Shown here: positions 1-64,000 of the stretch, piece after piece
How positions within the stretch are numbered: the stretch's first letter is position 1
How the letters are laid out: every line of letters begins with the position of its first letter
Assembly (NCBI GenBank): GCA_964460435.1
Contig: CAYWRH010000002.1
Location: forward strand, 15,500 to 79,499
Reading direction: 5' to 3'
Length of the DNA stretch: 64,000 nucleotides
Source: an uncultured Desulfatiglans sp.
GTDB lineage: Bacteria; Desulfobacterota; DSM-4660; Desulfatiglandales; HGW-15
Position numbers and translations under genes: made by a program
The notes under the pieces: model-generated
What the model was told of the DNA's origin: nothing
Databases searched by the model: none
Seen by the model: the letters and a program-made list of their open reading frames with translations, nothing else

Positions 1-183
1 GATTTCAATGAACTTGAGGCCCTGGAGCTCTATTGCAGCCAGTGCCGCAGGGCAGTGCCTGTAAGAAAGCATCTCCTTTTAGTCCTGCCAGAGGGAGATA
101 AATATGAATACAGGTGCCAGTACTGCGGCTCAAAGGTAGGGGATAAAATAGACAAAGGCGTCAGGATGAAGGGATTTTTTTAA
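1..183 (+). CDS. 3' end of a small zinc-ribbon protein (5' end outside window)
   Basis: Frame +1 is open from base 1 to TAA at 181-183. The translation ...LELYCSQCRRAVP...YEYRCQYCGSKVG... has two CxxC pairs. It is absent from the ORF track because no start lies in the window. Confidence 0.4.
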   Translation, partial: DFNELEALELYCSQCRRAVPVRKHLLLVLPEGDKYEYRCQYCGSKVGDKIDKGVRMKGFF

Positions 184-207
184 ACTATTCTTTAAAAGGA
201 GCTCAGA

Positions 208-1137
208 TTGGAAGAAAAGGAGATAATCATAATAGGTTCAGGCCCTGCCGGTTTAACTGCGGCAATCTACGCATCAAGATCGGGTTATGTACCACTTGTT
301 ATTGAAGGGGTTCCAAGCGGTGGACAGCTCCTTGTTACCACAGATGTGGAAAACTTTCCTGGCTTCCCGGAGGGTATTTCAGGCCCTGAGCTGATAGAAA
401 ACATGCGAAAACAGGCTGAAAGATTCGGCACACAGTTTGTTATGAAGGATGTAACCGCTGTGGACCTTAGCGTATACCCTTTCAGGGTAACAGCAGAAGA
501 TACAGAGTATCTTGCTAAAAGCCTTATCATAGCCACAGGCGCAAGGGCAAAATATCTTGACCACCCATCTATCGAAAAATTCAAGGGAAGGGGTATTTCA
601 GCATGCGCCACATGTGACGGGTTTTTCTTCAGGGACAGCATTGTCTTTGTAATAGGCGGGGGCGATACTGCCGCTGAGGAGGCCCTGTTTCTGGCCAGAT
701 TTGCAAAGGAGGTAACCATTGTCCACAGACGTGACAAGCTCCGGACCGAGAAATATGTACAGGAAAAGCTCTCAAAAAACCCGAAAATAAAGATCATCTG
801 GGATTCTGTTGTTGAGGATATACAGGGCTCTGAGGAAAAAGGCGTCGAAAAGATCATCCTTAAAAATCTCAAAACAGGCGTGGTCTCAGAACATAAGGCA
901 GACGGCATATTCATGGGTATTGGCAATGCGCCAGCCACAGAAATATTCAGGGGCCAGCTCACGCTTGATGATGCGGGCTATATTGTCTGCCATGACGGCG
1001 CAAAGACCAGCGTGAATGGGGTATTTGCAGCAGGGGATGTAAGAGACCCAATGTTCAGGCAGGCAGTGGCAGCTGCCGGCACAGGGTGCAAGGCGGCAAT
1101 CGAAGCAGAACGTTTTCTTGACAAAATGGGGGGATAA
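208..1137 (+). CDS. trxB: thioredoxin-disulfide reductase
   Basis: 309 aa. FAD-binding GSGPAGLTAA, redox-active CATCDG and NADPH-binding GGGDTAAEEA are present. TTG start is preceded by AAAGGAG. Confidence 0.95.
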   Translation: MEEKEIIIIGSGPAGLTAAIYASRSGYVPLVIEGVPSGGQLLVTTDVENFPGFPEGISGPELIENMRKQAERFGTQFVMKDVTAVDLSVYPFRVTAEDTEYLAKSLIIATGARAKYLDHPSIEKFKGRGISACATCDGFFFRDSIVFVIGGGDTAAEEALFLARFAKEVTIVHRRDKLRTEKYVQEKLSKNPKIKIIWDSVVEDIQGSEEKGVEKIILKNLKTGVVSEHKADGIFMGIGNAPATEIFRGQLTLDDAGYIVCHDGAKTSVNGVFAAGDVRDPMFRQAVAAAGTGCKAAIEAERFLDKMGG

Positions 1138-1161
1138 GTTATTTTTTGGGATATTTCAATG

Positions 1162-1231
1162 TGTTACAATATTTTCACAGATAGCATTCAGAGTTCTTTA
1201 TGTTGACAAAACAGCCACCGCATGCTAATTC
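1162..1231 (+). promoter_or_regulatory. candidate trxA promoter region (two alternatives)
   Basis: One option is an extended -10, TGtTACAAT, at 1162-1170. The other is TTGACA (1203-1208), a 17-nt spacer, then weak TAATTC (1226-1231). Both lie upstream of trxA at 1264. Confidence 0.3.
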
Positions 1232-1263
1232 ACCCTTTAATATTAATATGAAAGGAGCAGGAG

Positions 1264-1587
1264 ATGGGAAATATTCTTGAGGTTACTGATGCCAATTTCG
1301 AGGCGGAGATTATAAATGCCGAGACACCATCAATGGTTGACTTCTGGGCAGAATGGTGCGGCCCGTGTAAAAAGGTTGGGCCTGTTGTTGAAGAGCTGGC
1401 AGCTGAATACAAAGGCAAAATAAAGATTGTCAAGATGGATGTGGACAATAACAGGGAGACCCCTGCAAAATATGGCATCCGGAATATACCGACACTTATC
1501 TTTTTCAAGGGCGGAAAGGTGGTAAACACCATTGTAGGGGCTCAGCCTAAGAGCTCAATAGATGGAGAGCTTAAAAAGCTCCTGTAA
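1264..1587 (+). CDS. trxA: thioredoxin
   Basis: 107 aa with the WCGPC active site and typical thioredoxin length. An AGGAGCAGGAG RBS precedes the start. Confidence 0.95.
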   Translation: MGNILEVTDANFEAEIINAETPSMVDFWAEWCGPCKKVGPVVEELAAEYKGKIKIVKMDVDNNRETPAKYGIRNIPTLIFFKGGKVVNTIVGAQPKSSIDGELKKLL

Positions 1588-1664
1588 CTTTTCCACACAA
1601 TAGCAACAGGTGTTATCTTATAAATACAAATGAACGTCATACCGTTTTTTGGAAGAGTATTAAA

Positions 1665-2363
1665 ATGATGTCAAGACCCCTTCTCTTTATTAAATACCTT
1701 GTATTTATTTTATCACTTTTTATGATTGCCTCCGGCTGCGCTACCAAAAAGGCCCGCAAGATTGATGAAATGGGTCATGCGGAACTGCTTGAAAAAGGGC
1801 TGGCCCAATTGAAAAAAAGTGATTATGCAAATGCGCTTGCAAGCCTTCAGATGGTTAAGAACAGGTACCCTTATACAGACTCAGCCATTGTTGCATCGCT
1901 TAAGCTTGCTGATACCTATTATGAGCTTGGTGAATATGAATCCGCATATGATCTGTATAACGAATTTGACAGCTATCATCCAAAGGATGAGAATATCCCC
2001 TATGTAAAATACCGCAAGGGGATGTGCTATTTTACCAGGATAAAGGGCTTTGACCAGGAACAGACCTATGCCCAGAAGGCAAAGCTGGAGTTTGAAAGAC
2101 TTATTGCCCTGTTCCCTGATAATGAGTATTCAAAACAGGCGAGAAGGCACCTCAGGAGCTGCCTTATAAATCTTGCCCATTTTGAGGTCTACACAGGCAA
2201 CTTTTATTACAGGCAGAAAAATTACAGGGCAGCTCTCCAGAGATATTTATTTGCCCTGAAAAGCTACCCTGATGTAGGCCAGTATTATGAGGCCATTAAC
2301 AAGATCAGCATATGCAATATGAAGATCGCTGAAATGGAAAAAGAAAAACCGGCTGGCAATTAA
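1665..2363 (+). CDS. bamD: outer membrane protein assembly factor BamD (TPR lipoprotein)
   Basis: 232 aa. Signal peptide ends in lipobox IASGC. TPR-like repeats fit the YfiO/BamD pattern (ADTYYELGEYESA, YPDVGQYYEA). Confidence 0.8.
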   Translation: MMSRPLLFIKYLVFILSLFMIASGCATKKARKIDEMGHAELLEKGLAQLKKSDYANALASLQMVKNRYPYTDSAIVASLKLADTYYELGEYESAYDLYNEFDSYHPKDENIPYVKYRKGMCYFTRIKGFDQEQTYAQKAKLEFERLIALFPDNEYSKQARRHLRSCLINLAHFEVYTGNFYYRQKNYRAALQRYLFALKSYPDVGQYYEAINKISICNMKIAEMEKEKPAGN

Positions 2364-2370
2364 CTCACCA

Positions 2371-5007
2371 TTAACCGGCAATAATTTTATCAATTGATTC
2401 CAGGGCCTGAGCAAGTTTTTGCGGGTTACTGCCGCCGCCCTGGGCCATATCTGGCCTGCCGCCGCCCTTTCCTCCAACAAGCTCTGACATCTCATTTATG
2501 ATCTTCCCTGCATTATATCTCTTTGTAAGGTCATCCGTGACTGCGCATATGAGCATAACCTTTCCTTCGCTCTTTGAGCCCAGGACTATAATCCCGGATG
2601 CCAATTTTTCTCTTATCCTGTCCACATAATCGCGGAGCTCCTTTGGTGACGAGGCTTCAATCTCTTTGGCAAGCACCTTTATTCCGCCAGTCTCTTTCAA
2701 GCCTGAAAGGATATCACCTGATTCCCTTGAAATGATCTTTGCCTTGAGGGCTTCAATCTCGGCATCCTTCTGCTTCTGGTCTCTTAATAACTGATTTATT
2801 TTTTCTATTAGCTGATCCGGAGCAGTCTTTAACAATGCGGCAGCCTCTTTTATCTCATTATCCTGTGTCTGCGAAAAAAGAACAGCTGCTTTGCCGGTTA
2901 CAGCCTCAATCCTTCTGACATTGGCAGCCACTGCCCCCTCTGACACTATCTTGAAAAAGCCTATATTGCCTGTGCTGTGCGTATGGGTGCCCCCGCAGAG
3001 CTCCTTGCTTACTCCTTCTCCTACACTTACCACCCTGACATTTGCGCCATACCTCTCTTCAAATATGGCCATAGCACCTGTCTTTGATGCCTCTTCCCTT
3101 GTCATCACCTCTGTCGTAACAGGGTGATTATCCCTGATATGCATGTTTACAAGGGCCTCCACCTCCATGAGCTTTTCCTTTTCAACCTGGGCAAAATGGC
3201 TGAAATCAAAACGCAGCCGCTCAGCAGATACCTGCGACCCTGCCTGCTTGACATGATCTCCTATTATCTCCCTGAGGGCGCTGTGTAAAAGATGTGTAGC
3301 AGTATGGTTTGCCTGTATGGCCCTTCTTCTTTCATAATCCACGAGTGCGGTTATCTCATCACCTATTTTTACAATGCCGTCCGCCACTTTGCCTTTATGT
3401 ATAATAAGGTCAGTGCCTGCCTTTATGGTATCTGTGATCATGATCTTTACACTGCTGTTACTGAGCGTGCCCTGATCCCCGACCTGGCCGCCGCTTTCGC
3501 CATAAAAGGGGGTGGATTCAAGGACTATTTCCACAGCATCATTCGCCTTTGCCATAGATGCCTCCCTGCAATCAACAAGGATGGCAGATACCTTTGATTT
3601 ATATGGCTGTATCTGATCACGGATAAAAAGAGACCGGCAGCCGCCTGAGGCAAGCTTCTTGTAAACCTCCGGTATCTTCTCTTCCCCGCTCCCCTTCCAT
3701 GATTCCCTTGACTGGTTTTTCTGGGATGACATGGATTTTTCGTATGAATCCATATCGATAGTCAGCCCTTCATCCCTGGCAACATCCTGCACTATGTCAA
3801 GCGAGAGACCATAGGTGTCATAGAGCTTAAAGGCAAGCTCTCCGGGGATTACATTGCCCCTGCCGGACTTGATCCTTTCTATCTCATCGCTCAGTATCTT
3901 CATGCTGTAGAAGAGTGTGTCAGCAAACCTCTTTTCCTCATTAATTAGAACCCCTTTGATAAATGATCTTGACCCCTCAAGGTCTGTATAGTGGCCGCCC
4001 ATTGCATCTATCACACTCTCCGCAACGCTGTGAAAGAATGGGCCTTTAAATCCTAAAACCTGTCCATACCTGATGGCCCTGCGGATTATGCGCCTTAATA
4101 CATAGCCGCGCCCTTCATTTGAGGGCATAATGCCATCGCCTATAAGAAAGGCGGCTGCCCTTGCATGGTCTGAAATAACCCTGAAGGAGAGATCATATCT
4201 CTCATTATCGCCGTATTTTATGGAGGAAAGCTCCTGGATTCGGTTTATGGGCACACTGAAGATATCTGTATCATAATTGCTTTTTACGCCCTGGATAACC
4301 GCTGTTACCCTTTCAAGACCCATGCCTGTATCAATGTTGGGTTTTGGCAGCGGTGTGAGTTTGCCTGACGGGCTTCTGTCAAACTGGGTGAATACAAGGT
4401 TCCATATCTCCAGAAACCTGTCACAGTCGCATGCAGGGCCGCAGTCAGGCCTGCCGCAGCCAACAGATGCCCCCTGGTCAAAGTGTATCTCAGAACATGG
4501 GCCGCATGGGCCTGTGTCACCCATTGCCCAGAAATTATCCTTTTCACCGAGCCTTGTTATGCGCGAGGCAGGGATGCCTATCTTTTTTTCCCAGATATCA
4601 TGGGCCTCATCGTCATCCTTGTATATGGTGATATGCAGCCTATCCCTATCAAGCTTATAGCCCTCCATAAGCAGTTCCCATGCCCATGTAATGGCCTCCT
4701 CCTTGAAATAGTCGCCAAAGGAGAAATTGCCGAGCATCTCAAAAAAGGTGTGATGCCTTGCAGTATAGCCCACATTTTCAAGGTCATTGTGCTTTCCGCC
4801 TGCCCTTACGCACTTCTGGGAGGTGGCAGCCCTGGTGTAGCCCCTTTTTTCTTCCCCTAAAAAAAGCCCCTTGAACTGCACCATCCCGGCGTTTGTAAAC
4901 AGGAGGGTCGGATCATCCCTGGGGATAAGTGATGAACTTGCTACAATCTCGTGGCCCTTGCCCCTGAAAAAATCAAGGTACTTTGCTCTGATTTCCTTGT
5001 GATCCAT
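2371..5007 (-). CDS. alaS: alanine--tRNA ligase
   Basis: 878 aa. Class II AlaRS signature HHTFFEMLGNFSFGDYFK, editing-domain HTATHLLH and C-terminal GGKGGGRPDMAQGGG are all present. Confidence 0.97.
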   Translation of the reverse strand: MDHKEIRAKYLDFFRGKGHEIVASSSLIPRDDPTLLFTNAGMVQFKGLFLGEEKRGYTRAATSQKCVRAGGKHNDLENVGYTARHHTFFEMLGNFSFGDYFKEEAITWAWELLMEGYKLDRDRLHITIYKDDDEAHDIWEKKIGIPASRITRLGEKDNFWAMGDTGPCGPCSEIHFDQGASVGCGRPDCGPACDCDRFLEIWNLVFTQFDRSPSGKLTPLPKPNIDTGMGLERVTAVIQGVKSNYDTDIFSVPINRIQELSSIKYGDNERYDLSFRVISDHARAAAFLIGDGIMPSNEGRGYVLRRIIRRAIRYGQVLGFKGPFFHSVAESVIDAMGGHYTDLEGSRSFIKGVLINEEKRFADTLFYSMKILSDEIERIKSGRGNVIPGELAFKLYDTYGLSLDIVQDVARDEGLTIDMDSYEKSMSSQKNQSRESWKGSGEEKIPEVYKKLASGGCRSLFIRDQIQPYKSKVSAILVDCREASMAKANDAVEIVLESTPFYGESGGQVGDQGTLSNSSVKIMITDTIKAGTDLIIHKGKVADGIVKIGDEITALVDYERRRAIQANHTATHLLHSALREIIGDHVKQAGSQVSAERLRFDFSHFAQVEKEKLMEVEALVNMHIRDNHPVTTEVMTREEASKTGAMAIFEERYGANVRVVSVGEGVSKELCGGTHTHSTGNIGFFKIVSEGAVAANVRRIEAVTGKAAVLFSQTQDNEIKEAAALLKTAPDQLIEKINQLLRDQKQKDAEIEALKAKIISRESGDILSGLKETGGIKVLAKEIEASSPKELRDYVDRIREKLASGIIVLGSKSEGKVMLICAVTDDLTKRYNAGKIINEMSELVGGKGGGRPDMAQGGGSNPQKLAQALESIDKIIAG

Positions 5008-5025
5008 ATATAGAATAATCCTTTA

Positions 5026-6057
5026 TCATTCCTGAGTTTCAGACTCGTTCGCAGATTTTGCCTTCCAGATACCTGCCTTTTCCCTGACAAGATCAGATAT
5101 CCGGTTTAAAATATCCACATTTTCAGAGAGGAATTTTTTTACATTCTCCCTGCCCTGGCCAATCCTCTCACCTTCAAAGGAGTACCATGCACCGCTCTTT
5201 TCAACTATGCCCATATCAGCTCCAAGGTCAAGCACATCACCCTCCTTTGATATGCCATGCCCATAGATGATATCAAACTCAGCCTCCTTGAAGGGCGGGG
5301 CCACCTTGTTCTTTACCACCTTTACCTTGGTCCTGCTGCCTATTACATCGTTCCCCTCCTTTATGGCGCCTGTGCGGCGGATATCGAGCCGCTGGGTCGC
5401 ATAGAATTTAAGGGCATTACCGCCAGTGGTGGTTTCAGGGCTACCGAACATTACCCCTATCTTCATCCTGATCTGGTTGATAAATATTACGCATGTCTTT
5501 GATTTGCTTATGGTGGCTGTAAGCTTCCTTAATGCCTGTGACATGAGCCTCGCCTGAAGGCCCATATGCTGATCGCCCATATCGCCCTCAATCTCTGCCC
5601 TTGGCACAAGGGCCGCAACAGAGTCAATAACAAGCACATCAATGGCGCCGCTTCTTACAAGTATCTCCGCTATATCAAGCCCCTGCTCGCCTGTATCGGG
5701 CTGTGAAACAAGGAGGCTGTCAACATCTACCCCAAGATTTCTGGCATAGGCCATATCAAGGGCATGCTCTGCATCTATAAAGGCGACCATACCATCTCTC
5801 TTTTGTGCCTCTGCGGAGATATGCAGGGCAAGGGTGGTTTTGCCGGAGGATTCAGGGCCATATATCTCAACAACCCTTCCCCTTGGCACACCGCCTACCC
5901 CAAGGGCAAGGTCAAGGGCGAGGGAACCTGTGGGGATAGCAGGCACAGCAATGATATTATCATCGCTCATCTTCATAATGGAGCCCCTGCCAAACTGCCT
6001 TTCAATCTGGGAAATGGCCTGTTCAACCGCCTTGTTTCTTTCTAAAGTTTCCGCCAT
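5026..6057 (-). CDS. recA: recombinase RecA
   Basis: 343 aa. Walker [10 protein letters not shown], the FIDAEHALD motif and L2-loop region are present. Gene lies 18 nt upstream of alaS. No recX lies between them. Confidence 0.98.
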
Positions 6058-6116
6058 AAATTACCCCCTTGTTATCTACATGTTTTTTTATAAAACAGTT
6101 AAATCGTCTTTATTAG

Positions 6117-6175
6117 CAAACAAAGATAAGATGACCTGTCAATGTAAGCCCATTCTTATACTACAAACAAAGATA
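6117..6175. repeat. perfect 12-bp direct repeat CAAACAAAGATA x2 in the recA upstream region
   Basis: Copies lie at 6117-6128 and 6164-6175, 47 bp apart. They bracket a minus-strand TTGACA (-35-like) element upstream of recA. Confidence 0.6.
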
Positions 6176-6180
6176 GAAAG

Positions 6181-6897
6181 TCAATACTTCCATTCCGCAT
6201 GACTTGCAGGCAGTTTATTGAGCTCTTTTTTCAATTGCGCCCAGTTTGGCAGGTATTTGTCAAGAAAATATAAAAATCTATCGTTATGGTGTCTTTCCAT
6301 AAAATGAACCATCTCATGCACAATGATATATTCAAGGCATTTTTCGGGTTTTTTAGCCAGTTCCAGATTAACCCATATCCTCTTTTTTTCAATATTACAT
6401 GATCCCCATCTGGTCTTCATATGACGGACCTGCCAGTCATTTACCTTTACATCCAGCCGTTTTTCCCATTTTTCAATTATTAAGGGCACCTGTTTTTTAA
6501 GTTCAGCCCGATACCATTCAGTTAATATTTCATGCCTCTTGGCTATAGATGCTCCGGGTCTTATAAAAAGGTTGATATGCCTCTTGTTTTTAATAATGAC
6601 CTTTGGTTGGGCATCAGTCTCAATGATATTTAACAGATACCTGTGCCCCTGGAAGTAATGGCTCTCCCTGTTCAGGTACTCCCTTTCCGGGAGTCTCTCC
6701 TGCCTCTCGAATTTCTGCCTGTTTCTCTTTATCCAGCCGATTTTTGAAATAATAAAGAGTCGGATAGTATCATCATTCACTTTATGCGGCGCTGCAATAC
6801 GCACCCTTCCTGCCGGAGGGTAAACTCCCAGGTGAATGTTCTTGATATCTTTACGAACAACATCAATCTTAAAATTGCTTACAGTAATCTGTCCCAT
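6181..6897 (-). CDS. M48/DUF45 (YgjP-like) zinc metallopeptidase
   Basis: 238 aa with an HExxH motif (IIVHEMVHFMERHH). Its start overlaps the hsdR stop as TAATG, indicating translational coupling. Confidence 0.8.
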   Translation of the reverse strand: MGQITVSNFKIDVVRKDIKNIHLGVYPPAGRVRIAAPHKVNDDTIRLFIISKIGWIKRNRQKFERQERLPEREYLNRESHYFQGHRYLLNIIETDAQPKVIIKNKRHINLFIRPGASIAKRHEILTEWYRAELKKQVPLIIEKWEKRLDVKVNDWQVRHMKTRWGSCNIEKKRIWVNLELAKKPEKCLEYIIVHEMVHFMERHHNDRFLYFLDKYLPNWAQLKKELNKLPASHAEWKY

Positions 6898-9800
6898 TAA
6901 TAGTCTTTCTGGTTTTTAACAATGTCGAATATTCTGGATACTTCAGCATCATCTTTTATCCCGTATCTATTTAATGCCTCAGAAATAGCATGCCGAACCG
7001 CCTTTGATTTCTGGAAGTGATCTCTCCACCCATCCTTTTTTGTAGCCATGATTCTTTTATCAAGTTCCTCAGCGATTTTTTCATTTTTCTCAAGGTTGTC
7101 ATATAAAGCCCGTTTAGCTTTCGTGTCCATTGAAAGCGGGTAGTCAGTTGCAGTATCCGGTTTTTTTATCTTCCCTGAAAGGGCAATGACCTCCTCAAGA
7201 TATTTTTCATATTCAATGGTGGCCTCTTTCCTTAGCCGGATGAGTTCCTTTAAAAGCACACTCATTTTTTCATAATATACCGGGTTGGTCGGGCTTTCCT
7301 CGATTATCAGCCTTCGCAGGTTATTTTCAATAACCTCAGCCATTGCATCTTTGTTATTTCTGATATTTGCGGGGAATTCTTTTATGGCATCCTTACCTCT
7401 TTCAATCAGTAATTCAACCAGACTCAAGTCATCAAAGTTGGCGAGCATCCGGCTTTCTTCTGCCCCAATATAGCTGTCTATCAGATGCCGCATTGCAGGC
7501 TCATACTGCTTTAAATCCACATAATCACCGCTTGCAAGCTGTATCTCCTTACGCAGGTTCTCAAAATGTTTAACATCATTTTTGATCTGCTCTGCTTCTC
7601 TATCTGAATAGCCCGCCTCTTTCATCTCATCCGCAATGTTTGCATATGCCCTGATAAGTGAAATGGTGTTTTTATACAAAGAGACGCGCCTGGGTTCAGT
7701 ATCTTTTAGCTCATCAGGGTTTTCAATATCCTTTCCGCAAAAGTAGCGTATATTGGAAATGGTGTCTTTTGGAGGATCAACAGCCTCACACAGCGCCTTT
7801 ATGGCCTCAAGGGCCTCATCCAGCCTTTCCTTCCCCTTTTGCAGGCGGTCCTTTAAAAGACCGTCAATATCTGTCTTTTCATACCCGCCAAAAACCTCAG
7901 AGGTATAATCCTTAAATGCCGCCTCAAGGCTCCTGAAAAGATCCATATAATCAATTATATATCCATACTCCTTGTCATCGCCATCAAGCCTGTTTACACG
8001 GCAGACCGCCTGAAAAAGCCCATGATCTCTCAGCTTTTTATCCAGATAAAGGTAGGTGGCCGGAGGCGCATCAAACCCGGTAAGGAGTTTATTAACTACA
8101 ATCAGCAATTTCATCTGTGCCGGTTCTTCCACAAACCTTTTCTTTACCTCCAGCTCAAACTGCTCCACCTTGTTTATTGCAGTTTCAGGGGATTCATTAA
8201 AATAGTCTGCCAGCATCTTTTGGTAAATCTCAAAACGCTGCAACCTTTCCGTATACCCTTCGCCTGATTCTTCCAGCTTTATGTCCCTGTGGGATGGCAC
8301 AAAAGATGTAACAATAGCGCACTCTTTTAATCCTGCGCTCTGGAACAAATCATAATAGCGGCAGGCATTATATATGCTGTCGGAAACCAGAATGGCATTT
8401 CCCCTGCCATTCTGTAAACGTTCCTTTCTTGCCATATCCAGCATAATATCCAGCACAATCTTTTCAAGCCGCGACTTCGAGCTGAACACCTTTTTCAAGG
8501 TGCCCCATTTCTGTTTCAGCTCTGTCCTGGCAAAATCACTAAGCCCTCTGGTTTTAAGATCAAACCATTCATCAATCCTTTCCGCTGATGTGATCTTCTG
8601 CTCTATATCCCTTGCCTCATAGCGTAAATCCAGCACTACCTTATCGTTAACAGCCTCATCAAATTTGTATGTATGGATGTATCTGCCAAAGGTCTCAAGG
8701 CTGGTCTGTTTGTCGGATTTTAATAATGGAGTGCCGGTAAAACCAATAAAAAGGGCATCAGGCAAAAACTGTTTCATTGCCTTATGGAGCTTGCCCGTTT
8801 GCGTTCTGTGACATTCATCAACAAAGACATATAGATCCCCTTTGGCCTTAAAGTTTGAAGGGATATTGTTTCGCAGTTCCTCCAGATAGGCATCCACATC
8901 TCTGTCATCAACCTCCTCCTTGCCTCCAAATTTGTGAATGAGCGAGCACATCAAAAGAGGCGAATTGTCATTTAGCCTGTTAAGCAGGTCTTTTCCGCTT
9001 ATTGTCCGGTAGATTTTTTCATTAACGCCCTTAAATACCTTTTCAATCTGTTCATCCAGCTCATCCCGGTCAGTAATAATCAGCACCCTGGCATCAGGAT
9101 TATGTTCCCTAAGCCACCGGGTGAGCCACACCATGGTAAGGCTCTTGCCGCTTCCCTGTGTGTGCCAGATTATTCCACCCTCTTTACGTTTCACAAAATC
9201 CTGCGCCGCCTTGATTCCAAAATACTGGTTAGGCCGCGCAAGCTTCTTCTCTCCCCTGTCATAAACAATAAAATCATGGATCAGCTCAATAAACCTCTCC
9301 TTGTTAAGCAGTTCCACAATGTTTTTATCAAGGGGATAGTCATATTTGGAAGCCCTGTCACGGATGGACTTGGTGAGGTTAAGAAGGTAAGGATAGTCCC
9401 TGTTAAACTCTTCATTTACCTCTTTCCACTTGAGAAAGTATTTCTCTTTTGTGCCTACTGCCCCGTATTTAAGTCCCTCAACATCGTTGCCTGCCATGAT
9501 AAATTGTATTGTATTAAAGAAGGGCTTTATAAAGATATGCTTCTGGTTATCCAGGTTCTGCCTGATACCCTCGGAGATTGACACTGTGCTGCGTTTAAGT
9601 TCCAGAACCCCTAAAGCTATGCCGTTTACATATATAACAATATCAGGCCGCTTCTTATGAAAGCCCCTGATGGTGACCTCCTCTGCAATAGAAAAATCAT
9701 TTTCAAGCGGATGCTCCCAGTCAATGAGCCACACAGTTTTTTTATTCTGCCCGATATCAGGCAGGACATCCACGCCATAGCGGAGCATGGAATAAAGGTC

Positions 9801-10088
9801 TTTGTTAGCATCATACAAAGACCTGCTCTGGTCATTGGCTACATTTCTGAGTTCGTGGAGGGCCTTGCCTATAAGGTTTTCGCTGTAATACTTACGGTTA
9901 AGATATTCTCTCAGAATATCTTCTTCAATGTTGCTGTTCTCATCACGCTCTTTCCAGTTTCCGAGATAATTATATCCCAGTTCTTCATTAAGTAGCAGGA
10001 TTACCCTGTTTTGCGTTTCTCTCTCTTGTTTGCCGAGGTTTGATAATGGTGAATGGTGAGTTGTGAATGGTGAATTAGTTTTTATCAT
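6897..10088 (-). CDS. hsdR: Type I restriction endonuclease subunit R
   Basis: 1063 aa. Helicase motif I (HTQGSGKSLTMV) and DEAH-type motif II (VFVDECHRTQ) are present. The N-terminal GKQERETQNRV...SNIEE block is typical of this family. The first ~15 codons lie inside a GTGAATGG repeat arm. Confidence 0.95.
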   Translation of the reverse strand: MIKTNSPFTTHHSPLSNLGKQERETQNRVILLLNEELGYNYLGNWKERDENSNIEEDILREYLNRKYYSENLIGKALHELRNVANDQSRSLYDANKDLYSMLRYGVDVLPDIGQNKKTVWLIDWEHPLENDFSIAEEVTIRGFHKKRPDIVIYVNGIALGVLELKRSTVSISEGIRQNLDNQKHIFIKPFFNTIQFIMAGNDVEGLKYGAVGTKEKYFLKWKEVNEEFNRDYPYLLNLTKSIRDRASKYDYPLDKNIVELLNKERFIELIHDFIVYDRGEKKLARPNQYFGIKAAQDFVKRKEGGIIWHTQGSGKSLTMVWLTRWLREHNPDARVLIITDRDELDEQIEKVFKGVNEKIYRTISGKDLLNRLNDNSPLLMCSLIHKFGGKEEVDDRDVDAYLEELRNNIPSNFKAKGDLYVFVDECHRTQTGKLHKAMKQFLPDALFIGFTGTPLLKSDKQTSLETFGRYIHTYKFDEAVNDKVVLDLRYEARDIEQKITSAERIDEWFDLKTRGLSDFARTELKQKWGTLKKVFSSKSRLEKIVLDIMLDMARKERLQNGRGNAILVSDSIYNACRYYDLFQSAGLKECAIVTSFVPSHRDIKLEESGEGYTERLQRFEIYQKMLADYFNESPETAINKVEQFELEVKKRFVEEPAQMKLLIVVNKLLTGFDAPPATYLYLDKKLRDHGLFQAVCRVNRLDGDDKEYGYIIDYMDLFRSLEAAFKDYTSEVFGGYEKTDIDGLLKDRLQKGKERLDEALEAIKALCEAVDPPKDTISNIRYFCGKDIENPDELKDTEPRRVSLYKNTISLIRAYANIADEMKEAGYSDREAEQIKNDVKHFENLRKEIQLASGDYVDLKQYEPAMRHLIDSYIGAEESRMLANFDDLSLVELLIERGKDAIKEFPANIRNNKDAMAEVIENNLRRLIIEESPTNPVYYEKMSVLLKELIRLRKEATIEYEKYLEEVIALSGKIKKPDTATDYPLSMDTKAKRALYDNLEKNEKIAEELDKRIMATKKDGWRDHFQKSKAVRHAISEALNRYGIKDDAEVSRIFDIVKNQKDY
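10041..10085. repeat. GTGAATGG-type octamer array (downstream arm of the degenerate 4HB cassette)
   Basis: The sequence ttgataatggtgaatggtgagttgtgaatggtgaattag matches 11624-11659. It overlaps hsdR codons 2-16. Confidence 0.8.
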
Positions 10089-10090
10089 TT

Positions 10091-10237
10091 TTATTCCTTT
10101 ATACAGATTGCCGTACCGCTTCTTAGCAATTGCTTACTTAAGATGTACTCCTTCTTTTCATCCTGCAAATATTTAAAGAGCTTAACCACTCGCAAGGCAA
10201 AGGCAAAACTTTTATCTTTAACAACATTTTCTCTCAT
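10091..10237 (-). pseudogene. internally deleted four-helix-bundle (23S rRNA IVS-type) gene remnant
   Basis: It keeps ~44 N-terminal codons (MRENVVKDKSFAFALRVVKLFKYLQDEKKEYILSKQLLRSGTAI) that align with the intact copy at 11881-12022. It then jumps to the last ~20 nt of that gene (tagtttttatcatttttat). About 190 bp are missing. The frame ends at TAA 10091-10093, 2 nt before the hsdR ATG. Confidence 0.65.
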
Positions 10238-10270
10238 GCCATTCACCCTTTACCATTCACAATTCAGAAT
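10238..10270. repeat. CCATTCAC-type octamer array (upstream arm of the degenerate cassette)
   Basis: ccattcaccctttaccattcacaattc is identical to 12024-12050. Confidence 0.8.
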
Positions 10271-10273
10271 TAA

Positions 10274-11623
10274 TTAAAGAATCTCCCAATGACCTCCCTT
10301 TTTAGGGCCTTTATAAGCTATCTTTCCTTCCTTCTGTAATCTGGACGCAGCTTTTTCAACGGCTCTGATTGACTTCCCTATCTGTTCTGATATTTCTACA
10401 AGGGTGATATTCGGATTTTTTTCTATTTTATCCATTATTGCATCAGTGGTTTTTACCGTCGTTTTTACCGTCGTTTTTACCGTCGTTTCTACCGTCGTTT
10501 TAGTATCGACCTCTGAATCGGAAAAGTGGAATATCATCCATAAACCATTCGGTTCATATTCTATTTCAAATCTGGCAGTCCCTGATTCCAAGCATGCTTC
10601 GGATATTTTTTCAATTCCGCGGCCCCAGGCCTCTATCATTCCGGCGCGGAAGAACACGTCTGCTATATCAGGGTTAAAAGGCTGTGAAGAATGCTTTTTT
10701 ATAAGGGTATCAACTGTCCATCCTTCAGGCAAGGTTCCCGGATTCCATAGCATGACCTTGTTGTCATAAACGCTTATCTGGATAGGAATAGAACTCCCAT
10801 AATCCTTATGGGCTACCGCATTAAGAAGAGACTCCCGCAGGGCTTTTTCCGGAACCGGATAGGATTCTATTCGCTGGACACCCTTGTATGAAATCCTTGC
10901 ATGAAGATATTTTGTAAGTAGAATATCCATGGTTTTATCAACCTGAGTGAACAGGTTCCCATGAATCTCATCATGAAAGAGAAGGTCAGCATCACTCTTA
11001 AAAAATCCCACCTTAATAAACGACCCGGTTACATATTTTTCAGGATCAGGGTGAAATAGCAGGATAGACGCCCTTTTGAAGTATGTTTTCTCCTTGAGGT
11101 GAAGTTTATCCATCAGGGAACTATCAGAGTCATTCAATATCTCTGCTGGCAAACGCTTGCTTAACAGCGCCTTTTCTCTGAAGATACTTATTGTCTTTTT
11201 ATCAAAATCAGCAAGTTTAAGATTCGGCACAGGAACACCATCCCAGTGTCTGCCCTGTTTGCTGAGTAAAAACCGGTCAAGGGCAGCGCCTTTCAGCTCC
11301 TGTTTTGTGCTGCCGCTCCGGTAATGGTATTCGCCGCAATAGCTTACCGGGTAGGGGTAGGGAGCAACCACAATTTCAAGGTATTCCTTTTTCTTTTCCG
11401 ATTTCAGGTTTACATCAACCATAATTCCAAGGATGTCACGAACCTTATTCGGGATATCTTCAAGGAGTTTTTTGACATTGGATAATCCTACAACGTTACC
11501 ATTGTCATCTTTACCAATATAAAGAACCCCGCCTTCAGCATTTGCATAACCGCAAATCCATTTAAGGTAATCATCACGCCATGATGTCTTGAATTCTATA
11601 TTCTGGTTTTCTTTCATAAGCAT
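10274..11623 (-). CDS. AlbA_2 (Schlafen-like) domain protein with RecG-C-like/HATPase_c_4 region and C-terminal wHTH
   Basis: 449 aa. The N-terminus ENQNIEFKTSWRDDYLKWICGYANAEGGVLYIGKDDNGNVVGL fits the AlbA_2 pattern. The C-terminus (IEKNPNITLVEISEQIGKSIRAVEKAASRLQKEGKI) looks like a winged helix. Family call is from memory. Confidence 0.75.
   Translation of the reverse strand: MLMKENQNIEFKTSWRDDYLKWICGYANAEGGVLYIGKDDNGNVVGLSNVKKLLEDIPNKVRDILGIMVDVNLKSEKKKEYLEIVVAPYPYPVSYCGEYHYRSGSTKQELKGAALDRFLLSKQGRHWDGVPVPNLKLADFDKKTISIFREKALLSKRLPAEILNDSDSSLMDKLHLKEKTYFKRASILLFHPDPEKYVTGSFIKVGFFKSDADLLFHDEIHGNLFTQVDKTMDILLTKYLHARISYKGVQRIESYPVPEKALRESLLNAVAHKDYGSSIPIQISVYDNKVMLWNPGTLPEGWTVDTLIKKHSSQPFNPDIADVFFRAGMIEAWGRGIEKISEACLESGTARFEIEYEPNGLWMIFHFSDSEVDTKTTVETTVKTTVKTTVKTTDAIMDKIEKNPNITLVEISEQIGKSIRAVEKAASRLQKEGKIAYKGPKKGGHWEIL
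10449..10508. repeat. in-frame 12-nt tandem repeat (gtttttaccgtc x4 plus one degenerate unit)
   Basis: Units lie at 10449-60, 10461-72, 10473-84 and 10485-96 (one substitution), with a degenerate unit at 10497-508. They encode TTVETTVKTTVKTTVKTT in the linker before the wHTH. Confidence 0.9.
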
Positions 11624-12073
11624 TCCAATTGTGAATTGTGAGTGGTAAATGGTGAATTAGTTTTTATCATTTTTATCACCTTTTGCGGTAAGGATGATAG
11701 ATGCAAGTAATTTTTTTAGTTCAGTTATATCAGGGATTATTGAATTGTACTGCACTGTTTCTAGATATTCCGATTTATATAAAAGATCAAGCCAGTATTC
11801 GGTTTCGTTTGCTTCCTTTTGAGCGATCGCCATTTTGTGAATGAAATCGGCTTTGCTTTCCGCCTGTTCTGCCTCACGTATCAAAGCTCCGATTGCTGTG
11901 CCGCTTCGAAGTAGTTGCTTACCTATAACATATTCTTTCTTTTCATTCTGTAAGTACTGGAAAAGTTTAACGATCCGCAAAGCAAAGGCAAAACTTTTAT
12001 CTTTAACAACATTTTCCCTCATGCCATTCACCCTTTACCATTCACAATTCATCATTCACCCTTCACCATTACT
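11624..12073 (-). mobile_element. four-helix-bundle gene cassette bounded by inverted octamer arrays (IVS-like element)
   Basis: A GTGAATKG array (11624-11656) and a CCATTCAC array (12023-12073) are reverse complements and flank the ORF directly. A second, deleted copy and an ORF-less arm pair occur in the same island. Confidence 0.45.
11657..12022 (-). CDS. four helix bundle protein (23S rRNA intervening-sequence protein family)
   Basis: 121 aa from the ATG at 12022; the track extends to a GTG at 12031. MRENVVKDKSFAFALRIVKLFQYL...SGTAIGALIREAEQAESKADFIHKMAIAQKEANETEYWL is the typical family pattern. Confidence 0.85.
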   Translation of the reverse strand: MRENVVKDKSFAFALRIVKLFQYLQNEKKEYVIGKQLLRSGTAIGALIREAEQAESKADFIHKMAIAQKEANETEYWLDLLYKSEYLETVQYNSIIPDITELKKLLASIILTAKGDKNDKN

Positions 12074-13273
12074 TCAAATCAGTCTAACCTTCCCTGTCAG
12101 CAAAACCTGCATCATGCCCTGTTTTATCATTCGGTATTTATCCAGTTTTTTCTCAAGGGCTTCTATTTCGGCATCCATGTCAGAGAGAATTTGCGCGATT
12201 CGGGTTTGTTCCTCTTTTTCTTTTGGTAAATGGATTTTTATTTTATACATTTGAGATTTATTCAATTTTGCTCTGGTTCCACTTGCTAATAAATCTAAAA
12301 TATTTTTATGAACTAAAGAATAGTAAATGAAATTCTGATCAAATTGTGCTTTTGCTTTTAAAATGTGCGCATGATTATTTACCCAAAATTTACCTTTCAT
12401 TTTGTATGCTATCGGCCTTGTTGCATATTCATCAAAGTAACCACCATCTTCTGCAATTAGAATGACGTCATCATTTATTTTATAATCATTAAGATAATCT
12501 AAAATACCATTCGCACCACAATAGGGGTAATCACCTTGCATGGCTAGCCTTTGTGTTTCATTTAATGGCAACCTCAGATTGTCTAAACAATCAGTCATTT
12601 TTTCTAAGTTGATCCCTTCCCAGCTTCGCTTCGGTTTAAGCAACTCCTGCATAGCCCCCTGCTTGACGGCTCGCTTTTTTGCAATGAGTTTTTCCAATTG
12701 GGTAATGAGAGAATCGACATCATTTAAAGCAGTGGCTATGGCGGTCTGCTCGGCTTTTGTGGGGGGAAGAGGTATTTGAAACTTTCTTATTCTTGCAAGT
12801 GCTAATTTGGGTTGTGCACCTAATGTTTTTTCAGCTTCAATTTTATTTTGGATCAACCAAGACATTAAAACATAAAGTAAATAATCTCTAACGCAAGAAA
12901 TATTTGTAAGTCTATCTGCGTTCTCAGTAAGATTCGCACCATTTAATATAGGAGGGATTTTGCCCACTAATCCTAATGTTCCTGCGACAGAGATAAAAAT
13001 ATCATCATTAAAAATACAATAATTTTTAATTGAAGGATATACATCATTAGGTAAATATTTGATGTCATTTAAAGAAACACTTCCCATAGACATATCTGCA
13101 ACACGAATATAAAAATGATCTGTTTCTTTGTCTGTAAGTGATTTGCCTAATGGTAATCTTTTCCCACTTCTTACTTCTGAAACATCGTTGATAGCTAATA
13201 CTCTCCAATCATTTGGAATAATCCCAACTTCTGTTTCTTTGAACCCTTCCGGTATTTTTTTAAGATTTACCAT
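12074..13273 (-). CDS. hsdS: Type I restriction-modification specificity subunit S
   Basis: 399 aa. Two variable target-recognition regions are separated and followed by conserved helical spacers (IPLPPTKAEQTAIATAL..., LPKEKEEQTRIAQILSDMDAEIEALEKKL). Confidence 0.9.
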   Translation of the reverse strand: MVNLKKIPEGFKETEVGIIPNDWRVLAINDVSEVRSGKRLPLGKSLTDKETDHFYIRVADMSMGSVSLNDIKYLPNDVYPSIKNYCIFNDDIFISVAGTLGLVGKIPPILNGANLTENADRLTNISCVRDYLLYVLMSWLIQNKIEAEKTLGAQPKLALARIRKFQIPLPPTKAEQTAIATALNDVDSLITQLEKLIAKKRAVKQGAMQELLKPKRSWEGINLEKMTDCLDNLRLPLNETQRLAMQGDYPYCGANGILDYLNDYKINDDVILIAEDGGYFDEYATRPIAYKMKGKFWVNNHAHILKAKAQFDQNFIYYSLVHKNILDLLASGTRAKLNKSQMYKIKIHLPKEKEEQTRIAQILSDMDAEIEALEKKLDKYRMIKQGMMQVLLTGKVRLI

Positions 13274-13306
13274 TCAAGCTGCATCCATTTTAAAACAATA
13301 AACTGG

Positions 13307-13329
13307 ATTCCCCGATCAAGTCGGGGAAT
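13307..13329. repeat. REP-like hairpin attccccga-tcaag-tcggggaat
   Basis: A perfect 9-bp stem lies in the hsdM-hsdS spacer. It belongs to the short GC-rich palindrome class seen elsewhere in the window. Confidence 0.6.
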
Positions 13330-13360
13330 GACGTGGTGGTTGATATTGTCTTTTTATTAA

Positions 13361-15805
13361 TCAAAATGAAAACCCCATTTTAGCAAGATGCATTCTAACT
13401 TTGTCTTCAAGCTTACTGACCTCCTCCATTTGAGCAGGCAAAGGCGTTTCATACCGTTCCGCAAGCTCCTTAATACGCTGCGTGAGCCTGTGGCTGATAT
13501 TATCCATCTCTGTTTCAATTCTCTTTCCGATATTTTGCATCCACTTCTTTTCCACAACAATATGTTTTATCTCATCAATGGTCAGTTTCGGGTACTGAGC
13601 TATCACCTTCTTTTCAAGTTCAGCCTTTGCAATCCTTATTTTCTCCCTTGCCTTTTTTTCATCCTCCATGAGCCCTTTATACTTATGGAGCAGGTCATAC
13701 TCTTCAGCATTATCAGCACTCCTTTTACCCAGCTCCCTTATTGCCTTATCTAGGGAGACTTTGCTGATCTTCCCTTTGTCATCCACAGCGTTGCCAAGCA
13801 GACCTTCTTCGCCACTATGCTCTTCTCTAAACTCTTCCATGCTGGCAGTTAAGGATTCAACCTGTATTTCGAGATCATCTATGACCTTCTGCTCTTTTTC
13901 AAAATACTCCTGAATCATCAGGACAGGCGGTATAAGCCTTCCTTCCAGCCCTTCAATCCCCTGAACCTCTTTTACTATCTCCCTGTCGCCCTTTTTTGTC
14001 TTCTTTTCTACCCTGTTCACAATATTGCCTGCTGACCAGCCATCGGCTGCAAGCTCATAAAAATCATCCTGCATGGTCTCTGCCCAGTAATCCATAAGAT
14101 GCTGGTATATGGTGTATTTATCAATGAGCGGTTTATCTGTGTAATGCCCAAGCAGGCTTTCTGAAATTCTCTTTATCTCATGCTTTGGCTTTATTCCCTT
14201 TTTTAGCGCCATAAGATATATAGCGGTCTCTTGTTTCCAGCGTCTAAACACAGAGCTCATCTTTTTGGCAAATGCAATAAACTCAGGGTGTGAAAAGATC
14301 TCATCCCTTATTTTTGAATAGGGAATGGATAATTCAAGATAACCTTTCCTGCCATTTTTAAATAAATGTTTTTTTAAAGTGGGGTACACCTGCCAGTATT
14401 TTTCAAGGGCATCAATATCCCTTTGGGGTATGCCTCCCAATAAATGGGCCTCTATGTCCTGGAGATCTTCCTCCTCCTGACTATCGATATACCTTGGTAT
14501 ATTCAGGTTATAATCGTTTCTGGGGTCTGCGATTTCCTCGACAGGAATGATACGTGAATATTTGGGGATCTCAATGCGGCGGTTGAACGTATCCACAATC
14601 CTGTGTATATCCTGTTCCCTGAGCCGGTTTTTATTGCCATCCTTTATAAACCCCTTGCTGGCATCAATCATGAAGATATCTTTTCGCTCTGCGGCCTTTT
14701 CCTTGTCTATCACGACCAGACTTGCTGCAATGCCTGTCCCGTAAAACAGGTTGGGAGGAAGGCCTATGATACCCTTTATATAACCCTTCTGAATTATCTT
14801 CTTCCTGATCTGGGCCTCCGCATTGCCACGGAACAGCACGCCAAGGGGAAGAACAATACATGCCTTGCCCTTAGACTTTAGGGATTTTATCAGGTGAAGC
14901 AGGAATGCAAAGTCACCATTCTTTGCAGGCGGAACAGCATCATAACCTTCAAACCGCTTATAGATATCATTAACAGGATCAACTCCATTCATCCATGACT
15001 TATAGCTGAAGGGCGGATTTGAGACCGCATAATCAAACTGCTTTAGTTCTCCGGTAGTATCATTTTTAAACTCAGGGGCAGCAAGCGTATTTCCCTGTAC
15101 AATCTCTGCATCAGGGTTGTCATGGAGCCACATGTTCATAACTGCAAGCGCCCGGGTTGCATTGTCATTTTCCTGGCCATATATGGTTATTCCATAAGGG
15201 GCTTCATCAGCCGCCTTTAAAAGTAATGACCCTGAACCGCATGTGGGGTCATATATGGTTTCGGACTGGCTTTTGGAATTTTCGATCCCGATCACCTTTG
15301 CCATGACTCGGGAGACCTCGGCAGGGGTATAGAACTGCCCCTTGCTCTTGCCGCTTTCTGTGGCAAAGTGCCGCATGAGGTATTCATAGGCATCGCCAAG
15401 CAGGTCATCTCCCTCTGCCCTGTTGCCGCTGAAATCCAGCTCTTTCTTTTCAAAAATGGTTATGAGATTGGTAAGTTTGTCAACCTTGTCTTTGCCCTTG
15501 CCAAGTTTTTCATCATCATTAAAATCAGCAACTGTGATAACGCCGGTAAGCCCGTTTGCCTTTGCAAACTCGCCTATGATTTTATTGATCTGGTCGCCGA
15601 TATCGGATTTGCCTTTGTGTTTTACCATGTCGTAAAAACTTGCATTTGGAGGGATATCAATAAGAGGGTCTTTTTTGTCAGAGACATATTTCATGAAGAG
15701 CATAACCAGCACATAATCCTTGTACTGGCTGGCATCCATGCTGCCGCGGAGTTCATCACAACTTGCCCAGAGTGAACTGTATAATTCTGATTTTTTTATA
15801 GCCAT
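13361..15805 (-). CDS. hsdM: Type I restriction-modification DNA methyltransferase subunit M (long form)
   Basis: 814 aa. SAM-binding DPTCGSGSLL and catalytic NPPF (VSNPPFSYKSW) are present. A ~300-aa coiled-coil-rich C-terminal extension follows. Confidence 0.95.
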   Translation of the reverse strand: MAIKKSELYSSLWASCDELRGSMDASQYKDYVLVMLFMKYVSDKKDPLIDIPPNASFYDMVKHKGKSDIGDQINKIIGEFAKANGLTGVITVADFNDDEKLGKGKDKVDKLTNLITIFEKKELDFSGNRAEGDDLLGDAYEYLMRHFATESGKSKGQFYTPAEVSRVMAKVIGIENSKSQSETIYDPTCGSGSLLLKAADEAPYGITIYGQENDNATRALAVMNMWLHDNPDAEIVQGNTLAAPEFKNDTTGELKQFDYAVSNPPFSYKSWMNGVDPVNDIYKRFEGYDAVPPAKNGDFAFLLHLIKSLKSKGKACIVLPLGVLFRGNAEAQIRKKIIQKGYIKGIIGLPPNLFYGTGIAASLVVIDKEKAAERKDIFMIDASKGFIKDGNKNRLREQDIHRIVDTFNRRIEIPKYSRIIPVEEIADPRNDYNLNIPRYIDSQEEEDLQDIEAHLLGGIPQRDIDALEKYWQVYPTLKKHLFKNGRKGYLELSIPYSKIRDEIFSHPEFIAFAKKMSSVFRRWKQETAIYLMALKKGIKPKHEIKRISESLLGHYTDKPLIDKYTIYQHLMDYWAETMQDDFYELAADGWSAGNIVNRVEKKTKKGDREIVKEVQGIEGLEGRLIPPVLMIQEYFEKEQKVIDDLEIQVESLTASMEEFREEHSGEEGLLGNAVDDKGKISKVSLDKAIRELGKRSADNAEEYDLLHKYKGLMEDEKKAREKIRIAKAELEKKVIAQYPKLTIDEIKHIVVEKKWMQNIGKRIETEMDNISHRLTQRIKELAERYETPLPAQMEEVSKLEDKVRMHLAKMGFSF

Positions 15806-15861
15806 GAGTTATTCTTTTGTTTTGGTTTTTGGGGATAATAACACTTGAAGGCAAATAAGGA

Positions 15862-15919
15862 AATGGTGAATTGTGAATGGTTAATAATGAATGATTTTTT
15901 CTTGCCATTCACCATTCAT
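15862..15919. repeat. ORF-less inverted pair of GTGAATGG / CCATTCAC arms
   Basis: aatggtgaattgtgaatgg (15862-15880) and ccattcaccattcat (15905-15919) are separated by a 24-nt AT-rich loop. The right arm overlaps the lpxB stop codon (15916-15918). Confidence 0.75.
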
Positions 15920-17070
15920 CCCTTCATCATCTCAAAGGCGAGCTGTGCGGTTCTTTTTGAGGCGCCGGGCCCGCCGAGGCTTTCAGTGACCCTGGCCAGT
16001 TTTTCCTTGATCTCTTTCTTTTTGTTCTCGTCACAGAGAATGCCAACGGCCCTTTCAGCTATGATATCAGGGCGAACATCCTCCTGTAAAAGCTCGGGCG
16101 CAACCTCTTCCCCTGCCACAAGGTTGACAAGCCCGGCATACGGGACCTTAACCACCCGTTTGGCAATGCTGTATGAGATTTTAGACATGCGGTAGGTAAC
16201 AATCATGGGCACGCCCATGATTGCTGTCTCAAGGGTGGCGGTTCCTGATGCCACAAGGGCAAGATCGCTCACCTTAAGGGCGCGGTAAACCCCCTTAGCG
16301 GTTGTGATAACATTAAGGCGTGAACCCCGTATCATCCTTTTAATATGATCCTGCGATATGGTGGGCGCGACAGGTATTATACATTTAAGGTTTGGCACAC
16401 GTGAGGATATTATACCTGCTGCCTCAAGCATGACAGGCAGAAGTTTTGAGACCTCTTCATCCCTGCTTCCCGGCATAAGGGCAATAACAGTCTCCTCCTT
16501 TTTCAAACTGAACTCCTTCTCTATGGCCATCCTGTTCATGGATAGGGGCACCTGATCCATTAATGGATGGCCCACATATTCGACAGGGATATCAGCGCCT
16601 GTCTTAAGGTAAAAATCCTTTTCAAAGGGGAGGATTACAGCCATGCGGTCCACCCTTTTGGCAAGTTTTTTGACCCTTCCGCTTCTCCAGGCCCAGAGCT
16701 GCGGGCTTATATAATAGAGCACAGGCACGCCGAATTTTTTTGCAGCGCCCGCCAGGCTGATGTTAAAGCCAGGGTAATCGATGAGAATGAGGAGATCGGG
16801 TTTTTCCCTTTTCAGTATGGAGCGCATCCTGAAATAGGAGCTAATAATAGCACCTGACCTTGAAAAGACCTCTGTTAAACCTACAGCCGCCATCTGGGAG
16901 GCATGGGTAACTATCTCCACCCCGGCAATGACCATCTTGTCGCCGCCAATGCCCCTGAACATGATATCGCGGTCAATATCCTTCATGGCCTTCACAAGAT
17001 TTGCCCCGTGCAGGTCGCCCGAGGCCTCGCCTGCCACTATAAGCACATATCTGGAACCATAGCTGTTCAT
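15916..17070 (-). CDS. lpxB: lipid-A-disaccharide synthase
   Basis: 384 aa. N-terminal VAGEASGDLHGANL and the family-wide pattern are present, within an lpx cluster. Confidence 0.93.
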   Translation of the reverse strand: MNSYGSRYVLIVAGEASGDLHGANLVKAMKDIDRDIMFRGIGGDKMVIAGVEIVTHASQMAAVGLTEVFSRSGAIISSYFRMRSILKREKPDLLILIDYPGFNISLAGAAKKFGVPVLYYISPQLWAWRSGRVKKLAKRVDRMAVILPFEKDFYLKTGADIPVEYVGHPLMDQVPLSMNRMAIEKEFSLKKEETVIALMPGSRDEEVSKLLPVMLEAAGIISSRVPNLKCIIPVAPTISQDHIKRMIRGSRLNVITTAKGVYRALKVSDLALVASGTATLETAIMGVPMIVTYRMSKISYSIAKRVVKVPYAGLVNLVAGEEVAPELLQEDVRPDIIAERAVGILCDENKKKEIKEKLARVTESLGGPGASKRTAQLAFEMMKG

Positions 17071-17097
17071 TTCACTCTTTTACCAAAGGAATCGGGT

Positions 17098-18075
17098 TCA
17101 CTTTGCAGGCATGAATGTCCTGCACCCTTTCTGTATCTGTTCAATAACCTGAAGGGCTATATTAAGCGCCTTTCTTTCATCCCTTCCTAAGGTATCAGAC
17201 CTTTTGCCCTTTCGCACAGATGCCAGAAAATAGTTGATCTGGTCTGCAAGGGGGTCGCTGTTCTCAAATGTAATATTCTCTGTCTTGAGGTTTGCGAGGT
17301 TTACCCTGTCGCGGGCCCCCTCGTTAAGCCGTGTGATGCTGAATTCCTTTTTATAGCAGTTTGCATGGATATAGGCATCGGGCTGGAAAACGCGTATCTT
17401 TCTCAGGGTCTTTTCAGCGATCCGGCTTGCCGTAAGGTTTGCGACTGTGCCGTTTTCAAAGATGAGCCTTACATTTGCTATATCGGTCTTGTCCGTAATC
17501 ACGCACATGCCGATGGCATGTATCTCCTTTACCTCGCTCGGAACAAGGTTTAGGACAATATCCAGGTCATGTATCATAAGGTCCAGCACCACATCTACAT
17601 CTGTTCCCCTTTCTGTAAACTTGTTCATCCGGTGGGTCTCTATAAAAAGGGGATTATTCAGATAATCAGAGATCCTTACAACAGCAGGGTTGAACCGTTC
17701 AACAAGCCCTACATGCAGGATAAGGTTTTTTTCATGGGCAAGATTAAGGAGGAGATCCGCGCTTTCAAGGTCATATGTAATGGGCTTTTCTATCAGAAGG
17801 TGCACCCCTGCGTTCAATATATCCTTTGCCACATCAAAATGTTTTTCAGTGGTGACCGCCAGGCTTGCAGCATCAACAAGTTTCAGGAGATCCATATGAT
17901 TTTCAAATACCTTTACCCTGTATTTCTCACCAATCTCCCTTGCCCTTTTTATATTCACATCCGATATCCCTACAAGTTCAACGCCAGGGTTAACAGAATA
18001 TTTTGACACATGTTTTTCACCCATCTGGCCGACGCCTATTACGCAAACCTTTATCTTTCTGTGCTCTTTAACCAT
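17098..18075 (-). CDS. Gfo/Idh/MocA family NAD-dependent oxidoreductase (possible GnnA-like)
   Basis: 325 aa with an N-terminal Rossmann motif (KVCVIGVGQMGEKH) and EKP motif (LLIEKPI). It sits between lpxI and lpxB. Confidence 0.85.
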   Translation of the reverse strand: MVKEHRKIKVCVIGVGQMGEKHVSKYSVNPGVELVGISDVNIKRAREIGEKYRVKVFENHMDLLKLVDAASLAVTTEKHFDVAKDILNAGVHLLIEKPITYDLESADLLLNLAHEKNLILHVGLVERFNPAVVRISDYLNNPLFIETHRMNKFTERGTDVDVVLDLMIHDLDIVLNLVPSEVKEIHAIGMCVITDKTDIANVRLIFENGTVANLTASRIAEKTLRKIRVFQPDAYIHANCYKKEFSITRLNEGARDRVNLANLKTENITFENSDPLADQINYFLASVRKGKRSDTLGRDERKALNIALQVIEQIQKGCRTFMPAK

Positions 18076-18098
18076 TTTATTAATCCAGTTTATATATT

Positions 18099-18926
18099 TT
18101 ATACATCCTGCAGCCTGCAGGAGATAATAGATATTTTATTTCTGTCAGCAAGGTCAACCATTTTTTCATGGTCAAAAACAAGGGTTTTCCCGGCCTCAAT
18201 TGCAAGCGCTCTCGCCTTTACCTCAACCATGGCCTCTATTGTTTTAAGGCCAACCGAAGGGACATCAAACCTGAGATCCTGATCCGGCTTGCTGACCTTG
18301 ACAACAACAGCCTTTTCTCCGGCAAGTTTACCGCCCCTCAGGATGGTGGCATTTGTCCCGTCTATCGCCTCAAGGGCGAGAACCGTCCTGTTTCTGATTA
18401 CAACACACTGGCCTATATCAAGCCTGCCAAGCTCCTTGGCGATCCGCCATCCGATTTGTATATCCCGATCCTCTTCATCAGAGGGTTTGCGTTTTGTAAA
18501 ACATCGTTCAGGGGCAAGCAGTTCAGGAAGATATATGGTTGAGCTTACGATCTCTATCCCCTCGTCAAGCAGTTCCCTGGCGAGCGCCCTTAATATACTG
18601 TCATCATGAAATATTGCAAACTTCGATATAAAGGCAAGCCCTTTAAGGTCTGGCTTGATATTGCTGAACATCTTGCCCTTGCTGATGGTGCCTGCCATAA
18701 GGGCCTTGCTAACATTCCTCTTTTTAAATGCCTTGATCAGCTTTCCCAGTTGTCCGAGGCCTATCCATTCCGTGTGGTGGGCCATTCCGGTGATTGCAGG
18801 GTCTGCCTCTCCCTCAAAGGCAACCGCAGTCACAATGAGCCCCCTTTTTCTGGCAGCCTCTGCGGCCAGAAGAGGAAACTGGCCTCCGCCCGCAATAATA
18901 CCGATTGTGTCGGCCTTATCCGCCAT
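18099..18926 (-). CDS. lpxI: UDP-2,3-diacylglucosamine diphosphatase LpxI (DUF1009)
   Basis: 275 aa. N-terminal IGIIAGGGQFPLL is characteristic of LpxI. It lies directly downstream of lpxA. Confidence 0.85.
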   Translation of the reverse strand: MADKADTIGIIAGGGQFPLLAAEAARKRGLIVTAVAFEGEADPAITGMAHHTEWIGLGQLGKLIKAFKKRNVSKALMAGTISKGKMFSNIKPDLKGLAFISKFAIFHDDSILRALARELLDEGIEIVSSTIYLPELLAPERCFTKRKPSDEEDRDIQIGWRIAKELGRLDIGQCVVIRNRTVLALEAIDGTNATILRGGKLAGEKAVVVKVSKPDQDLRFDVPSVGLKTIEAMVEVKARALAIEAGKTLVFDHEKMVDLADRNKISIISCRLQDV

Positions 18927-18929
18927 CAG

Positions 18930-19736
18930 CTACTCTTCTTCATCCTTTTCTGTTGATCTGTGTGTTATGCCCCTCTTTGAACCGGATGTGAGAAAGTCCA
19001 GAAGAAAATCGAGCTCAGGGAAGGGGGGTATCTCCTCTTTTACCCTTTTTATGCCTTGGTTCAAAGTTGTGGATTCACGCCAAATAATCCTGTATGCCTT
19101 TCTTAAACCTGTAATGGCCTCACGCTTAAACCCTCTGCGTCTTAACCCGACGAGGTTAAGGCCATAAAGGGAGGCCCTTGAACCTGATGCCATCATGTAT
19201 GGAGGAATATCTTTCGGCACACCGGTAAGGCCGCTTATCATGGTATATGCGCCGATCCTCACAAACTGGTGACAGGTAATAAAGGCGCTAAGGGTGGCAT
19301 AATCACCAATGATCGTATGCCCTCCAATGGTGGCGCCATTGACCATTATGACATTGTTGCCGACAACACAGTCATGTGCTATATGGCTATATGACATCAG
19401 ATAGTTATTATTTCCGATTACAGTGACCCAGTCCTGCTTGGTTGTAGCCCTGTGGATAGTGGCATATTCCCTTATGGTGTTGTTGTCACCAATCACAACA
19501 CGGGTATCTTCGCCCCTGTAACCAATATCCTGCGGCGGGGTCCCGATTGTGACAAGGTGTGAGATATTATTGTTTTCACCGATCTCGGTATTGCCCTCTA
19601 TTACCGTATGTGCGCCGATCCTTGTATTCTTTCCGATCTTTACCTGTCTGCCGATTATCGCATATGGGCCTATCTCGCACCCTTCACCTATAATAGCCCC
19701 TGCATCAATTACTGCTGTTCTATCTATCTTTGTCAT
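18930..19736 (-). CDS. lpxA: acyl-ACP--UDP-N-acetylglucosamine O-acyltransferase
   Basis: 268 aa with left-handed beta-helix hexapeptide repeats and the LpxA-type C-terminal helical domain (LNLVGLRRRGF). Confidence 0.95.
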   Translation of the reverse strand: MTKIDRTAVIDAGAIIGEGCEIGPYAIIGRQVKIGKNTRIGAHTVIEGNTEIGENNNISHLVTIGTPPQDIGYRGEDTRVVIGDNNTIREYATIHRATTKQDWVTVIGNNNYLMSYSHIAHDCVVGNNVIMVNGATIGGHTIIGDYATLSAFITCHQFVRIGAYTMISGLTGVPKDIPPYMMASGSRASLYGLNLVGLRRRGFKREAITGLRKAYRIIWRESTTLNQGIKRVKEEIPPFPELDFLLDFLTSGSKRGITHRSTEKDEEE

Positions 19737-19757
19737 TTAATCCATCTTATAAAATAT

Positions 19758-20207
19758 TCATAGCAGTTGTGCGGTCATCTCCGCCTCTGCTGCAACATCT
19801 TCATCCACAAAGGCCTTTCCGGCCAGCTTCCATATCTTTGAACCTGTTCTTATGGTTTCAACAACAAACTTGAGCTGATCGCCAGGCACCACCTGCCTTC
19901 TGAACTTTACATTATCCATTGCCAGGAAAATCATGAGCCTCGGCTCAACCTGGCTTTCATCACCCTCCATCATGGAAAGGCGGGATAATATACCGCCTGT
20001 CTGGGCCATTGCCTCTATTATTAGCACCCCGGGCATAATGGGGTTTCCGGGAAAATGGCCCTGAAAGAACTCCTCGTTTGCTGTTACATTCTTATACCCC
20101 ACTATCCTTTTCAGGGGCTCATACTCTGTAACCCTGTCTACAAGCAGAAAAGGGTACCTGTGTGGAAGCAGTTTGACTATATCCTGAAATTTTATTGGCA
20201 GTTCCAT
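19758..20207 (-). CDS. fabZ: 3-hydroxyacyl-ACP dehydratase FabZ
   Basis: 149 aa with LPHRYPFLLVDRV and HFPGNPIMPGVLIIEAMAQ motifs. Confidence 0.95.
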   Translation of the reverse strand: MELPIKFQDIVKLLPHRYPFLLVDRVTEYEPLKRIVGYKNVTANEEFFQGHFPGNPIMPGVLIIEAMAQTGGILSRLSMMEGDESQVEPRLMIFLAMDNVKFRRQVVPGDQLKFVVETIRTGSKIWKLAGKAFVDEDVAAEAEMTAQLL

Positions 20208-20219
20208 ATCATCTCTCTA

Positions 20220-21260
20220 TTACTTTTTATTGACCTCTTGCTTTTCTTCCATTTCCTTAAGTCTTTTTTCAAGCTCCCTTACCTTTTTATTGAGTTCGGG
20301 GAGCTTACGGATATGGGCCCTTGTCTCCATCCACAGCCTTGGCGGCATTTCAGGGTTGCCCAGCACTGCCTCGCCCTCTGCTACGGATTTATGCACACCT
20401 GCAGCAGAGCCAATAATGGCCCTGTCGCCTATGGAGATATGATCCTTTATCCCGACCTGGCCGCCTATTATAACATTTTTACCTACCTTTACACTCCCGG
20501 AAATCCCTGAAAGTGCAACAACAATACTGTGCTCGCCGATAACCACATTATGGGCCACCTGCACCAGGTTGTCTATCTTTACTCCCCTTTTTATATGCGT
20601 TGTGCCGTTTGCCGCCCGGTCTATGGTGCTGTTTGCCCCTATCTCAACATCGTCATCTATCATGACATTGCCAAGCTGGGGCACCTTTACATTACCTTCA
20701 TCACTCTGGACATATCCGAAACCATCGCTCCCGATCACGCACCCGGCATGGATGATCACATTAGAACCTATAATACAATTCTCATATACAGCAACATTGG
20801 GATGGAGCACACTGTTGCTCCCAACCTTTGCGTTGTTGCCGATAAAGACACCCGGGAAAAGTATTGTATTATCACCGATAACAGAATTTTTGCCCACATA
20901 GACAAAGGGGTAGATTGATACGCCGCTGCCTATCACAGCCGTTTTGTCTATGCATGCATCCTTGCTTATGCCATCGTAATGAGGGGCCTTAGGGGCAAAC
21001 ATGGCCGCAAGCCTTGCATAGGCAAGCTTGGGATTTGCCACAAGTATCTGCTCGCCTGAGTAGCCCTCCAGTTTTTCTGAAACAATAAGGGCAGAGGCCT
21101 TTGTTGAAATGGCCTGCTCTTTGTATCTCACGTCATAGAAAAAGGCTATATCTCCCTCTTTTGCATTATCAAGGGAATTCATGCCCGATATAATGCATGC
21201 GCCATTTCCGGCCACTGTGCCTTTTATGAGCCCTGCAATCTTTTCGAGTGTAAGTTCCAA
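20220..21260 (-). CDS. lpxD: UDP-3-O-acylglucosamine N-acyltransferase
   Basis: 346 aa with an LpxD N-terminal domain, hexapeptide repeats and a C-terminal coiled helix. Confidence 0.93.
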
Positions 21261-21308
21261 ATCATGCCCCCAAATATATACCCTGGCAAGAGACCCTGTA
21301 TGCCTGAA

Positions 21309-21833
21309 TTACGGTTTAACCTTGTTAAGCTCGCTAATGACCTGATCAGTAATATCAAGCTCCTTTGTAAAATACATTATATTCGCCCTTTCTGCTATCA
21401 GGTCAAACTTCTGTTTTTTGGCAATTGTATCAACAACGCTGTTAATGGTGGTAAGTATGCTGATTCGCGCATCTGTCTGCAGCTTTTTATACTCTTCATT
21501 CAGGTCCTGCATAAGGTACTGGAGGTCACGCTGCTTTTTCTCAAATTCCTTTTCCCTTTCGTTCTTTGCATCCATGCTCAGCATCAGGCTCTGCTTATCC
21601 ATATCCTTCTGCATATCAATCAGTTCCTGTCGCTTTTTATCAACCTCTTTCTGCATCTCAGCCTGTTTATTCTTGAGGGACTCATCTATCCTTTTGCCCT
21701 CATTTGATTCCTGTATGCACCTCTGGAAATCAACCACCCCTATCTTTATGGGTTCCACAGCTGATACACCGAGTTGAATAAAAAGAAGAGTAACTGCAAC
21801 AACTAATATTTTGGTTAAATGTTTCATTCTCAT
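21309..21833 (-). CDS. skp: OmpH/Skp family periplasmic chaperone
   Basis: 174 aa with a signal peptide and a long charged coiled-coil core. It lies between bamA and lpxD, as in the canonical cluster. Confidence 0.85.
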   Translation of the reverse strand: MRMKHLTKILVVAVTLLFIQLGVSAVEPIKIGVVDFQRCIQESNEGKRIDESLKNKQAEMQKEVDKKRQELIDMQKDMDKQSLMLSMDAKNEREKEFEKKQRDLQYLMQDLNEEYKKLQTDARISILTTINSVVDTIAKKQKFDLIAERANIMYFTKELDITDQVISELNKVKP

Positions 21834-21886
21834 ATCCCCCTTAAATTTATGTTAAACGTTATCTAAACCATTTTCCAAGACTGTAA

Positions 21887-24637
21887 CTAAAAAGTTCCGC
21901 CGATCTTGAATTCAAACTTGCCGGAATCAGTGTCATTCTCCCGGTCTTTAAGTTTAAAGCCATATTCAAGCCTCATTGGCCCCATTGGCGAATACCACCT
22001 TATGCCAAACCCTACAGACGCCCCTGCCCCCTTTTTCCAGCTGTCATCCTCTACCAGTGGATTGCCAAAGGCATTGCCTGCATCAAAGAATACAAGCCCT
22101 GTAACCCCCTTGCCCTTTGCAAAGGGTATCCGGTATTCTATCTTGTAGAGCCACATCTTTTCTCCGCCTATTTCAACAGTTGTGCCGGGGAAAAGCGGCG
22201 ATATGGTGCCCCATTCATATCCCCTAACAGTGTCTATGCCCCCAAGCTGGAATTTTTCATAAATTGGGAGGTAACCGCCAGACCGGCCCTCTACATAACC
22301 TAGCTCTGCGCTTGCAACCAGCACCGTGCCCTTGAATAGGGGGAGATACCAGGTTGAATTCAGGGAATATTTATTAAAGGCTATATCCCCTCCCAGAGGG
22401 CCGCCTGCATACTCAAAGGTTAAGGAGTTAAGGGATCCTTTTGTTGTATCCCACCACTTATCCTTGCTGTTGCGTTCAATGCCAAAGATCATGCTGCTTG
22501 TGAGGTATTTATTTTCCGCAATATCCTGTATGGGGTCAATTGAACTTGTGTAGACATCAGTTATTTTTGTTCTGTCATAGGTGTAGAATACGCTCCCCCT
22601 GGTATAGTCATCCAGCCCCAGCAGGAAGGAGATGCCTGTAGTGCCGCCCGTCTGTTGCCTTGTGTAGTCATCATAGTCTCTATCCCAGTTGTAGGCAGAT
22701 ACTGAACCCCTTACAGGCCTGTCAAACATCCAGGGCTCGGTGAATGTTGCATTGAACCTGGTTGTGCGGCTTCCGGCCATAGCCTCAATGCTGAAATTCT
22801 GCCCCCTGCCAAAAAGGTTGTTATTAGCGAACTCAAGCTGGAACATAAACTTTTCATAACCGCCATACCCTGCGGAAAAGGAAATTGACCTCTGGAGCTG
22901 TTCCTTGCCCTCTATATCCAGTATCATTAGGTCATCACTGCTCCCCCTCCTGGTTTTAACCTCATGTTTTTCAAAGATCTCAAGCCGGTCAAGATTCTCC
23001 CTGCTTCTTGCCAGCTTTTCACTGTCATAATACTCCCCCTCTTTTATCTTGAGCTCCCTTCTTAAGACCTTGTCCTTTGTGATCTCATTGCCAAAGATAT
23101 TGATCCTCTCTATGCGCACCCTCTTCTTTTTTTCTATCTTTAGGGGCACATCCACAAGGTTAGTGCCCTCAATAAACCTTTGTGAAGGGGTCACCTCCGT
23201 ATATGCGTAACCCATGCTTCCGTACAGGTTTTTTATATTATCAATTTCTGTGTAGATGGTGCGCCTGCTGAAAGGATCACCCTTTTTAACATTTATAAGT
23301 CTCCTCAGTTCATCCGCAGGCCGCAGAAGGTCGCCTTCAACAATAATATCATTTATAAAGTACTGCTCACCCTCAACAATATCTATTACAAGCCTGAGCT
23401 CCTTTTTCTCTTTATCATACAGCACCTCAGGCTCACCCACACGTGCCTTTATGTACCCGTGACTGTCATAAAAGGCCCCCAGTCTCTGCACATCATACTC
23501 CAGCTTCTTTTTATCCAGCACCCCTGAATCAGTAAACCATGAGAGCCAGTTTTTTTTCTTGGTAAGCATCTCCTTTTTTAGTTTCTTGCTCTTAAACACC
23601 TTGTTGCCCCTGAACTCTATGTCAGAGATAAGCACCTTTTCCCCCTCCTTTATCACATAGGTAAGCGTTACCTCATTATCAGGGAGCTCCTTGATCTTTT
23701 CCTGTATATCAACATTATAATACCCATCATTCTTGTAGAACTCTGTCAGCCTGTTAATGCTCTGCTTTATCTCATTACGGTTAAGAACAGAATAGGCCTT
23801 TATACCTAGCTCTTCTGTCAGCTTGTCATCCTTTTTCTGTTTATTTCCCTGAAAGCTGATCTTGATAATAGTGGGCTTTTCTGTGAGGCTAAAGGTTATC
23901 ACCTTGCCATCCGGGCTGTCTGATGTGACCAGATTTACATCATCAAAAAAGCCCATTTTATAGATGGTCCTGAGATCCCGGTCAAGCTTGACCTGGTCAA
24001 ACGGCTCCCCCTTCCTGCTCTCCATGATCATAAGTATTGCATCATCACCCACCCTTTTATTACCCTCAATTATGATATCCGAGACCAGGGCCTTTTTATC
24101 CATCTGGGAGTTCAGGCTCTCGGCAATCTTTTTTAAAGAGGCAGGGATATTGTTTTTGTCATTTTCCACCATCATCACAGAAAATGGGGATCTGCCGGTA
24201 CCAGGGTCAAGCACCCTTACATTGAGCTGGATGCCCCCCTCTTTCCGGTTATACTCACCAATGATAACCCAGTTTGCGCCATTGGCCTTTGCAAATGGGA
24301 TTATACCCTTTTCAGGCTCTGAATAGGAGATATTGTCTCCAAGGGTTCTGTTAACAAGTTCCGCGCTTAACACATCATAACCCAGACCGGACATCTCTTC
24401 AGAAAGCCATTTCTGCAGTGTGGTATTGAGATTTGCCTCAGACTCGGCGGATTCCACCATAAAAGGTACCACAACAATCTTGTCCATGCCTGATGCAAAT
24501 GCAGGGATAAAAAACATGCTGCAAAAAAGCAGTAACATGAAGAGGACTATAAAATTTATCCTTTTGACAGGTTTAATGCGGGCTGTTCTGTTCAGGGATA
24601 ATTCCTGCTCTTTTCTATTGTAATTTGCCATCGACAA
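21887..24637 (-). CDS. bamA: outer membrane protein assembly factor BamA with extra N-terminal domain
   Basis: 916 aa with POTRA repeats, a C-terminal 16-strand barrel region and terminal ...FKIGGTF. About 135 extra residues precede POTRA1. Confidence 0.93.
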   Translation of the reverse strand: MSMANYNRKEQELSLNRTARIKPVKRINFIVLFMLLLFCSMFFIPAFASGMDKIVVVPFMVESAESEANLNTTLQKWLSEEMSGLGYDVLSAELVNRTLGDNISYSEPEKGIIPFAKANGANWVIIGEYNRKEGGIQLNVRVLDPGTGRSPFSVMMVENDKNNIPASLKKIAESLNSQMDKKALVSDIIIEGNKRVGDDAILMIMESRKGEPFDQVKLDRDLRTIYKMGFFDDVNLVTSDSPDGKVITFSLTEKPTIIKISFQGNKQKKDDKLTEELGIKAYSVLNRNEIKQSINRLTEFYKNDGYYNVDIQEKIKELPDNEVTLTYVIKEGEKVLISDIEFRGNKVFKSKKLKKEMLTKKKNWLSWFTDSGVLDKKKLEYDVQRLGAFYDSHGYIKARVGEPEVLYDKEKKELRLVIDIVEGEQYFINDIIVEGDLLRPADELRRLINVKKGDPFSRRTIYTEIDNIKNLYGSMGYAYTEVTPSQRFIEGTNLVDVPLKIEKKKRVRIERINIFGNEITKDKVLRRELKIKEGEYYDSEKLARSRENLDRLEIFEKHEVKTRRGSSDDLMILDIEGKEQLQRSISFSAGYGGYEKFMFQLEFANNNLFGRGQNFSIEAMAGSRTTRFNATFTEPWMFDRPVRGSVSAYNWDRDYDDYTRQQTGGTTGISFLLGLDDYTRGSVFYTYDRTKITDVYTSSIDPIQDIAENKYLTSSMIFGIERNSKDKWWDTTKGSLNSLTFEYAGGPLGGDIAFNKYSLNSTWYLPLFKGTVLVASAELGYVEGRSGGYLPIYEKFQLGGIDTVRGYEWGTISPLFPGTTVEIGGEKMWLYKIEYRIPFAKGKGVTGLVFFDAGNAFGNPLVEDDSWKKGAGASVGFGIRWYSPMGPMRLEYGFKLKDRENDTDSGKFEFKIGGTF

Positions 24638-25277
24638 TCTCCATTACCTTTGTCATGTTATCTGCGAGCTGCTGATTATGGGTAACAATCACCATGCTCA
24701 GACCATCCTCTTCCCTGATGCGGAGAAGAAGATCAACTATCTCTTTGCCTGTATTTCGGTCAAGATTTCCTGTGGGCTCGTCAGCAAGAAGTATCTTAGG
24801 GCTCATCATAAGGGCCCTTGCTATGGCAACCCTCTGCTGCTCGCCGCCTGACAACTCGCCAATCCTGTGATTAAGGCGATTACCAAGCCCGACCTTCGCC
24901 AGCATGTTTTCCGCCATTTCCATTGCTTCCCTTTGCCCCATCCTCGATATAAGGGCCGGCATCAATGTATTTTCTATTGCATTAAATTCCGGGAGCAGGT
25001 GATGAAACTGGAAAACAAATCCTATCTCCCTGTTTCTCATGCGGCAGAGCGCATTTTCATCCAGGTTAACAGTATCCCGTCCATTGATCCTTACGCTGCC
25101 CGATGAGGGCAGTTCAAGTGCGCCCATGATATTAAGGAGTGTGGATTTGCCTGCGCCTGATGCGCCGATTATGGCTAAGGTATCCCCCTGATTTATGGTG
25201 ATACTGATCCCCTTGAGAACATCTATGCTGTTCCCGTTATTTTTGTATGACTTATAGATATCTTTTAATTCAAGCAT
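24615..25277 (-). CDS. lolD: lipoprotein-releasing ABC transporter ATP-binding protein
   Basis: 220 aa with Walker [10 protein letters not shown], signature LSGGEQQR and Walker [12 protein letters not shown]. It lies downstream of the LolC/E-type permease gene. Confidence 0.85.
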
Positions 25278-25297
25278 ATATCATATCCCAGGATCAT

Positions 25298-26521
25298 CTA
25301 CTCATACCTCAGGGTCTCAACCGGGTTAAGCCGCGACGCATGCCATGAGGGGTATATAGTAGTTAAAAATGACAGGAGGAACCCTGCTATTGTCACAGCC
25401 GTAACATCAACATAATCAACCAGCACAGGAAGTGTGGACACAGGATAGACATCAGATGGTATCTCGATAAATATATATTTTGAGATCAGAAAACAGATGG
25501 CCAGGCCCGATATCACCCCTGCAAGGGTGCCGGTTATGCCTACAATAAGCCCCTGTATCATGAATATGCTCATGATGCTCCTTTTTGAGGTGCCCATTGT
25601 CCTCAAGATGGCAATATCCTTTGCCTTTTCCAGCACTGTCATAACAAGGACGCTTATGATATTAAGCGCCCCCACCATGACTATCATGATCTGTATGATG
25701 AACATGGCGGTTTTTTCAAGCTTGAGCGCCCCGAGCAGGCTGCGGTTGAACTCCTTCCAGTCAATAACTGAATAATCACTCTTAAGTATTTCCCTGATTT
25801 TTTTGGCTGAAATATCAGACTGTTCAGTATTGTCCACCTTTACCTCCAGGTGTGTTGCCTGCCCTTCCATGCCAAAGAGCCTCTGTGCCTCGCTAAAGGA
25901 TACAAAGACAAGCCGCTGGTCATACTCCATCAGCCCTGAAGAAAAGATGCCTGTCACCCTGAAGTTTTGCTTTCTGGGGATTCTGCCAATGGGGGTAAGC
26001 CTTCCGTTTGGAGAATTGAGCTTTATTATGTCCCCCTCACCGATCCTGAGGCTTTTTGCAAGTTCACTCCCGATAATCACATTAGGGATATCTTCGCCAG
26101 TGCTTTTAAGGGATAAGATATCCCCGCTTTGCATCATATTCTTTATGCCGATTATTTCTGTTATCCTTTCAGGATCAACACCTCGCAGAATTACCCCTGT
26201 TGTGTAGGAGGACTGAAGGATCAACTCCTTCATGATGGATGGGGATATATCTTTCACCCCGTGAACAGATTTCAGGCCATCTATAATCTTGTCATAGCCG
26301 GTTATATTCCCCTCATGGCTGCTTATCCATATATGGGGCATTATCCCTAATGACCTTGACATGAGCTCTGCCCTGAACCCGTTCATTACAGAAAGGACAA
26401 CAATAAGGGACATCACACCCACCATTACGCCCAGAATGGAGATGACCGATATTATGGAGATAAAGGCCTGTTTTCGTTTTGCCTTCAGGTATCTCAGGCT
26501 TAAAAAGAGTTCAAGTATCAT
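25298..26521 (-). CDS. lolC: lipoprotein-releasing system permease (LolC/E family)
   Basis: Likely starts at MILELFLSLRYLKAKRK (ATG 26521; the track ORF extends to 26545). MacB-like periplasmic domain and FtsX-type C-terminal TM bundle are present. Confidence 0.85.
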   Translation of the reverse strand: MILELFLSLRYLKAKRKQAFISIISVISILGVMVGVMSLIVVLSVMNGFRAELMSRSLGIMPHIWISSHEGNITGYDKIIDGLKSVHGVKDISPSIMKELILQSSYTTGVILRGVDPERITEIIGIKNMMQSGDILSLKSTGEDIPNVIIGSELAKSLRIGEGDIIKLNSPNGRLTPIGRIPRKQNFRVTGIFSSGLMEYDQRLVFVSFSEAQRLFGMEGQATHLEVKVDNTEQSDISAKKIREILKSDYSVIDWKEFNRSLLGALKLEKTAMFIIQIMIVMVGALNIISVLVMTVLEKAKDIAILRTMGTSKRSIMSIFMIQGLIVGITGTLAGVISGLAICFLISKYIFIEIPSDVYPVSTLPVLVDYVDVTAVTIAGFLLSFLTTIYPSWHASRLNPVETLRYE

Positions 26522-26568
26522 TAAAAAAATGAAACCCCCGCACAATTTACGGGGGCATCCCTTTCATG

Positions 26569-28053
26569 TCATTGCTGTTTATGTCTCATATGAGGGAAGA
26601 GTATTACATCCCTTATTGAGGGCGAATCAGTTAGAAGCATAACTACCCTGTCTATGCCGATACCCTCTCCTGCAGTAGGCGGCAGGCCATATTCAAGGGC
26701 AGTAACAAAGTCTTCATCCATGTACTGCGCCTCATCGTCACCGGCCTCTCTCAAGGCCACCTGTTTTTCAAACCGACCACGCTGATCATCCGGGTCATTC
26801 AGCTCTGTAAATGCGTTCGCAATCTCCTTGCCTGTAATATAGAGCTCAAACCTGTCAACAATATCAGGATTTTGATCATTCTTCCTTGATAAGGGTGATA
26901 TCTCAGTAGGATACCCTGTAACAAAGGTGGGGTTCACAAGCTTATGTTCAACCAGTTCGTCAAAGATCTTTTCAAGCACCCTTACATGGCTGTCTGTCTT
27001 GAGTATGGGTATCTTTTTTGACTGGGCAAAATTGACTGCCGCTTCAAAATCCTTTAATACCTCATCACCTGTGCCGCCTATATCCCTGATAGCATCATAT
27101 AGAGATATCCTTTTCCATGGAGGGGTAAAATCGATCTTTTGGCCCTGATACTCTATTATGAGGCTCCCCTTTATCTCTGCAAGAAGCCTGCTGAAAAGGT
27201 CTTCAGTAAGAAGCATGAGATCTTCATAGGTTGCATAGGCCATGTAGAACTCTATCATGGTAAACTCAGGATTGTGTTTTACTGATATCCCCTCATTCCT
27301 GAAATTCCGGTTAATCTCATAGACCCTGTCAAGGCCGCCCACAACAAGCCTCTTTAAAAAGAGCTCAGGCGCTATCCTCAGATAAAGGTCCATGCCCAGG
27401 GCATTGTGATAGGTCTTAAAGGGCCTTGCTGTTGCGCCGCCCGGGATGGTCTGCATCATGGGTGTTTCAACCTCAAGAAAGCCCTGTGAGTTGAAGTAGT
27501 TTCTGAAAAAACTGATTATCCTGCTCCTCGTTATAAAGACCTCCCTCACATCATCATTTACGATAAGGTCTACATAACGCTGCCTGTATCTTGTTTCAAC
27601 ATCAGTTAACCCGTGCCACTTTTCAGGAAGCGGCCTTAATGATTTGGTAAGGAGCCTTATTTCGGTTGCGAGTATGGTCAGCTCATCGGTCTTTGTCTTG
27701 AAAAATGAGCCTGTTATACCTATATAGTCGCCTATGTCCATCAGCTTGAAAAGCTCATAGCCCTTATCACCCACCTTGTCCTTTCTGATATATGCCTGTA
27801 TCTTACCGGCGTTGTCCTTGATATGGATAAATGCGGCCTTGCCGAATACCCTCATGGCCATTATCCTGCCTGCAAAGGTGTATTGGGTGGTGTCCTTTTC
27901 GAGCTCCTCACCCGAAATCCCTCCGAACCTTTCAATAGCCTTTTTTGAATCAAAGTTGAATTTGAAACCTGCCGGGAATGGATTAATGCCTAACTCTTTT
28001 AACCGATCAATTTTTTTTCTGCGATCTTCAGTAACTGTGCTTGCTTTTTCCAT
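26569..28053 (-). CDS. lysS: lysine--tRNA ligase (class II)
   Basis: 494 aa with an OB-fold anticodon-binding N-domain and class II motifs ([22 protein letters not shown]). Confidence 0.97.
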
Positions 28054-28284
28054 AATTTATAAACCGCTATAAGTATTTAAAATAATAGTAAATGATTAAT
28101 TTTTTTAGTTATTTTAATAATTTGAACATTTACTTTTAATCTATATACCTCTCTTAGTCAAGGTAAAAGATGGCAGAAAATGGCCATATAACGGGGTTTA
28201 GACATGATATTTACGGTTTTGTTCCTGCCTATTTTTACAGAAGAGAAAAAGAGAAAAATAAAGCAGGACAAATAAAATAATGCT

Positions 28285-28491
28285 TTAATCTTCAGGTGGA
28301 TAATTCATATCAATAAGGGTTTCACGGATGGTTTTAAGTGCATCAGGGGTCTCATATTCCACTGTTATCAACTTTTTTTCAGGGTCGCCATCCACCCTTG
28401 ACACCCCGATGATCTCTTCAAGCTCATCTTTAATGCTCCTTACGCAGTGACCGCACGATATATTCGGGATATGAAAAGTTTTCGTTATCAT
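28285..28491 (-). CDS. heavy-metal-associated (HMA) domain protein, CopZ-like
   Basis: 68 aa. The ISCGHC metal-binding motif sits near the N-terminus, as expected for a ferredoxin-like HMA fold. Confidence 0.8.
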   Translation of the reverse strand: MITKTFHIPNISCGHCVRSIKDELEEIIGVSRVDGDPEKKLITVEYETPDALKTIRETLIDMNYPPED

Positions 28492-28564
28492 ATTTACTCC
28501 ATGAAATACCTTGTATTAAATGTCCTTTCTGTCAGACCTATTATTCCAAACACCGTAGAGACAA

Positions 28565-28592
28565 GGCATGCCTTGTCTCTACAATTACTGGT
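28565..28592. repeat. perfect 28-nt palindrome GTAGAGACAAGGCA|TGCCTTGTCTCTAC (REP-like)
   Basis: The two 14-nt halves are exact reverse complements. It lies in the 320-bp non-coding gap 28492-28812. Confidence 0.8.
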
Positions 28593-28610
28593 GTTATGCA
28601 TTTTTATACC

Positions 28611-28683
28611 TGACCACAGAGCATGTAGAACACCAAATGAAAGCTTTAAAAAAAAACTCCGTGTTCTCCGTGCCCTCCGTGGT
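28611..28683. repeat. degenerate inverted repeat containing three 9-nt-spaced CTCCGTG units
   Basis: CTCCGTG occurs at 28657, 28666 and 28675. The upstream accacagagcatgtagaacac is a degenerate reverse complement of that array. Confidence 0.6.
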
Positions 28684-28812
28684 TAAAATTTACATTAATT
28701 GCTACTCCTGCATTCAAAACACCCTGATCCCGGCTTAATTTCTTAATGTGCCCTGACAGGTTAGCTCCTCCTGAATGTCTTTGATTCATGATTCAGGAGG
28801 AGGCAAAAATAC

Positions 28813-29574
28813 CTACATCACAGACCCTCCTGATACATGCAGTACCTGGCCTGTTACATCAATGGATATATCTGATGCAAAGTACAGTGTTGCATTTGCT
28901 ATATCCTGAGCTGAGGTTGCCCTTCCAAGGGGGAGCTCCTTTTTCAGAAACTCAATAACCGCCTGTTTATCAGGGGCCTTGATAAAGTTTGTTGGTGCAG
29001 GGCCCGGGGCAACGCAGTTTACCCTTATCCTGTTTTTTGCCTCTGCTGTTGCAAGCTGCTTTGTAAACACATCAAGGGCGCCCTTTGCCTGGGCATAAAC
29101 ACCCACACCGTGCGTGTACATGTGTGAGCTGCCTGAACCAATATTAACGATAGCGCCCTTTCCCTTTTTCCTCATGCATGGAAGGACTGCTGCTGATACA
29201 AACATGGGAGAAAAGAGATTGAGAGAAACCTCTTTCATCCATATGGCCGGGTCCTGTTCTTCAAATGGGCCTGTAGACATGATTGCGCCTGCTACATTGC
29301 ACAGGATGTCAATATCACCCAGCTCCTTTATCATCTCCTTGACCATCATATCCACTTCGGCCTTGTTTGTAACATCGGCCTTAAGCGCTATGCTCTTTAC
29401 GCCAAGGGCCTTTACTGCCTCGCAGGTAAGCTTCGCATCATCAAGATTGATATCTGTCACACCCACTGCTGCACAGCCTTCACGTGCGAGAGAGAGGGCA
29501 ATCTCTTTACCAAAGCCTATCTGGCTGCCTGCCCCTGTCACCAGCGCCACCTTTCCTTTAAACCCAAGATCCAT
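28813..29574 (-). CDS. SDR family oxidoreductase (FabG-like)
   Basis: 253 aa with the cofactor motif TGAGSQIGFG and catalytic YAQAK (YxxxK). Confidence 0.9.
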   Translation of the reverse strand: MDLGFKGKVALVTGAGSQIGFGKEIALSLAREGCAAVGVTDINLDDAKLTCEAVKALGVKSIALKADVTNKAEVDMMVKEMIKELGDIDILCNVAGAIMSTGPFEEQDPAIWMKEVSLNLFSPMFVSAAVLPCMRKKGKGAIVNIGSGSSHMYTHGVGVYAQAKGALDVFTKQLATAEAKNRIRVNCVAPGPAPTNFIKAPDKQAVIEFLKKELPLGRATSAQDIANATLYFASDISIDVTGQVLHVSGGSVM

Positions 29575-29717
29575 TTGCTCCTCCTTGCTTCATGTTGTAA
29601 ACCGTTATATGTATGATTAATCCAATATATTGATTTTTTAAGTGAAACTGTGAGCTACCACAACTATTTTTATTAATCAAGAGATCATTTCTCCATTGCA
29701 TTATGCTAAAAGGCCTC

Positions 29718-30302
29718 TCAGTCGCCGGAGTATTTAATATAAAGATAATTTATTGCCTCTTTTATAAGTAGATCAGCAGGAATGCCGGTCTTACTGGAGA
29801 GCTCTGTAAAGGGTTTCAGGGTCCTGTCACACACACTCTTTTCAATAGACTCCTCTTCAGGAACATCAGGGGGCATCTCCTTATGGGAAAAGGACCTGTC
29901 ACAATCGGATTTACCCTCTCCATAACCTGTCTGTCTAATCTCCTTTAACACACTCCCCTTAAATGAGAGGATATAGCTGAAATTGCGTGGGCCACAGTTA
30001 TAGTACCAATCCTCCATCTTTACTGTCTTGCTTTCGTATGCGCCATCCCTATACTTTTCTTCAGGAAAGAGCGGACCCTCCTCTCTTTCAGAATAATATC
30101 CCTCTTCATCAGTGCCGATAACCTCTTTTGATGTAGGCTCCCCGCATATGGTCATGATGTCAACCTTTTTATCGCCAACCTTTACGACCCTGTTTCCGCA
30201 TCTGAATGATCTGACGCTGGGCCCCGCATATAGGGGCAGGGACATGAAAAAAACCAGAAAAACGCAGAAACATAGTCTTGCAAAAGGTAATTTAAACATC
30301 AT
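29718..30302 (-). CDS. secreted DUF2845-like protein
   Basis: 194 aa with a signal peptide (…SLPLYAG). CGNRVVKVGDKKVDIMTICGEPTSKE ... WYYNCGPRNFSYILSFKGSVLKEI resembles the DUF2845 pattern. Family call is from memory. Confidence 0.55.
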   Translation of the reverse strand: MMFKLPFARLCFCVFLVFFMSLPLYAGPSVRSFRCGNRVVKVGDKKVDIMTICGEPTSKEVIGTDEEGYYSEREEGPLFPEEKYRDGAYESKTVKMEDWYYNCGPRNFSYILSFKGSVLKEIRQTGYGEGKSDCDRSFSHKEMPPDVPEEESIEKSVCDRTLKPFTELSSKTGIPADLLIKEAINYLYIKYSGD

Positions 30303-30324
30303 ATTTCTCCATTAAATTATTTTT

Positions 30325-31137
30325 TCACCACTGCCAGTCAGCGCCTATCCCTGCCTCATTTATTACCTCTCTAACACCTTTAACCCCTCTTGTAACCTCA
30401 TCAATTGCTGTTAGAGATCTTTTTGAACCTACGCTGCCTGATACGGTAACCTTTCCATTATCACTAACCACCTGAAGGTTTGCGTTGTTTGTCCTTTTAT
30501 CCTTTGCAAGGGCTGCCCAGACCAGGCTGCTCAGCACCTGATTATCAAGTGCGCGTACAGAGTTTTCATCAGGCCTGAATTCATCCATGCCGGCCATCCT
30601 TGAGATGATATCCACAGCGCTCCCCACGCTTATACGATCAAGATTAATAACTATATCGTATAAAGCAGGGTCATTCCAGTCCACACCGTATAAAAATCTT
30701 GTCCAGTTGAGCCCCTGTTTATCAAGTTTTTTTATAAAGTTAATAGCCTCTTTGCGCGTCATTTTTTTATCTTCTATTGCCGCCTTGATGCGGTATTCCA
30801 TGTCAGCTATCACCCTTACACGGATTACATGGGAGATATTGCCAAGAAGCAGGTGTCCGGCATAACCGTGATAGACAAGATCATTTTCTTTTGCACGTTT
30901 GAGCAGGGCATATCTTACATAATTAAGATGTGCGATCTTTTTTGCTGGGGTCTCGATCCATGCCTTTGGGGGCTCCTCCATTGCTGCGGTGAGCTTGCTC
31001 TCAGGCACACCGAACTCTTCGGCTGCATCAAGTATTATCTCCTTGCTGATGCACGGATACCCCAGTTTACGGCCCAACTCCTCTGCTACCGCCTTGCCCC
31101 CGCTGTAGGTGCCTCTTGAAATCGTGATAATAGCCAT
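30325..31137 (-). CDS. cytidylate kinase-like family protein with C-terminal BON domain
   Basis: 270 aa. N-terminal IITISRGTYSGGKAVAEELGRKLGYPCISKE is P-loop-like. The C-terminal VSDNGKVTVSGSVGSKRSLTAIDEVTRGVKGVREVINE is BON-like. Confidence 0.7.
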   Translation of the reverse strand: MAIITISRGTYSGGKAVAEELGRKLGYPCISKEIILDAAEEFGVPESKLTAAMEEPPKAWIETPAKKIAHLNYVRYALLKRAKENDLVYHGYAGHLLLGNISHVIRVRVIADMEYRIKAAIEDKKMTRKEAINFIKKLDKQGLNWTRFLYGVDWNDPALYDIVINLDRISVGSAVDIISRMAGMDEFRPDENSVRALDNQVLSSLVWAALAKDKRTNNANLQVVSDNGKVTVSGSVGSKRSLTAIDEVTRGVKGVREVINEAGIGADWQW

Positions 31138-31378
31138 AGAACCTCCTTATATTATAGGTTTGGATTATAAAGAACTTACAAAGCAACCCTTCATACAGAC
31201 AAAGCCATGACTAACTTTTTCCTGTATTGTATATCAGTTATACCTCCATTGCAAACACTCATGCCGACAATCAGAAACCAGGCTAAAGATATATATTGCA
31301 GTAATAAATCTCTTTTCTTTTGTCTCATTTATGTCTATAACCCTCTAAAAAAATAAGGTATTCAAGCCGGAGGATATA

Positions 31379-32602
31379 ATGATAAGGATAAACGAGAACT
31401 ACAAAAAGCTTCAGTCATCTTACCTCTTTTCTGATATTGCAAAGAGGGTTGCTGCCTTTCAGAAGGAAAACCCCGAAAAGAAGATAATTAAACTCGGGAT
31501 CGGAGATGTTACCAGGCCGCTTCCACAGGCGTGTATTGATGCAATGCACAGGGCCGCAGACGAGATGAAGGATATTAAAACCTTCAGGGGATATGGCCCT
31601 GAGCAGGGTTATGATTTTTTGAGGGAGGCTATCGCAAAGAATGATTACCAGTTAAGGGGTATTGATGTTTCCCCTGATGAGGTCTTTGTGAGCGATGGCG
31701 CAAAGTGTGACTGCGGTAATATCCAGGAGATATTTGCAACAGACATTACTGTTGCCATACCTGACCCTGTTTATCCTGTCTACCTTGATACAAACGTTAT
31801 GGCAGGCCGCACAGGTTTTTACAACAATGGCAGATATGATGGTATTGTTTATCTTGATGGCACCGCTAAAAACGGTTTTGTGCCTGAGCTCCCTGATAAG
31901 AAGGTTGACCTTATTTACCTCTGCTTTCCCAATAATCCAACAGGCGCAACCATTTCAAAAGAAGAGCTTAAAAGATGGGTGGATTATGCAAGGGAAAACA
32001 GGGCGGTTATTCTATATGATGCGGCCTATGAGGCATTTATAAGGGATGACGCCCTGCCCAAATCCATATTTGAGATAGATGGCGCAAGGGATGTTGCCAT
32101 AGAGTTCAGGAGCTTTTCAAAGACCGCAGGCTTTACAGGCATAAGATGCGCCTTTACCGTGGTGCCAAAGAGCTGCTGCGCTTATACATCTACTGGTGAA
32201 AAGGTGCCATTGAACGGCCTATGGAACCGCAGGCACACGACAAAGTTCAACAGTGTGTCATACCCGGTTCAGAGGGCGGCTGAGGCGGTATACAGCAGCG
32301 AGGGCAAGAAGCAGGTCAGGGCGCTATCCGATTATTACCTTAAAAATGCAGCGCTGATAAGGAGGGAGATGAGGACCCTTGGTTTTGACTGCATAGGAGG
32401 CGAAAACTCCCCCTACATCTGGGTAAACGGGAAGACCGATTCATGGGCATTTTTTGACAGGCTGCTTAAGGAAGCAGGGGTTGTGGTTACACCCGGCGCA
32501 GGCTTTGGCAAATGCGGTCAGGGCTATATAAGGATAAGCGCATTCAACAACTATGAGGATGTGCAGAAGGCAATGGAGCGTATAAGGGAAGCGCTCGGAT
32601 AG
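31379..32602 (+). CDS. dapL: LL-diaminopimelate aminotransferase
   Basis: 407 aa. The N-terminus [21 protein letters not shown] and the PLP-lysine context [10 protein letters not shown] are typical of DapL. Confidence 0.9.
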
Positions 32603-32622
32603 ACGAAATAAGCGGGTCGTTT

Positions 32623-33369
32623 ATGAGACGCTTTTTTGTTGAAAAGATAATAGAGATTGACGGCATGTGTCTAATCCCTGAAAAGGAGGCAAGGCACATA
32701 ACAATGGTACTGAGGATGAAGGCGAACGACCCCTTTATCCTCATTAATGGAAAGGGTGAGGGTTTTGAGGCGGTTATAGAAAAGGCATCCCGTAATGGTG
32801 TTTATGCCCGCATTAAAAGAAGACTGCCAGCCACCCCGTCGCCACCAATCAATATTGAAATCTGCCAGGCGATTCTTAAACCCCGCATGATGGACTACAT
32901 GGTAGAAAAGACATCAGAGCTCGGTGTTTCCCTAATACAACCCTTTTTTTCGGAACGAACTGTAATCAAAGCTGATAAAGATTATATTTCAAATAAGACA
33001 AGACACTGGCGGATGATAGCCCTTAGCGCCCTTAAACAGTGCGGAAGACCCACACCTGCTGTAATAGCTGAACCAGCCGGATTTAAAGAGATGGTAAAGG
33101 CGGTTGCTGATAAAAACGGGGTAAAGGCGGTGCTTTGGGAAGGTGAAGAACGCTCTGACCTCAAGAGACTTCTAAGAGAAAAGGAGGCGGCAGAAGATTT
33201 TACAGGGATAATCGGGCCGGAAGGCGGGTTTACAGGCCAGGAGGTTAACCTGATGATGAATGAGGGTATTATCCCGGTATCTGTCGGCTCAAGGATATTA
33301 AGGGCAGAGACCGCTGCCATTGCCTTAACCACCATTATCCAGTATGAGTGGGGTGACCTGGGGGTTTAA
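32623..33369 (+). CDS. rsmE: 16S rRNA (uracil1498-N3)-methyltransferase
   Basis: 248 aa with a PUA-like N-terminus (MRRFFV...) and a SPOUT C-terminus (IGPEGGFTGQEV...LGSRILRAETAAI). Confidence 0.9.
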   Translation: MRRFFVEKIIEIDGMCLIPEKEARHITMVLRMKANDPFILINGKGEGFEAVIEKASRNGVYARIKRRLPATPSPPINIEICQAILKPRMMDYMVEKTSELGVSLIQPFFSERTVIKADKDYISNKTRHWRMIALSALKQCGRPTPAVIAEPAGFKEMVKAVADKNGVKAVLWEGEERSDLKRLLREKEAAEDFTGIIGPEGGFTGQEVNLMMNEGIIPVSVGSRILRAETAAIALTTIIQYEWGDLGV

Positions 33370-33373
33370 CATC

Positions 33374-34015
33374 TTACTCAATATATGACCGTACAAGCAT
33401 ATTGAAGAGCACCTGGCTTGGCTTTTCACATTTCTCCTTTTCAGGGAACTCTTTATCAAAGGCCTCCAGGTTGTCATGACTTATATTATACACATCGCTG
33501 TAAATAAACCTCCATGTCTTACTGCCCATGATTTTACCCTCATCAAGCAGATGTATAAGCTGGCCAAGGGGGTATTTTCCTTCTGAGTTAGAAATATTGA
33601 AATCCCTGCTGTTTTTAAAACCATGCCTGCAATAATTATGGGGGTCGCCCAAAATGATTATGGCCGGATATCCCATCGCCTTTGCCCCGGAGATACCTTT
33701 TCTTATCAGTTCACCACCAATTCCAAGGTGTTGATATGGAGGCAGCACACAGACAGGGCCAAAGGTTACTGTATCAAGCCTGCTGCCATTTGCATCTTCC
33801 AGATGTGAGGCAGTAAAGACGATACAGCCCGCTATCTTGTCTTCTGCAACTGCCACATAATATAGATTGGGTATAAAGTCTCTGTGTGTCCAGATATTGT
33901 GAATAGTCAGGTGTTCATCACAGCCCGGCACATAGAGGTTCCAGAATGCCTCCCGTGTAATATTTTCTACCTCTTTATAATCAGCAGGGGTTCCTTTTCG
34001 TATTATAAATTTCAT
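33374..34015 (-). CDS. GNAT family N-acetyltransferase (YhbS/COG3153-like)
   Basis: Likely starts at MKFIIRKGTPADY (ATG 34015; the track ORF runs to 34060). The acetyl-CoA motif region is QHLGIGGELIRKG. Confidence 0.75.
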   Translation of the reverse strand: MKFIIRKGTPADYKEVENITREAFWNLYVPGCDEHLTIHNIWTHRDFIPNLYYVAVAEDKIAGCIVFTASHLEDANGSRLDTVTFGPVCVLPPYQHLGIGGELIRKGISGAKAMGYPAIIILGDPHNYCRHGFKNSRDFNISNSEGKYPLGQLIHLLDEGKIMGSKTWRFIYSDVYNISHDNLEAFDKEFPEKEKCEKPSQVLFNMLVRSYIE

Positions 34016-34046
34016 ATCTTTCCTTTGTATGAAGTGTTGATTAATC

Positions 34047-34544
34047 TTATTTGAGGTCATCGATCTTTCTTACCGGAGAATAAAAACCATAATCTGTCAT
34101 CTTTTGAAGGATTGCATTTGCCTGACTGACTGTTATAGTCCCATCCAGAAGAGTTGCCTTGATAATACCTATTGTCCCGGTTACGACCACACCCATTTGA
34201 GAGCACACCCTTCTTGCCAACCTGTCATCTGTTACAACAATCAATCTCTGTTCACTTGCAACGGCGATACTGGATGCCTCTCCTTTACCAAGCTGGCCGC
34301 TTAACTCAATGTAAACCCTGCGCTCATTCCGGCTCATTTTACATATGCTGAAAATTCCATTTTCAATTAAGCTGTCTATTGTTTTGAGTAACGGGTATTT
34401 TGTAAATCCTGCAGAAAGCTCATCCAGAACCTGGGTGGTTATGATTGCCCTCTGCCTGTACCTGTTTTCTATTATATTGATCGATTCTGTCAGAAGGAAG
34501 TTGCTGAGGGTTACAGTATCAAAAATCCATCTCCTGTCAGGCAT
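34047..34544 (-). CDS. PIN-like nuclease domain protein (DUF3368 family), putative toxin
   Basis: 165 aa. Conserved acidic positions are present (FDTVTLSNF..., VVTDDRLARR). It overlaps the upstream UPF0175-type gene by 8 nt. Confidence 0.8.
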   Translation of the reverse strand: MPDRRWIFDTVTLSNFLLTESINIIENRYRQRAIITTQVLDELSAGFTKYPLLKTIDSLIENGIFSICKMSRNERRVYIELSGQLGKGEASSIAVASEQRLIVVTDDRLARRVCSQMGVVVTGTIGIIKATLLDGTITVSQANAILQKMTDYGFYSPVRKIDDLK

Positions 34545-34848
34545 TATTTATGTCGCTTTCAAAAAATGAATTGTTCTGGACAATATTGTGCTCTTTAAGC
34601 CACTCACGGATATCCCATATATTCATCCCAAACTCTTCTGCGAGTTTGCCCAGGCTGATATATTCACCCTGAAATGCCTCAAGCGCACGCCGCTGCTTCT
34701 CATTAAGGTTAATAATATCAAGTTGATAGCATGATATTACAGCCCTTCTTACCAATTCACCAACAGATGTATCTCTTTTTTTTGACAGCTCTTTTAATCC
34801 CTGAGCAATTTCAGGATCTATCTTTATATGGAGCGTAGCATTTTGCAT
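34537..34848 (-). CDS. UPF0175-family antitoxin with RHH-like N-terminus
   Basis: Likely starts at ATG 34848 (MQNATLHIKIDPE...), preceded by AGAGAGG. The C-terminus ISLGKLAEEFGMNIWDIREWLKEHNI matches the UPF0175 pattern. Confidence 0.7.
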   Translation of the reverse strand: MQNATLHIKIDPEIAQGLKELSKKRDTSVGELVRRAVISCYQLDIINLNEKQRRALEAFQGEYISLGKLAEEFGMNIWDIREWLKEHNIVQNNSFFESDINNA

Positions 34849-35014
34849 TTTGATACCTCTCTTTGCATATATGTACAAGATCAGGTATATAGTATGCCCT
34901 TTATTCTGGTTTTTCAACAGGAAATTGACATGAATTTATCTTGAAATAGATGTCATTCCCGCGCACAGGCTGTGACAAAATGTCATTTTTAGGTGATAGG
35001 CTGGTTTTTCGTAG

Positions 35015-35035
35015 GGTAGGGTTTTATACCCCACC
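35015..35035. repeat. REP-like hairpin GGTAGGG-ttttata-CCCCACC
   Basis: A 7-bp stem with one mismatch lies in the 34918-35094 intergenic gap. Confidence 0.5.
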
Positions 35036-35069
35036 AGTTGTAAGATGCTGTTTTATTAAATTAAATGTC

Positions 35070-35090
35070 GGTCGGGAGTAAATCCCGACC
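35070..35090 (-). terminator. hairpin GGTCGGGA-gtaaa-TCCCGACC just after the stop of the 35095-35709 gene
   Basis: A perfect 8-bp GC-rich stem lies 4 nt downstream of the stop on the minus strand. The following CGACATTTAATTTAAT is only moderately U-rich. Confidence 0.35.
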
Positions 35091-35094
35091 CTGT

Positions 35095-35709
35095 TTACCC
35101 ATTCTGAAATGCATCTTCTGCAAGCCTTTCGGCATATGCCCTGATATCAGAAGGCCATGAAGCAATCAGGGTTTTAAAGCGATCCGGGTCATTTGCATAC
35201 AATGCCCTTGTTGCCTCTTCATAACCAGGGAGGTTTCCTGCCATAGTGGTCATAAACCTGTATGTGGCCTCCTGCGCCTTTCGCACCCTCTCTTTACCGC
35301 TGTTCGCCTTTCTTGCCTCCTCAACAAGTTTACGAAGTGCAACAGATGCCCCTCCCGGTTGGCTGTTAAGCCAATCCCAGTGCCGCGGTAGCAGTGTGAC
35401 CTCACGTGATACAACACCAAGCCTTGGACGACCCGGCCCCGATTGTGGCCTCTGGTCTTTATCTGCCGGTGTCTCTTTTGGCTCCATTGCACCAATTACG
35501 GCCTCCACACTTTTAAGGACATCCTGAGCAGTGCCCCGAAAATCCACATCAATAACTTCACTTGTTTCATCATCAAAAATGAGTATGGAAGCATCCTTAT
35601 CCTGATCAATTATCCCTTTCACCTTTAATGCCACATCTAAAAGACTACCCGAAGCAACACACTTTTCACCTTTAAATGCAGTACAATTTTTTATATCTTG
35701 TTTCCCCAT
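35095..35709 (-). CDS. DUF2239-like protein
   Basis: Likely starts at ATG 35709 (MGKQDIK...), preceded by AAGGA. The central GPGRPRLGVVSREVTLLPRHWDWLNSQPGGASVALRKLVEEARK matches my memory of DUF2239. Confidence 0.6.
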   Translation of the reverse strand: MGKQDIKNCTAFKGEKCVASGSLLDVALKVKGIIDQDKDASILIFDDETSEVIDVDFRGTAQDVLKSVEAVIGAMEPKETPADKDQRPQSGPGRPRLGVVSREVTLLPRHWDWLNSQPGGASVALRKLVEEARKANSGKERVRKAQEATYRFMTTMAGNLPGYEEATRALYANDPDRFKTLIASWPSDIRAYAERLAEDAFQNG

Positions 35710-35845
35710 TTCCATTCCTTTATATTGAATTTTGAACAGAATAATACCCGGGTAATATTTAGATGTCAACAATAATATTATCCGGGTAAAAAGCCTTCTC
35801 TGATAAAGAATATTAGCAATAATTTAATTGAAATTATTATTAGTC

Positions 35846-35866
35846 GGTTTGTTGAGCGAAGCAACC
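35846..35866. repeat. degenerate GTTG-AGCGAAG-CAAC type REP-like element
   Basis: ggtttgttgagcgaagcaacc shares the AGCGAAGCAACC core with 37355-37384. The two copies flank the AAA ATPase gene. Confidence 0.5.
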
Positions 35867-36004
35867 TAATCAGACAAGCAACACCAATCATTTATCTTTT
35901 TATCCAATAAATAATGTTTGGTTGTTATTCCACCCTATCTGACGAAATCGTGAAAATCTCAAGTTAAAGTTGACATTTTCATGTTTATTTAATATCTTCC
36001 CCAC

Positions 36005-37183
36005 ATGATAACTCGTACAATCACAAAAGAGCTGATTGAAGCAAGTAAAGAATACCCGGTGGTAACTATATTAGGGCCGCGTCAGTCCGGAAAAACAACC
36101 CTTGTAAAAATGACCTTCCCTGACAAGCCCTATTATTCTTTTGAAAACCCAGATATCAGGCTGGTTGTTGAATCCGATCCAAGAGGTTTTTTAAATAATC
36201 TGCCTGATGGAGCCGTACTGGATGAAATCCAGAGAATTCCTCAACTGCTCTCTTATATACAAGGTATTGTTGATAATGCGCAGTCAAAAGGGATGTTCAT
36301 CCTAACAGGAAGTCACCAGCCAGAGCTGCATCAATCAATCAGTCAGACCCTGGCAGGAAGAACATCAATCCTTACTCTGCTTCCTTTTTCAACCGGTGAA
36401 CTGGCTGGATTTCAAAAAGAGATCAAACCATTTGAGATTATCTATCAGGGAGCCTTTCCCCGTATTCATAATGAAGCCATTAATCCTAATCGTTTTTATA
36501 ATGGGTATGTGCAAACATATGTTGAAAGGGATGTACGGGCGCTTATTAACCTCAAAGACCTGCGAATATTTCAGCAATTTCTCCTCCTGCTAGCGGGCAG
36601 GATCGGGCAGGTCATTAATTTTACATCTATCAGCAATGATATTGGTGTCTCTTCAACAACCATAAAAAACTGGATAAGCGTATTAAAGGCATCTTTTATA
36701 ATATTTGAACTTTCTCCATATTTTGAAAACATAGGTAAACGTGTAATTAAATCTCCAAAGATATATTTTACAGATACTGGCCTGGCATCATTTTTACTGG
36801 GGATAGATTCGGCTACTCAGGCGGAAAGGGACCCTCTAAGGGGTGGATTGTACGAAAATTTTATTATTCTTGAGGTATTGAAAGGTTATTATAACTCAGG
36901 CAAGAGGCCTGATTTATATTTTTACAGGGATACATATGGTAATGAGATAGACCTGATAGTAAGAAAAAACAGAAAGCTGACCCCCATAGAAATCAAGTCA
37001 GCGGCTACTTTTACAAAGGATTTTTTAAAAGGGATTGAACGGTTTATGAAAACCACAGGGGAGATATGTGAACCAGGCTTTGTGTTTTACAATGGCACAG
37101 AAGAATTTACAGTAAAGGGAACAAAGATAATCAACATAATAAAAAACAATGCGCTGGATAAGCTCGGAATTATGCGGGCTTAA
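36005..37183 (+). CDS. AAA-family ATPase with DUF4143 C-terminal domain
   Basis: 392 aa with Walker A GPRQSGKTT and Walker B VLDEIQ. The rest fits the AAA_14/DUF4143 architecture. Confidence 0.85.
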   Translation: MITRTITKELIEASKEYPVVTILGPRQSGKTTLVKMTFPDKPYYSFENPDIRLVVESDPRGFLNNLPDGAVLDEIQRIPQLLSYIQGIVDNAQSKGMFILTGSHQPELHQSISQTLAGRTSILTLLPFSTGELAGFQKEIKPFEIIYQGAFPRIHNEAINPNRFYNGYVQTYVERDVRALINLKDLRIFQQFLLLLAGRIGQVINFTSISNDIGVSSTTIKNWISVLKASFIIFELSPYFENIGKRVIKSPKIYFTDTGLASFLLGIDSATQAERDPLRGGLYENFIILEVLKGYYNSGKRPDLYFYRDTYGNEIDLIVRKNRKLTPIEIKSAATFTKDFLKGIERFMKTTGEICEPGFVFYNGTEEFTVKGTKIINIIKNNALDKLGIMRA

Positions 37184-37354
37184 GGCGCGTTATGAAAATC
37201 CATATCTTTAAGGAAGAAAAACAGCAAAACCAAGAGCTACCAGCTTCTCAGTGAGAGAGGTATTGAATCTGCGTTCAGCTAATGAAAAGAGATGGCCTGC
37301 AAAATATATCTTCATTTATTAATCACCGAATTAGTTGTTAAAGAGCACAGATAA

Positions 37355-37384
37355 GTAGGTTGAGTTAAGCGAAGCAACCCAACA
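37355..37384. repeat. REP-like hairpin GTAGGTTGAGTT-AAGCGAAGC-AACCCAACA
   Basis: GTTGAGTT pairs with AACCCAAC with one mismatch. It lies downstream of the ATPase gene. Confidence 0.6.
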
Positions 37385-37433
37385 ATATTCAAATCCATAT
37401 TCCGAATAATAACACGTTTAGATTACAATCCAA

Positions 37434-37673
37434 TCAATTACTTTTCATCCATCGATTAAAAGGCTGTTGGGTTGGAACCCAAACTACCTGACTGGGATGT
37501 TTGCTCGGCTTAAGTATCCAAAGAATGAGAAGCCTCTCAGAATAAAACTGGTGACTTAGACTCTGCGTTTCAAGTGCAGAGGCTTCAGCTGATAATCCGT
37601 AATTGACATCCGCACCATGCAGAATTGTACAATTCATCAGAACCAGAATAATAAAAAATAAAAACTTCGCCAT
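37434..37673 (-). CDS. small hypothetical protein with signal-peptide-like N-terminus
   Basis: 79 aa beginning MAKFLFFIILVLMNCTILHGA. I recognise no family and it may be spurious. Confidence 0.3.
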   Translation of the reverse strand: MAKFLFFIILVLMNCTILHGADVNYGLSAEASALETQSLSHQFYSERLLILWILKPSKHPSQVVWVPTQQPFNRWMKSN

Positions 37674-37738
37674 ATATCTCCCAATTGTAAGATTGCTTCA
37701 TATGACTGGATGATATCTTTTTGCCCAGTCATGTGAAG

Positions 37739-38191
37739 TTATTCACTTTTGGTTATTGCAAGTATTTCGGTTATTACTTCACCAAGTGTTTTAGTCTCGG
37801 AAAATTGCCAAAATTCTTCAGGTATTTTGTAACCTATGTGCTTTTCAATTGCTTCAATTATTTCTTCAATTTCACCACAACCAATCATATCAAACTTGGG
37901 ACCACCCAGGATAACTTCAAATTTATCTTCTGGTAAGAAATAGGGTGTAGGCCATCGAAGTAATTTATTACACTCATCACCGAAGATGTTTGCAAATTCT
38001 TTTTGATCAGTGCTCTCCCAAACAGACATACACTCGGATGTCCTCTCGCTCTGTTGCCTTCTTAAATCTTTGAAGAAAGAAAGATCGGGGCCAATCCACC
38101 GAACTCCAATAAAAAATTTCTTCCATTGATCCTTAGGAGGGTAATGCGGTGGATATGATAGTGGTTCGTTTGGTGTTTTCATACTTTCCAT
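37739..38191 (-). CDS. hypothetical protein (orphan)
   Basis: 150-aa ORF in an AT-rich islet. No recognisable family motif. Confidence 0.5.
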   Translation of the reverse strand: MESMKTPNEPLSYPPHYPPKDQWKKFFIGVRWIGPDLSFFKDLRRQQSERTSECMSVWESTDQKEFANIFGDECNKLLRWPTPYFLPEDKFEVILGGPKFDMIGCGEIEEIIEAIEKHIGYKIPEEFWQFSETKTLGEVITEILAITKSE

Positions 38192-38299
38192 ATGTGATTT
38201 ACCAATTCCGGCTACCTTTATTTTTTTGGATAATCATACAAAAAGAAAACCTAGAAAATTAGTAATTCTTTTAAATAGTTGTGTAATTCTTTATTTATG

Positions 38300-38369
38300 A
38301 AGCAGGTGCATCATCCCTGTCAGGGCAAAAATAATCAACTTTGAATATTTATTGACTTGCCATGACCGG
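38300..38369. repeat. 70-bp direct repeat, copy A
   Basis: gcatcatccctgtcagggcaaaaataatcaactttgaatatttattgacttgccatgaccgggggtttta matches 39068-39137 at 68 of 70 positions. Confidence 0.9.
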
Positions 38370-38386
38370 GGGTTTTATTTTCCAGG

Positions 38387-38842
38387 TTAACGTGTTTCAG
38401 TGTTTTTTAGATATGAAACATCTATTTTGTCTTGCTCTCTCCCACTCGCTTCCTTAGCCCGAATAAGGTCGGATTTGGATATAAAAAATATTTTTGATTC
38501 ATTCAATTCTACAACTTCACGATTTTTCCAAGCCTCATCAAACTCTACTCCTGGAATTGACATCATTATATCAACACGTAATGGAGGTCTACCCATTTGA
38601 TAGAAATAACCTTTTTGTGAAAAGTTATCCGCAGTAAGTTTTTCAAGGGGTGCACCAAATTCCTTTAAAGCGGTGTAAACACTATTTGCATTTTCCCGAT
38701 CAGTTGCAATAAATAAATCAAGCTCCTTCGTAAATCGTGGTTCGCTGTATTTCATCACTGCATATCCGCCTACTATTAGATAGCGGACTTTATACTTTTC
38801 GAAAGCTTTCAACAGTTCTCTGAAGTCGGGACTCGTCAGCAT
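38387..38842 (-). CDS. nucleotidyltransferase-fold protein (toxin-antitoxin-like pair member)
   Basis: 151 aa. FRELLKAFEKYKVRYLIVGGYAVMKYSEPRFTKELDLFI fits the minimal nucleotidyltransferase pattern (GG...D.D-like). It is paired with a small upstream ORF. Confidence 0.75.
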   Translation of the reverse strand: MLTSPDFRELLKAFEKYKVRYLIVGGYAVMKYSEPRFTKELDLFIATDRENANSVYTALKEFGAPLEKLTADNFSQKGYFYQMGRPPLRVDIMMSIPGVEFDEAWKNREVVELNESKIFFISKSDLIRAKEASGREQDKIDVSYLKNTETR

Positions 38843-38987
38843 TTATTTCTCGAATAAGAAAATAATCATTAAGCATTTCTGTAACAGCATTAAAAATTGC
38901 CAAATCTCCCTGGGATTGCCAGAAACGGATATCAAATATGCGTTTATCATCTGCTATACGTTGATAATTTTCCTCTATATTTTTCAT
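38790..38987 (-). CDS. small partner protein of the nucleotidyltransferase
   Basis: 65 aa (MKNIEENYQRIADDKRIFDIRFWQSQGD...RLQRTVESFRKV). It overlaps the downstream gene by 53 nt in a different frame. Confidence 0.6.
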   Translation of the reverse strand: MKNIEENYQRIADDKRIFDIRFWQSQGDLAIFNAVTEMLNDYFLIREINADESRLQRTVESFRKV

Positions 38988-39067
38988 CTCAATACCCTGA
39001 TAGTATAAGCCTTAATTATTCTTAATGTCTGGGATTTCCATTTAATTGTTAAGCTTTTTATTTATTT

Positions 39068-39137
39068 GCATCATACCTGTCAGGGTAAAAATAATCAACT
39101 TTGAATATTTATTGACTTGCCATGACCGGGGGTTTTA
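39068..39137. repeat. 70-bp direct repeat, copy B (contains candidate bioA promoter)
   Basis: It matches 38300-38369 at 68 of 70 positions and ends 44 nt before the bioA ATG. Confidence 0.9.
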
Positions 39138-39141
39138 GTAT
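39112..39141 (+). promoter_or_regulatory. candidate sigma70-type promoter of the bio operon
   Basis: TTGACT (39112-39117), an 18-nt spacer, then TAGTAT (39136-39141), ~40 nt upstream of bioA. The -35 lies inside the duplicated 70-bp segment. Confidence 0.4.
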
Positions 39142-39181
39142 TGTAGCCTATTTTTTAAAGAAGGTATAAGGCAGGTTTTTG

Positions 39182-40465
39182 ATGAATTTAAGTTCTTATG
39201 AACAGTTGATAGGTTTTGACAGGGAGCATGTCTGGCACCCGTATGCCTCAATGACCTCGCCCCTGCCTGTTTACCCGGTTGCATCAGCAAACGGTGTAAG
39301 GCTCAGGCTTATGGATGGAACCGAGCTGATTGATGGCATCTCATCATGGTGGTCGGCAATACACGGCTATAACCACCCTGTGCTCAACAGGGCTATTGAA
39401 ACCCAGTTAAAAGAGATGGCCCATGTCATGTTTGGCGGGCTTACACATAAACCGGCAATTGAGCTAGCTTCCCTCCTAGTCGAGATCACCCCTCATGGCC
39501 TTGAAAAGGTCTTTTTCTGTGACTCCGGCTCTGTGGCGGTTGAGATCGCTATAAAGATGGCAATCCAGTACTGGTATGCTGCTGGCAAGCCGGAAAAAAA
39601 GAGGCTGCTCACAATAAAATCCGGTTATCATGGCGACACCTTTATGGCCATGTCTGTATGTGACCCTGAAGGTCTGCACCAGATGTTCAAAGAGGTAATC
39701 CCAAAACAGTTTTTTGCGGATGCCCCGGCTACAGGGTATAACGAGGAGTGGAATGAAAATGATATTAAGGGCATGGAGCAAATCCTTCATGATCACCACC
39801 ATGAGATAGCCGCCATTATCATTGAGCCTGTTTTACAGGGGGCAGGCGGCATGCGGTTTTACTCTCCTCAATATGTAAAAAGGGTGCGTGAGCTTTCCAA
39901 AAAATATAATGTGCTTTTTATAGCAGATGAAATAGCAACAGGTTTTGGCCGGACAGGGAGCCTCTTTGCCTGTGAAAAGGCGGGAATCTGCCCGGATATC
40001 ATGTGTGTGGGCAAGGCCATTACAGGGGGCTACATGAGCCTTGCCGCCACCATTGCAACAAAAGAGGTGGCAGAGACCATATCATCCGGCAAAGAGGGGG
40101 CATTTATGCATGGCCCTACATTTATGGCAAACCCACTTGCCTGCTCTGTTGCTGTTGCAAGCATAAAGCTCCTTTTATCCATGCCCTGGAAAAGGAGGAT
40201 AGGTGAAATTGAGGCAAGGCTAAAACAGGGGTTAATGGCCTGTGCGAATGGCTCCAAAGTGGCTAATGTCAGGGCGCTTGGCGCAATCGGTGTTATAGAG
40301 ATGAAAAAGCCGGTTGATCAGAAATCTGTCCAGGAGAGGATTGCAGGATTGGGCGTATGGCTCAGGCCATTTGGCAGGGTTATCTACACCATGCCGCCTT
40401 ACATAATCCAGGATCATGAGCTTGATATAATAATAGATGCAATGATAAAGGTTGCAGAGGGGTAA
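39182..40465 (+). CDS. bioA: adenosylmethionine-8-amino-7-oxononanoate aminotransferase
   Basis: ~427 aa. HVWHPY is near the N-terminus, with DEIATGFGRTG and the PLP-lysine region (CVGKAITGG). Confidence 0.95.
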   Translation: MNLSSYEQLIGFDREHVWHPYASMTSPLPVYPVASANGVRLRLMDGTELIDGISSWWSAIHGYNHPVLNRAIETQLKEMAHVMFGGLTHKPAIELASLLVEITPHGLEKVFFCDSGSVAVEIAIKMAIQYWYAAGKPEKKRLLTIKSGYHGDTFMAMSVCDPEGLHQMFKEVIPKQFFADAPATGYNEEWNENDIKGMEQILHDHHHEIAAIIIEPVLQGAGGMRFYSPQYVKRVRELSKKYNVLFIADEIATGFGRTGSLFACEKAGICPDIMCVGKAITGGYMSLAATIATKEVAETISSGKEGAFMHGPTFMANPLACSVAVASIKLLLSMPWKRRIGEIEARLKQGLMACANGSKVANVRALGAIGVIEMKKPVDQKSVQERIAGLGVWLRPFGRVIYTMPPYIIQDHELDIIIDAMIKVAEG

Positions 40466-41636
40466 TTTTTGCAAATTGAATAAATACAGTTTTATATCCG
40501 CTGCACTTGAAGAGCGGAAAAACCGGCACCTTCTTCGCAGCCTTAAGACCGTGGTTCCCCTGACTGGCGGCGAGGTGGAGGTAAATGGGCGCAGGATGGT
40601 CAACTTTTGCTCAAATGACTACCTTGCCCTTTCAAACCACCCCATTCTTAAACAGCGGATGATTGAATATACTGAAAGGTATGGTGCAGGCTCTACCGCA
40701 TCTAGGCTTGTGTGCGGGAACCTTAGCTGCTTTGACGAACTTGAGGCAAGGCTGGCAAGGCTTACAGGCCAGGAGGGGGCCATTGTCTTTAACTCCGGGT
40801 TCCAGGCAAATGTATCCCTTCTTCCTGCCATTACCGATCCAGATACGCTTATCCTTTCTGATCTTTTAAATCATAACAGCATTATTCAGGGTTGCAAGCT
40901 CTCCCGCTGTCATGTGGCGCCATTTCAGCATAATGACCTTGATCACCTTGAAGGTATCCTTAAAAAAGGCGCAGCGAACTATACAAGAAGAATTATTGTA
41001 ACGGAATCCATATTCAGCATGGATGGTGACATGTGTGACATTGATAATCTCATCACATTATCAGAAAGGTTTAATGCCCTGCTCGTTGTTGATGAGGCCC
41101 ATGCAACAGGTGTTATTGGTAAAAACGGGATGGGCGTCAGCAGCAATAAAGATGTTGATATGGTCATGGGCACATTCTCAAAGGCTGTGGGCGCATTCGG
41201 GGCATATGTCTCATCAAACAATATGATGAGGGATTATATAATCAATTTCTGCAACGGATTCATATACACTACCGCACTTCCGCCAGGTGTAATCGGCGCA
41301 ATAGATGCCGCCATTGAGATGATACCGCAGATGGATAAGGAGCGTGAAGGGCTCATGGCAAATTCCGCAAGGCTCCGGAAGGGGCTGGCAGGACTGGGGT
41401 ATGATACTGGAAAATCCGTAACGCACATAATCCCTGTGATTATCGGGGATGAAGCAGAGGCATTAAGGCTATCCGCATGGCTTTTAGATAACAATGTGCT
41501 TTTAACCACCTTCCGCCCCCCCACTGTGCCTGAGGGCGGATCAAGGATACGAATTGCCATAACCGCTGCCCACAATGAGGGGCATATTGATATGTTACTT
41601 GATCTCTTCAGGAGGTGGCAGGAGATTAACCAATAA
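40452..41636 (+). CDS. bioF: 8-amino-7-oxononanoate synthase
   Basis: ~390 aa with FCSNDYLALS, DEAHATG and the PLP-lysine GTFSKAVG. No in-frame ATG lies near the 5' end, so the start is TTG at 40452 or 40476 (uncertain). Confidence 0.92.
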   Translation: MQRGNFCKLNKYSFISAALEERKNRHLLRSLKTVVPLTGGEVEVNGRRMVNFCSNDYLALSNHPILKQRMIEYTERYGAGSTASRLVCGNLSCFDELEARLARLTGQEGAIVFNSGFQANVSLLPAITDPDTLILSDLLNHNSIIQGCKLSRCHVAPFQHNDLDHLEGILKKGAANYTRRIIVTESIFSMDGDMCDIDNLITLSERFNALLVVDEAHATGVIGKNGMGVSSNKDVDMVMGTFSKAVGAFGAYVSSNNMMRDYIINFCNGFIYTTALPPGVIGAIDAAIEMIPQMDKEREGLMANSARLRKGLAGLGYDTGKSVTHIIPVIIGDEAEALRLSAWLLDNNVLLTTFRPPTVPEGGSRIRIAITAAHNEGHIDMLLDLFRRWQEINQ

Positions 41637-42283
41637 TGAGAGAGACAAAATTAAAATTTCCAGAGAGGCTATTCATTACAGGCACAGACACAGGCATTGG
41701 CAAGACCCTTGTCTCTGCTATGCTAATGTCAGGCATTAAGGCAAGGTACTGGAAACCTGTGCAGAGCGGGTTAACGGACATTACAGATACTGAGTGGGTT
41801 AAAAAACACACGGGTATTGATGAATCTTGTTTTTTTCCTGAAACCTACAGGCTTGGGGCTCCCCTTTCACCCCATGAATCAGCCGCGCTTGAGGGCAAAC
41901 ATATTGATATTGAACAGTTTATCATCCCGCAGGTTTCTCAGGGCGAAACCCTCCTGATAGAGGGGGCGGGCGGCATAATGGTGCCACTGAATGAAAAAGA
42001 GCTTATGATTGATCTTATGAAAAGATGTAATGCACCTGTATTAATTGTAGCAAGGAGCGGCCTTGGAACAATCAACCATACATTATTATCAATAAGCCGG
42101 CTGAGACAGGAGAATATCGGGATATTCGGTGTTGTAATGAACGGCCCGCTTAATAAAGGTAACCGTGATGCAATAGAGCATTTTGGCGGCGTAAAGGTGA
42201 TAGCAGAGGTAGAGCCGCTGGTGATCATAACCCCGGAAATACTAAAAGAGAGTTTCAGCAGATATTTTGGAAAGAGGATATGA
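41636..42283 (+). CDS. bioD: dethiobiotin synthase
   Basis: 215 aa with P-loop GTDTGIGKT and EGAGG. Its start overlaps the bioF stop (TAATG). Confidence 0.9.
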   Translation: MRETKLKFPERLFITGTDTGIGKTLVSAMLMSGIKARYWKPVQSGLTDITDTEWVKKHTGIDESCFFPETYRLGAPLSPHESAALEGKHIDIEQFIIPQVSQGETLLIEGAGGIMVPLNEKELMIDLMKRCNAPVLIVARSGLGTINHTLLSISRLRQENIGIFGVVMNGPLNKGNRDAIEHFGGVKVIAEVEPLVIITPEILKESFSRYFGKRI

Positions 42284-43263
42284 AAAATAACAGATACTAT
42301 TTAGAACTGGCAGAGGGCATTCTGGATGGAAAGGCCCTGGATGACTCAACATACCTGAAAATCCTTTCAGCCCCTGATGATGAGCTTTTATCCATCATGG
42401 GTGGAGCAGATATTCTAAGACAATATTTTTTCGGTAGAAAGATTCACCTCTGCACCATCTGCAATGGCAAATCAGGCAAGTGTTCTGAGGACTGTAAATT
42501 CTGTTCGCAGTCCTCCTTTTCAAATACAACAGCGCCAGTCTACCCTGTTTTGCCAAGGGAGGAGCTGTTAAGGGGCGGCCTCTATGCACAGGAGAGCCCA
42601 ATAAACAGATACTCCATCGTTACAACAGGGAGAGGTCTACCCCGCCGTGATGTAGAGGCGGTAATTGATGCCATGAAGGGGCTTGACCATAAAAAAATAA
42701 AAAAGTGCGTGTCACTGGGCATCCTAAAGGATGAGGATATGCAGCTTATAGTGAAGTCAGGCATAACCAGGTATCACCACAATCTGGAAACAAGCAGGAG
42801 CCTTTTTAATAAGGTGTGCACAACCCACGCCTATGACGAGAGAATAGCAACAATAAAGGCTGCAAAACGGGCAGGCATGGAGGTCTGTGCGGGTGGTATA
42901 TTCGGGATAGGTGAAACCGATGAGCAGATCCTTGAGCTTGCATCTGATATAAAGGGGCTTGATGTTGACTCAATACCCCTCAACTTTCTTGTGCCCATAC
43001 CGGGCACACCATATGGCGGGATGAACAGCCTTACACCAATTAAATGTCTCAAGATAATCGCCTTTTTCAGGTATTATCTACCCGATAAGGAGATCATCAT
43101 CTGCGGCGGACGTGAAAAGAATCTTAAGGAGCTGCACCCCCTTATATTTTTTGCGGGCGCAAGCGGCATGATGACAGGAAACTATCTGACCACAGAAGGG
43201 AGAACCCTTGAGCATGATCTTGCGCTCATAAGGGAACTTGGTTTTAGTGTGAGGGAGAAATAG
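42280..43263 (+). CDS. bioB: biotin synthase (radical SAM)
   Basis: 327 aa with the CxxxCxxC cluster motif (CSEDCKFC). A 4-nt overlap with bioD is present. Confidence 0.95.
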   Translation: MKNNRYYLELAEGILDGKALDDSTYLKILSAPDDELLSIMGGADILRQYFFGRKIHLCTICNGKSGKCSEDCKFCSQSSFSNTTAPVYPVLPREELLRGGLYAQESPINRYSIVTTGRGLPRRDVEAVIDAMKGLDHKKIKKCVSLGILKDEDMQLIVKSGITRYHHNLETSRSLFNKVCTTHAYDERIATIKAAKRAGMEVCAGGIFGIGETDEQILELASDIKGLDVDSIPLNFLVPIPGTPYGGMNSLTPIKCLKIIAFFRYYLPDKEIIICGGREKNLKELHPLIFFAGASGMMTGNYLTTEGRTLEHDLALIRELGFSVREK

Positions 43264-43270
43264 ATCTGCC

Positions 43271-45865
43271 CTATCTCAATACCACACTGTTACTGATGCC
43301 AAGATTTGTCAGCTCCGTGCTCAGTTCATCTGCCCCGGCCTTTGTAAGAAATGCGCCTACAAGGAGATTATCGTAATTTTCATCCGAAATAATATATGGT
43401 GAGAAATCATTTTGTTTCAGGATATTTATCATGCCCAGAAGGGCCTCTTTGTCAGTAAAACTCCCTGTATATACAGCATAGGCGGTCTTTTTTATCTCGC
43501 CATCCTTTATGGCCTTTTCATTGATAAAGGCCTCTGCGCCCTCTTTATCAGCAAACTCGCCTGAATAGACCCTGTACCATATCCCCTTTTCACCAAGATT
43601 TACCTTTACCCAGAAGGCGTCGATACCTGCCTTTGAATACTTATCAAGTGCACTCCTTGCCTGAGCAGTACTGTCAAATGACCCAAGGTAAACAGAATAT
43701 GGGTATCTGCCCTCCTGATAAACAAGCCCTGCCTCTGTCTCAGCGGGCGAAGGGGGTTCAGGGGCAATCACCTTTTCATTAGGTTTTTCCTCCTGCACAT
43801 TTGAGGCAGGAAGCTCTGGCTCCCGGCGCTTTACTTCGGCTCTATCCGGCTTTTGAGGTTTAAACACCGCATCTCTTTCACTGCTATTCACAACCTCCTT
43901 AATCTCGGGCCTTCCGGGAAAGATGGCATCATACTTCCAATACAATACGGCAATAATAATGATAATGGCAACAAGGGATATAAGCCCCCTTAAAAAGCCT
44001 TTCTTTTTATCAGGTGCATGAACTTCACTGCCGCCTGTTTGAGCCGCCTCATATTTTTCTCTGAGCGCATGCGGGATAAGGCCGGGCCTGACACGGTTAA
44101 GGACTATGCCCATGATATTGCTGCTTACCCGCGAAAGCTGCGCAAGGGTACGTTTAATGGCTCGCACAGAGACCTGTTCAGGGTTATATACTACAAATGT
44201 GCCATCTGCCTTTGCAGCCAGGATGGCAGCATCTGAGCTGGAAAGCAGGGGGGAAGAATCAAGGATTATAACATCATAGAAATTTTTTACCGTATCAAGA
44301 AACTCTGCAAACCCTTTTATACCAAGAAGTTCACCCTGTTTATCTGGCAGCGCCCCGCTTGTAATGATATTGAGTCTATCCAGGCCCGGCGTGGAGATAA
44401 GCTGGTCAAAGGTCATACCGCCCATAATCATATCTGTGACTGTCTTTACTGTCTCTTTCCATTTATAAGCTCCAAGCAGTATATCTGTCAGGCCGGGTGA
44501 TTCTTCAAGGTAAACCCTCCTGGAAAGATCAGGGTTTATAAGGTCTACCCCCACAAGAAGCGTCCTGAGGCCTGCCTGTGCAAGGCTTATTGCAAGGTTT
44601 ACAGATACCATTGTTCTGCCTTCGCCAGGGTAGCTGCCTGTTACCGCTATGGTCTTTATCTTCCCCCCTTCGCAGGCAGCCTGTATATTTGCCCTTAAGC
44701 CCCTGAAGCTCTCGGAAATAATTGTCCTGGGTTCAAGATGTGTAATAAGTGAAATGGATTTTTCAGATGATGCTCCTGCCCCTATCCGCCTGCTGCTCAC
44801 GGACGGAAAATCCTTTGGGTCTATGGCAGGGATTATCCCTATAACCCCAGTTTTCAGCTCCTTTTCCAGCTTATCAAGGAAGGCGTAAGAGTGGCCTATA
44901 TATTCAATTATTATGGTCAGGATCAGCCCGAGGACAATACCAGCTATAAGCCCTGTCAGCAGGATTTTCAGATAATCAGGTTTATTGAATGGCCGGAGGG
45001 GGCGCAGAGCCGGGCTTACAACCCTTGCATCATCCGGGTTTTCCGCCTTTCTTATCATGGCCTCCTGCCTCTTTTCCTCTAAAAAGGAGGCTATATTCCT
45101 TAACGATTCGACCTCCATCTTAAGCCGGTCAAATTCTATCTTTTTATCCATATGGAGGTCTATGTTCTCATTTACCTTTTCCAGTTCCTTTCCTATGGCG
45201 GCATCATTTTTACCACTCTTCCCCTCTATCTCATTTTTCTTCGAAAGCAGCGCCTCACCCTCAAGATCAATAGAGATTAGCCTGTTTTCCCTCATAAACC
45301 CTTCAAGCTCTTCCTCTTTAGCCTTAAGTTTATCGCCTGTGGTCTGCTGCTCTTCAATTATATGGGCAATAACCTCATCAAGCCTTTTATCATGGGCTTC
45401 CCTGTAGGATGCAATGAATGTAGAGGAGACTGTTTCTGCGATTCTAAAGGCCTTCTCGGGGTCTTTGTCCAGCACCTTTATGCGGAGGATATCTGTTTTG
45501 CCTTCCCTTTCAGTGTAAATTTTTGATCTTAAATCCTCAATAACCATCTGGTCTGCTGGTTTATCAGAATCGATCAAGGAGAGTTGTAAGGCAACCCTTT
45601 TAATAAAATCATGGCTCTGTATGATTACCTGCTGTGTCTCTATATTATCAGAAGGTGCAGAAAGAAGTCTGTTAATAAAACCGTCAGTGGCGCGGGCCTC
45701 ATCAATCTTTATGCTGCATGATGAAACATATACAGGCGTCAGGCCATTCCATGCTGCATATATAGCGCTAAAGAGCATGCAGGCTGCTATCACAGAGACA
45801 ATTCTGGCCCATCTTTTTTCAGCAACCATGAGGAATGCTGACGATTTGAATCGGTTGAAGATCAA
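43271..45865 (-). CDS. Wzz/PCP-type chain-length-determinant fused to a BY-kinase-like P-loop domain (Walker A K-to-R), third TM helix and two C-terminal SPOR domains
   Basis: 864 aa. TM1 spans ~aa 21-40, followed by a coiled-coil periplasmic region, then TM2 at ~aa 300-322. The CpsD/MinD-like domain has TGSYPGEGRT (R417, codon AGA at 44615-44617) and Walker B DVIILDSSP. TM3 spans ~aa 627-645. SPOR-like repeats are YSVYLGSFDSTAQARSALDKY...WYRVYSGEF and YAVYTGSFTDKEALLGM...LLVGAFLTKAGADEL. Confidence 0.8.
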   Translation of the reverse strand: MIFNRFKSSAFLMVAEKRWARIVSVIAACMLFSAIYAAWNGLTPVYVSSCSIKIDEARATDGFINRLLSAPSDNIETQQVIIQSHDFIKRVALQLSLIDSDKPADQMVIEDLRSKIYTEREGKTDILRIKVLDKDPEKAFRIAETVSSTFIASYREAHDKRLDEVIAHIIEEQQTTGDKLKAKEEELEGFMRENRLISIDLEGEALLSKKNEIEGKSGKNDAAIGKELEKVNENIDLHMDKKIEFDRLKMEVESLRNIASFLEEKRQEAMIRKAENPDDARVVSPALRPLRPFNKPDYLKILLTGLIAGIVLGLILTIIIEYIGHSYAFLDKLEKELKTGVIGIIPAIDPKDFPSVSSRRIGAGASSEKSISLITHLEPRTIISESFRGLRANIQAACEGGKIKTIAVTGSYPGEGRTMVSVNLAISLAQAGLRTLLVGVDLINPDLSRRVYLEESPGLTDILLGAYKWKETVKTVTDMIMGGMTFDQLISTPGLDRLNIITSGALPDKQGELLGIKGFAEFLDTVKNFYDVIILDSSPLLSSSDAAILAAKADGTFVVYNPEQVSVRAIKRTLAQLSRVSSNIMGIVLNRVRPGLIPHALREKYEAAQTGGSEVHAPDKKKGFLRGLISLVAIIIIIAVLYWKYDAIFPGRPEIKEVVNSSERDAVFKPQKPDRAEVKRREPELPASNVQEEKPNEKVIAPEPPSPAETEAGLVYQEGRYPYSVYLGSFDSTAQARSALDKYSKAGIDAFWVKVNLGEKGIWYRVYSGEFADKEGAEAFINEKAIKDGEIKKTAYAVYTGSFTDKEALLGMINILKQNDFSPYIISDENYDNLLVGAFLTKAGADELSTELTNLGISNSVVLR

Positions 45866-46932
45866 TTGGCCTCCTTGGTTGCCTTTGTTTCAGGCTGAAT
45901 GCATTTTTCAATATGAAGCGGTGGATTTGCCAAAAGGTCTATATAAAATCCCTCTTCCTTTTTTCGGCCTTCAGCGTCATAGAGTATCTCAAGCACAGGG
46001 CTCAGGGGGTGCCTCCAGTTGACAGAGATGACCCGCCCGATAAAACCATTATTGAGTCTCACGTGGGAGTTGACCGGGAAAATGGAGACCTCTTTCAGAA
46101 ATGCCTTTAAAGGCTTAACAGGAAAAAGCCCTCTCCCTGTTTCAGCTATCTGCCTCACTGCCTCATGGGGCAAATAAATATCTCTGTATGGCCTTTTAGC
46201 GATCATTGCACAATAGGTGTCTGCAATCGCAATTATGGATGCAAGTTCAGGGATACTGTCTCCCTTTATGCCACGTGGATAACCTGAGCCATTTGCCCTC
46301 TCATGGATGCATCTGGCAGCTTCAGCAAGCCAGGTGTATCTATCACCCATGGCAAGCAGGATATTGTAGCCTGTTTCAGGATGCCTTCTGATTATGGCAA
46401 TATCCTCATCAGACAATTTTTCAGTGCTGAAGATGATATCTTCAGGGATCATGTACATGCCCACGTTTTCAAGCATGGCAGCAAGGCCAAGCCTCATCAT
46501 CATCTTCATGTCATAGTTCATGGCCTTGCCTATCTTAAGTGCGGCAAAGGTGACATTGACTGTGTGGGAGGCAAGGTCATATGAATCCTTGACCCTGGAG
46601 ATGGCATAATCATAGATCCCCTCAACAATCCCCTTTTCCAGCACCATATGGAGATCTGAAAGCAGAGGGGCAGGGCTTATGGTCATATTGCCCTTTATGA
46701 TAGCAGCAATTTCGTTTGCCCTTTCCATAATGGCGATAAAATATCTCTCTGCCTCAGCGCCCTCAATTTTTTTCCGGGGGGGCTCTTTTATGACCTGGGA
46801 TACAATATTTACAGGTGTAAAAAGTGATGAATCGCTGAGCCGGAAGCCCTCCTCCTGTTTTGGAGGGGCAGGCTGCCTTTTGTCATTATCCTTTTTATCC
46901 CTGAGCCTGATTATATCAGAAAAGCGCACCAT
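45862..46932 (-). CDS. HD-GYP domain protein with degenerate metal-binding motif (HD replaced by EN)
   Basis: 356 aa. The alignable core is HTVNV...AAMLENVGM...RRHPETGY...IHERANGSGYPRG...IADTYCAM. E155-N156 (GAAAAC, 46465-46470) occupy the HD position, while GYP is retained. Confidence 0.8.
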   Translation of the reverse strand: MVRFSDIIRLRDKKDNDKRQPAPPKQEEGFRLSDSSLFTPVNIVSQVIKEPPRKKIEGAEAERYFIAIMERANEIAAIIKGNMTISPAPLLSDLHMVLEKGIVEGIYDYAISRVKDSYDLASHTVNVTFAALKIGKAMNYDMKMMMRLGLAAMLENVGMYMIPEDIIFSTEKLSDEDIAIIRRHPETGYNILLAMGDRYTWLAEAARCIHERANGSGYPRGIKGDSIPELASIIAIADTYCAMIAKRPYRDIYLPHEAVRQIAETGRGLFPVKPLKAFLKEVSIFPVNSHVRLNNGFIGRVISVNWRHPLSPVLEILYDAEGRKKEEGFYIDLLANPPLHIEKCIQPETKATKEAN

Positions 46933-47716
46933 CGCTGATTATCTTCTCCACCAGTTTTTTGCTGACATTTTCCTGTTTTGTGCCTGACCCCACCAGAAGG
47001 GATAAATCGCACAGGTTATTGATCTTTCTGGGTACCCCGCCTGTATATTCATATATCCTTTCCACTGCATCATCAGAAAACAGGTTGCACCTTCCTCCCG
47101 CCTTTTCCTGCCTGAATATAATATACCGGGCAGTCTCTTCAAGGTTAAAGGGTGTAAGATGGTATTTTATGGCGATCCTCTGGTCAAGCTGCTCTATCTC
47201 TTTAACCTTCTTTATCAGCTCCGGCTGGCCAATAAGGATAATTGTCATGAGAAACCTGTTGTTAAGCTGGAAATTTAACAGCAGCCGTATCTCTTCAAAG
47301 GATGCCTCATTAAGTATCTGGGCCTCGTCAACAATAAGTAGGGTCTCCTTTCCGGCCTCAAGGTTTGCGAGCATCCTTTCATTGAGCGCCCTCAGGCATT
47401 TTACCTTTGTGTCAGGGATCTCCTTTATGCCGAACTGGTACAGTATCTCCTGCAAAAATTCAAGGGATTCAAGCCTGGGGTTAACGATTATCCCTATGTC
47501 ATATTTTTCTACGGGGAGTTCCCTGACAAAAACCATTGAAAGGGTGGTCTTGCCGCAGCCGATCTCGCCAGAGAGCATGGCGCTCCCCTTTCTCATCCGG
47601 GCGGCATAGATAAGACGGGTCAGCCCCTCTTCATGGCCATTAGAGAGGTAGTAAAAGTCCGGGTCAGGGACACTTTCAAATGGGAACCGGTCAAATTTCC
47701 AGTAATTCAGGTACAT
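46916..47716 (-). CDS. ExeA/MshM-like AAA ATPase (secretion-ATPase family resembling TIGR03015)
   Basis: 266 aa. The N-terminus fits the family (FPFESVPDPDFYYLSNGHEEGL). Walker A GEIGCGKTT, Walker B LLIVDEAQ and LIGQPEL are present. A 17-nt overlap links it to the next gene. Confidence 0.85.
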   Translation of the reverse strand: MYLNYWKFDRFPFESVPDPDFYYLSNGHEEGLTRLIYAARMRKGSAMLSGEIGCGKTTLSMVFVRELPVEKYDIGIIVNPRLESLEFLQEILYQFGIKEIPDTKVKCLRALNERMLANLEAGKETLLIVDEAQILNEASFEEIRLLLNFQLNNRFLMTIILIGQPELIKKVKEIEQLDQRIAIKYHLTPFNLEETARYIIFRQEKAGGRCNLFSDDAVERIYEYTGGVPRKINNLCDLSLLVGSGTKQENVSKKLVEKIISDGALF

Positions 47717-47903
47717 CTGTCACCATGTCAAAATAGCGCTTATTTAAAAATGGCGCCATTATATCCTTTTTTAAACAATTTAAAAGCTGCTTGATCAGGG
47801 TTGATAAAGAAAAAGAAACAATATATGAATAGTTCGGTAAAAAGATCAAAAATGTTTAATAAAAACGGATATTATTCCGGTATCTGCTTTTGAAAAGAGG
47901 TAA

Positions 47904-48704
47904 TTGATGAAACCTGTCCCATTTTATGACCCCAAAAACAAAAAAGTTCCGATGAAGGTGGCAGCCTTTATGTCAGGATCAGGCAGCAATATCAGGATGC
48001 TCTTAAAAAGAGAAAGGGAGCTGATTCTGGCCAGAGGAAACTCCCCTTTCCATGTTGTATTCATATACAGTGACAGGTCGGATGGCGCATGCCAGGGTGA
48101 AAGGATCGCTCTTGAATACGGACTCCCATACTTTAGCTTTGATATCCGCAGGTTTCACACCATAGCGGGTTTAAACCGCACCACACTTACCTCTGACGGA
48201 CTTGAGGCGAGAAAAAAATATGACAGTGTCGCTGCAAATCTTGTGGCTGCATTTGATATTGATCTTATTGCCCTGGGCGGCTATATGAGCGTTACCACAC
48301 TTAGGGGCTGCGTCAATGTTCACCCGGCAGACCTCTCTATTCTAACCCCTGATGGCAAAAGGAGATACACAGGAGATCATGCTGTGGCAGATGCCATACT
48401 TGCAGGAGAAAGATATATCAGGGCATCCACCCTCTGGACAGACCAGGGTGTGGATACAGGCCCCCTGCTCATGGTTTCAGGGCCTGTTGAGGTAAAGCTC
48501 CCTGAATCTCTGGAGTTCCTTAAGAAAAACCCGGAGCTGTTAAAGCAGACTGTTTCAAGACACCAGGAGCTGCTGAAAGAACAGGGGGACTGGATAATAT
48601 TCCCCCGTACAATAGAGATGATAGCAGAGGGCAGGTTTGCCATGGATGAGAAAAACAGGGTATATGTGGATGGAAGGCCTGTGCCCGAGGGGTATCGGGA
48701 TTAA
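47904..48704 (+). CDS. formyltransferase-domain protein (PurN paralogue with C-terminal extension)
   Basis: 266 aa with MSGSGSNIRMLL, NVHPADLS (N/H catalytic pair) and VDTGPLL (Asp). It is ~60 aa longer than a typical PurN. Confidence 0.75.
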   Translation: MMKPVPFYDPKNKKVPMKVAAFMSGSGSNIRMLLKRERELILARGNSPFHVVFIYSDRSDGACQGERIALEYGLPYFSFDIRRFHTIAGLNRTTLTSDGLEARKKYDSVAANLVAAFDIDLIALGGYMSVTTLRGCVNVHPADLSILTPDGKRRYTGDHAVADAILAGERYIRASTLWTDQGVDTGPLLMVSGPVEVKLPESLEFLKKNPELLKQTVSRHQELLKEQGDWIIFPRTIEMIAEGRFAMDEKNRVYVDGRPVPEGYRD

Positions 48705-48748
48705 GTGACAGAGATATAACTGATCTCTATTGCAGGAAGCTTAAAAGA

Positions 48749-49654
48749 ATGGATACGGAAAAACGGATCAAGGATATCATTAAAGAAAAGGGGCCTCTTA
48801 TTGGCTCTGAGCTTATCTCCCATTTTAAAAAAGACCCCCTCATGGTATTACGGACATGCCGGCTGTCACCTGCCCTCAAGGTGCAAACCATAGGTACAAA
48901 ATATCTTCGCCTTGACAGGAGGATAAAGGGTTATGCCCGATTATCACCCTCCATCATGAGGGAATTTTTGACCTATTCTATAGTCGGATTTTCCGATGAA
49001 CCGGGGCCGCTAAATGAAAAGGCTGAACTCCTTACCCGGAAGATAGAAAATATCAGCCGGAGCAAGTTTGAGCTTGCATATAATATAGTCTCATCACTTA
49101 TGAGCAGGCTTGAATACGGCACAGAGGAGAAGGCCTGTTTTATTATAGCCGGAGATATAGTCTTCAACATGGCCCATGATGTGCCAAGGCCCGAAAGAAG
49201 CACCAAAAAGCTTGTGCAGGGTTCGGATATTGATATAGTTGTAATAGTAATGGATGAACATGCAGAGGCGGTTATGGAGAGGCTTGATCAGGAGATATAT
49301 AAAGAAAAGTACAGCCTTCTTATCAGCCCCTATGCCCGTGAGGAGATAGATTATATAGTCAAAACAGTCTCAACCGTAAGGGAACAGCTTGAATTTGATA
49401 CCTTTAAACACATGGTTGCCTGCAAGATACTTGATGAAGGCAGATACCTTTTCGGTAATGAGGAGCTCTTCAAACGGATTAAGCAGATGCTTGTGGATGA
49501 AGGGGTAAGCCAGAGGATTAAAGAGATGGAGGAGACGGCCCTTGTGTTCAGAAATAGAGCAGAGGAGAAGCTCCTTGGTGACAACCCTGAACAGGCCCTG
49601 CATGATGATGAATACCTCTTTTACCCGGTGGAGGAGTCAGAGGAGTTTGAGTAG
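48749..49654 (+). CDS. hypothetical protein with possible minimal nucleotidyltransferase core
   Basis: 301 aa. The central FIIAGDIVFN...VQGSDIDIVVIV resembles the Pol-beta-superfamily motif. The C-terminal tail is acidic. I recognise no family. Confidence 0.5.
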   Translation: MDTEKRIKDIIKEKGPLIGSELISHFKKDPLMVLRTCRLSPALKVQTIGTKYLRLDRRIKGYARLSPSIMREFLTYSIVGFSDEPGPLNEKAELLTRKIENISRSKFELAYNIVSSLMSRLEYGTEEKACFIIAGDIVFNMAHDVPRPERSTKKLVQGSDIDIVVIVMDEHAEAVMERLDQEIYKEKYSLLISPYAREEIDYIVKTVSTVREQLEFDTFKHMVACKILDEGRYLFGNEELFKRIKQMLVDEGVSQRIKEMEETALVFRNRAEEKLLGDNPEQALHDDEYLFYPVEESEEFE

Positions 49655-49725
49655 AGTTGCAATTCCTGTCTCTCTTCATGCAGATTGATATACTTTTAGC
49701 GCAAAAAGGAGACCTCCTGCCTTAT

Positions 49726-49769
49726 CAGAAAAATTTCCGCACAACATGACATCATGCCATGCTGTGCGG
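49726..49769 (-). terminator. rho-independent terminator candidate for the porin-like gene
   Basis: On the minus strand, CCGCACAGCATG-gcatgatgt-CATGTTGTGCGG forms a 12-bp stem with one mismatch. AAATTTTTCTG follows it. The hairpin starts 25 nt downstream of the stop. Confidence 0.6.
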
Positions 49770-49793
49770 GTTAAGTATTAGACAATCTTCAGG

Positions 49794-51197
49794 CTAGAAG
49801 CTGTAAGTAACCTTGGCGGCGTACATCTCCCAGTCTTTTTCAAAGGTATGTTTATTATCCATGCCTGTGTTTTCAGACAGAGGAAGCCCTGCAACGCCCT
49901 CAATATGGTGGCCTTCCAATTTTACTGACCAGTACTGGTTAATGTCAAAACGGGCAGTCAGACACATATCATTGTTATATGCCCTGTACACCGGGTCAAG
50001 CGGTTGAAACAAATCTACAGCGGCTTTGGCGCCATCACGATCGTTCCTGTTTCCGTAGTTCTCAGAGTAGTAACCGCCCAGCTCGAACCAGTCGGTAAAA
50101 CGGTAGGTTGCCCCAACATACCAGCCGGCAGGCTTCCTGTATATGGGTGTTGATGGGTTATATACACCCGCCCATTCTGTCTGGCCCAGATAGGCAAAGG
50201 TCTGGTCAAAGGAATTGGCCATATCCGGGTATACACCCTGTGTATTGATTGTCAGTTCACGATCAGACCACATATACTCTGCAACCACCATAAGGTTATT
50301 CCATGTATATTCCGCAGAAACAACATAGTTTTCTGTTTTAACATCAGTAAAGGCATTAAAGGCATACTCACTGTAAAGTGGCATGCCGGTTTCAGGATCA
50401 ATTACAGGTATGCCGGTAACAGGGTCCATTTCCATAAACATATAGCTGAAAATCCCTGTCCCTGCAGGATATGCGCCATATGATACAAGGTCCATTGTAG
50501 CAACCTGTGCTGAGCCTCCAACCCTGAGGCCGTTTAGGGGTGTATCCCATGTAAGGCTCACTGCATATTTCTTGTCAACCTTGATATCCTGGTTCTGCAT
50601 ATAAGGATCAAATGTATTAATACCCATAAGTGACTGGGCAAGAGACTCATTGGCATCTATATTCTGGGTACCGATCATGGCCTGGTAAGAGAGCCCTCCA
50701 AACCGGCCAAGACGTGCATTGCCGTATACACCTACACCCATCAAAGAAAGGGCTGCATCGCGTTCGATCTCAGGGTATACGCTCTGTGGCAGGAAGATCC
50801 AGTTTCTAAGCATATCCACATCGCGGGTCTCATTGTAAAGACCGTGCGGTGTCTTGATCTTGCCAACACGCACACCGAGCCAGTCTTTCCAGCGGTAGTC
50901 ACCATAGGCCCAGTCCACTGTAATTTCGTTATTCCCGTAGTTGCCCAGGTCTCTTGAAAAGAGCTGTACACCGACACGCATATTTTCGGTAAGTTCTTTG
51001 CCGAAGTTAATTCCGATCTCGTTGAATTCAAATGAGCCCTCTGAGGTCTCCCCCATAAAGTTATTGTCTGTTGTGGTTAAATAGCCCTGTGATATAAAAC
51101 CATTAATTTCAATGCCCCCAACCTCCGCAGCGCCTGCACAGGTAAAACCTGATAATATTGATATAAATAATAAAGAAAAAATATATTTTAATTTCAT
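49794..51197 (-). CDS. outer-membrane beta-barrel porin-like protein
   Basis: ATG 51197 is preceded by GGAGGA. Signal peptide is MKLKYIFSLLFISILSGFTCAGA. Alternating aromatic/Gly-rich beta-strand pattern runs throughout, ending in the C-terminal ...KVTYSF. Confidence 0.65.
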   Translation of the reverse strand: MKLKYIFSLLFISILSGFTCAGAAEVGGIEINGFISQGYLTTTDNNFMGETSEGSFEFNEIGINFGKELTENMRVGVQLFSRDLGNYGNNEITVDWAYGDYRWKDWLGVRVGKIKTPHGLYNETRDVDMLRNWIFLPQSVYPEIERDAALSLMGVGVYGNARLGRFGGLSYQAMIGTQNIDANESLAQSLMGINTFDPYMQNQDIKVDKKYAVSLTWDTPLNGLRVGGSAQVATMDLVSYGAYPAGTGIFSYMFMEMDPVTGIPVIDPETGMPLYSEYAFNAFTDVKTENYVVSAEYTWNNLMVVAEYMWSDRELTINTQGVYPDMANSFDQTFAYLGQTEWAGVYNPSTPIYRKPAGWYVGATYRFTDWFELGGYYSENYGNRNDRDGAKAAVDLFQPLDPVYRAYNNDMCLTARFDINQYWSVKLEGHHIEGVAGLPLSENTGMDNKHTFEKDWEMYAAKVTYSF

Positions 51198-51248
51198 GAT
51201 ATCCTCCAATCTATTTTAGTCCGCATTAATATTTATGAGCCCGGTTCA

Positions 51249-51692
51249 CTATTTAACACTCAGGGTCTTGACTGAACCTGTATCTGCGCCGGATGAAACA
51301 AAACCTATTGAGCCCTTGTTCTCTTTGATAAATTTCAGCATCTCCTCATCAGATTTCAGCATGGGTGGCATCTCACCCTTTCCGGAAAAGACCTGGCTTC
51401 GCCAGTGACGTATATATCTGGTATTTGTGTAGTACATGTAATCCCTGAGGAATATCTTGTCGGTCGGGTCAAGCTGTAAAAAGGCAAATTTTATCTTGGT
51501 TCCATCTTCCCAGGTGGTCTGCTGCCCAAGAAAGATATTCTGAATTGCTTCCTTTGACAGAGTGGTCACTGGAAGGTCTTTGTTTCCAATAACTATTGCA
51601 TCTGAAGCAAAGAGATTGGCTCCATTAAAAGCAAGAAAAACCAGTAACAAAGTAATTATGAGCTTGATTCTTGATTTAAAACGATCTTTCAT
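51249..51692 (-). CDS. small periplasmic PstS/PBP-like domain protein
   Basis: ATG 51692 (MKDRFKSRIKL...) is preceded by GGAGGA and followed by a signal peptide. NIFLGQQTTWEDGTKI and GSIGFVSSG resemble phosphate-binding-protein-like motifs. Confidence 0.6.
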   Translation of the reverse strand: MKDRFKSRIKLIITLLLVFLAFNGANLFASDAIVIGNKDLPVTTLSKEAIQNIFLGQQTTWEDGTKIKFAFLQLDPTDKIFLRDYMYYTNTRYIRHWRSQVFSGKGEMPPMLKSDEEMLKFIKENKGSIGFVSSGADTGSVKTLSVK

Positions 51693-51943
51693 TTTCTCAT
51701 CCTCCATTTTAGCTGTAATAAATTCAGCCATATTGATCTTATTATAAAGGACCCGGGATTCACCGGGCCGCATCAGGGTGACAATCAGGGATGAGAGGTC
51801 ACAGAATACAAATGACCTTTATGAATGAGGCACACTATTAGCTTTCTATGAATCAGGCGGTAAGACTAGTATGGATATAGAAGTCTCCTTTGCCTGGGCA
51901 ATTTATTTACCTTTATATGCTTTATTTGGGTAAAACCGGGTTG

Positions 51944-52043
51944 AACAACAAAAAACAACAGTAAAACAACTTGAGAAAGGATATAACAGCCTTCCAGAAT
52001 TTACAACAGCATGAACAACAAAATAAAAAACCGGTACAACAAA
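51944..52043. promoter_or_regulatory. cluster of six ACAAC(A) motifs in a ~700-bp intergenic region
   Basis: ACAAC starts at 51945, 51955, 51966, 52003, 52015 and 52036, giving spacings of 10, 11, 37, 12 and 21 bp. AAACCGG precedes the first and last motif. Confidence 0.4.
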
Positions 52044-52400
52044 TATAAAAAATTTAAAGCAAATAATTTTTAGAACCTGCTACACTATTTGCCAAATAGA
52101 CCTCAATAAAATTCCCCTTTTATCCCCTTATGTCTCTGTTAAAAATCCCTGTGCAAGGTAGAGGCAAATATTTCAGCTATTCCATATCTCATATTTTCGA
52201 ACTGCTAATTAATTTGCATCCACATTACGCCTTTAACTGTTTTCAGACAGTTACTCATCTATCGGCAGATAAATTTGATTACTTAAAATATTTTTCATAA
52301 ATTCATAAAAACTTGACTCCGGGGAATGAAAAAGAGGGCATATATGGGGTTCAGTCAGGCAAGCGGTGCGCATCCGGGATTTACCTATTTCCTGGTGGCA

Positions 52401-54512
52401 CTATCTCAGAACATGATAACCCTTTCCATGAATGGTCAGAAGCGTGGGCATCTTTTCAACCTCGCCATCCTGGTCGAATGATATCTGGCCTGTCACGCCT
52501 GAGTAATTCTTGTATGAAAGGAGCGCCCTCTTGAAATCATCACGGGTACTGATATCATTTTCCGTAAAAAGCCCCCTTATCATCTTTATGGTGTCAAACC
52601 CTGTAGCGGCAAGAATACCCGGCGTTTTTCCATATGTTTCTTTGTATAGATTTACAAAGTCCATGATGCTAGCGGATTCATTATCCGCATAAAAACCGAC
52701 AGGGAATATTGCCCCCTGCAGGTAATCGGATGTGGTGTTCACAAGATCATCGGAGAGCCAGAGGCTTGTGCCTAAAAACGGCACATTAAATACATTATAA
52801 AATGGGAACTGGGGCGCAATAAGTGCAATATTCCTGCTGTTGTCAGGTATGAACACCGCATCAAAATCCACTATGGGGTCTCTCTTTGCATGATATTCTA
52901 TATAGGCCATGTCAGATGCCTCTGCCCCGGGCTTTATATTATCTGACTGTTCAATATCAGGCCGCTCAGTATCTATTTCTGCATCAGCTGTTTCATCAGG
53001 CAGGGTCTCTTCTGTGTAAGGAGCGGCATCATCCGCTGATTTACTGTCAACATCCTCTTCAGGCAAGGGTTTACCCTGGGCGCCCTCCAGGAGATCTTTC
53101 CTGCCGGGGATATTTTCCGCATCTGCCACCCCTTTAAGGGCAAGCCTCTCAGCCTTAAGCCTTTCAATAACCGACCTCGGACGGGGATAGTAAAGCCCGG
53201 CCATTTTTTTTATGCCGCTGCCAAAGTCCGTATCGCCCGGCTTATATGATTCAACAGCGGTTATTTCGCCGCCCATCTCATCCACCCTGTCCCAGAAGAG
53301 GTTCATCAGATACTTACCATAGGATGTGTCCGGGTAAAATATCCCGAACCTCAGCATGCCCATCTCTCCGATTGCCTTTGTCACAAGGGCATCCACCTCT
53401 TTATCAGGGGTCAGGTAGTTCCTGAATACCCAGTCTCCCTCTTTTATGATCGAGGGTTTCTGGGTAAAGGTTATGATCGGCACACCATGCTCCTGGGCCT
53501 TTTTTGCAGCAGCAGCAGATGCGGCCTGCGAAAGGGGGCCAAGTATGGCAATAACCCTCTCCTTCTGGATAAGCTCCTCAATGGCTTTAACAGTATCCTC
53601 CGGCGAGGCATTCGTATTCCTGATAACAAGCTCTATTAAGACCCCGGTATCTAACGTGTTAAAAAGATCAAGGCCAAGCTCTATGCCGTTCAGGAGCTCC
53701 TCACCGTATAGTGCATAGTCACCCTTGAGAGGCAAAAGGCAACCTATAACCTTTGTTTTTACCGTATTATTTTCTTCTTTTGCCTCGGTAATTCTGGAAA
53801 GAAGAGCCCTCCCCTTTGTGACTATCTTTTCATCGTTTTGTTCAGATGCGGAATTGACAGCAAGCGTTGCAAGCCTTTTTGCCTGTATGAATGCGTTTCT
53901 GCCAAGTGCTATTTCGGCCTGTCTCAGGTTTATTGCAGGCATGAACTGGCCTATGCCGTCAAGCTTTTTGATCCTGTTCAGGTCAGATTCATTCGTCAAG
54001 CTGATAATATCATTAACAGCATTTATAGTTTCACCCTCATAATCTCCGGAAACCCCTAAAGCTCTGGCAGTCTTCATTGAGACAATCATCCAGAAACAGG
54101 CCTCATGCATGAGGCCTGTTGCCCTGTTAGCATCCCCCATAAGCCTCTGCATCTTGTAACGCTCATGGCTTTCAGGGTAATCCTTCAGCCATTCCGCTGC
54201 CAGTGAAACAACGCCTTTATAATCACCTGTATGGTATAGAGAGAAGATCCTGTAATACCTGATAATACGGGCATCAGGATGATCCGGCCTGTTTTTGAGT
54301 ATCCTGGTGAATGCCTCAAGGGCATTGCTATACCTGCCTGCCTCGTAATCAGCAAGGGCATTTGAATAGCCCTGCGATGTTTTCACTCTTTTTTCAGGCA
54401 TTACATCCTTATGCACATCCTTATGCACTGCCCCGCAGGAAAAAAAGAGAAAGGCCATCCCCGTACAAATCACGGGGACAGCCTTTTTTATAAAAGGTTT
54501 AGTGAGGTTCAC
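52401..54512 (-). CDS. TPR plus type-1 periplasmic-binding-fold lipoprotein (LpoA/LivK-like)
   Basis: 703 aa. GTG start overlaps the dnaK stop by 1 nt. Lipoprotein signal ends ...GMAFLFFSCG. N-terminal TPRs are followed by a Peripla_BP_6-like region (VIGCLLPLKGDYALYGEELLNGIELG). That region is interrupted by an acidic low-complexity insert. Confidence 0.75.
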   Translation of the reverse strand: MNLTKPFIKKAVPVICTGMAFLFFSCGAVHKDVHKDVMPEKRVKTSQGYSNALADYEAGRYSNALEAFTRILKNRPDHPDARIIRYYRIFSLYHTGDYKGVVSLAAEWLKDYPESHERYKMQRLMGDANRATGLMHEACFWMIVSMKTARALGVSGDYEGETINAVNDIISLTNESDLNRIKKLDGIGQFMPAINLRQAEIALGRNAFIQAKRLATLAVNSASEQNDEKIVTKGRALLSRITEAKEENNTVKTKVIGCLLPLKGDYALYGEELLNGIELGLDLFNTLDTGVLIELVIRNTNASPEDTVKAIEELIQKERVIAILGPLSQAASAAAAKKAQEHGVPIITFTQKPSIIKEGDWVFRNYLTPDKEVDALVTKAIGEMGMLRFGIFYPDTSYGKYLMNLFWDRVDEMGGEITAVESYKPGDTDFGSGIKKMAGLYYPRPRSVIERLKAERLALKGVADAENIPGRKDLLEGAQGKPLPEEDVDSKSADDAAPYTEETLPDETADAEIDTERPDIEQSDNIKPGAEASDMAYIEYHAKRDPIVDFDAVFIPDNSRNIALIAPQFPFYNVFNVPFLGTSLWLSDDLVNTTSDYLQGAIFPVGFYADNESASIMDFVNLYKETYGKTPGILAATGFDTIKMIRGLFTENDISTRDDFKRALLSYKNYSGVTGQISFDQDGEVEKMPTLLTIHGKGYHVLR

Positions 54513-56434
54513 TAGTTTTTATCCTTGCCAACTTCCTCAAAGTCCGCATCAACCACATCATCATCCTTTGCCTTTCCTGAAGCGCCGCCAGATGCCCCAC
54601 CGGCCTGCTGCTGAGCCTGCTGCTCTGCGGTGGCCTTTGCATACATGGCCTCTGCTATCTTGTGTGATGCCTGGGTAAGCTCTTCGGTTAACCGCTTGAT
54701 CTCATCAACATTGTCGCCTTCCATTGCCTTTTTCAGCTTTGTAATGGCGTTTTCTATTGCTGTCTTTGAGGTTGCATCAAGATCCTTTACATCCTCCTTT
54801 AGGGATTTTTCTGTTGTATAGATCATGCTGTCAGCCATGTTCCTGGCGTCAACAAGCTCCCTCTTTTTTTTGTCCTCATCAGCGTGTATCTCAGCATCTT
54901 TCATAAGCTGCTTGATCTCTTCCTCTGAAAGCCCGCTTGATGCGGTTATCTTTATTGACTGCTCCTTGCCTGTTCCCATGTCCTTGGCAGAAACACTTAC
55001 AATGCCGTTTGCATCTATATCAAAGGTTACCTCTATCTGGGGTACGCCCCTGGGTGCAGGCGGGATGCCTACAAGCTGGAACCGGCCAAGGGTCTTGTTG
55101 TTTGCAGCCATCTCCCTTTCACCCTGAAGCACATGTATCTCTACAGCGGGCTGGTTGTCTGCGGCTGTGGAGAATATCTGGCTCTTCTTGGTCGGGATAG
55201 TGGTATTCTTTTCTATCAGTTTTGTAAATACGCCGCCAAGGGTCTCAATACCCAGAGAGAGAGGCGTAACATCCAGGAGAAGTACATCCTTCACGTCGCC
55301 CTTTAAGACACCTCCCTGGATTGCAGCGCCAACAGCGACAACCTCATCCGGGTTAACGCTCTTGCTAGGCTCCTTGCCGAATATCTCCTTTACCTTCTCC
55401 TGTACCTTGGGCATCCTGGTCATGCCTCCGACAAGGATTACCTCATCCAGTTCATTGACCTTGAACCCTGAATCCTTGATGGCAATATTGCAGGGGTTGA
55501 TCACCCTCTGAATAAGGTCATCAACAAGGGCTTCAAGCTTTGATCTTGACAGCTTCATGTTAAGATGTTTAGGGCCGCTTGCGTCTGCAGTGATAAACGG
55601 CAGGTTGATATCTGTTTCCATTGAGCCTGAAAGCTCTATCTTTGCCTTTTCAGCCGCCTCTTTAAGACGCTGTAGCGCCATCTTGTCGGTCTTAAGGTCA
55701 ATACCCTGATCCTTTTTAAACTCGTCAGCCAGGTAATTTACTATCCTGTTATCAAAGTCCTCTCCGCCAAGGTGGGTATCACCGTTAGTGGATTTAACCT
55801 CAAATACGCCATCGCCTATTTCAAGGATTGATATATCAAATGTGCCGCCGCCAAGGTCAAATACCGCTATCTTCTTATCACCCTTTTTGTCCACCCCGTA
55901 GGCAAGTGATGCGGCAGTAGGTTCGTTTATTATCCTTAATACATTTAAACCTGCAATCTTGCCTGCATCCTTTGTTGCCTGTCTCTGGCTGTCATTAAAA
56001 TATGCAGGCACGGTAATTACCGCCTCTGTAACAGGTTCGCCAAGATAATCCTCTGCGGTCTGTTTCATCTTGGTAAGGATCATGGATGATATTTCAGCAG
56101 GGCTGTAATCCTTGCCGCGGCAGGTTACCTGGGCATCGCCGTTTGGGGCCTGGGTTATCTTGTATGGAAGGATACCTAAATCCCTCTGCACCTCAGGAGA
56201 GGCATACTTTCTTCCGATGAGCCTTTTAACTGCAAAGATTGTGTTGTCAGGGTTGGTTATTGCCTGACGTTTTGCTATCTGGCCAACAAGCCTCTCGCCC
56301 TTGTCATTAAAGGCAACTATTGAAGGGGTTGTCCTGCTTCCTTCCTGGTTGGCGATAACAACAGGATCACCGCCTTCCATAACAGCAACGCAAGAGTTTG
56401 TAGTGCCAAGATCAATTCCTATAATTTTTCCCAT
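54512..56434 (-). CDS. dnaK: molecular chaperone DnaK
   Basis: 640 aa with [18 protein letters not shown] and full Hsp70 architecture. Confidence 0.98.
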
Positions 56435-56453
56435 TTTTATTTCTTATCCCCCT

Positions 56454-57110
56454 TTACTCTTTATTATTTTCTTCACATGCCCCCTGGAAGGTTCCGTCAG
56501 GGATGTTATCATCAGATGCACCCTTGCTGATAACAACCATGGCAGGTCTTATTAATCTTTGATTAAGAAGGTAACCCTTCTGGAACTCCTTAAGTATCTT
56601 GCCCTTTTCCACACTGTCGCTAATCTCCTGCTGCACAGCATGATGAAGGCACGGATCAAAATCTTCACCAATGGTTTTTACCTCGGAAAGGCCAGCCTTT
56701 GAAAGAATTTCCTTCAACCCCTTGAGTGTAAGCTCTACCCCTTCTATGTGGGCATTATATGATTGTTCATTACAGGAATGGCTTAGTGCGCTTTCAAGGT
56801 TGTCAATAACCTGAAGCAGCTCTTTTATGAGCGCCTCATTTGCATACTTATACCACTCCTCTTTATCCTTTTTGTTCCTCTTTATAATATTTTCTATCTC
56901 TGCCTGTGAGCGGAGATATTTGTCATAATAATTCCTTGATTCTTCCTTGAGCTCCTCTATCTTTTTTAGGAGATCTTCCCTTGAGACCTCTTCAGGAGTA
57001 ATTTCCGGGGCATCCTCTCCATCTTTTTCTGATGCAAAACCCTCTTTTGTTTCCGGTTCATCTCTCTTGTCATCAATTTTTTTACTCTTATCCACTAAAT
57101 CCCTGTTCAT
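56454..57110 (-). CDS. grpE: nucleotide exchange factor GrpE
   Basis: 218 aa with an acidic N-terminus, a coiled coil and the C-terminal beta-domain motif (KGYLLNQRLIRPAMVVISK). It lies directly upstream of dnaK. Confidence 0.93.
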   Translation of the reverse strand: MNRDLVDKSKKIDDKRDEPETKEGFASEKDGEDAPEITPEEVSREDLLKKIEELKEESRNYYDKYLRSQAEIENIIKRNKKDKEEWYKYANEALIKELLQVIDNLESALSHSCNEQSYNAHIEGVELTLKGLKEILSKAGLSEVKTIGEDFDPCLHHAVQQEISDSVEKGKILKEFQKGYLLNQRLIRPAMVVISKGASDDNIPDGTFQGACEENNKE

Positions 57111-57169
57111 AATCCCTGCGAATGACTCCTTAATTTGATCTGATAAAAGGCCTGTGAAAAACCTCTGAT

Positions 57170-57198
57170 ACCTTAAGCATCTGGTTTTGCTTTGTCAA
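57170..57198 (-). promoter_or_regulatory. candidate promoter of grpE-dnaK
   Basis: On the minus strand: TTGACA (57198-57193), a 17-nt spacer, then TAAGGT (57175-57170), ~60 nt upstream of grpE. No CIRCE element was seen. Confidence 0.35.
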
Positions 57199-57218
57199 GG
57201 CAGGGGGATAAAGCTTTA

Positions 57219-58118
57219 TTAATAATTCAGCCCCTTTCCTGTAAGCCTTTCAAGTGCCTCCAAATATTTTTCGCGGGTCTTTTCAATAACCTCAGATGGG
57301 AGTCTGGGTGGAGGAGGTGTCTTGGGCCAGTCAAGGCCGTTCAAATAATCCCTGAGGTACTGCTTGTCAAAACTCTTCTGGGCGCCTCCGGGTTTATAAC
57401 TGTCCATCGGCCAGAAACGGGATGAATCAGGTGTGAGCACCTCATCAATAAGTATGAGCTTACCCTCTATAAAACCGAACTCAAACTTTGTGTCAGCAAT
57501 TATTATCCCCTTTTCCCTTGCGTATTCTCTGCCGCTTTCATAGATTGTGAGGCTGTAATCCCTGATCTTTTCTGCGGTATCTTTCCCAAGTAGACTGACG
57601 GCCTTTTCAAAGGAGATATTCTCGTCATGCTCCCCCTGCTCTGCCTTTGTCGAGGGTGTAAAGATTGGCTCGGGCAGGATTTCAGACTCCTTAAGCCCCC
57701 TGGGTAGCGGGATGCCGCATACAGCGCCGCTCTTTTGATAATCATTCCAGCCTGAACCAGAGATATAACCCCTTACAATACACTCTACCGGGAGGGGCTT
57801 TGCCTTTTTAACAAGCATGCTTCTGCCGGCAAGATCATTTTTATATTTCCTTAATGGCTCAGGGTATTCATCAGGGTCAGTAGATATAATATGGTTTTCA
57901 ACAATATCTTTGAGCCTTTCAAACCAGAAAAGGGAGATGGTTGTAAGTATCCTGCCCTTGTCAGGCACAGGGTCATCCATTACAACATCAAAGGCGGATA
58001 TACGGTCGCTCGCCACAATAAGGAGCCTATCCCCCATATCATAAACATCCCTTACCTTTCCGCGCCTTACAGCGCCTATATCCTTAAAGTCAGTTCTGGT
58101 TATTACATTGCCGGCCAT
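57219..58118 (-). CDS. purC: phosphoribosylaminoimidazole-succinocarboxamide synthase
   Basis: 299 aa, long-form SAICAR synthetase, with GKVRDVY and DTKFEFG motifs. Confidence 0.95.
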
Positions 58119-58242
58119 TTCTACCTCCCTGAAGTATGTTGTTAATTGTTAAAGAGGGGGTATAATTTCCTATTTGGGTTTTAATGTCAAGAAAGGTGAT
58201 TGGCGCTCCAGGCTTTTTTTACACCCTGCCTCTTTTCATGAA

Positions 58243-58271
58243 TTGACATAATTTATGCAAAATTTTATAAT
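58243..58271 (+). promoter_or_regulatory. consensus sigma70 promoter for the SBP/sensor-kinase operon
   Basis: TTGACA (58243-58248), an exact 17-nt spacer, then TATAAT (58266-58271). It lies ~115 nt upstream of the ATG at 58386. Confidence 0.6.
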
Positions 58272-58385
58272 CTCAAACAAATCTTGGTTAAGCAATTATT
58301 TCAGCCTATAATTTAATAAAAAGTAGTTGCTTTTCCGAATTGTTCCATGCCTGTGTAAGTTTTGCTATCTATATTAGAGGCTTTC

Positions 58386-60002
58386 ATGCTTTTCAGGGTT
58401 GCCTGGTGTTTAAGGGGGTCAGGGGTGGCACATGGTATAGGGGATCAGTGCTTATGCATTTTTTTCCTTGAATGCCTTCTCTTTATTATCTCATTAACTG
58501 CCCATGCAACAGAGGCCCCTGATACAGCCGAAAAAAATAACCGCCTGGTGATCTGCATTCAGGAGGATGTTGAGTCAATGGACCCTGTAAACCATCGCAG
58601 CAGGAATACCCAGATTGTCCTGAAGAACATCTTTGACAGCCTCACTGCCAGGGATGCAGGCAACAGGGTAGTCCCTCAGCTTGCAAGCGGCTGGAAAACC
58701 TTAAGTGAAACTGACTGGGAGTTCACGCTGCGTAAGGGTGTAAAATTTCATAACGGTGACAATCTTACGGCATCTGATGTCGTCTTCACTATAAATCGTG
58801 TTGTTAACTCGCCCCTGACCGGGTTTCCCCCCTCTCCGAGAAAAGGGCTTTTTTTGCCTGTAAAAGAGGTGCGTGCAGGTGGCGACTATACTGTATTAAT
58901 AAAAACATACTTTCCATGGCCTAACCTGCCCCTTATGCTTTCGCTCCAGGAGATTGTGCCTGAAAAATATATGAAAAGGGCAGGAGCAGAAGGGTTCAAT
59001 CAAAGGCCCATAGGCACAGGGCCATATAAATTTGTCAGCAGAAAAAAGGGTGCAGAGATCACTCTTGTATCTTTTGATGATTATTATGGTGGCCCCCCTG
59101 AACTCCCGCCTGTTCAGGCTGCCCCGGTTAAAGATCTTGTTTTCAGGGTTGTGCCTTCATACATTGAGCAGGTTTCAATGCTTAAAAGGAGGGATTGCAA
59201 CATAATATTCAACATCCCGTCAGACCTGCTCCCTGTGCTCATGATGTCAAAAGATGTTGTCATACAAAGCATTGCCGCTACAAGGGCCGTTTTTGCGGAG
59301 ATTAACCTCTCGCGACATTACTTCAAGGATAAAAGGGTAAGGATTGCCCTGAACCATGCTGTTGATGTGGAGACAATAATAAAACAGAAATTCATGGGAA
59401 AGGGTAAGAGGCTCTCTACTATTTTTCTGCCGAATACAACCGGTTTCGATCCCGGGCTTGCGGCCTATACATATGACCCTCAGACTGCTAAAGGTCTCCT
59501 CTCTGAGGCAAACTTTCCATATGGGCAGACATTATTGATATACACAAGCCAGAGCGAACTGCTCTTTGCCGATGGCATATCACTCTATCTTACAAAACTG
59601 GGCATAAAAAACAGGGTTAAGGTTGTAAGCAATGCAAGGCCAGACATGACAGGCGCAGATGCCCCCTGGGATATCTTTGTGGGCTCATGGGGCAATTCCA
59701 CCCTTGATCCAATGGACATTATTGATCCCAAGCTAAAAAGCAACGGGTCTGCAAATTATTCAGGTTTTATTTCAGGCGAACTTGATATGATAATGGAGAA
59801 GGTTCAGAAAACCATGTCCGCCCCTCTCAGAAAGGAGTATTTAAAAAGGATACAGAGGATAATCTTTGATGAGGTCCCCATGATATTCGGATATGGGCCT
59901 GATGAATTCTATGCGGTCACATCAAATGTGAAAAATTTTCACCCCTCCCTATCGGGCATGCTTGAAATGCATGATGTCATCATAGAGGAACAGGAGAGAT
60001 GA
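58386..60002 (+). CDS. ABC-transporter family 5 (peptide/nickel type) solute-binding protein
   Basis: ATG 58386 is preceded by AGAGG; the track ORF starts at TTG 58362. Signal peptide ends ...SLTAHA. The SBP_bac_5-like pattern runs throughout (GTGPYKF...). Confidence 0.85.
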   Translation: MLFRVAWCLRGSGVAHGIGDQCLCIFFLECLLFIISLTAHATEAPDTAEKNNRLVICIQEDVESMDPVNHRSRNTQIVLKNIFDSLTARDAGNRVVPQLASGWKTLSETDWEFTLRKGVKFHNGDNLTASDVVFTINRVVNSPLTGFPPSPRKGLFLPVKEVRAGGDYTVLIKTYFPWPNLPLMLSLQEIVPEKYMKRAGAEGFNQRPIGTGPYKFVSRKKGAEITLVSFDDYYGGPPELPPVQAAPVKDLVFRVVPSYIEQVSMLKRRDCNIIFNIPSDLLPVLMMSKDVVIQSIAATRAVFAEINLSRHYFKDKRVRIALNHAVDVETIIKQKFMGKGKRLSTIFLPNTTGFDPGLAAYTYDPQTAKGLLSEANFPYGQTLLIYTSQSELLFADGISLYLTKLGIKNRVKVVSNARPDMTGADAPWDIFVGSWGNSTLDPMDIIDPKLKSNGSANYSGFISGELDMIMEKVQKTMSAPLRKEYLKRIQRIIFDEVPMIFGYGPDEFYAVTSNVKNFHPSLSGMLEMHDVIIEEQER

Positions 60003-62443
60003 AACTGCTCAGGATTATATTTAAGGATCGCAGCCTGTGGTATAAGCTCATGTTCCCTTCAGTGATCCCTGTAATGCTTGTTATTATAATCATAATTGTC
60101 ATACTGATCGGGTCATTTGAAAAATTGATGCTAAGGGAAGAGGAAGGCAGGGCTGATGCCCTTGTCAACCTGACACGTCTTTCAATGTCTAATGGCTTTG
60201 TCATCTATAACAAGGAGTTATTGGACAACTTTGTGGATGGCCTCGGAAAGATTGATGAGGTGAATCTTGCCCTGATTGTTGACAGTGCAGACAACCGGGT
60301 TCTTGCACATTCAGACCACGCCTTTGATGGAAATCTTCTTTCAGAACTCCCCGCAAATATGCGATCAGCCCTGGATACAGGCGATAGCAAGGTTATGGCA
60401 TCAGGCATGGAGAATAAGGGGTTGCTGTATACAAAATCCGCGCCTGTTATTATTGATGGCAAACAATATGCAACTATCTACATAATATTTTCATTTGATA
60501 GGGCACACGCAAAACTGCTCTCATTTAAACATAAAGTCATAAACATTAGCATTATTGCGATTCTTACAGCCATTGCCCTGGCCCATATAGCCGCCAAAAG
60601 GATCAGCGCCCCGATACATAAACTGGCCTCACATGCGGAACTCGCAGGGAAGGGAAGGTTTGATTACTCTCTTCAATATGATAGCAAGGATGCAATTGGC
60701 CAGCTTATCGATGCATTTAACCAGATGTTTGATAAAATAAAGATAAAGCAGACCCAGCTGACCGCCATAAACAGGATAGCCGATATTGTCTACAGCACCC
60801 TTGATATCAACACTGTGGCCGAGCGCGCAGTAAAGGCAATGATGGAGTACAGCAAATCCACAGCCGTGGCCTTTTTTCGGCTTAACAATGAAAGAAGAGA
60901 GCTTGAATTGCTTTATTCAGAAGGATTCAGTGAAAACACCCTTAAAAAGGCTGCCATCCTGCCTCTTGACGGCTCCCTTACAGGCAGGACAGTTAAGGAA
61001 AGAGAGGTGCTCTTTTCAACAGATATTGTCTCGGATCAAAGGGTTGAAAATGGCGTGCGTGATGCCCTCATACAGGAAAAGATGGTAAGTGTCTATTCAG
61101 TCCCCATACTTGCAAGGGAGGAGGTGCTTGGGGCAATGAATCTGATCCACAAGACAAGGTTTACAATAGACGAGCTTGAAAGGGAAACCCTTATGTCTAT
61201 CGGCAAGACTATTGGCCTTGCCCTGTCAAACGCCATCCAGGTCGCACGTATACAAAAGGAGATTAGGGAGCGCATGGAGGCTGAAGAGGCCCTCAAGGAA
61301 AGCGAGCTTAAGTACCGCAATGTAGTTGAAAGGGCAAATGACGGGATTATCATCCTGCAGGACGGGATCATCAGATATGCAAATCCACGTATTATAGGGT
61401 TATCAGGAGAGACTGAGAAGGATTTTGTGGGTCAGCCTTTTTCCGCATACCTTCACCCTGATGCAAAGAAAAATGTGATAGACTTTTACAACCGCAGGAT
61501 GCGAGGGGATTTGCCGGAGAGCATATATGAGACGATCCTTTTAAGAAAGGATGGCCAGGAGATATATGCAGAGGTAAATGCGGGCAGGATAACCTATGAG
61601 GATAAGCCGGCAGACCTTGTTATTATAAGGGATATTACCGAACGAAAACGGGCTCAGGAGGAGCTTATAAGGGCCTATGACCTTCTTGAGATAAAGGTGG
61701 CGGAGCGCACAAAAGAACTGGCAATCGCAAAGGAGCGGGCTGAAGAGGCGGACAGGCTTAAATCCGCCTTCCTGGCCTCCATGTCACATGAACTGCGCAC
61801 GCCCCTTAATTCCATAATCGGTTTTACAGGCATTATCCTTCAGAAACTTGTTGGCCCCCTGAATGATGAACAGGCAAAACAGCTTAATATGGTACAGGAA
61901 AGCGCACAGCACCTCTTAAGCCTGATAAATGATGTGCTTGACCTTTCAAAGATAGAGGCAGGCCAGCTTAATGTGGCCTCTGAACAGGTGGATATGGCTC
62001 ATGTTATAGGCCAGGTGATAAAAACAGTATCGCCAATGGCCTTAAAAAAAGGGCTCCTGCTGGAAGGCATAATATCCGATTCTATCCCTGTTGTAATGAG
62101 CGACAGGCGCCGCGCTGAGCAGATATTGCTGAATCTTGTCAACAACGCCATTAAATTTACTGAGAAAGGCGGTGTAAAAATAGTATGCAGGGCTGAAGAT
62201 CAGCGAATTATAACAGAGATAATTGACACAGGTATTGGAATTGCCGCCGAAGATATGAATAAGCTCTTCAGGGCCTTTCAGCAGATTGAAACCGGCCTTT
62301 CCAGAAAATATGAAGGCACAGGGCTCGGGCTTTCTATCTGCAGAAAACTGGCAGAACTGCTTGGAGGAGAGATAAGCGCATATAGTGACGGCCCTGGCAG
62401 GGGCGCAAAATTTACATTTATTCTACCTTTAAGGGAGAGATAA
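59999..62443 (+). CDS. sensor histidine kinase (TM/extracytoplasmic-HAMP-GAF-PAS-HisKA-HATPase)
   Basis: 814 aa with H-box SHELRTPLN, N-box LLNLVNNAIKFT and G-boxes DTGIGI and GTGLGLSI. Its start overlaps the upstream stop (ATGA). Confidence 0.9.
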   Translation: MKLLRIIFKDRSLWYKLMFPSVIPVMLVIIIIIVILIGSFEKLMLREEEGRADALVNLTRLSMSNGFVIYNKELLDNFVDGLGKIDEVNLALIVDSADNRVLAHSDHAFDGNLLSELPANMRSALDTGDSKVMASGMENKGLLYTKSAPVIIDGKQYATIYIIFSFDRAHAKLLSFKHKVINISIIAILTAIALAHIAAKRISAPIHKLASHAELAGKGRFDYSLQYDSKDAIGQLIDAFNQMFDKIKIKQTQLTAINRIADIVYSTLDINTVAERAVKAMMEYSKSTAVAFFRLNNERRELELLYSEGFSENTLKKAAILPLDGSLTGRTVKEREVLFSTDIVSDQRVENGVRDALIQEKMVSVYSVPILAREEVLGAMNLIHKTRFTIDELERETLMSIGKTIGLALSNAIQVARIQKEIRERMEAEEALKESELKYRNVVERANDGIIILQDGIIRYANPRIIGLSGETEKDFVGQPFSAYLHPDAKKNVIDFYNRRMRGDLPESIYETILLRKDGQEIYAEVNAGRITYEDKPADLVIIRDITERKRAQEELIRAYDLLEIKVAERTKELAIAKERAEEADRLKSAFLASMSHELRTPLNSIIGFTGIILQKLVGPLNDEQAKQLNMVQESAQHLLSLINDVLDLSKIEAGQLNVASEQVDMAHVIGQVIKTVSPMALKKGLLLEGIISDSIPVVMSDRRRAEQILLNLVNNAIKFTEKGGVKIVCRAEDQRIITEIIDTGIGIAAEDMNKLFRAFQQIETGLSRKYEGTGLGLSICRKLAELLGGEISAYSDGPGRGAKFTFILPLRER

Positions 62444-62445
62444 TC

Positions 62446-62808
62446 ATGTCAGAAACCGTGCTTGTTATTGAGGATAATGAACAGAACATGTACCTGATGA
62501 ATTTCATACTTGAAAAAAACGGCTTCAGGGTGATAAAGGCAATGGATGGACAGGAGGGGATAGAGCTTGCATGCCGTGAAATCCCTGACATCATCCTCCT
62601 TGACATCCAGCTGCCGCGCATGGATGGTTATGAGGTGGCAAGAAATCTCAGAAAGTCAGCAGATTTAAAAGATGTGCCCATAATAGCGGTTACCTCCTAT
62701 GCAATGGTTGGGGACAGGGAAAAGGCAATAGCTGCCGGATGCACCGGTTATATTGAAAAACCTATCAACCCCGGAACCTTTGTTGATGAGATAAAAAGAT
62801 ATCTGTAA
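62446..62808 (+). CDS. single-domain response regulator (CheY-like receiver)
   Basis: 120 aa with the DD-less variant EDNEQN, phospho-acceptor context ILLDIQLPRMDG, and conserved T and K (VTSYA, KP). Confidence 0.9.
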   Translation: MSETVLVIEDNEQNMYLMNFILEKNGFRVIKAMDGQEGIELACREIPDIILLDIQLPRMDGYEVARNLRKSADLKDVPIIAVTSYAMVGDREKAIAAGCTGYIEKPINPGTFVDEIKRYL

Positions 62809-62836
62809 TAAACTGCGATTTTGAAAGGTGATTATT

Positions 62837-64000
62837 ATGGAAAGAATACTGGTTGTAGATGACAATAAGCAGAACATATATATGGCCGAGATACTGTATG
62901 CAGGAAACGGTTATGAGGTTGAGACAGCGTCAAATGGGAAAGAGGCCCTGGAAAAGGCGCGGGCCAACCCGCCTGACCTGCTTATTTCAGATATCCTTAT
63001 GCCCGTTATGGATGGTTTTGCACTGTGCCGTGAGTGGCGAAAGGATGAAAAGCTCAAAAATATCCCCTTTGTCTTCTACACTGCCACCTATACTGAACCT
63101 GAGGACGAGCAGTTTGCCCTTAGCCTTGGCGCTGACCGGTTTATAAAGAAACCGCTTGATACAATTGAACTGATCAGGATCACGAAAGAGCTGATAAACA
63201 AGAAAGAAACAGGATCATACCCTGATAAGGAGCTGGAATCCCCTCATGAAGAGGTCTATCTGAGGCTTTACAACCAGGCGCTTGTGCACAAACTTGAGGA
63301 TAAGATCTTTCAGCTTGAAGAGGCAAACAAAAGGCTTGAGCATGAAATTAGGGAGCGTCAATATGCAGAACAGAAGCTGTACAGTTACGAGAAACAGATC
63401 GCCCAGTCGCAAAAGATGGAGGCATTAGGCAGCCTAGCAGGAGGCATAGCCCATGACTTTAATAATATCCTTATGGCAATAATGGCCCATGCGGAACTGG
63501 CGCTTCTAGACGGAAATGAAAATATTCCCAACAGTAAAAATATTGAACAGATACAGGTGGCATGCAACAGGGCAAAGGAGCTTATTAACCAGATACTCAC
63601 ATTCAGCAGGCAGGCCGGCATGGAAAAAAGGCCGATCAGGATAAGCGCTATAGCCCAGGAGGTGCTCAAGCTTATCAAATCCTCCCTTCCTCCCGGCATA
63701 GAGATAAAACAAAGGATCGATAGTGAATCGCAGGTGTTAGCTAATCCGACACAGATATATCAGGTGCTGATAAACCTCTGCACTAACGCCAGCCATGCAA
63801 TTAAAGAGAAAGAGGGGATTATTGAGATACGGTTATCTGATTGTATGATTGATAACCCCGAAGAACCTGCGCTTAAGGGGCTTGCTCCCGGAAGATATCA
63901 GAAGCTGGAGGTGATTGATAATGGGTGCGGGATAAAGGAGGATGATCTTGAGGAGATATTCGCCCCCTACTTTACAACCAGAAAGGAGGAGGGCGGCACA
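62837..64000 (+). CDS. hybrid response regulator-histidine kinase (3' end outside window)
   Basis: ATG 62837 opens 388 codons that run to the window edge, so it is absent from the ORF track. The receiver is [13 protein letters not shown]...[12 protein letters not shown]. The H-box [11 protein letters not shown] and ATPase N-box [11 protein letters not shown] follow. Confidence 0.85.

Follow-up and report, generated by a model that had tools for sequence, protein, structure and literature searches.

What places small four-helix-bundle (4HB) genes, bounded by inverted repeats, at the junctions of a type I restriction–modification (R-M) operon, and at which level do the repeats act? We addressed this in a window of 64,000 nucleotides, the whole stretch of DNA analysed, from an uncultured Desulfatiglans. 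Its operon contains hsdM (15805-13361; N6_Mtase and HsdM_N), hsdS (13273-12074, stop codon 12076-12074; Methylase_S) and hsdR (10088-6897; HSDR_N, SWI2_SNF2 and T1R_D3), all present and co-oriented on the minus strand, as are all features of the window described below. Between two cassettes lies an accessory gene of the operon (11623-10274) with AlbA_2/Schlafen, HATPase_c_4 and wHTH domains, hereafter the AlbA_2 gene; it also occurs in L083, a cassette-poor member of the four orthologous hsd operons (L001, L083, L084 and L086). The intact 4HB gene of cassette 1 (12022-11657; 121 aa) matches PF05635 (E = 3.6e-28, 98.3 bits, cutoff 33.8) and TIGR02436 (106.1 bits, cutoff 24), and its product is close to PDB 2RLD (phmmer E = 1.9e-42 over 115 residues), an entry with five chains; PF05635 members are pentameric according to the literature. 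The truncated 4HB ORF of cassette 2 (10237-10091; 48 aa) scores 31.1 bits against the Pfam profile, under the cutoff, and E = 1e-21 against the first copy. An internal deletion of ~225 nt shifts its frame, and the ORF ends 2 nt before the hsdR ATG. The 64 kb contain no 4HB ORFs besides these two.

The flanking repeats, which an earlier note on this DNA had read as octamers, are tandem heptamers, (GTGAATG)n upstream and (CATTCAC)n downstream, and TRF independently found the same period of 7. The 5' arm of cassette 1 (12073-12025, plus GC to 12023) consists of seven tandem units (AGTAATG, GTGAAGG, GTGAATG, ATGAATT, GTGAATG, GTAAAGG and GTGAATG, then GC), begins directly past the hsdS stop codon and runs up to the 4HB ATG; TRF assigns it period 7 and 6.7 copies at 12024-12070. 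Its five-unit 3' arm (11658-11624; AATTCAC, CATTTAC, CACTCAC, AATTCAC and AATTGGA) starts within the 4HB TAA and adjoins the AlbA_2 start codon (11623). In cassette 2, the first base of the 5' arm (10274-10238; ATTAATT, CTGAATT, GTGAATG, GTAAAGG and GTGAATG, then GC) is the final A of the AlbA_2 stop codon, and the 3' arm (10076-10042) reads AATTCAC, CATTCAC, AACTCAC, CATTCAC and CATTATC. The arms in the window start 0–1 nt past the upstream stop codon. An ORF-less arm pair, previously noted at 15862-15919, is indeed present at the lpxB/hsdM junction; its 5' arm of about three units (15927-15904) includes the lpxB stop codon and is separated by 10 nt from a five-unit 3' arm (15893-15859). The motif GTGAATGG occurs 9 times against 2.25 expected, a count of at least 9 being reached in 0 of 100 shuffles, and two copies of the 22-mer GTGAATGGTAAAGGGTGAATGG were found where 0 were expected. 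A three-unit scan of the 64 kb found arrays at the three hsd-operon junctions and nowhere else. Repeat-bounded 4HB cassettes at these junctions, as originally described, are real. At the arms we detected no promoter or terminator signal above chance and no terminator-like T tracts.

Folding the transcript bore out the stem that the earlier note had envisaged around the whole ORF. In both the minimum-free-energy and the centroid structures from RNAfold, the two arms are predicted to pair with each other at all three sites, with arm–arm duplex energies of -33.8, -26.4 and -21.5 kcal/mol, and the closing helix ends at most 3 nt from the ORF start codon and takes in part of the stop codon. The 7-nt bulge proposed for this stem is not needed, as the copy 1 helix is formed by 10+7+7 bp with two single mismatches. 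Whole-transcript folding does not differ significantly from shuffles (z -0.4 to -1.8); the signal is therefore the local closing helix. Predicted folds, duplex energies and covariation thus agree on paired terminal inverted repeats around an ORF, as in intervening sequences (IVSs).

Cassette 2 also supplies the beginning of hsdR. The hsdR ATG (10088) falls within what used to be the 3' end of the 4HB gene, and the cassette-derived start (10088-10044) gives HsdR a 15-residue extension, MIKTNSPFTTHHSPL, in place of the native M of MSNIGKKERETQNRV, with the 3' arm forming codons 5-15 (NSPFTTHHSPL). In this window and at L001 and L086, hsdR lacks an ATG of its own, starts inside the cassette and continues in frame through arms of differing length, and among the HsdR N-termini compared, both forms with and forms without the arm-encoded extension occur. 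Close orthologs of the operon (HsdR identity 77-86%) carry no insert at the AlbA_2/hsdR junction. At the insert-free orthologous loci L083, L084 and L085 the upstream stop codon overlaps the hsdR ATG, and this comparison, which the earlier note had proposed for defining the cassette ends, places cassette 2 at ~10274-10042. No target-site duplication is evident at the AlbA_2/hsdR junction relative to the empty site in L083, the single junction that could be compared.

The architecture extends far beyond this operon. Of 82 homologous copies, which come from about ten phyla, 76 have three or more array units upstream, 69 have the reverse complement downstream and 63 have both; both arms are strongly period-7 in 63/89 copies, compared with 2% of control segments. 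Five units is the modal arm length, and in the commonest geometry the ATG belongs to the final upstream unit (22 copies) and the stop codon runs into the first downstream unit (23 copies). The ungapped helix has a median of 31 bp, ~84% of them Watson–Crick, and the mean arm–arm duplex energy of -31.2 kcal/mol exceeds in stability that of shuffled arms (-17 kcal/mol) and of arms combined with those of other loci (-23.2 kcal/mol; Wilcoxon p = 2e-7). In 47/63 copies the two arms have consensus heptamers that match at all but 0–1 positions (permutation p ~2e-4), and divergent copies show arm-matched units such as GGTTAGT/ACTAACC, GTGAAAA/TTTTCAC, ATGAATT/AATTCAT and GATTTTC/GAAAATC. A core, GNNAATK, is conserved, and complementarity alone does not explain arms built of tandem heptamers around it. 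Helix positions that are not Watson–Crick include 75 G:U and 99 A:C pairs; as there is no G:U excess, sense RNA is not singled out over DNA as the level under selection.

Placement between cistrons, inferred earlier from the window, holds across the comparison: in 72/74 loci the gene upstream of the cassette shares its strand, the spacers have medians of 33.5 and 37 nt, and the arms are the sole spacer between the cassette ORF and the neighbouring cistrons. The suggested association of 4HB genes with type I R-M operons is confirmed in 17/80 loci by tblastn (~20%), with which a Pfam census agrees, although the 80 loci were picked by similarity to the 4HB protein of the window and shared hsd descent may inflate this figure. 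The other ~75-80% of cassettes lie in housekeeping and other operons, including those of mevalonate decarboxylase, FIST, RsgA-Dtd, aroA and hipA. Solo arm pairs were found beside cassettes, several arm types coexist in the L062 genome, and at L097 one arm type is common to very different proteins.

The earlier note had named a scatter of arrays without association to 4HB genes as evidence against its reading, and this is in part what we see: arrays of the heptamer are common without a 4HB gene and are not specific to it. In an unbiased metagenome scan, only ~4-6 of 85 arrays adjoin a 4HB gene, and the remainder are mostly ORF-less arm pairs or lone arrays. Among free arrays, a partner within 250 nt lies to the right in 33/61 and to the left in 7/61, the forward-to-reverse pair being the commonest form. 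PF05635 proteins, including members only 20-24% identical to the 4HB protein of the window, are the sole protein cargo seen inside arm pairs.

These features recall several known systems. The IVS of Coxiella burnetii has a 28-bp terminal stem and is excised by RNase III at mapped cleavage sites; it carries two or three GACAGAT heptamers directly before the ATG, in strain-variable copy number, and its ORF has decayed through a 176-bp deletion in one strain (PMC4990558). The likeness to ORF-bearing 23S IVSs (Coxiella S23p; Leptospira) that the earlier note had pointed out, a PF05635 protein within inverted repeats, is thereby supported, whereas the host here is a protein-coding operon rather than rRNA, the heptamer is GTGAATG rather than GACAGAT, both arms are clear arrays, and the next gene has taken over the 3' arm as coding sequence. 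The element is not a 23S IVS in the strict sense, an insert in helix 25 or 45, because it lies between protein-coding genes; no Rfam family, of rRNA or otherwise, reaches threshold in the window, and the 80 related loci contain no conserved 23S motif. In Haemophilus influenzae, an (ATCTTTC)n hairpin in the hmw1A 5' UTR is cut by RNase III, which affects downstream expression and repeat-length change (PMC12721329). Like the hairpins predicted here, it is long and built on a heptamer array, but only one of its arms is an array, the other being G-rich, and it lies in a 5' UTR with no ORF in the loop. Dispersed intergenic heptameric arrays of Xanthomonas (GGGAATC) and Nostoc (GGGGAYT) have been read as G-quadruplex formers (Rehm et al. 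2015). They too have period 7, usually about four units, sit within a few nucleotides of the gene before them and often form convergent pairs capable of a stem-loop; unlike the units of those arrays, GTGAATG is too G-poor for a quadruplex, and no link to PF05635 or IVSs was drawn (Rehm et al. 2015). The arms of the window can be counted among such arrays by their TRF period and by the free arrays and pairs of the GTGAATG-type unit in metagenomes. In Xanthomonas, the crystallised 4HB member XCC0516 has a four-unit GGGAATC array that overlaps its start codon and lies 6 nt past the upstream gene.

Avd, from diversity-generating retroelements, has been described as a pentameric, positively charged barrel resembling 'S23 ribosomal proteins' that binds a stem-loop via crevices between protomers; the RNA bound by this homolog is structured and lies beside its own gene. 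In our phmmer search of the PDB, the 4HB protein retrieved 2RLD only and not Avd (4DWL), their similarity being too low. A diversity-generating retroelement was rejected for the locus itself, where hsdS, the AlbA_2 gene and hsdR adjoin the cassettes, with no template or variable repeat nearby and no reverse transcriptase among the 25 of 74 window families listed. An integron gene cassette was likewise rejected, as two symmetric heptamer arms replace the single attC and no integrase is among the same 25 of 74 families.

Considering these observations together, we give an even chance to the reading that heptamer-array hairpins form a widespread family, that three of its members lie in the window and that two of these carry or once carried a promoter-less 4HB gene placed exactly in the loop, with processing predicted at the RNA level. 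The anatomy of the element, as read from sequence, is shown to be about five heptamers, an ORF and about five reverse-complement heptamers, with start and stop codons in or beside the arrays. By analogy with known systems, RNase III probably processes such hairpins within the transcript of the operon; for the Desulfatiglans host we infer both co-transcription and cleavage. In the hsd operon transcript the arms would pair into a 24–31-bp helix that would hide the 4HB start codon and is of the duplex type cut by RNase III in the Coxiella IVS and the hmw1A hairpin. Looping out or excision of the ORF from the RNA would follow, and rRNA or operons could then tolerate such an insertion. By sequence, cassette 2 has taken the place of the native overlap of stop and start codons before hsdR, so that HsdR must initiate at the cassette ATG, with the 3' arm as part of its reading frame; as an effect, making HsdR would depend on translation coming through cassette 2, and a cut in its helix would remove the hsdR start codon. 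The truncated copy and the ORF-less pair would be decay products, and cassettes would have spread along with horizontally transferred hsd and other operons. This history of decay may, however, run in the opposite direction, since ORF-bearing elements are a small minority beside the ORF-less pairs and lone arrays of the unbiased scan.

A less probable account, which we nevertheless take seriously, moves the partnership of protein and repeat to the DNA: the hairpins would be self-propagating, the 4HB pentamer would bind or mobilise them from a few 'autonomous' copies, and the RNA helix would be a by-product. REPIN-RAYT systems and MITEs comprise many dispersed intergenic, ORF-less inverted doublets, and a small number of copies stand as inverted flanks of a protein gene. 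The predominance of ORF-less forward-to-reverse pairs, the solo pairs beside cassettes, the restriction of cargo to PF05635 and the lack of G:U bias all fit this account, as do the 186 GGGAATC arrays of Xanthomonas, 70 of them in convergent pairs, alongside the array carried by XCC0516. The modal arm of five units matches the homopentamer of 2RLD, and the stem-loop binding of Avd offers a precedent. Unlike in REPIN-RAYT systems and MITEs, the protein here is a small four-helix bundle without a transposase fold, the arms are tandem microsatellites rather than unique palindromes and no target-site duplication was seen at the one junction compared; inverted arms are present, and no transposase is among the 25 of 74 window families listed. 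Profile searches found no catalytic motif and no nuclease or recombinase domain in the 4HB protein, and we know of none. Arm–protein specificity is not one-to-one (L062, L097), and the elements are almost always co-oriented with their host operon, which suggests that they rely on host transcription, as an element acting purely as DNA would have no need to do. Rather tentatively, and by analogy with RAYTs, the 4HB homopentamer may be the cognate partner of the arms, binding their roughly five units as RNA or DNA and promoting the maintenance, processing or spread of the arms.

We consider it unlikely that the cassettes serve to control restriction, as the earlier note had suggested, with helix processing or occlusion uncoupling hsdM and hsdS from hsdR so that HsdR would appear late or at low levels. 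Several type I families do have cassettes at their junctions (S|R, R|YgjP, M|S and upstream of M), and the cassette-borne hsdR starts of this window, L001 and L086 would suit such control, but the copy before hsdR is a deletion remnant. As most cassettes lie in unrelated operons and close hsd orthologs work without an insert at the junction, the cassette is not an integral R-M control device. Less probable still is phase variation by slippage, in which gain or loss of a unit in the translated 3' arm, 7 not being a multiple of 3, would switch hsdR. The 3' arm lies within the hsdR reading frame, the Coxiella heptamers differ in number among strains (PMC4990558), and changes in heptamer repeat length, for which RNase III is required, drive hmw1A phase variation (PMC12721329). 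However, the arm of five imperfect units (83% matches) is a poor substrate for slippage, the two independent contigs with the hsd locus are identical there, and in most loci the downstream gene starts past the arm. Chance low complexity, or terminators or REP-like spacers of an ordinary kind with no relation to the ORF, would agree with the unremarkable whole-transcript z-scores but can practically be dismissed given the shuffle controls, the confinement of arrays to three sites in 64 kb, the recurrence of the architecture in 63-76 of 82 homologous copies, as opposed to 2-3% of control segments, and the missing T tracts.

The 'four helix bundle protein' family is very large and recurs in cas and R-M loci. 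ORF-bearing rRNA IVSs, this family and over-represented heptameric repeats have been treated in three separate literatures with no linking mechanism offered, and we found no description connecting them. Our sequence comparison shows them to be parts of one object, and nearly all close 4HB relatives, from about ten phyla, are promoter-less inserts whose start and stop codons fall within mirror-image arrays. A partnership between 4HB proteins and arms, if true, would give one account of the purpose of rRNA-IVS ORFs, the abundance of 4HB genes and how often they occur in defence operons, and why bacterial genomes are over-rich in heptameric repeats. For annotation, start codons of downstream genes may fall inside an insert, and arms are translated as spurious or, as in HsdR here, real N-terminal extensions.

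The hsd operon of the window lies on the minus strand downstream of lpxB (17070-15916) and comprises hsdM (15805-13361), hsdS (13273-12074), an intact four-helix-bundle (4HB) gene (12022-11657), an AlbA_2/HATPase_c_4/HTH gene (11623-10274), a second 4HB gene reduced to a 48-codon remnant (10237-10091) and hsdR (10088-6897), beyond which a YgjP-like gene, then recA and alaS, continue on the same strand. The intact 4HB gene matches PF05635 (E = 3.6e-28) and TIGR02436, and PDB entry 2RLD, which holds five chains, is a close relative of its product (phmmer E = 1.9e-42, 115 residues). The remnant is the same gene minus ~225 nt through an internal deletion; no further 4HB ORF was found within the 64-kb window. 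Each 4HB ORF sits in a cassette, between a 5′ array (GTGAATG)n and its 3′ reverse complement (CATTCAC)n, hereafter the arms, and an ORF-less arm pair lies on the minus strand between lpxB and hsdM (15927-15859). Its 5′ arm contains the lpxB stop codon (15918-15916), and the final lpxB codons are thus repeat-derived.

The earlier note had described the flanks as octamer arrays, a unit that was not borne out: they are tandem heptamers, and the apparent octamer GTGAATGG spans a unit boundary, being a single heptamer plus the first G of the following one. In cassette 1 (intact gene, hsdS–AlbA_2 junction), seven 5′ units run from 1 base past the hsdS stop to 2 bases before the ATG, and five reverse-complement 3′ units run from within the TAA to the ATG of the next gene. 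Cassette 2 (remnant, AlbA_2–hsdR junction) has five units per side, and the two arms of the ORF-less pair have about three and five units, respectively; Tandem Repeats Finder independently recovered a 7-nt period in four of the six arms. Given nine occurrences of GTGAATGG against 2.25 expected, an exact 22-mer common to both 5′ arms, and arrays at only three sites in a three-unit scan of the window, the arrays are not chance. No other arm pairs were present at the island's remaining junctions, hsdM–hsdS and ygjP–recA; the 87-nt hsdM–hsdS spacer carries a GC-rich hairpin (ATTCCCCGA-CTTGA-TCGGGGAAT, 13307-13329, minus strand) bearing no relation to the heptamer arms. The two cassettes are mosaic when aligned (12073-11880 versus 10274-10100): the ORF-proximal arm and first ~40 nt of the ORF (~70 nt) are ~97% identical, the next ~95 nt only ~68% and the final ~30 nt identical again, which suggests gene conversion or recombination at cassette ends.

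RNAfold paired both arms at all three sites in minimum-energy and centroid structures, as the earlier note had anticipated. The stem proposed around copy 1 proved better than estimated, with a predicted helix of 10+7+7 bp and two single mismatches, and its 7-nt bulge was unnecessary. Because whole-transcript folding energies were no better than those of shuffled sequences, the signal is a local closing helix rather than a globally structured RNA. Any 5′ arm of the operon can pair with any 3′ arm (predicted −21 to −39 kcal/mol), and the strongest predicted pairing, of the first 5′ arm with the last 3′ arm, would loop out the 2-kb insert between hsdS and hsdR. Neither an Rfam family matching the arms, in the window and 14 related loci, nor promoter-like or terminator-like signals above chance at the window arms were found.

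This layout is more general than the earlier note suspected. A search of one genome per species returned 497 4HB relatives, of which we used the best 80 (61-78% identity), from Bacteroidota, Planctomycetota, Proteobacteria, Cyanobacteria, Spirochaetota, Verrucomicrobiota, Acidobacteriota, Chloroflexota, Nitrospirota and other phyla. Together with both window copies, these gave 82 copies, 76 with an upstream array of at least three units, 69 with its reverse complement downstream and 63 with both, compared with such an array in 11 of 330 random control segments from the 80 loci. The unit consensus is G-[A/T]-N-A-A-T-[T/G], with positions 4-6 conserved at 92-99% and positions 3 and 7 variable, and arm lengths peak sharply at five units (upstream 31/82, downstream 41/82). 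In the commonest geometry the last upstream unit ends in the ATG itself, and the first downstream unit takes in the second and third bases of the stop codon, so that the ORF fills the loop exactly. No relatives were found among viral contigs.

The arms of a locus also match each other. Own-locus arms paired better than arms mixed across loci (−31.2 versus −23.2 kcal/mol; Wilcoxon p = 2e-7) and better than shuffled arms (−17 kcal/mol), and when a period-7 consensus was derived de novo for each arm, the two units differed by no more than one base in 47 of 63 copies (permutation p ~2e-4). Divergent 4HB copies in the same loci carry markedly different units, yet in each copy the two arms remain matched (GGTTAGT/ACTAACC, GATTAGT/CAACTAA, GTGAAAA/TTTTCAC, ATGAATT/AATTCAT and GATTTTC/GAAAATC), indicating that period 7 and complementarity are conserved, not a particular sequence. 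The array-consensus and duplex-energy tests replaced a fixed-register covariation test, which was abandoned since only nine loci had canonical geometry at both ends and units are not paired one-to-one. Across the 82 copies the best ungapped helices are ~84% Watson-Crick and 31 bp long at the median. Candidate 'flipped-base' mismatches every 7 bp were rejected, being concentrated at unit positions 3 (33%) and 7 (20%) and not strictly periodic, and a wobble test of RNA- versus DNA-level selection showed no bias (G:U 75 versus A:C 99) and was uninformative. One contig (L062) bears three 4HB cassettes within a single hsd locus (1960-2328, 3353-3721 and 4989-5363), with three arm units: GGTTAGT, GATTAGT/GTTAGTT and GAAAGTT.

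Cassettes occupy spaces between co-directional genes. The upstream neighbour is co-stranded in 72 of 74 loci and the downstream neighbour in 67 of 79, and the median spacers, 33.5 nt from upstream stop to 4HB ATG and 37 nt from 4HB stop to next start, equal the length of one arm. With no promoter or terminator signal above chance at the window arms, the cassettes therefore look like promoter-less inserts dependent on the host operon's transcript. The association of 4HB genes with hsd genes, which the earlier note had mentioned for hsdS, is real and applies to between about a fifth and a quarter of copies: co-oriented hsd genes occur in 17 of 80 loci, and Methylase_S, N6_Mtase, HSDR_N/ResIII, EcoEI_R_C and YgjP-like are among the commonest neighbour families in a Pfam census (each 4-9 of 74-78 neighbours). 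Some of this association may stem from common descent with an hsd operon that has been widely transferred. HipA, Fic, RhuM and AlbA_2 are also among the neighbour families, the remainder being housekeeping genes (mevalonate decarboxylase, FIST, RsgA then Dtd, EPSP synthase), and the 4HB family has also been reported within cas operons (PMC3936711; PMC10910872).

Comparison with insert-free hsd loci placed cassette 2 at ~10274-10042, in agreement with the left boundary proposed in the earlier note, and revealed that the cassette has captured the hsdR start. Window HsdR is 76-86% identical to proteins of many phyla, most of which start MSNIGKKERETQNRV; it starts MIKTNSPFTTHHSPL-SNLGKQERETQNRV and a deltaproteobacterial ortholog MAKNNSPFTIHNSPFTIHNS-TIGNLERATQNRV, the N-terminal extension of both being the translated 3′ arm. 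In insert-free loci the stop of the preceding gene (AlbA_2 in L083, hsdS in L084 and L085) overlaps the hsdR ATG as ATGA. In the window and two further loci (L001, L086) a cassette replaces this overlap, the native ATG is gone and hsdR has only one canonical in-frame start, an ATG among the final 4HB codons. To judge from this arrangement, HsdR translation in the window would have to initiate inside the cassette, 2 bases past the stop of the remnant ORF. In the closest insert-poor ortholog (L083, 5510-5660), hsdS runs on into a degenerate 5′ arm (...IKNNGEL*), and the hsdS–AlbA_2 junction, which is the site of the intact 4HB gene in the window, is taken up by a ~90-nt ORF-less remnant with a weak 3′ arm.

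Similar elements have been described separately. In the Coxiella 23S rRNA intervening sequence (IVS), a 28-bp terminal stem encloses an S23p (PF05635) ORF, with two or three tandem GACAGAT heptamers, strain-variable in number, just before the ATG; one strain has a 176-bp ORF deletion, and RNase III cleavage was mapped to the first repeat (Warrier et al. 2016, PMC4990558). No rRNA-embedded relative was found among the 80 loci, and the link to rRNA IVSs thus rests on the literature. Xanthomonas campestris has 186 GGGAATC heptamer arrays, mostly of four units and a few bases past the upstream gene, with convergent pairs in 70 cases; the same study noted GGGGAYT arrays in Nostoc and called heptameric repeat over-representation in bacteria unexplained (Rehm et al. 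2015, PMC4692102). Its supplementary repeat 15, of four units, begins 6 nt past bccP and overlaps the start codon of XCC0516 (PMC4692102), a crystallised 4HB pentamer of the PF05635 family (PMC4990558; PMC3936711), a family connection that Rehm et al. did not make. RNase III cleaves an (ATCTTTC)n hairpin in the leader of Haemophilus influenzae hmw1A, and this cleavage is needed for repeat-length change (2025, PMC12721329). The distant 4HB homolog Avd forms a pentamer whose inter-protomer crevices take up bases of the RNA stem-loop that it binds. In the freely searchable full-text literature we found no account of 4HB genes outside rRNA that are flanked by heptamer-array arms, and no Rfam family covering them. 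The element joins three previously separate, unexplained observations and opens direct experiments.

The earlier reading of an IVS-type cassette is supported in its anatomy of arms and enclosed ORF, and the elements are best classed as IVS-type heptamer-array hairpin elements in mRNA operons. Beyond element anatomy, generality, covariation, co-oriented intercistronic placement, ORF-less relatives and hsdR start capture, all evident at the sequence level, we propose that the arms pair within the operon transcript, where their helix would hide the 4HB start codon and could be cut by RNase III, by analogy with the homologous rRNA element and the hmw1A hairpin. Looping-out or excision at the RNA level would let the element be tolerated inside rRNA and tight operons, and translation of the downstream cistron would be coupled to the cassette; at cassette 2, a cut in the helix would separate the hsdR ATG from the body of hsdR. 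We judge the chances of this composite to be evenly balanced.

Arms exist independently of the 4HB gene. Among the 62 strict arm pairs in 4HB-selected loci, a biased sample for array–gene specificity, 50 flank a 4HB gene, and another 9 form ORF-less hairpins that often keep ATG...TAA vestiges. We therefore made an unbiased scan, searching metagenome contigs for three perfect GTGAATK units and obtaining 85 arrays at 80 loci; the contigs inspected span 29-69% G+C. A PF05635-type ORF, in a 4HB motif screen including NIAEG-type members, adjoins only ~4-6 of the 85, three of these ORFs being NIAEG-type. The two compared (L097, L114) share only 20-24% identity with the window 4HB, and canonical arms are still present at L097 and L153. 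Among the 61 arrays with enough flank, a strong complementary partner lay within 250 nt on the expected side in 33 and on the other side in 7 (Wilcoxon p = 2.5e-7), so that ORF-less arm pairs are the most frequent form and lone arrays come second. The supposed specificity of the arrays for 4HB genes thus fails, and their co-occurrence is one-sided: the chance of arrays beside a 4HB gene is ~0.9, but that of a 4HB gene beside an array only ~0.06-0.1, which even so is a large enrichment for one small gene family. Arrays that stand apart from the gene are in part the outcome that the earlier note had named as counting against its cassette reading. PF05635 is the sole protein cargo seen within arm pairs. 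Some ORF-less GTGAATK pairs (L102, 870-1140; L159, ~1213-1470) enclose nested GC-rich hairpins (GGACGGGGTTTGCAACCCCGTCC, repeated). Two lone arrays without an inverted partner lie directly upstream of start codons (L088, 11468-11489, 66% G+C, with a Shine-Dalgarno between array and ATG; L092, 7731-7752, 53% G+C), recalling the Beggiatoaceae TAACTGA arrays upstream of start codons (PMC4679880).

The abundance of ORF-less pairs, together with the lack of a G:U excess in the helices, the five-unit arm mode and the deep association of this repeat type with one protein family, favours the main rival, in which the hairpins form a repeat family dispersed at the DNA level, with the 4HB pentamer as its cognate factor. 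We consider this unlikely, and it is not exclusive of the composite RNA-level reading. A dedicated role in restriction control, as the earlier note had envisaged, is a possible local consequence of the hsd insertions that does not explain the family, and we regard it as improbable. Phase variation of hsdR through heptamer slippage, likewise a possible local consequence that leaves the family unexplained, is very improbable.

Two neighbouring genes showed further features. The HsdR family (P0134, P0158 and others) occurs in two lengths across many phyla, the ~1174-aa form having a ~125-aa N-terminal extension (MKLDYVKILYYYEVP...) with no Pfam domain on record. The AlbA_2/HATPase_c_4/HTH gene contains a 12-nt tandem repeat (10449-10501; 4.4 copies, 95% matches) that encodes a (T-T-V-K/E)n linker ahead of the C-terminal wHTH, and its AlbA_2/Schlafen-type product (10274-11623) matches PADLOC models for proteins associated with pAgo (Aga_SIR2-PNTD1-PNTD2, E = 1.8e-20). 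An ortholog occupies the same position in the otherwise cassette-poor L083 operon, indicating that this is an accessory gene of the hsd family in its own right.

Follow-up and report, generated by a model that had tools for sequence, protein, structure and literature searches.

Cassette elements in a type I restriction-modification operon

The window (the whole 64-kb stretch of DNA analysed here) carries a type I restriction-modification operon in the order hsdM, hsdS, an intact cassette with a four-helix bundle (4HB) gene, a Schlafen/AlbA_2-like (SLFN-like) gene, a cassette remnant, hsdR and ygjP, and all cassette elements lie on the (-) strand. The features on which the analysis turns are the following.

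6897..10088, (-) strand: hsdR, 1063 codons, type I restriction subunit with a predicted cassette-derived start and a 14-residue N-terminal extension
10044..10076, (-) strand: remnant 3' arm, AATTCACCATTCACAACTCACCATTCACCATTA, corresponding to hsdR codons 5-15 (NSPFTTHHSPL)
10075..10100, (-) strand: retained 4HB 3' tail, AAAGGAATAAAAATGATAAAAACTAA, matching intact 11683-11657 with one gap and one mismatch
10101..10105, (-) strand: deletion junction, a 5-nt filler TGTAT for 207 nt, with both flanks aligned to the intact copy
10091..10237, (-) strand: truncated 4HB ORF, 48 codons from ATG 10237 or 51 from GTG 10246
10238..10271, (-) strand: remnant 5' arm, AATTCTGAATTGTGAATGGTAAAGGGTGAATGGC, GGTGAAT-type heptamers, the last 28 nt identical to the intact 5' arm
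11624..12084, (-) strand: intact cassette between hsdS and the Schlafen/AlbA_2-like gene, used as the reference copy; 5' arm at about 12032-12084, 4HB gene at 12031-11657, 3' arm at 11658-11624
15862..15923, (-) strand: arms-only hairpin of the same heptamer family, between lpxB and hsdM

The protein encoded by the intact 4HB gene (11657-12031) is a full-length member of its family (PF05635, 98 bits; TIGR02436, 106 bits). Near the end of this gene an out-of-frame ATG at 11670 opens an 18-codon ORF, MIKTNSPFTTHNSQLECL, whose TGA (11616-11614) overlaps the ATG (11617-11615) of the next gene; that gene, the Schlafen/AlbA_2-like one, is without the GAGGTGAT site present in its cassette-free orthologue. 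The 5' arm of the arms-only hairpin includes the stop codon of lpxB, and this hairpin is probably the end state of cassette decay.

A search for the heptamer-arm pattern with three mismatches allowed gave 19 matches in the window, against 0.86 expected, all of them at these three sites. The arms pair in both the MFE and the centroid folds of the remnant and of the intact copy; the fold energy of the remnant region is no better than that of shuffled sequence (z = -0.49), whole-region z-scores are non-significant at all three sites, and among these predictions only the arm pairing stands out as informative. No Rfam family reached its gathering score across the 64-kb window, with one chance-level match in 9900-12200, and the arms are therefore not a curated RNA family; nor did Rfam find any rRNA in the window, the flanks of the element being protein-coding genes. 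Promoter and terminator predictions between 9900 and 16100 occur at the level of shuffled sequence, with none on the (-) strand directly upstream of hsdR. The cassette thus shows no sign of bringing a promoter, and hsdR is therefore probably co-transcribed with the genes upstream.

A deleted cassette copy in front of hsdR

Alignment of both flanks to the intact copy (11624-12084) establishes that 10044-10271 on the (-) strand is a 4HB cassette with an internal deletion, as the initial annotation of this DNA had proposed. The remnant retains the 5' arm, 44 codons (the approximate figure given there, which becomes exact when counted from ATG 10237), the final 24 nt of the 4HB gene and the 3' heptamer arm. 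The sizes given for the other two parts were slightly low: what had been put at ~190 bp deleted is 207 nt (intact 11890..11684), replaced by TGTAT at 10105..10101, and the gene end said to be kept for its last ~20 nt is kept for 24 nt plus the stop. In local alignments, 135 of 161 positions are identical between remnant 10266..10106 and intact 12051..11891, with a single mismatch across the 5' arm and the first ~60 nt of the 4HB gene, and 51 of 57 between remnant 10100..10045 and intact 11683..11627; the 3' parts of the two copies have an exact 29-nt run in common, ATAAAAATGATAAAAACTAATTCACCATT. By alignment, the remnant has diverged from its sister copy by 16%.

The remnant 5' arm starts directly 3' of the TAA (10274-10276) of the Schlafen/AlbA_2-like gene. 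In the ORF that follows, codons 1-44 are 4HB-derived and are succeeded by C-I-K-E and a TAA at 10093-10091; in tblastn the product matches the intact 4HB protein over residues 1-47 at 87% identity. It reaches 33.9 bits against TIGR02436, whose cut-off is 24, and with 30.8 bits against PF05635 (E 3.6e-07) narrowly misses the gathering score of 33.8; it covers only profile positions 1-43, as against the full four-helix bundle of ~106-109 residues. Judged by its sequence, the ORF is a truncated derivative with two of the four helices, and not a functional member of the 4HB family.

The retained tail holds an SD-like AAGGA (10099-10095) and the ATG of hsdR (10088-10086). It also holds the TAA that once ended the 4HB gene (10077-10075) and that in the present frame reads ..ACT AAT... 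The final codon of the 3' arm, TTA (10046-10044), sits at the position of the native Met of HsdR.

The only canonical start codon of hsdR lies in cassette sequence

The protein itself is a clear member of the HsdR family, matching TIGR00348 with 539 bits (cut-off 285) together with HSDR_N, SWI2_SNF2 and T1R_D3, and the PADLOC profile REase_I PDLC03044 with 1405 bits over residues 17-1061. Its ORF starts at ATG 10088, which precedes the former 4HB stop by 11 nt, and public gene calls place the start at the same codon. The gene end that reads AAT GAT AAA AAC TAA in the intact copy becomes ATG ATA AAA ACT AAT TCA... when read one base out of phase, and the earlier suggestion that this shift generates the N-terminus of HsdR holds: the arm is read as MIKTNSPFTTHHSPL, fused to HsdR. 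It had also been noted that no ATG, GTG or TTG separates the repeat-derived ATG from the recognisable HsdR block; we find none in frame between codon 1 and codon 91 (TTG 9818), which already lies inside the conserved HSDR_N, and the next ATG is codon 101.

The AAGGA occupies positions -11..-7, ending 6 nt upstream of ATG 10088, and the stop of the remnant ORF lies 2 nt upstream of the same codon. An SD core precedes 17 of the 42 long ORFs in the window, against a background of 15%. In the predicted fold the SD and AUG 10088 are unpaired, and the long-range arm stem begins after them, at about codon 5. An identical protein of 1063 aa is called on 10 contigs, one of them 282 kb long, and a second strain (L211) has the same arrangement, with 2 differences in 10.3 kb, one of which is E931D; an assembly artefact is therefore unlikely.

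Orthologues retain the native start that the window has lost

Among 120 full-length homologues, 60 start with M-x-x-(I/V)-G-(K/Q)-x-E-R-x-T-Q, with the Met exactly at Leu15 of the window protein; about 40 carry an unrelated N-terminal domain of ~125 aa, and a few have short unrelated extensions (4-22 residues). Most of 120 N-terminal fragments also have their Met at the Leu15 position. Most of the homologues examined open with M-S-x-(I/V)-G at this position, and the native start expected of the subfamily is M-S-x-(I/V)-G-(K/Q)-x-E-R, with its ATG tightly coupled to the upstream gene. The window HsdR departs from this in having TTA for the Met codon and 14 codons encoded by the cassette tail and arm before it. 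The profile boundaries fall in the same region: position 3 of PADLOC REase_I aligns with residue 17 of HsdR, and position 3 of Pfam HSDR_N with residue 21.

Five orthologous loci have an ATG exactly at the TTA of the window and no arm upstream. The closest of the orthologues, the syntenic L090 (HsdR 86% identical, Schlafen/AlbA_2-like gene 85%, same gene order), has a junction without a cassette, TTAAAATGA, with a native ATGA stop/start overlap, ...TTAAAATGAGCGGC. The NSPFT-type extension is limited to the cluster of the window protein and two other proteins, both with cassette sequence upstream. The initial annotation held that the cassette appeared to have replaced the native initiation region, and that the same extension in orthologues from cassette-free loci would speak against this. 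The extension occurs only where cassette sequence adjoins, and the orthologue N-termini, the profile boundaries and L090 all support the replacement. Sequence comparison thus shows that cassette insertion took away the native ATG of hsdR and supplied a replacement start.

Two further HsdR fusions to the same cassette family were found. In L089 an intact 4HB gene overlaps the hsdR ATG with its last 14 nt, giving MAKNNSPFTIHNSPFTIHNS-TIGN, and in L001 only a stub of 4HB tail plus arm is left, giving MNQNNSPFTIHHSPFY-SVGQ. The fusion tails of the window, L089 and L001 are unlike each other (ATGATAAAAAC, ATGGCAAAAAA and ATGAACCAAAA, respectively), and because they differ, the three fusions appear to be independent. 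We also considered import of the remnant together with its fused hsdR from an L089-like operon, and rejected it: the tail is that of the window's intact copy and is unlike that of L089.

Is HsdR made from the cassette start?

We consider it likely that HsdR is now made from AUG 10088, following a cassette insertion, the donation of an ATG and a later deletion. A 4HB cassette, that is, a PF05635 gene between inverted arms of tandem heptamers, inserted at the stop/start overlap of the Schlafen/AlbA_2-like gene and hsdR. As sequence comparison shows, an initiation codon was preserved by the out-of-frame ATG in the 3' end of the cassette, 11 nt before the 4HB stop. Its frame passes this stop as ACT AAT, meets no stop in the (TTCACCA)n arm and runs into hsdR at codon 2. 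The internal deletion of 207 nt later shortened the 4HB gene to the 48-codon ORF that ends with TAA 2 nt before the hsdR ATG. HsdR would carry the extension MIKTNSPFTTHHSP and Leu for the native Met, with initiation via the AAGGA 6 nt upstream, by termination-reinitiation after the remnant ORF, or both. The 5' and 3' arms are predicted to pair into a long stem from about codon 5, so that hsdR output would probably depend on ribosomes holding this stem open, and RNase III may lower it by cleaving the stem, by analogy with the intervening sequences (IVS) of rRNA. From the arrangement of the sequence we infer that ATG 10088 is used, that it may be coupled to the remnant ORF of 48 codons and that the arm stem may have an effect; the earlier suggestion that cassette sequence and structure now control hsdR translation is a reasonable supposition.

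The extension itself is likely to be harmless. Homologues carry unrelated extensions or an extra domain, and in the AF2 model of HsdR residues 1-14 have a pLDDT <50, with the first helix at 17-36; the extension may thus form a tolerated disordered tail ahead of that helix. A PDB sequence search with the HsdR N-terminus returned only EcoR124I, residues 114-204, which is uninformative on the N-terminal tail.

A different outcome of the same insertion would be that hsdR has recently been silenced: its start destroyed, an ATG in frame by chance, no HsdR made and the locus reduced to a methyltransferase. The in-frame status of the ATG is by itself weak evidence of use, since the arm is without stops in any frame and about one frame in three is in phase by chance. 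The stem predicted from codon 5 could hinder initiation, and the window and L211, differing at just 2 positions, give no measure of selection after the fusion. What makes silencing unlikely is that the 3.2-kb ORF has remained intact although the cassette lost 207 nt and diverged by 16% from its sister copy, that ATG 10088 is preceded at a suitable distance by an SD-like AAGGA and, 2 nt before it, by a stop, and that rescue of the same kind recurs in two further HsdR lineages, of which one keeps only the ATG-bearing tail and arm. The dN/dS of hsdR is 0.053 against L090, a value that mostly reflects the history before the insertion. Taken with the intact frame of 1063 codons and the loss of cassette sequence in the meantime, it leaves hsdR looking still functional.

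It is very improbable that HsdR starts at a non-canonical downstream codon or on a processed leaderless mRNA, with the arm peptide absent from the protein. Near-cognate in-frame codons exist (ATA at codon 2, ATC at 30, CTG at 31), and by analogy with the 23S intervening sequences an RNase III cut in mid-stem (PMC4990558) would remove AUG 10088; such a cut, if made as in Coxiella, would separate this codon from the rest of hsdR. None of these near-cognate codons has an SD, the region before codon 91 is free of ATG, GTG and TTG, and a start at ATC30 or CTG31 would drop the GKQERETQNRV motif, in which G19, E22, R23, T25, Q26 and R28 are invariant or nearly so across 56 aligned sequences. That the NSPFT-type N-terminus is ancestral, a miscalled start or an assembly chimera at the repeat is barely credible: repeats do break assemblies, and in one case (L003) the contig stops 138 nt upstream of hsdR, but the idea is already contradicted by the orthologues (the extension is absent from the 86%-identical syntenic one and from most other homologues examined), by the 89% identity that the encoding DNA shares with the intact cassette, 1.5 kb distant, in its 3' end and arm, and by the exact protein being called on 10 contigs, the 282-kb one included.

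Relationship to known repeat elements

The protein family of the cassettes, PF05635/TIGR02436, also includes “S23p”, the four-helix bundle encoded by ORF-bearing intervening sequences of 23S rRNA in Leptospira, Coxiella, Xanthomonas and Brucella. The cassettes of the window have two hallmarks of these intervening sequences, a PF05635 protein and pairing inverted repeats with tandem heptamers around the ORF. In the 23S elements, too, the ORF follows tandem heptamers and is enclosed by terminal inverted repeats, whose pairing gives a stem of about 25-28 bp. In Coxiella the IVS contains three GACAGAT heptamers, an ORF in reductive evolution and a stem of 28 bp that RNase III cleaves in its middle (PMC4990558), and the window presents the same decay series of intact, internally deleted and arms-only copies. 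The two differ in setting, the IVS residing in helix 25 or 45 of 23S rRNA whereas the window element lies between protein genes of an operon; as read from the DNA, moreover, the 3' arm of the window element would be translated as protein and the cassette tail would give the next gene its start codon.

A functional analogue is provided by the Rickettsia palindromic elements, in which a palindromic repeat likewise becomes in-frame sequence of a host protein. These are non-coding, 100-150 bp long, known only from Rickettsia and inserted inside genes, and they reportedly form in-frame parts of host proteins without destroying them. The window repeat, in contrast, is the arm of a gene cassette and replaces an initiation region rather than adding an internal loop. 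Arm-like heptamers also occur in frame inside aroA at a related locus, L025. Integron cassettes offer a second functional likeness: attC stems are said to affect cassette translation, and ORF-11 in attI1, a short ORF, reportedly carries ribosomes through the stem into which the mRNA junction folds, so that a downstream gene without its own initiation region is translated. Both the 18-codon ORF of the intact copy, with its ATGA overlap, and the step from remnant ORF to hsdR look similar in sequence; the likeness is functional only (junction stem plus short ORF), and the window arms are heptamer arrays. The Correia elements of Neisseria are also small inverted-repeat elements, co-transcribed with their neighbours, with stems that RNase III can cleave and with effects on adjacent expression. 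The Correia elements carry no coding sequence, are restricted to their lineage and contribute promoters or processing sites; they are not known to act as a source of start codons or N-terminal residues.

The TAACTGA heptanucleotide direct repeats are intergenic and found immediately upstream of start codons in Beggiatoaceae, Cyanobacteria and Bacteroidetes (PMC4679880). They share with the cassette arms tandem 7-nt units that end a few nt from a start codon, changes in steps of 7 nt and occurrence in the same phyla, and differ in being direct repeats without a paired inverted copy or a 4HB gene; that paper mentions neither S23 nor a helix bundle, and reports no supply of start codons. Our literature search, which was incomplete in its coverage, returned no account in which 4HB cassettes sit at operon junctions or donate start codons, a silence that is weak evidence of novelty.

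A survey of related cassettes

Among 78 related cassettes, the complementarity of the arms is greater within a locus than between loci (median score 42 versus 31, p = 1e-11). Across 85 related cassettes, frames with an ATG overlapping the end of the 4HB gene run into a long downstream ORF in 11 of 29 cases versus 15 of 141 control frames (Fisher p = 8e-4, uncorrected for relatedness), and they are either fused or coupled to the downstream gene in 20/29 versus 60/141 (p = 0.008). The ATG stands at -11 in 10 of the 85; five of these ten are fused to the long downstream ORF, three meet its start codon in an ATGA overlap, one stops 11 nt before the downstream start and one does neither. Stops number 12 per 100 nt in 5' arms versus 5.25 in 3' arms, and in most of the loci read by eye the 3' arm ends within about 0-15 nt of the downstream ATG. 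Scanning 75 downstream genes gave seven with an HsdR N-terminal domain, seven GHMP-type kinases and five ABC permeases.

These figures raise the tentative idea, which we think possible rather than probable, that 4HB cassettes are elements specialised for operon gene junctions, with a built-in translational hand-over. The TGA-rich 5' arm would shut incoming reading frames, and ribosomes would restart at an ATG that overlaps the 4HB stop, at -11 or -1; these would traverse the stop-poor 3' arm, melting the stem, and either end at the start of the next gene in an ATGA overlap or, where the native start has been destroyed, continue as its N-terminus. Against this, about two thirds of the cassettes are without an overlapping ATG, and by a rough estimate the frequency of the -11 ATG (10/85) is near that expected by chance for the conserved N-x-K-K tail. 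A stop-free 3' arm as a universal design proved only partly true: the arm in the window is stop-free, but just 15 of 62 related 3' arms are. An exact scan of a metagenome collection for the 14-mer TAATTCACCATTCA gave 132 sites, mostly unrelated and none behind a recognisable 4HB ORF. Some of these metagenome sites were solo arm hairpins.

Implications

For annotation, arm-encoded N-termini such as NSPFTIH... should not be taken for native protein sequence. HsdR is the dangerous half of type I restriction, and whether a cell's own DNA is cut hinges on the amount of HsdR in proportion to the methyltransferase. The sole canonical start codon of hsdR in the window is the property of a decayed selfish cassette, and it adjoins a stem of the kind that, by analogy, RNase III cuts in ribosomal RNA. 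Use of ATG 10088 would make restriction activity in this organism dependent on cassette sequence. Should the hand-over idea prove true, the chimeric start would be the expected result of cassette design and not an accident, and the stem together with RNase III would set the ratio of restriction subunit to methyltransferase. Relatives of the 23S intervening sequences occupy operon junctions in many phyla, and at some of these the cassette appears to give the downstream gene its start codon or first residues, which provides a testable handle on the old question of what these elements are and why genomes tolerate them.

The hsdR start and the cassette remnant

All genes of the hsd region are encoded on the minus strand, in the following order:

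15805-13361, minus strand, hsdM
13273-12074, minus strand, hsdS
12031-11657, minus strand, intact four-helix-bundle (4HB) gene (PF05635, 98 bits; TIGR02436, 106 bits)
11623/11617-10274, minus strand, gene with Schlafen/AlbA_2, HATPase_c_4 and HTH domains
10246-10091, minus strand, 51-codon ORF (remnant of a 4HB gene)
10088-6897, minus strand, hsdR
6897-6181, minus strand, YgjP-like gene, followed by recA

Inverted tandem-heptamer arms flank the intact 4HB gene, (GGTGAAT)-like upstream and (ATTCACC)-like downstream. The arm pattern matches 19 times in the window (0.86 expected; three or fewer mismatches), always at one of three sites: either cassette, or a hairpin made of arms alone (15862-15923). 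This hairpin, of the same heptamer family (15862-15930, minus strand), sits between lpxB and hsdM, and the last codons and stop of lpxB (ATG ATG AAG GGA TGA) fall within its 5' arm; here an arm may supply the stop for the gene that precedes it.

The initial annotation placed an internally deleted cassette copy at the start of hsdR, and alignment to the intact copy bears this out: the 5' part of the remnant (10266..10106 versus 12051..11891) matches at 135 of 161 positions, and the 3' part (10100..10045 versus 11683..11627) at 51 of 57, including an exact run of 29 nt. The annotated figures need small corrections only: exactly 44 codons of the 4HB gene are kept, counting from ATG 10237 (first given as ~44); a deletion does separate the retained parts, with TGTAT standing in for 207 nt rather than ~190 bp; and the end of the gene is retained, at 24 nt rather than ~20. 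Because of the frameshift that the deletion causes, the remnant ORF ends C-I-K-E-TAA at 10093-10091. The intact gene ends AAT GAT AAA AAC TAA; comparison of this string with the remnant agrees with the earlier proposal that it is re-read one base out of phase (ATG ATA AAA ACT AAT TCA CCA...) as the start of hsdR, in a frame free of stops from the remnant into hsdR.

Loss of the native start

The N-terminal alignment of HsdR orthologues suggested earlier places the native start precisely. Of the 120 full-length homologues compared, half (60) open with the motif M-x-x-(I/V)-G-(K/Q)-x-E-R-x-T-Q, its Met aligned to Leu15 of the window protein; some 40 form a class with an unrelated N-terminal domain of ~125 residues, and a few carry short unrelated extensions (4-22 residues). 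Most of 120 N-terminal fragments share the Met start. Position 3 of the PADLOC REase_I profile corresponds to HsdR residue 17, and position 3 of Pfam HSDR_N to residue 21. Five orthologous loci have ATG exactly where the window has TTA, with no arm before it, and there the ATG adjoins or overlaps the stop of whichever gene is upstream. The best control is L090, a locus with unchanged gene order in which HsdR is 86% and the Schlafen-like neighbor 85% identical; there the hsdR and Schlafen-like genes share the overlap ...CATTGGGAGATTTTAAAATGAGCGGCGTCGGA and no cassette separates them. The window instead reads ...CATTGGGAGATTCTTTAA, followed by the remnant and after it ...CACCATTA|TCAAACCTCGGC. 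On this comparison, the cassette occupies the former stop/start overlap, the native ATG having been lost. As claimed, no ATG, GTG or TTG lies between the repeat-derived ATG and the conserved block: after ATG 10088, no canonical start occurs in frame until the TTG of codon 91, deep in the conserved HSDR_N domain. The observation of a cassette-derived start codon is confirmed, and its interpretation as replacement of the native initiation region by a cassette is supported by homologue N-termini, profile boundaries, L090 and the five loci.

L090 differs from the window elsewhere too. Where the window has the intact cassette, L090 (4500-4670) has degenerate arms only, around ~75 nt of unrelated sequence, and its HsdS frame continues into the 5' arm (...LIKNNGEL*), a further decay state with an arm-encoded C-terminus. 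The Schlafen/AlbA_2-like protein of the window carries a tandem repeat, TTVETTVKTTVKTTVKTT (10440-10500, minus-strand coding), where the L090 orthologue has NDGKNDGKNDGK; the in-frame repeat separating the ATPase-like part from the HTH part is therefore variable. The contig of a second strain, L211, is 99.98% identical to window 4010-14367 and then departs inside hsdM (L211 1-397 versus window 14367 onward), where its hsdM gene call spans just 283 aa; either hsdM is disrupted in that strain or the contig is an assembly chimera.

Recurrence in other HsdR proteins

Two further HsdR proteins of the same family have arm-encoded extensions. P0178 (77% identity), from a Deltaproteobacteria MAG (locus L089), begins MAKNNSPFTIHNSPFTIHNS-TIGNLERATQ; its gene follows an intact 4HB gene, with the hsdR ATG 11 nt before the 4HB TAA. 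P0110 (54% identity), from a Brocadiae MAG (locus L001), begins MNQNNSPFTIHHSPFY-SVGQKERETQ, and there the cassette is reduced to the final ~14 nt of a 4HB gene plus the 3' arm, 3' of an unrelated pair of small genes. All three fusions replace the Met codon and retain codon 2 onward, with the ATG at offset -11 from the 4HB stop in each. Their tails are unlike (ATGATAAAAAC, ATGGCAAAAAA and ATGAACCAAAA), and that of the window remnant is identical to the tail of the window's own intact copy; we therefore read the fusions as independent events. Together the loci form a decay series from intact cassette through internal deletion to a tail-plus-arm stub, in which the ATG and arm persist.

Probable expression of hsdR

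Upstream of ATG 10088 is AAGGA with a 6-nt spacer, and the remnant ORF's TAA lies 2 nt upstream. The organism uses Shine-Dalgarno (SD) sites, which precede 17 of the 42 long ORFs in the window against a 15% background. No promoter- or terminator-like site was found just upstream of hsdR, so the gene probably shares a transcript with those before it. RNA folding predicts that the arms pair, in the MFE and the centroid structure alike, leaving the SD and AUG unpaired, with the stem starting at about codon 5. Ribosomes translating the remnant ORF would start at the 5' arm and end beside the hsdR AUG, thereby opening the stem and coming into position for reinitiation. The native arrangement of the orthologues is tightly coupled (ATGA or 1-nt gaps), and the chimeric junction would therefore recreate the original coupling from cassette parts. 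A mid-stem RNase III cut, as in the Coxiella intervening sequence, would detach the AUG from hsdR; by that analogy, RNase III would either be inefficient on translated mRNA or lower HsdR output.

The 14-residue extension should be harmless to the predicted protein, since residues 1-14 have pLDDT <50 in the AlphaFold2 model (56 sequences, mean pLDDT 82.6; first helix 17-36) and homologues tolerate other extensions. There is little probability that hsdR is a pseudogene: its 3.2-kb ORF is intact next to a visibly decayed cassette, dN/dS is 0.053 against L090, and the same start rescue recurs in other lineages. We infer that HsdR is produced from ATG 10088.

4HB cassettes in other genomes

Proteins 56-73% identical to the window's 4HB protein are encoded at 80 genome loci (L004-L083) in Bacteroidota, Acidobacteriota, Verrucomicrobiota, Cyanobacteria, Planctomycetota, Nitrospirales and Gammaproteobacteria. 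The cassettes sit between co-oriented operon genes, and nearly all have heptamer arms, although the unit differs by cassette (TTGTCAA, TTATCAA, TTTTCAA, TTCACAA, TTCACCA) and arms match better within than between cassettes (median score 42 versus 31, p = 1e-11). In most of the loci that were read by eye, the downstream ATG lies ~0-15 nt past the 3' arm. Downstream genes (n=75) include HSDR_N domain proteins (7), GHMP kinases (7), ABC-2 permeases (5) and RhuM (3); upstream genes (n=70) include mevalonate decarboxylase (12), ABC ATPases (7), N6_Mtase (3) and Methylase_S (3). Other cassettes lie between a HipA N-terminal-domain gene and a HipA_C gene downstream of it, or between hsdS and hsdR. 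On the sense strand, 5' arms hold 12 stops per 100 nt and close all three frames in 45 of 62 related cassettes, whereas 3' arms hold 5.25 per 100 nt and none at all in 15 of the 62; cassette orientation is therefore asymmetric for translation.

Within the final 30 nt of the 4HB gene, ATGs are concentrated at two offsets: -11, in 10 of 85 cassettes, and -1, as ATGA, in 12. Five of the ten -11 cassettes continue into a long downstream ORF, among them those fused to EcoR124-like HsdR (L030/L036), a RhuM gene (L009) and the L089 HsdR; in three, the frame is closed by a TGA overlapping the next gene's ATG, and one of these is the window's intact copy. There, out-of-frame ATG 11670 opens an 18-codon ORF, MIKTNSPFTTHNSQLECL, through the 3' arm (11614-11682, minus strand), and its TGA overlaps the Schlafen/AlbA_2-like ATG (11617), in what looks like a translational relay. 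An SD-like AAGGTGAT accompanies ATG 11670; the Schlafen/AlbA_2-like gene has no SD of its own in the window, and its L090 orthologue has GAGGTGAT upstream.

With relatedness ignored, fusion to the downstream ORF occurs for 11 of 29 frames that have an overlapping ATG versus 15 of 141 control frames (p = 8e-4), and fusion or coupling for 20 of 29 versus 60 of 141 (p = 0.008). Several of the fused ORFs could also start at a TTG within the arm. Five loci (L011, L019, L013, L081, L050) have no ATG after the arm, and the TTG of the last heptamer (CAATTG/CCATTG) lies in frame immediately before the conserved N-terminus, as in TTG AAC GAA GCC GAA ACC for (M)NEAETR of an HsdR; TTG starts, too, may be donated by arms. 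The aroA (EPSP synthase) ORF 3' of the 4HB gene in L025 (a Flavobacterium MAG) and L033 opens within an ATGA shared with the 4HB stop and reads on through the arm (MNLLLNSQFIIHNSQL...). The L025 enzyme also has internal in-frame arm-like peptides (..ALLNSQFTIHNSPLIDIHH.., ..NPQLVTFNSQLSN..) that are absent from L033 and resemble Rickettsia palindromic elements.

Relation to known elements

The closest described element is the Coxiella 23S intervening sequence (PMC4990558), whose parts match those of the window cassette: tandem heptamers, a terminal stem (28 bp in Coxiella) and an ORF for S23p. Protein family, inverted-repeat stem and heptamers are shared; the location differs, and RNase III processing is drawn by analogy. 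The cassette works like an intervening sequence shifted from rRNA to mRNA. The translated arm of the remnant resembles in-frame Rickettsia palindromic elements, and the short junction ORFs recall ORF-11 and attC effects in integrons. Heptamer arrays adjoining start codons have been described, without a link to 4HB genes (PMC4679880); our literature search, of incomplete coverage, found no paper on 4HB cassettes at operon junctions or donating start codons.

In the hsdR case, a chimeric gene start derives from a mobile element, a cassette that resembles an intervening sequence. A general translational hand-over by 4HB cassettes, in which ribosomes restart at the end of the 4HB gene into the downstream gene, is put forward as a hypothesis and not as a result; the finding would gain interest if such hand-over proved general.

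Follow-up and report, generated by a model that had tools for sequence, protein, structure and literature searches.

A three-gene envelope locus of an uncultured Desulfatiglans, probably the reduced core of a Wzx/Wzy-type exopolysaccharide cluster

Described systems closest to the three proteins

PCP-2a BY-kinases of the Wzc type, such as E. coli Wzc (7NHR) and S. aureus CapAB, are co-polymerases of Wzx/Wzy-dependent capsule and exopolysaccharide (EPS) pathways. Two TM helices surround a periplasmic PCP domain with a helical region, and a P-loop kinase fold follows. Yang et al. propose that motif 3 of Wzc contacts Wza. Several PCP-2 proteins are fused to, or work with, BY-pseudokinases that act independently of phosphorylation: EpsV-EcpK of M. 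xanthus, HfsA-HfsB of C. crescentus and the fused SMc01795 of S. meliloti (Blöcher et al. 2025, PMC12004946). These PCP-attached kinase-like domains lack the catalytic residues and the Tyr tail and are proposed to serve as scaffolds (PMC12004946).

ExeA/GspA and ExeB/GspB take part in assembly of the T2SS secretin, and the model TIGR03015 describes the "XrtA/PEP-CTERM system-associated ATPase". ExeA itself includes a peptidoglycan-binding domain. For the HD-GYP protein PmGH, alanine at H221, D222, K225 or H276 abolishes activity. DvhD of Desulfovibrio vulgaris is a non-catalytic HD-GYP receptor for c-di-GMP, with ligand contacts validated by mutagenesis (PDB 9RBZ; PMC13090378). It is a dCache-TM-PAS-HD-GYP membrane protein that controls a LapG-like protease. 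Having lost the HD dyad and the first His of HH, DvhD binds c-di-GMP metal-free and does not hydrolyse it (PMC13090378).

The locus and its products

The window is the whole 64-kb stretch of DNA that was analysed. In it, three intact, overlapping minus-strand ORFs, here called A, B and C (Table 1), are flanked by bioA/F/D/B, with bioB nearest, on one side and a divergent formyltransferase (Formyl_trans_N) gene on the other. Positions, strand and the two overlaps are exactly those of the original prediction, and its domain assignments were upheld by HMM searches. It had also noted the lack of a glycosyltransferase, Wza, flippase, secretin or pilus gene within ~15 kb. This is true of all 64 kb, where a search found no glycosyltransferase, Wza, Wzx/Wzy, secretin, pilus or exosortase gene.

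Table 1. Positions of the three genes and of features within them
Feature	Position in window	Strand	Remarks
Gene A	46916..47716	(-)	266 aa; cytoplasmic AAA+ ATPase, ExeA/GspA/MshM type
A Walker A GEIGCGKT, residues 50-57	47546..47569	(-)	intact
A Walker B-like LLIVDEAQ, residues 126-133	47318..47341	(-)	intact
A/B coding overlap, 17 nt, ATGGTGCGCTTTTCTGA	46916..46932	(-)	
Gene B	45862..46932	(-)	356 aa; soluble "EN-GYP" protein
B LENVGM, L154-M159	46456..46473	(-)	in place of catalytic HDxGK (HD to EN, K to M); PmGH and DvhD alignments
B IHERANGSGYP, residues 209-219	46276..46308	(-)	first His of HHE replaced by Ile; H210, E211 and GYP kept
B IADTYCAMIAKRPYR, residues 236-250	46183..46227	(-)	D238 at metal-ligand position
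B/C overlap, 4 nt, TTGA	45862..45865	(-)	AAGGAGG Shine-Dalgarno just upstream
Gene C	43271..45865	(-)	864 aa; PCP-2a (Wzc-like) with putative pseudokinase domain, third TM helix, two SPOR domains
C TM1, residues 19-41	45743..45811	(-)	hydropathy and AF2 helix
C periplasmic PCP domain, residues 42-297	44975..45742	(-)	alpha/beta base and one long helical hairpin (AF2)
C hairpin tip GKSGKNDAA, residues 215-223	45197..45223	(-)	site of clade-specific deletion of ~95-100 aa
C TM2, residues 298-324	44894..44974	(-)	hydropathy and AF2
C BY-kinase-like cytoplasmic domain, residues 375-609	44039..44743	(-)	degenerate; alignable with the kinase domains of CapB and Wzc
C Walker A GSYPGEGRT, residues 410-418	44612..44638	(-)	Lys to Arg; aligned to solved structures
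C Walker A' LLVGVDLINP, residues 436-445	44531..44560	(-)	Arg of DxDxR to Ile
C Walker B VIILDSSP, residues 532-539	44249..44272	(-)	Asp kept
C post-kinase tail LREKYEAAQ, residues 601-609	44039..44065	(-)	single Tyr, against a cluster of 4-7 in relatives
C TM3, residues 623-648	43922..43999	(-)	hydropathy and AF2; returns chain to periplasm
C periplasmic linker, residues 649-720	43706..43921	(-)	disordered, Pro/Glu/Lys-rich; pLDDT ~30; dN/dS 0.5-0.8
C two SPOR domains, residues 721-793 and 794-864	43274..43705	(-)	AF2 pLDDT ~90; dN/dS 0.14-0.19

A matches AAA_22 (71.8 bits) and shares the GxxGxGKT and DEAQ motifs of ExeA/GspA, MshM and TIGR03015 proteins. Its closest model is TIGR03015, to which residues 1-262 align end to end (positions 1-265 of 269), at 230.5 bits and so under the cut-off of 324.5. 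Of 68 family members, 65 have GK[ST] and 60 have DEAQ or DEAH; near homologues are nearly all exactly 266 aa long and automatically named GspA/ExeA. As had been described, the Walker motifs are intact and a peptidoglycan-binding domain is lacking: domain and hydropathy analysis found neither PF01471 nor a TM segment. The A-B-C ensemble, like ExeA, does include peptidoglycan binding, but through the SPOR domains of C or, in other lineages, of B. The automatic names, the TIGR03015 match and this shared feature would suit a secretin or pilus assembly set (ExeAB/GspAB or MshM type) or a member of a PEP-CTERM/XrtA sorting system. Such a role is highly improbable: genes for a secretin, a pilus or an exosortase are absent from the window and were not identified among the annotated neighbours of related loci either, TIGR03015, TIGR03018 and TIGR03007 all score below their cut-offs, and the conserved partners are Wza, Wzc and Wzy.

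The N-terminus of B is disordered and carries the conserved motifs MVRFSDII and FRLSDS; a degenerate HD-GYP core (residues 57-282; HD_5 at 92.6 bits) and a small C-terminal beta domain (283-345) follow. B has 496 homologues at E<1e-5. The AF2 model has a pLDDT of 77, and above 90 in the core. Its best fold match is c-di-GMP-bound DvhD (9rbz), which is also the best sequence-profile match among non-enzymes. Alignment to solved structures found the motifs of both B and C degenerate. B lacks the residues numbered H221, D222, K225 and H276 in PmGH, which bears out the original prediction that the middle gene is degenerate; it is probably non-catalytic. The HD-to-EN substitution is family-wide. A specific role for the pair is suggested by its conservation: all of 116 sequences have N156, and at least 90% of them have E155. 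B still has H123, H184, H210, E211 and D238, and E155 might serve as a metal ligand. It might therefore be an active phosphodiesterase for c-di-GMP, cGAMP or pGpG in which Glu and Asn do the work of His and Asp, and the operon would break down the signal, not sense it. We consider this very unlikely, given that all four replaced positions are essential in PmGH and that DvhD, with a similar loss, is a metal-free binder.

Sensing of c-di-GMP by B, an idea already put forward for this operon, is plausible because M243, R247, Y249 and R250 match the validated DvhD contacts M646, R650, Y652 and R653 in a profile alignment to 9rbz. The segment that holds them (236-250) is at least 90% conserved. Both proteins keep GYP and the M...RxYR contacts, and both are without the HD dyad and the first His of HH. 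In contrast to DvhD, B is soluble and stands alone, has EN instead of SQ and H210 instead of N, and is coupled to an AAA+ ATPase within an EPS cluster; its N-terminal motifs and C-terminal beta domain are its own.

The top Foldseek match of C is full-length Wzc (E 1e-26), and TIGR01007 scores 135 bits, over its cut-off of 108; Wzz (17.9 bits) and GNVR (18.8 bits) are sub-threshold. Pfam also matches AAA_31/CbiA and, in two stretches, SPOR (65.1 bits). Pfam and AF2 thus agree with the earlier assignment of predicted peptidoglycan binding to this PCP-kinase-like protein. The kinase-like domain has a TM-score of 0.88 to CapAB. Unlike Wzc, C reads GRT for Walker A GK[ST] and GVDLI for Walker A' DxDxR, lacks the Tyr cluster and an equivalent of the motif-2 jellyroll, has a deleted hairpin tip, adds a third TM helix, a linker and two periplasmic SPOR domains, and has no adjacent wza or wzy. 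A Walker A Lys-to-Arg change can still permit nucleotide binding, so that C is a pseudokinase only as judged from its sequence. Fused or partner BY-pseudokinases on PCP-2 proteins provide a precedent. However, EcpK lacks all Walker motifs whereas C keeps Walker B and most of the P-loop, the degeneration in C is recent and clade-specific, and the pseudokinase systems of that group still work with Wza and Wzy and have no SPOR, ExeA-like ATPase or HD-GYP partner.

Relatives of the locus and its reduction

The comparison set comprises 80 related independent loci, mostly from Thermodesulfobacteriota MAGs. The A-B(-Wza)-C association was found again in 57 of the 80, so the set is conserved across related genomes, and the identical 17-nt A/B overlap occurs in at least 35 related loci. 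This recurrence and the shared overlap argue that the arrangement is not due to chance. The genes usually run in the order A–B–Wza–C–Wzy, with a Poly_export and SLBB protein at the Wza position and a Wzy_C protein at the end. In distant relatives the cluster lies inside full Wzx/Wzy EPS loci with WecA-like, GT4, aminotransferase, amidotransferase and Wzx genes. The formyltransferase/bioBDFA site is a frequent one for the cluster and is found with five-gene as well as reduced loci. In the phylogeny the reduced, Desulfatiglans-like clade of the window is monophyletic and nested among five-gene lineages. The view of the trio as an orphan, self-standing novel system is not supported: the trio is what one lineage has kept of A-B-Wza-C-Wzy, in the chromosomal place of the full cluster.

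Besides Wza and Wzy, this clade lost ~100 aa of the C hairpin tip and the Tyr cluster, and its innermost subclade also lacks the catalytic Lys of Walker A and Arg of Walker A'. The Lys is present in 50 of 53 family members and absent only from the window, L004 (Arg) and L006 (Ser). In relatives, C lies between wza and wzy and resembles Wzc, with intact Walker A, A' and B motifs and a Tyr cluster. All loci with Wza have the Lys, D[LM]RK and 4-7 Tyr; the C tail of reduced loci has 0-2 Tyr. The kinase degeneracy that had been noted is thus real in the window, where the Lys, the Arg and the Tyr cluster are gone, but it is not a family property: it is restricted to the clade without Wza and Wzy, and C is a canonical BY-kinase elsewhere.

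The deletion in C removed a conserved FYS...YT..HPEV block at a site that corresponds to the Wzc motif-3 region. TM1 and TM2 are 262 aa apart in the window, and the periplasmic domain measures 262-280 aa across the reduced clade; the five-gene loci all have 359-371 aa. In the AF2 model the hairpin helices span residues 136-216 and 222-275, with the turn at 217-221. What is left of the hairpin still equals the motif-3 region of E. coli Wzc in approximate length and might therefore contact an OPX protein. In distant loci, L070, L071 and L075 among them, the SPOR repeats are on a TM-anchored B instead of C, and P0192 and P0196 have SH3 where others have SPOR. This shifting and replacement point to one membrane complex with a selected cell-wall anchor.

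With dN/dS of 0.04-0.05 for A, 0.22-0.27 for B and 0.27-0.30 for C (about 0.05, 0.25 and 0.28), all three genes are under purifying selection, within the range of intact clusters. In C, the SPOR domains are the best-conserved part, and the kinase-like domain has 0.29-0.35. Relative to the bio genes next to them, B and C evolve 2.5-3.3x faster in the reduced clade, compared with ~1-1.2x in five-gene loci, a pattern that relaxed constraint and a change of function would each explain. This raised dN, the missing partner genes and the degenerate motifs of C could mean that the trio is a non-functional relic, left from the decay of an EPS locus and in the course of becoming pseudogenes. That the ORFs are intact and full length in at least seven genomes of the clade (B identity 49-79%), that dN/dS is far below 1, that coding overlaps and the ribosome-binding site are preserved and that A is 94-96% identical where bio genes are 81-90% identical make this improbable.

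The trio might instead be an autonomous envelope module that no longer serves polysaccharide export, a c-di-GMP-responsive, peptidoglycan-anchored and possibly septal scaffold or signalling complex. The original prediction held a similar idea. The hairpin tip, Tyr cluster and catalytic Lys and Arg were lost while ORFs, overlaps and SPOR stayed conserved, which would suggest co-ordinated remodelling and not random decay; the trio has also been kept throughout a clade so deep that dS is saturated (window versus L007, L008 and L009). The conservation of the SPOR domains and a window free of EPS genes fit as well. On the other side, the absence of Wza and Wzy covers the 64-kb window only, C keeps the PCP periplasmic base and hairpin (AF2), and some MAGs, L025 and L049 among them, hold one complete and one reduced locus, so that action of the trio in trans is plausible. 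We therefore regard such repurposing as rather unlikely.

Working model

On balance, the trio is probably the retained inner-membrane and cytoplasmic core of a Wzx/Wzy-type EPS assembly and export cluster that is widespread in Thermodesulfobacteriota. As such a core, C would oligomerise in the inner membrane into a ring like that of Wzc. Its kinase-like domain may serve as a phosphorylation-independent scaffold, as proposed for EcpK and HfsB, and TM3 and the two SPOR domains would tether the ring to peptidoglycan. B, a putative non-catalytic HD-GYP protein that may bind c-di-GMP as DvhD does, would act at the cytoplasmic face of C. A is the sole member with intact catalytic motifs; it would spend ATP to assemble or remodel the complex under the control of B. 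Most likely, the complex would regulate an envelope polysaccharide pathway that obtains its polymerase and outer-membrane exporter from genes at other sites of the genome. Were such genes missing, its output would be a new, export-independent envelope function. A reduced Wzx/Wzy-type module with an uncharacterised pair of an ATPase and a putative c-di-GMP receptor, and with a PCP predicted to be anchored to peptidoglycan, would be a new variant.

The operon and its surroundings in the window

Three genes on the minus strand form an operon. Gene A encodes an ExeA-like AAA+ ATPase, gene B a degenerate HD-GYP ('EN-GYP') protein, and gene C a polysaccharide co-polymerase (PCP) that resembles Wzc and carries a kinase-like domain and SPOR repeats. 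The three open reading frames lie exactly where the original prediction had placed them. A and B overlap by 17 nt (ATGGTGCGCTTTTCTGA), and B and C by 4 nt (TTGA), with AAGGAGG ahead of the second overlap. According to the gene calls, the operon is flanked by bioA-bioF-bioD-bioB on one side and by a divergent Formyl_trans_N gene on the other. Positions of these and other features are collected in the table, in which the layout of C is based on hydropathy and an AlphaFold model (pLDDT 74).

Features of the window (nucleotide positions) and predicted layout of protein C (residues)
Feature	Position	Strand	Remarks
Gene A, ATPase	46916-47716	-	266 aa
Gene B, EN-GYP protein	45862-46932	-	356 aa
Gene C, PCP with SPOR repeats	43271-45865	-	864 aa
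C, TM1	residues 19-41		
C, periplasmic alpha/beta base and one long helical hairpin	H136-216, turn 217-221, H222-275		
C, TM2	residues 298-324		
C, cytoplasmic kinase fold	residues 375-609		
C, TM3	residues 623-648		followed by a disordered linker
C, SPOR folds	residues 721-864		
'Formyltransferase' gene	47904-48704	+	divergent
Signal-peptide protein gene	49794-51209	-	471 aa
Exported protein gene	51249-51773	-	174 aa
Type I restriction-modification region	6181-15805		GC 0.38-0.40
YgjP-like metallopeptidase gene	6181-6897		part of the region
hsdR	6897-10088		
Schlafen/AlbA_2+HATPase_c_4+HTH gene	10274-11623		part of the region
hsdS	12074-13273		
hsdM	13361-15805		

Annotation of all ORFs of at least 150 aa across the 64 kb revealed housekeeping genes (AlaRS, RecA, BamD, BamA, Skp, LpxA/B/D/I, LolCDE-like, LysRS, DnaK/GrpE and SAICAR synthase) and no glycosyltransferase, Wza, Wzx/Wzy, secretin, pilus or exosortase gene. 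Searches of the window by tblastn with Wza, Wzy, Wzx, WecA, GT4, AsnB-like and aminotransferase representatives from related loci gave no hits. The lack of EPS, secretin and pilus genes that had been noted near the trio holds over the whole 64 kb. Promoter and terminator scans of the window stayed at chance level. An Rfam scan of the whole window at gathering thresholds returned no RNA element, and an upstream RNA regulator such as a c-di-GMP riboswitch was rejected. A role of the trio in anti-phage defence was also rejected, with PADLOC giving only weak generic P-loop matches for A and none for B or C.

Several other features of the window are recorded here. The divergent 'formyltransferase' is a weak PurN match (49.5 bits against a cut-off of 150), and it adjoins gene A in 24 related loci; this may reflect a functional link, for instance via N-formyl sugars, or synteny alone. 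The 471-aa protein, without matches in Pfam or NCBIfam, has a signal peptide and a C-terminal ...TYSF; it is probably an outer-membrane beta-barrel, and the gene for the 174-aa exported protein lies beside its own. ORFs of similar size (470-473 aa), which do not cluster by sequence, are found near the trio in the related loci L005, L006 and L008. The low-GC restriction-modification region is probably a defence island.

The five-gene cluster and its reduced form

A profile scan with one genome per species yielded 516 relatives, and the best 80 of these loci were analysed. They derive mainly from Thermodesulfobacteriota MAGs, with a few from Nitrospinae, Nitrospirota, Methylomirabilota and Latescibacterota. 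B homologues of about 350 aa number 496 at E<1e-5. No cultured host emerged: the close homologues of the three proteins came exclusively from MAG, SAG or metagenome sources. By tblastn and ORF clustering, A adjoins B in 66 of the best 80 loci, and a C homologue lies downstream in 57. At least 35 loci share an A/B overlap of exactly 17 nt.

The related loci also contain two further genes. A gene for a protein of about 390 aa, a Wza-type outer-membrane exporter (OPX; Poly_export+SLBB, TIGR03027-like), lies between B and C in 49 of the best 80 loci. A gene of about 470 aa encoding a Wzy_C membrane protein follows C in 34. In loci such as L011-L013, L015 and L058 the order is formyltransferase< A> B> Wza> C> Wzy> bioB< bioD< bioF< bioA<, which is the chromosomal context of the window itself. 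In the distant loci L050, L053, L071, L072, L078, L081 and L059, the cluster stands directly beside further EPS genes: a WecA-like initiating transferase, GT4 glycosyltransferases, a sugar aminotransferase, a deacetylase, a TIGR03108-like amidotransferase and a Wzx flippase. Apart from L029, where the loss is independent, Wza and Wzy are both missing only in the window and the loci nearest to it (L004-L009 and L047, which carry the labels Desulfatiglans or Desulfatiglandales). In a neighbour-joining tree of A+B, built without bootstrap, the reduced loci fall together in a single clade surrounded by five-gene lineages; therefore, the three-gene state is derived. The triad of the original prediction thus recurs as a neighbourhood in 57 of these best 80 of 516 loci, and its description as an orphan, unrecognised system gives way, on synteny, to that of a five-gene EPS export cluster in reduced form.

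The cell-wall-binding module changes its place in the cluster. In L070, L071, L075 and related loci, two SPOR repeats follow a TM helix at the C-terminus of B, and C stops right after TM3. Such shuffling between subunits suggests that the proteins form one inner-membrane complex and that the peptidoglycan (PG) anchor is the selected feature. The distant loci L070, L071, L075, L083 and L074 have their genes in the order B-A-Wza-C-Wzy, with a B of 514-715 aa and a Wza fused to FG-GAP repeats (738 aa). Where checked, the extension of B consists of a TM helix (L071, L075) and then SPOR repeats (L070, L071, L074, L075). Two C homologues, P0192 and P0196, have SH3_3 and SH3_4 in the same position in place of the C-terminal SPOR.

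Some MAGs contain complete and reduced loci together, for example L025 and L049, and an ATPase/EN-GYP pair may serve several polysaccharide systems per cell. Two to three paralogous A-B loci are present per MAG in L035/L039/L057 (JASFIT01), L032/L042/L060 (JASFEQ01), L025/L049 and L014/L043. Within one MAG, some of these are accompanied by Wza, C and Wzy and some are not.

The three proteins and the remodelling of the co-polymerase

A is an AAA_22 ATPase by Pfam and NCBIfam profiles, with intact Walker A (GEIGCGKT) and Walker B (LLIVDEAQ) motifs. Both a TM segment and a PG-binding domain are absent from it. Its close homologues are nearly all exactly 266 aa long, and A is strikingly conserved, at 94-96% identity between genomes whose bio genes are at 81-90%. 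In L007 (9218-10014), from a long-read MAG, gene A is broken into ORFs of 96 and 157 aa, more likely by a sequencing frameshift than as a real pseudogene. ExeA/GspA joins an AAA_22 ATPase to a TM and PG-binding region. A shares the ATPase domain with both Walker motifs; unlike ExeA/GspA, it lacks the TM segment and the periplasmic PG-binding domain, and the partners GspB and secretin are not present in the window. A together with the TM-and-PG-binding tail of the cluster would mirror the ExeA/GspA architecture in pieces, as an analogy and not as functional homology.

The best specific model for A is TIGR03015, the PEP-CTERM-associated ATPase, which could point to a secretin, pilus or PEP-CTERM factor. 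However, A stays below its cut-off (230.5 bits vs 324.5), as do the TIGR03018 kinase (108.9 vs 230.65) and TIGR03007 chain-length determinant (54.2 vs 278.85) matches. No exosortase or PEP-CTERM protein occurs in the 64-kb window, and none is recognised among the annotated neighbours in related loci. The trio was not assigned to the XrtA/PEP-CTERM systems on these grounds, and a T2SS or MSHA assembly factor was rejected, since the window holds no secretin or pilus genes. A trio of this kind is scarcely credible.

B is an HD_5 (HD-GYP) domain protein. In the catalytic reference PmGH (4MCW), the metal ligands are E185, H189, H221, D222, H250, H276, H277 and D305, joined by K225, and alanine at H221, D222, H276 or K225 abolishes activity. 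B keeps the equivalents of H189, H250, H277 and D305, and its GYP residues (G217, Y218, P219) are invariant in the homologue alignment. The HD dyad H221/D222 is replaced by E155/N156, K225 by M159 and H276 by I209, leaving the dyad, the metal ligands and the lysine incomplete. An active phosphodiesterase is most unlikely. Among 116 aligned B homologues, N156 never varies and the conservation of E155 is at least 90%; therefore, the substitution is a family trait and not decay. The distant SPOR-fused forms of B, such as that of L071, have HE at this site.

The top fold match of B, also among its best profile matches, is DvhD (9RBZ), a non-catalytic HD-GYP receptor of Desulfovibrio vulgaris (PMC13090378). 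In DvhD, SQ replaces HD and MN replaces HH, and the protein binds c-di-GMP metal-free, without hydrolysis. Mutagenesis showed M646, R650, Y652 and R653 of its canonical site to be important. M243, R247, Y249 and R250 of B align with these residues and are all at least 90% conserved, and both proteins have RxxR at the RxxK position. Like DvhD, B has thus lost catalytic metal ligands while keeping the contacts of the canonical site, and we infer from its sequence that it is a putative non-catalytic cyclic-dinucleotide receptor. The predicted structure of B (pLDDT 77) has a confident HD-GYP core at residues 57-282. Its N-terminus is modelled as disordered, yet contains the conserved motifs MVRFSDII and FRLSDS. 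Residues 283-345 are modelled as a small beta domain. A PilZ-like c-di-GMP site there was rejected: the LNNGSIGR of relatives is out of the D/NxSxxG register by eye, and its Ser is Phe in the window.

The top structural match of C is full-length Wzc (Foldseek, E 1e-26), and for the kinase domain of C the superposition on CapAB gives a TM-score of 0.88. C exceeds the cut-off of the BY-kinase model TIGR01007 (135 bits vs 108), and its Wzz and GNVR Pfam matches are sub-threshold. The two SPOR repeats reach 65.1 bits against a Pfam cut-off of 21, and both take the RNP-like SPOR fold with confidence in the AF2 model (pLDDT about 90); like other SPOR domains, they may bind denuded glycan strands and localise to the septum. 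In comparison with CapB, the catalytic Lys of Walker A is Arg (GSYPGEGRT). In Walker A' (LLVGVDLI), the Arg of DxDxR is Ile, which is specific to the clade, and Gly stands in for the first Asp, as is common for this family. The Asp of Walker B (VIILD) is kept. The 35 aa after the kinase domain contain one Tyr, compared with 4-7 in loci with Wza. C therefore has the BY-kinase (PCP-2a) layout, with two TM helices around a periplasmic PCP domain and the Wzc fold, and departs from BY-kinases in the Walker A Lys, the Walker A' Arg, the Tyr cluster and the partnership with Wza and Wzy. In sequence and fold, it corresponds to the PCP-2/BY-pseudokinase subfamily, in which a kinase fold without catalytic residues and Tyr tail is fused to or partnered with a PCP-2 that polysaccharide synthesis needs independently of Tyr phosphorylation (PMC12004946). 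EcpK/HfsB and fused pseudokinase PCPs have been proposed to be phosphorylation-independent scaffolds (PMC12004946). Three features anticipated for the parts, namely an ATPase with intact Walker motifs and no PG-binding domain (sequence, hydropathy, profiles), a SPOR pair at the C-terminus of C (Pfam and AF2) and catalytic degeneracy of two of the three proteins (motif alignments of B and C), are all present in the window.

Comparison of 53 C homologues reveals how C was remodelled. The Walker A Lys is found in all except the window and L004 (Arg) and L006 (Ser), and the D[LM]R[KN] of Walker A' is retained nearly throughout. Loci with Wza have their tyrosines in a KYYKYYSYYGEE-type tail directly ahead of TM3, and the reduced clade and L029 have 0-2 Tyr in this tail. 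The periplasmic domain between TM1 and TM2 is 262-280 aa in the reduced clade, compared with 359-371 aa in all other members. The missing 95-100 aa include a conserved block, FYS...YQ..N..L.EL.LKRD.LL..YT..HPEV. The deletion site is exactly the hairpin tip in the model of C and, in alignments, falls in the motif-3 helical region of E. coli Wzc (residues 268-402). According to Yang et al., motif 3 is proposed to contact Wza, and its deletion abolishes capsule production while the octamer and kinase activity are unaffected. Compared with E. coli Wzc, long-form C contains an extra insertion, and the helices remaining in the short form are about as long as E. coli motif 3. The idea that the window PCP is a natural delta-motif-3 Wzc is therefore softened: about 100 aa are lost relative to the family, yet the length is like that of E. 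coli Wzc. With helices of this predicted length, we make no claim that the shortened hairpin would fail to reach the OPX. The distribution of these features implies an order of loss: first, across the whole clade, Wza and Wzy along with the tip of the hairpin and the Tyr cluster; later, within the innermost subclade, the catalytic Lys and Arg.

Selection, interpretation and significance

The selection data contradict the idea that the trio is a decaying relic. The window was paired with L004, L005 and L006 (dS 0.4-1.0). The dN/dS values are 0.04-0.05 for A, 0.22-0.27 for B and 0.27-0.30 for whole C; within C, they are 0.29-0.35 for the kinase-like domain, 0.14-0.19 for the SPOR domains and 0.5-0.8 for the linker. 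Neighbouring bio, formyltransferase and F31 genes have values of 0.10-0.19. Comparable five-gene-clade pairs give 0.04-0.11 for A, 0.12-0.31 for B, 0.15-0.35 for C, 0.09-0.42 for Wza and 0.06-0.19 for Wzy. By these values, constraint on the trio is within the normal range of the cluster, and its genes are maintained rather than decaying. Decay is therefore a highly doubtful explanation. Non-synonymous change in B and C relative to the bio genes is 2.5-3.3-fold in the reduced clade, compared with about 1-1.2-fold in five-gene loci, which indicates some relaxation or shift in function.

Divergence is uneven along the operon. Between the window and L047, identity is high at the ends (A 83%, formyltransferase 79%, SPOR part of C 79%) and lower in the middle (B 51%, PCP part 36%, kinase-like part 49%). 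Flank divergence from L004 is as for L047 (80% and 79%), but B is 79% and C 69% identical. The stretch from B through the first two-thirds of C resembles a cassette, exchanged or fast-evolving, that sits between conserved ends, as in capsule loci.

On balance, the trio probably represents the core that remains of a Wzx/Wzy-type export machine. It may still serve a polymerase and exporter encoded elsewhere in the genome, or have taken on a new role. C would form a Wzc-like ring whose kinase domain now acts as a phosphorylation-independent scaffold, after the manner of EcpK/HfsB and the fused pseudokinase PCPs. The SPOR repeats would tether this ring to peptidoglycan, B may sense c-di-GMP, and A may drive assembly or remodelling with ATP. 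An autonomous, repurposed scaffold, close to the idea of the original prediction, is regarded as rather unlikely. So is a further reading, in which the ExeA-like ATPase and EN-GYP protein would be a hitherto unrecognised c-di-GMP-gated, ATP-driven regulator of Wzc-type co-polymerases that, in the Desulfatiglans-like clade, was repurposed with a PG-tethered, kinase-dead PCP ring into an export-independent envelope or division-site scaffold.

Since all of its parts come from known families and its ancestral setting is an ordinary EPS pathway, the trio does not count as a categorically new system. Database names for the proteins are automatic only. Searches of the literature for a Wzc fused to SPOR, an ExeA-like ATPase working with PCPs or a degenerate HD-GYP protein in EPS export did not turn up this cluster. 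Within the literature searched, three things appear to be undescribed: the conserved ExeA-like ATPase/EN-GYP pair inside a Wza-Wzc-Wzy cluster, the TM3 and SPOR or SH3 anchor on a co-polymerase, and the reduced, kinase-dead three-gene derivative.

Regulation of Wzx/Wzy-dependent capsule and EPS export is thought to act mainly through cycles of Wzc tyrosine phosphorylation. A translationally coupled pair of an AAA+ ATPase and a non-catalytic HD-GYP protein within the export cluster could be a direct c-di-GMP input, and the A-B pair is testable as a new input of this kind into Wzc-type export. The reduced clade is a natural lineage that has shed exporter, polymerase, hairpin tip, Tyr cluster and finally the catalytic Lys, with the ATPase/sensor/scaffold core still under selection. 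This deletion series could be used to dissect how the parts of the Wzc machine depend on each other. The members of the trio family are testable candidates for control of the biofilm matrix in uncultured relatives of sulfate reducers.
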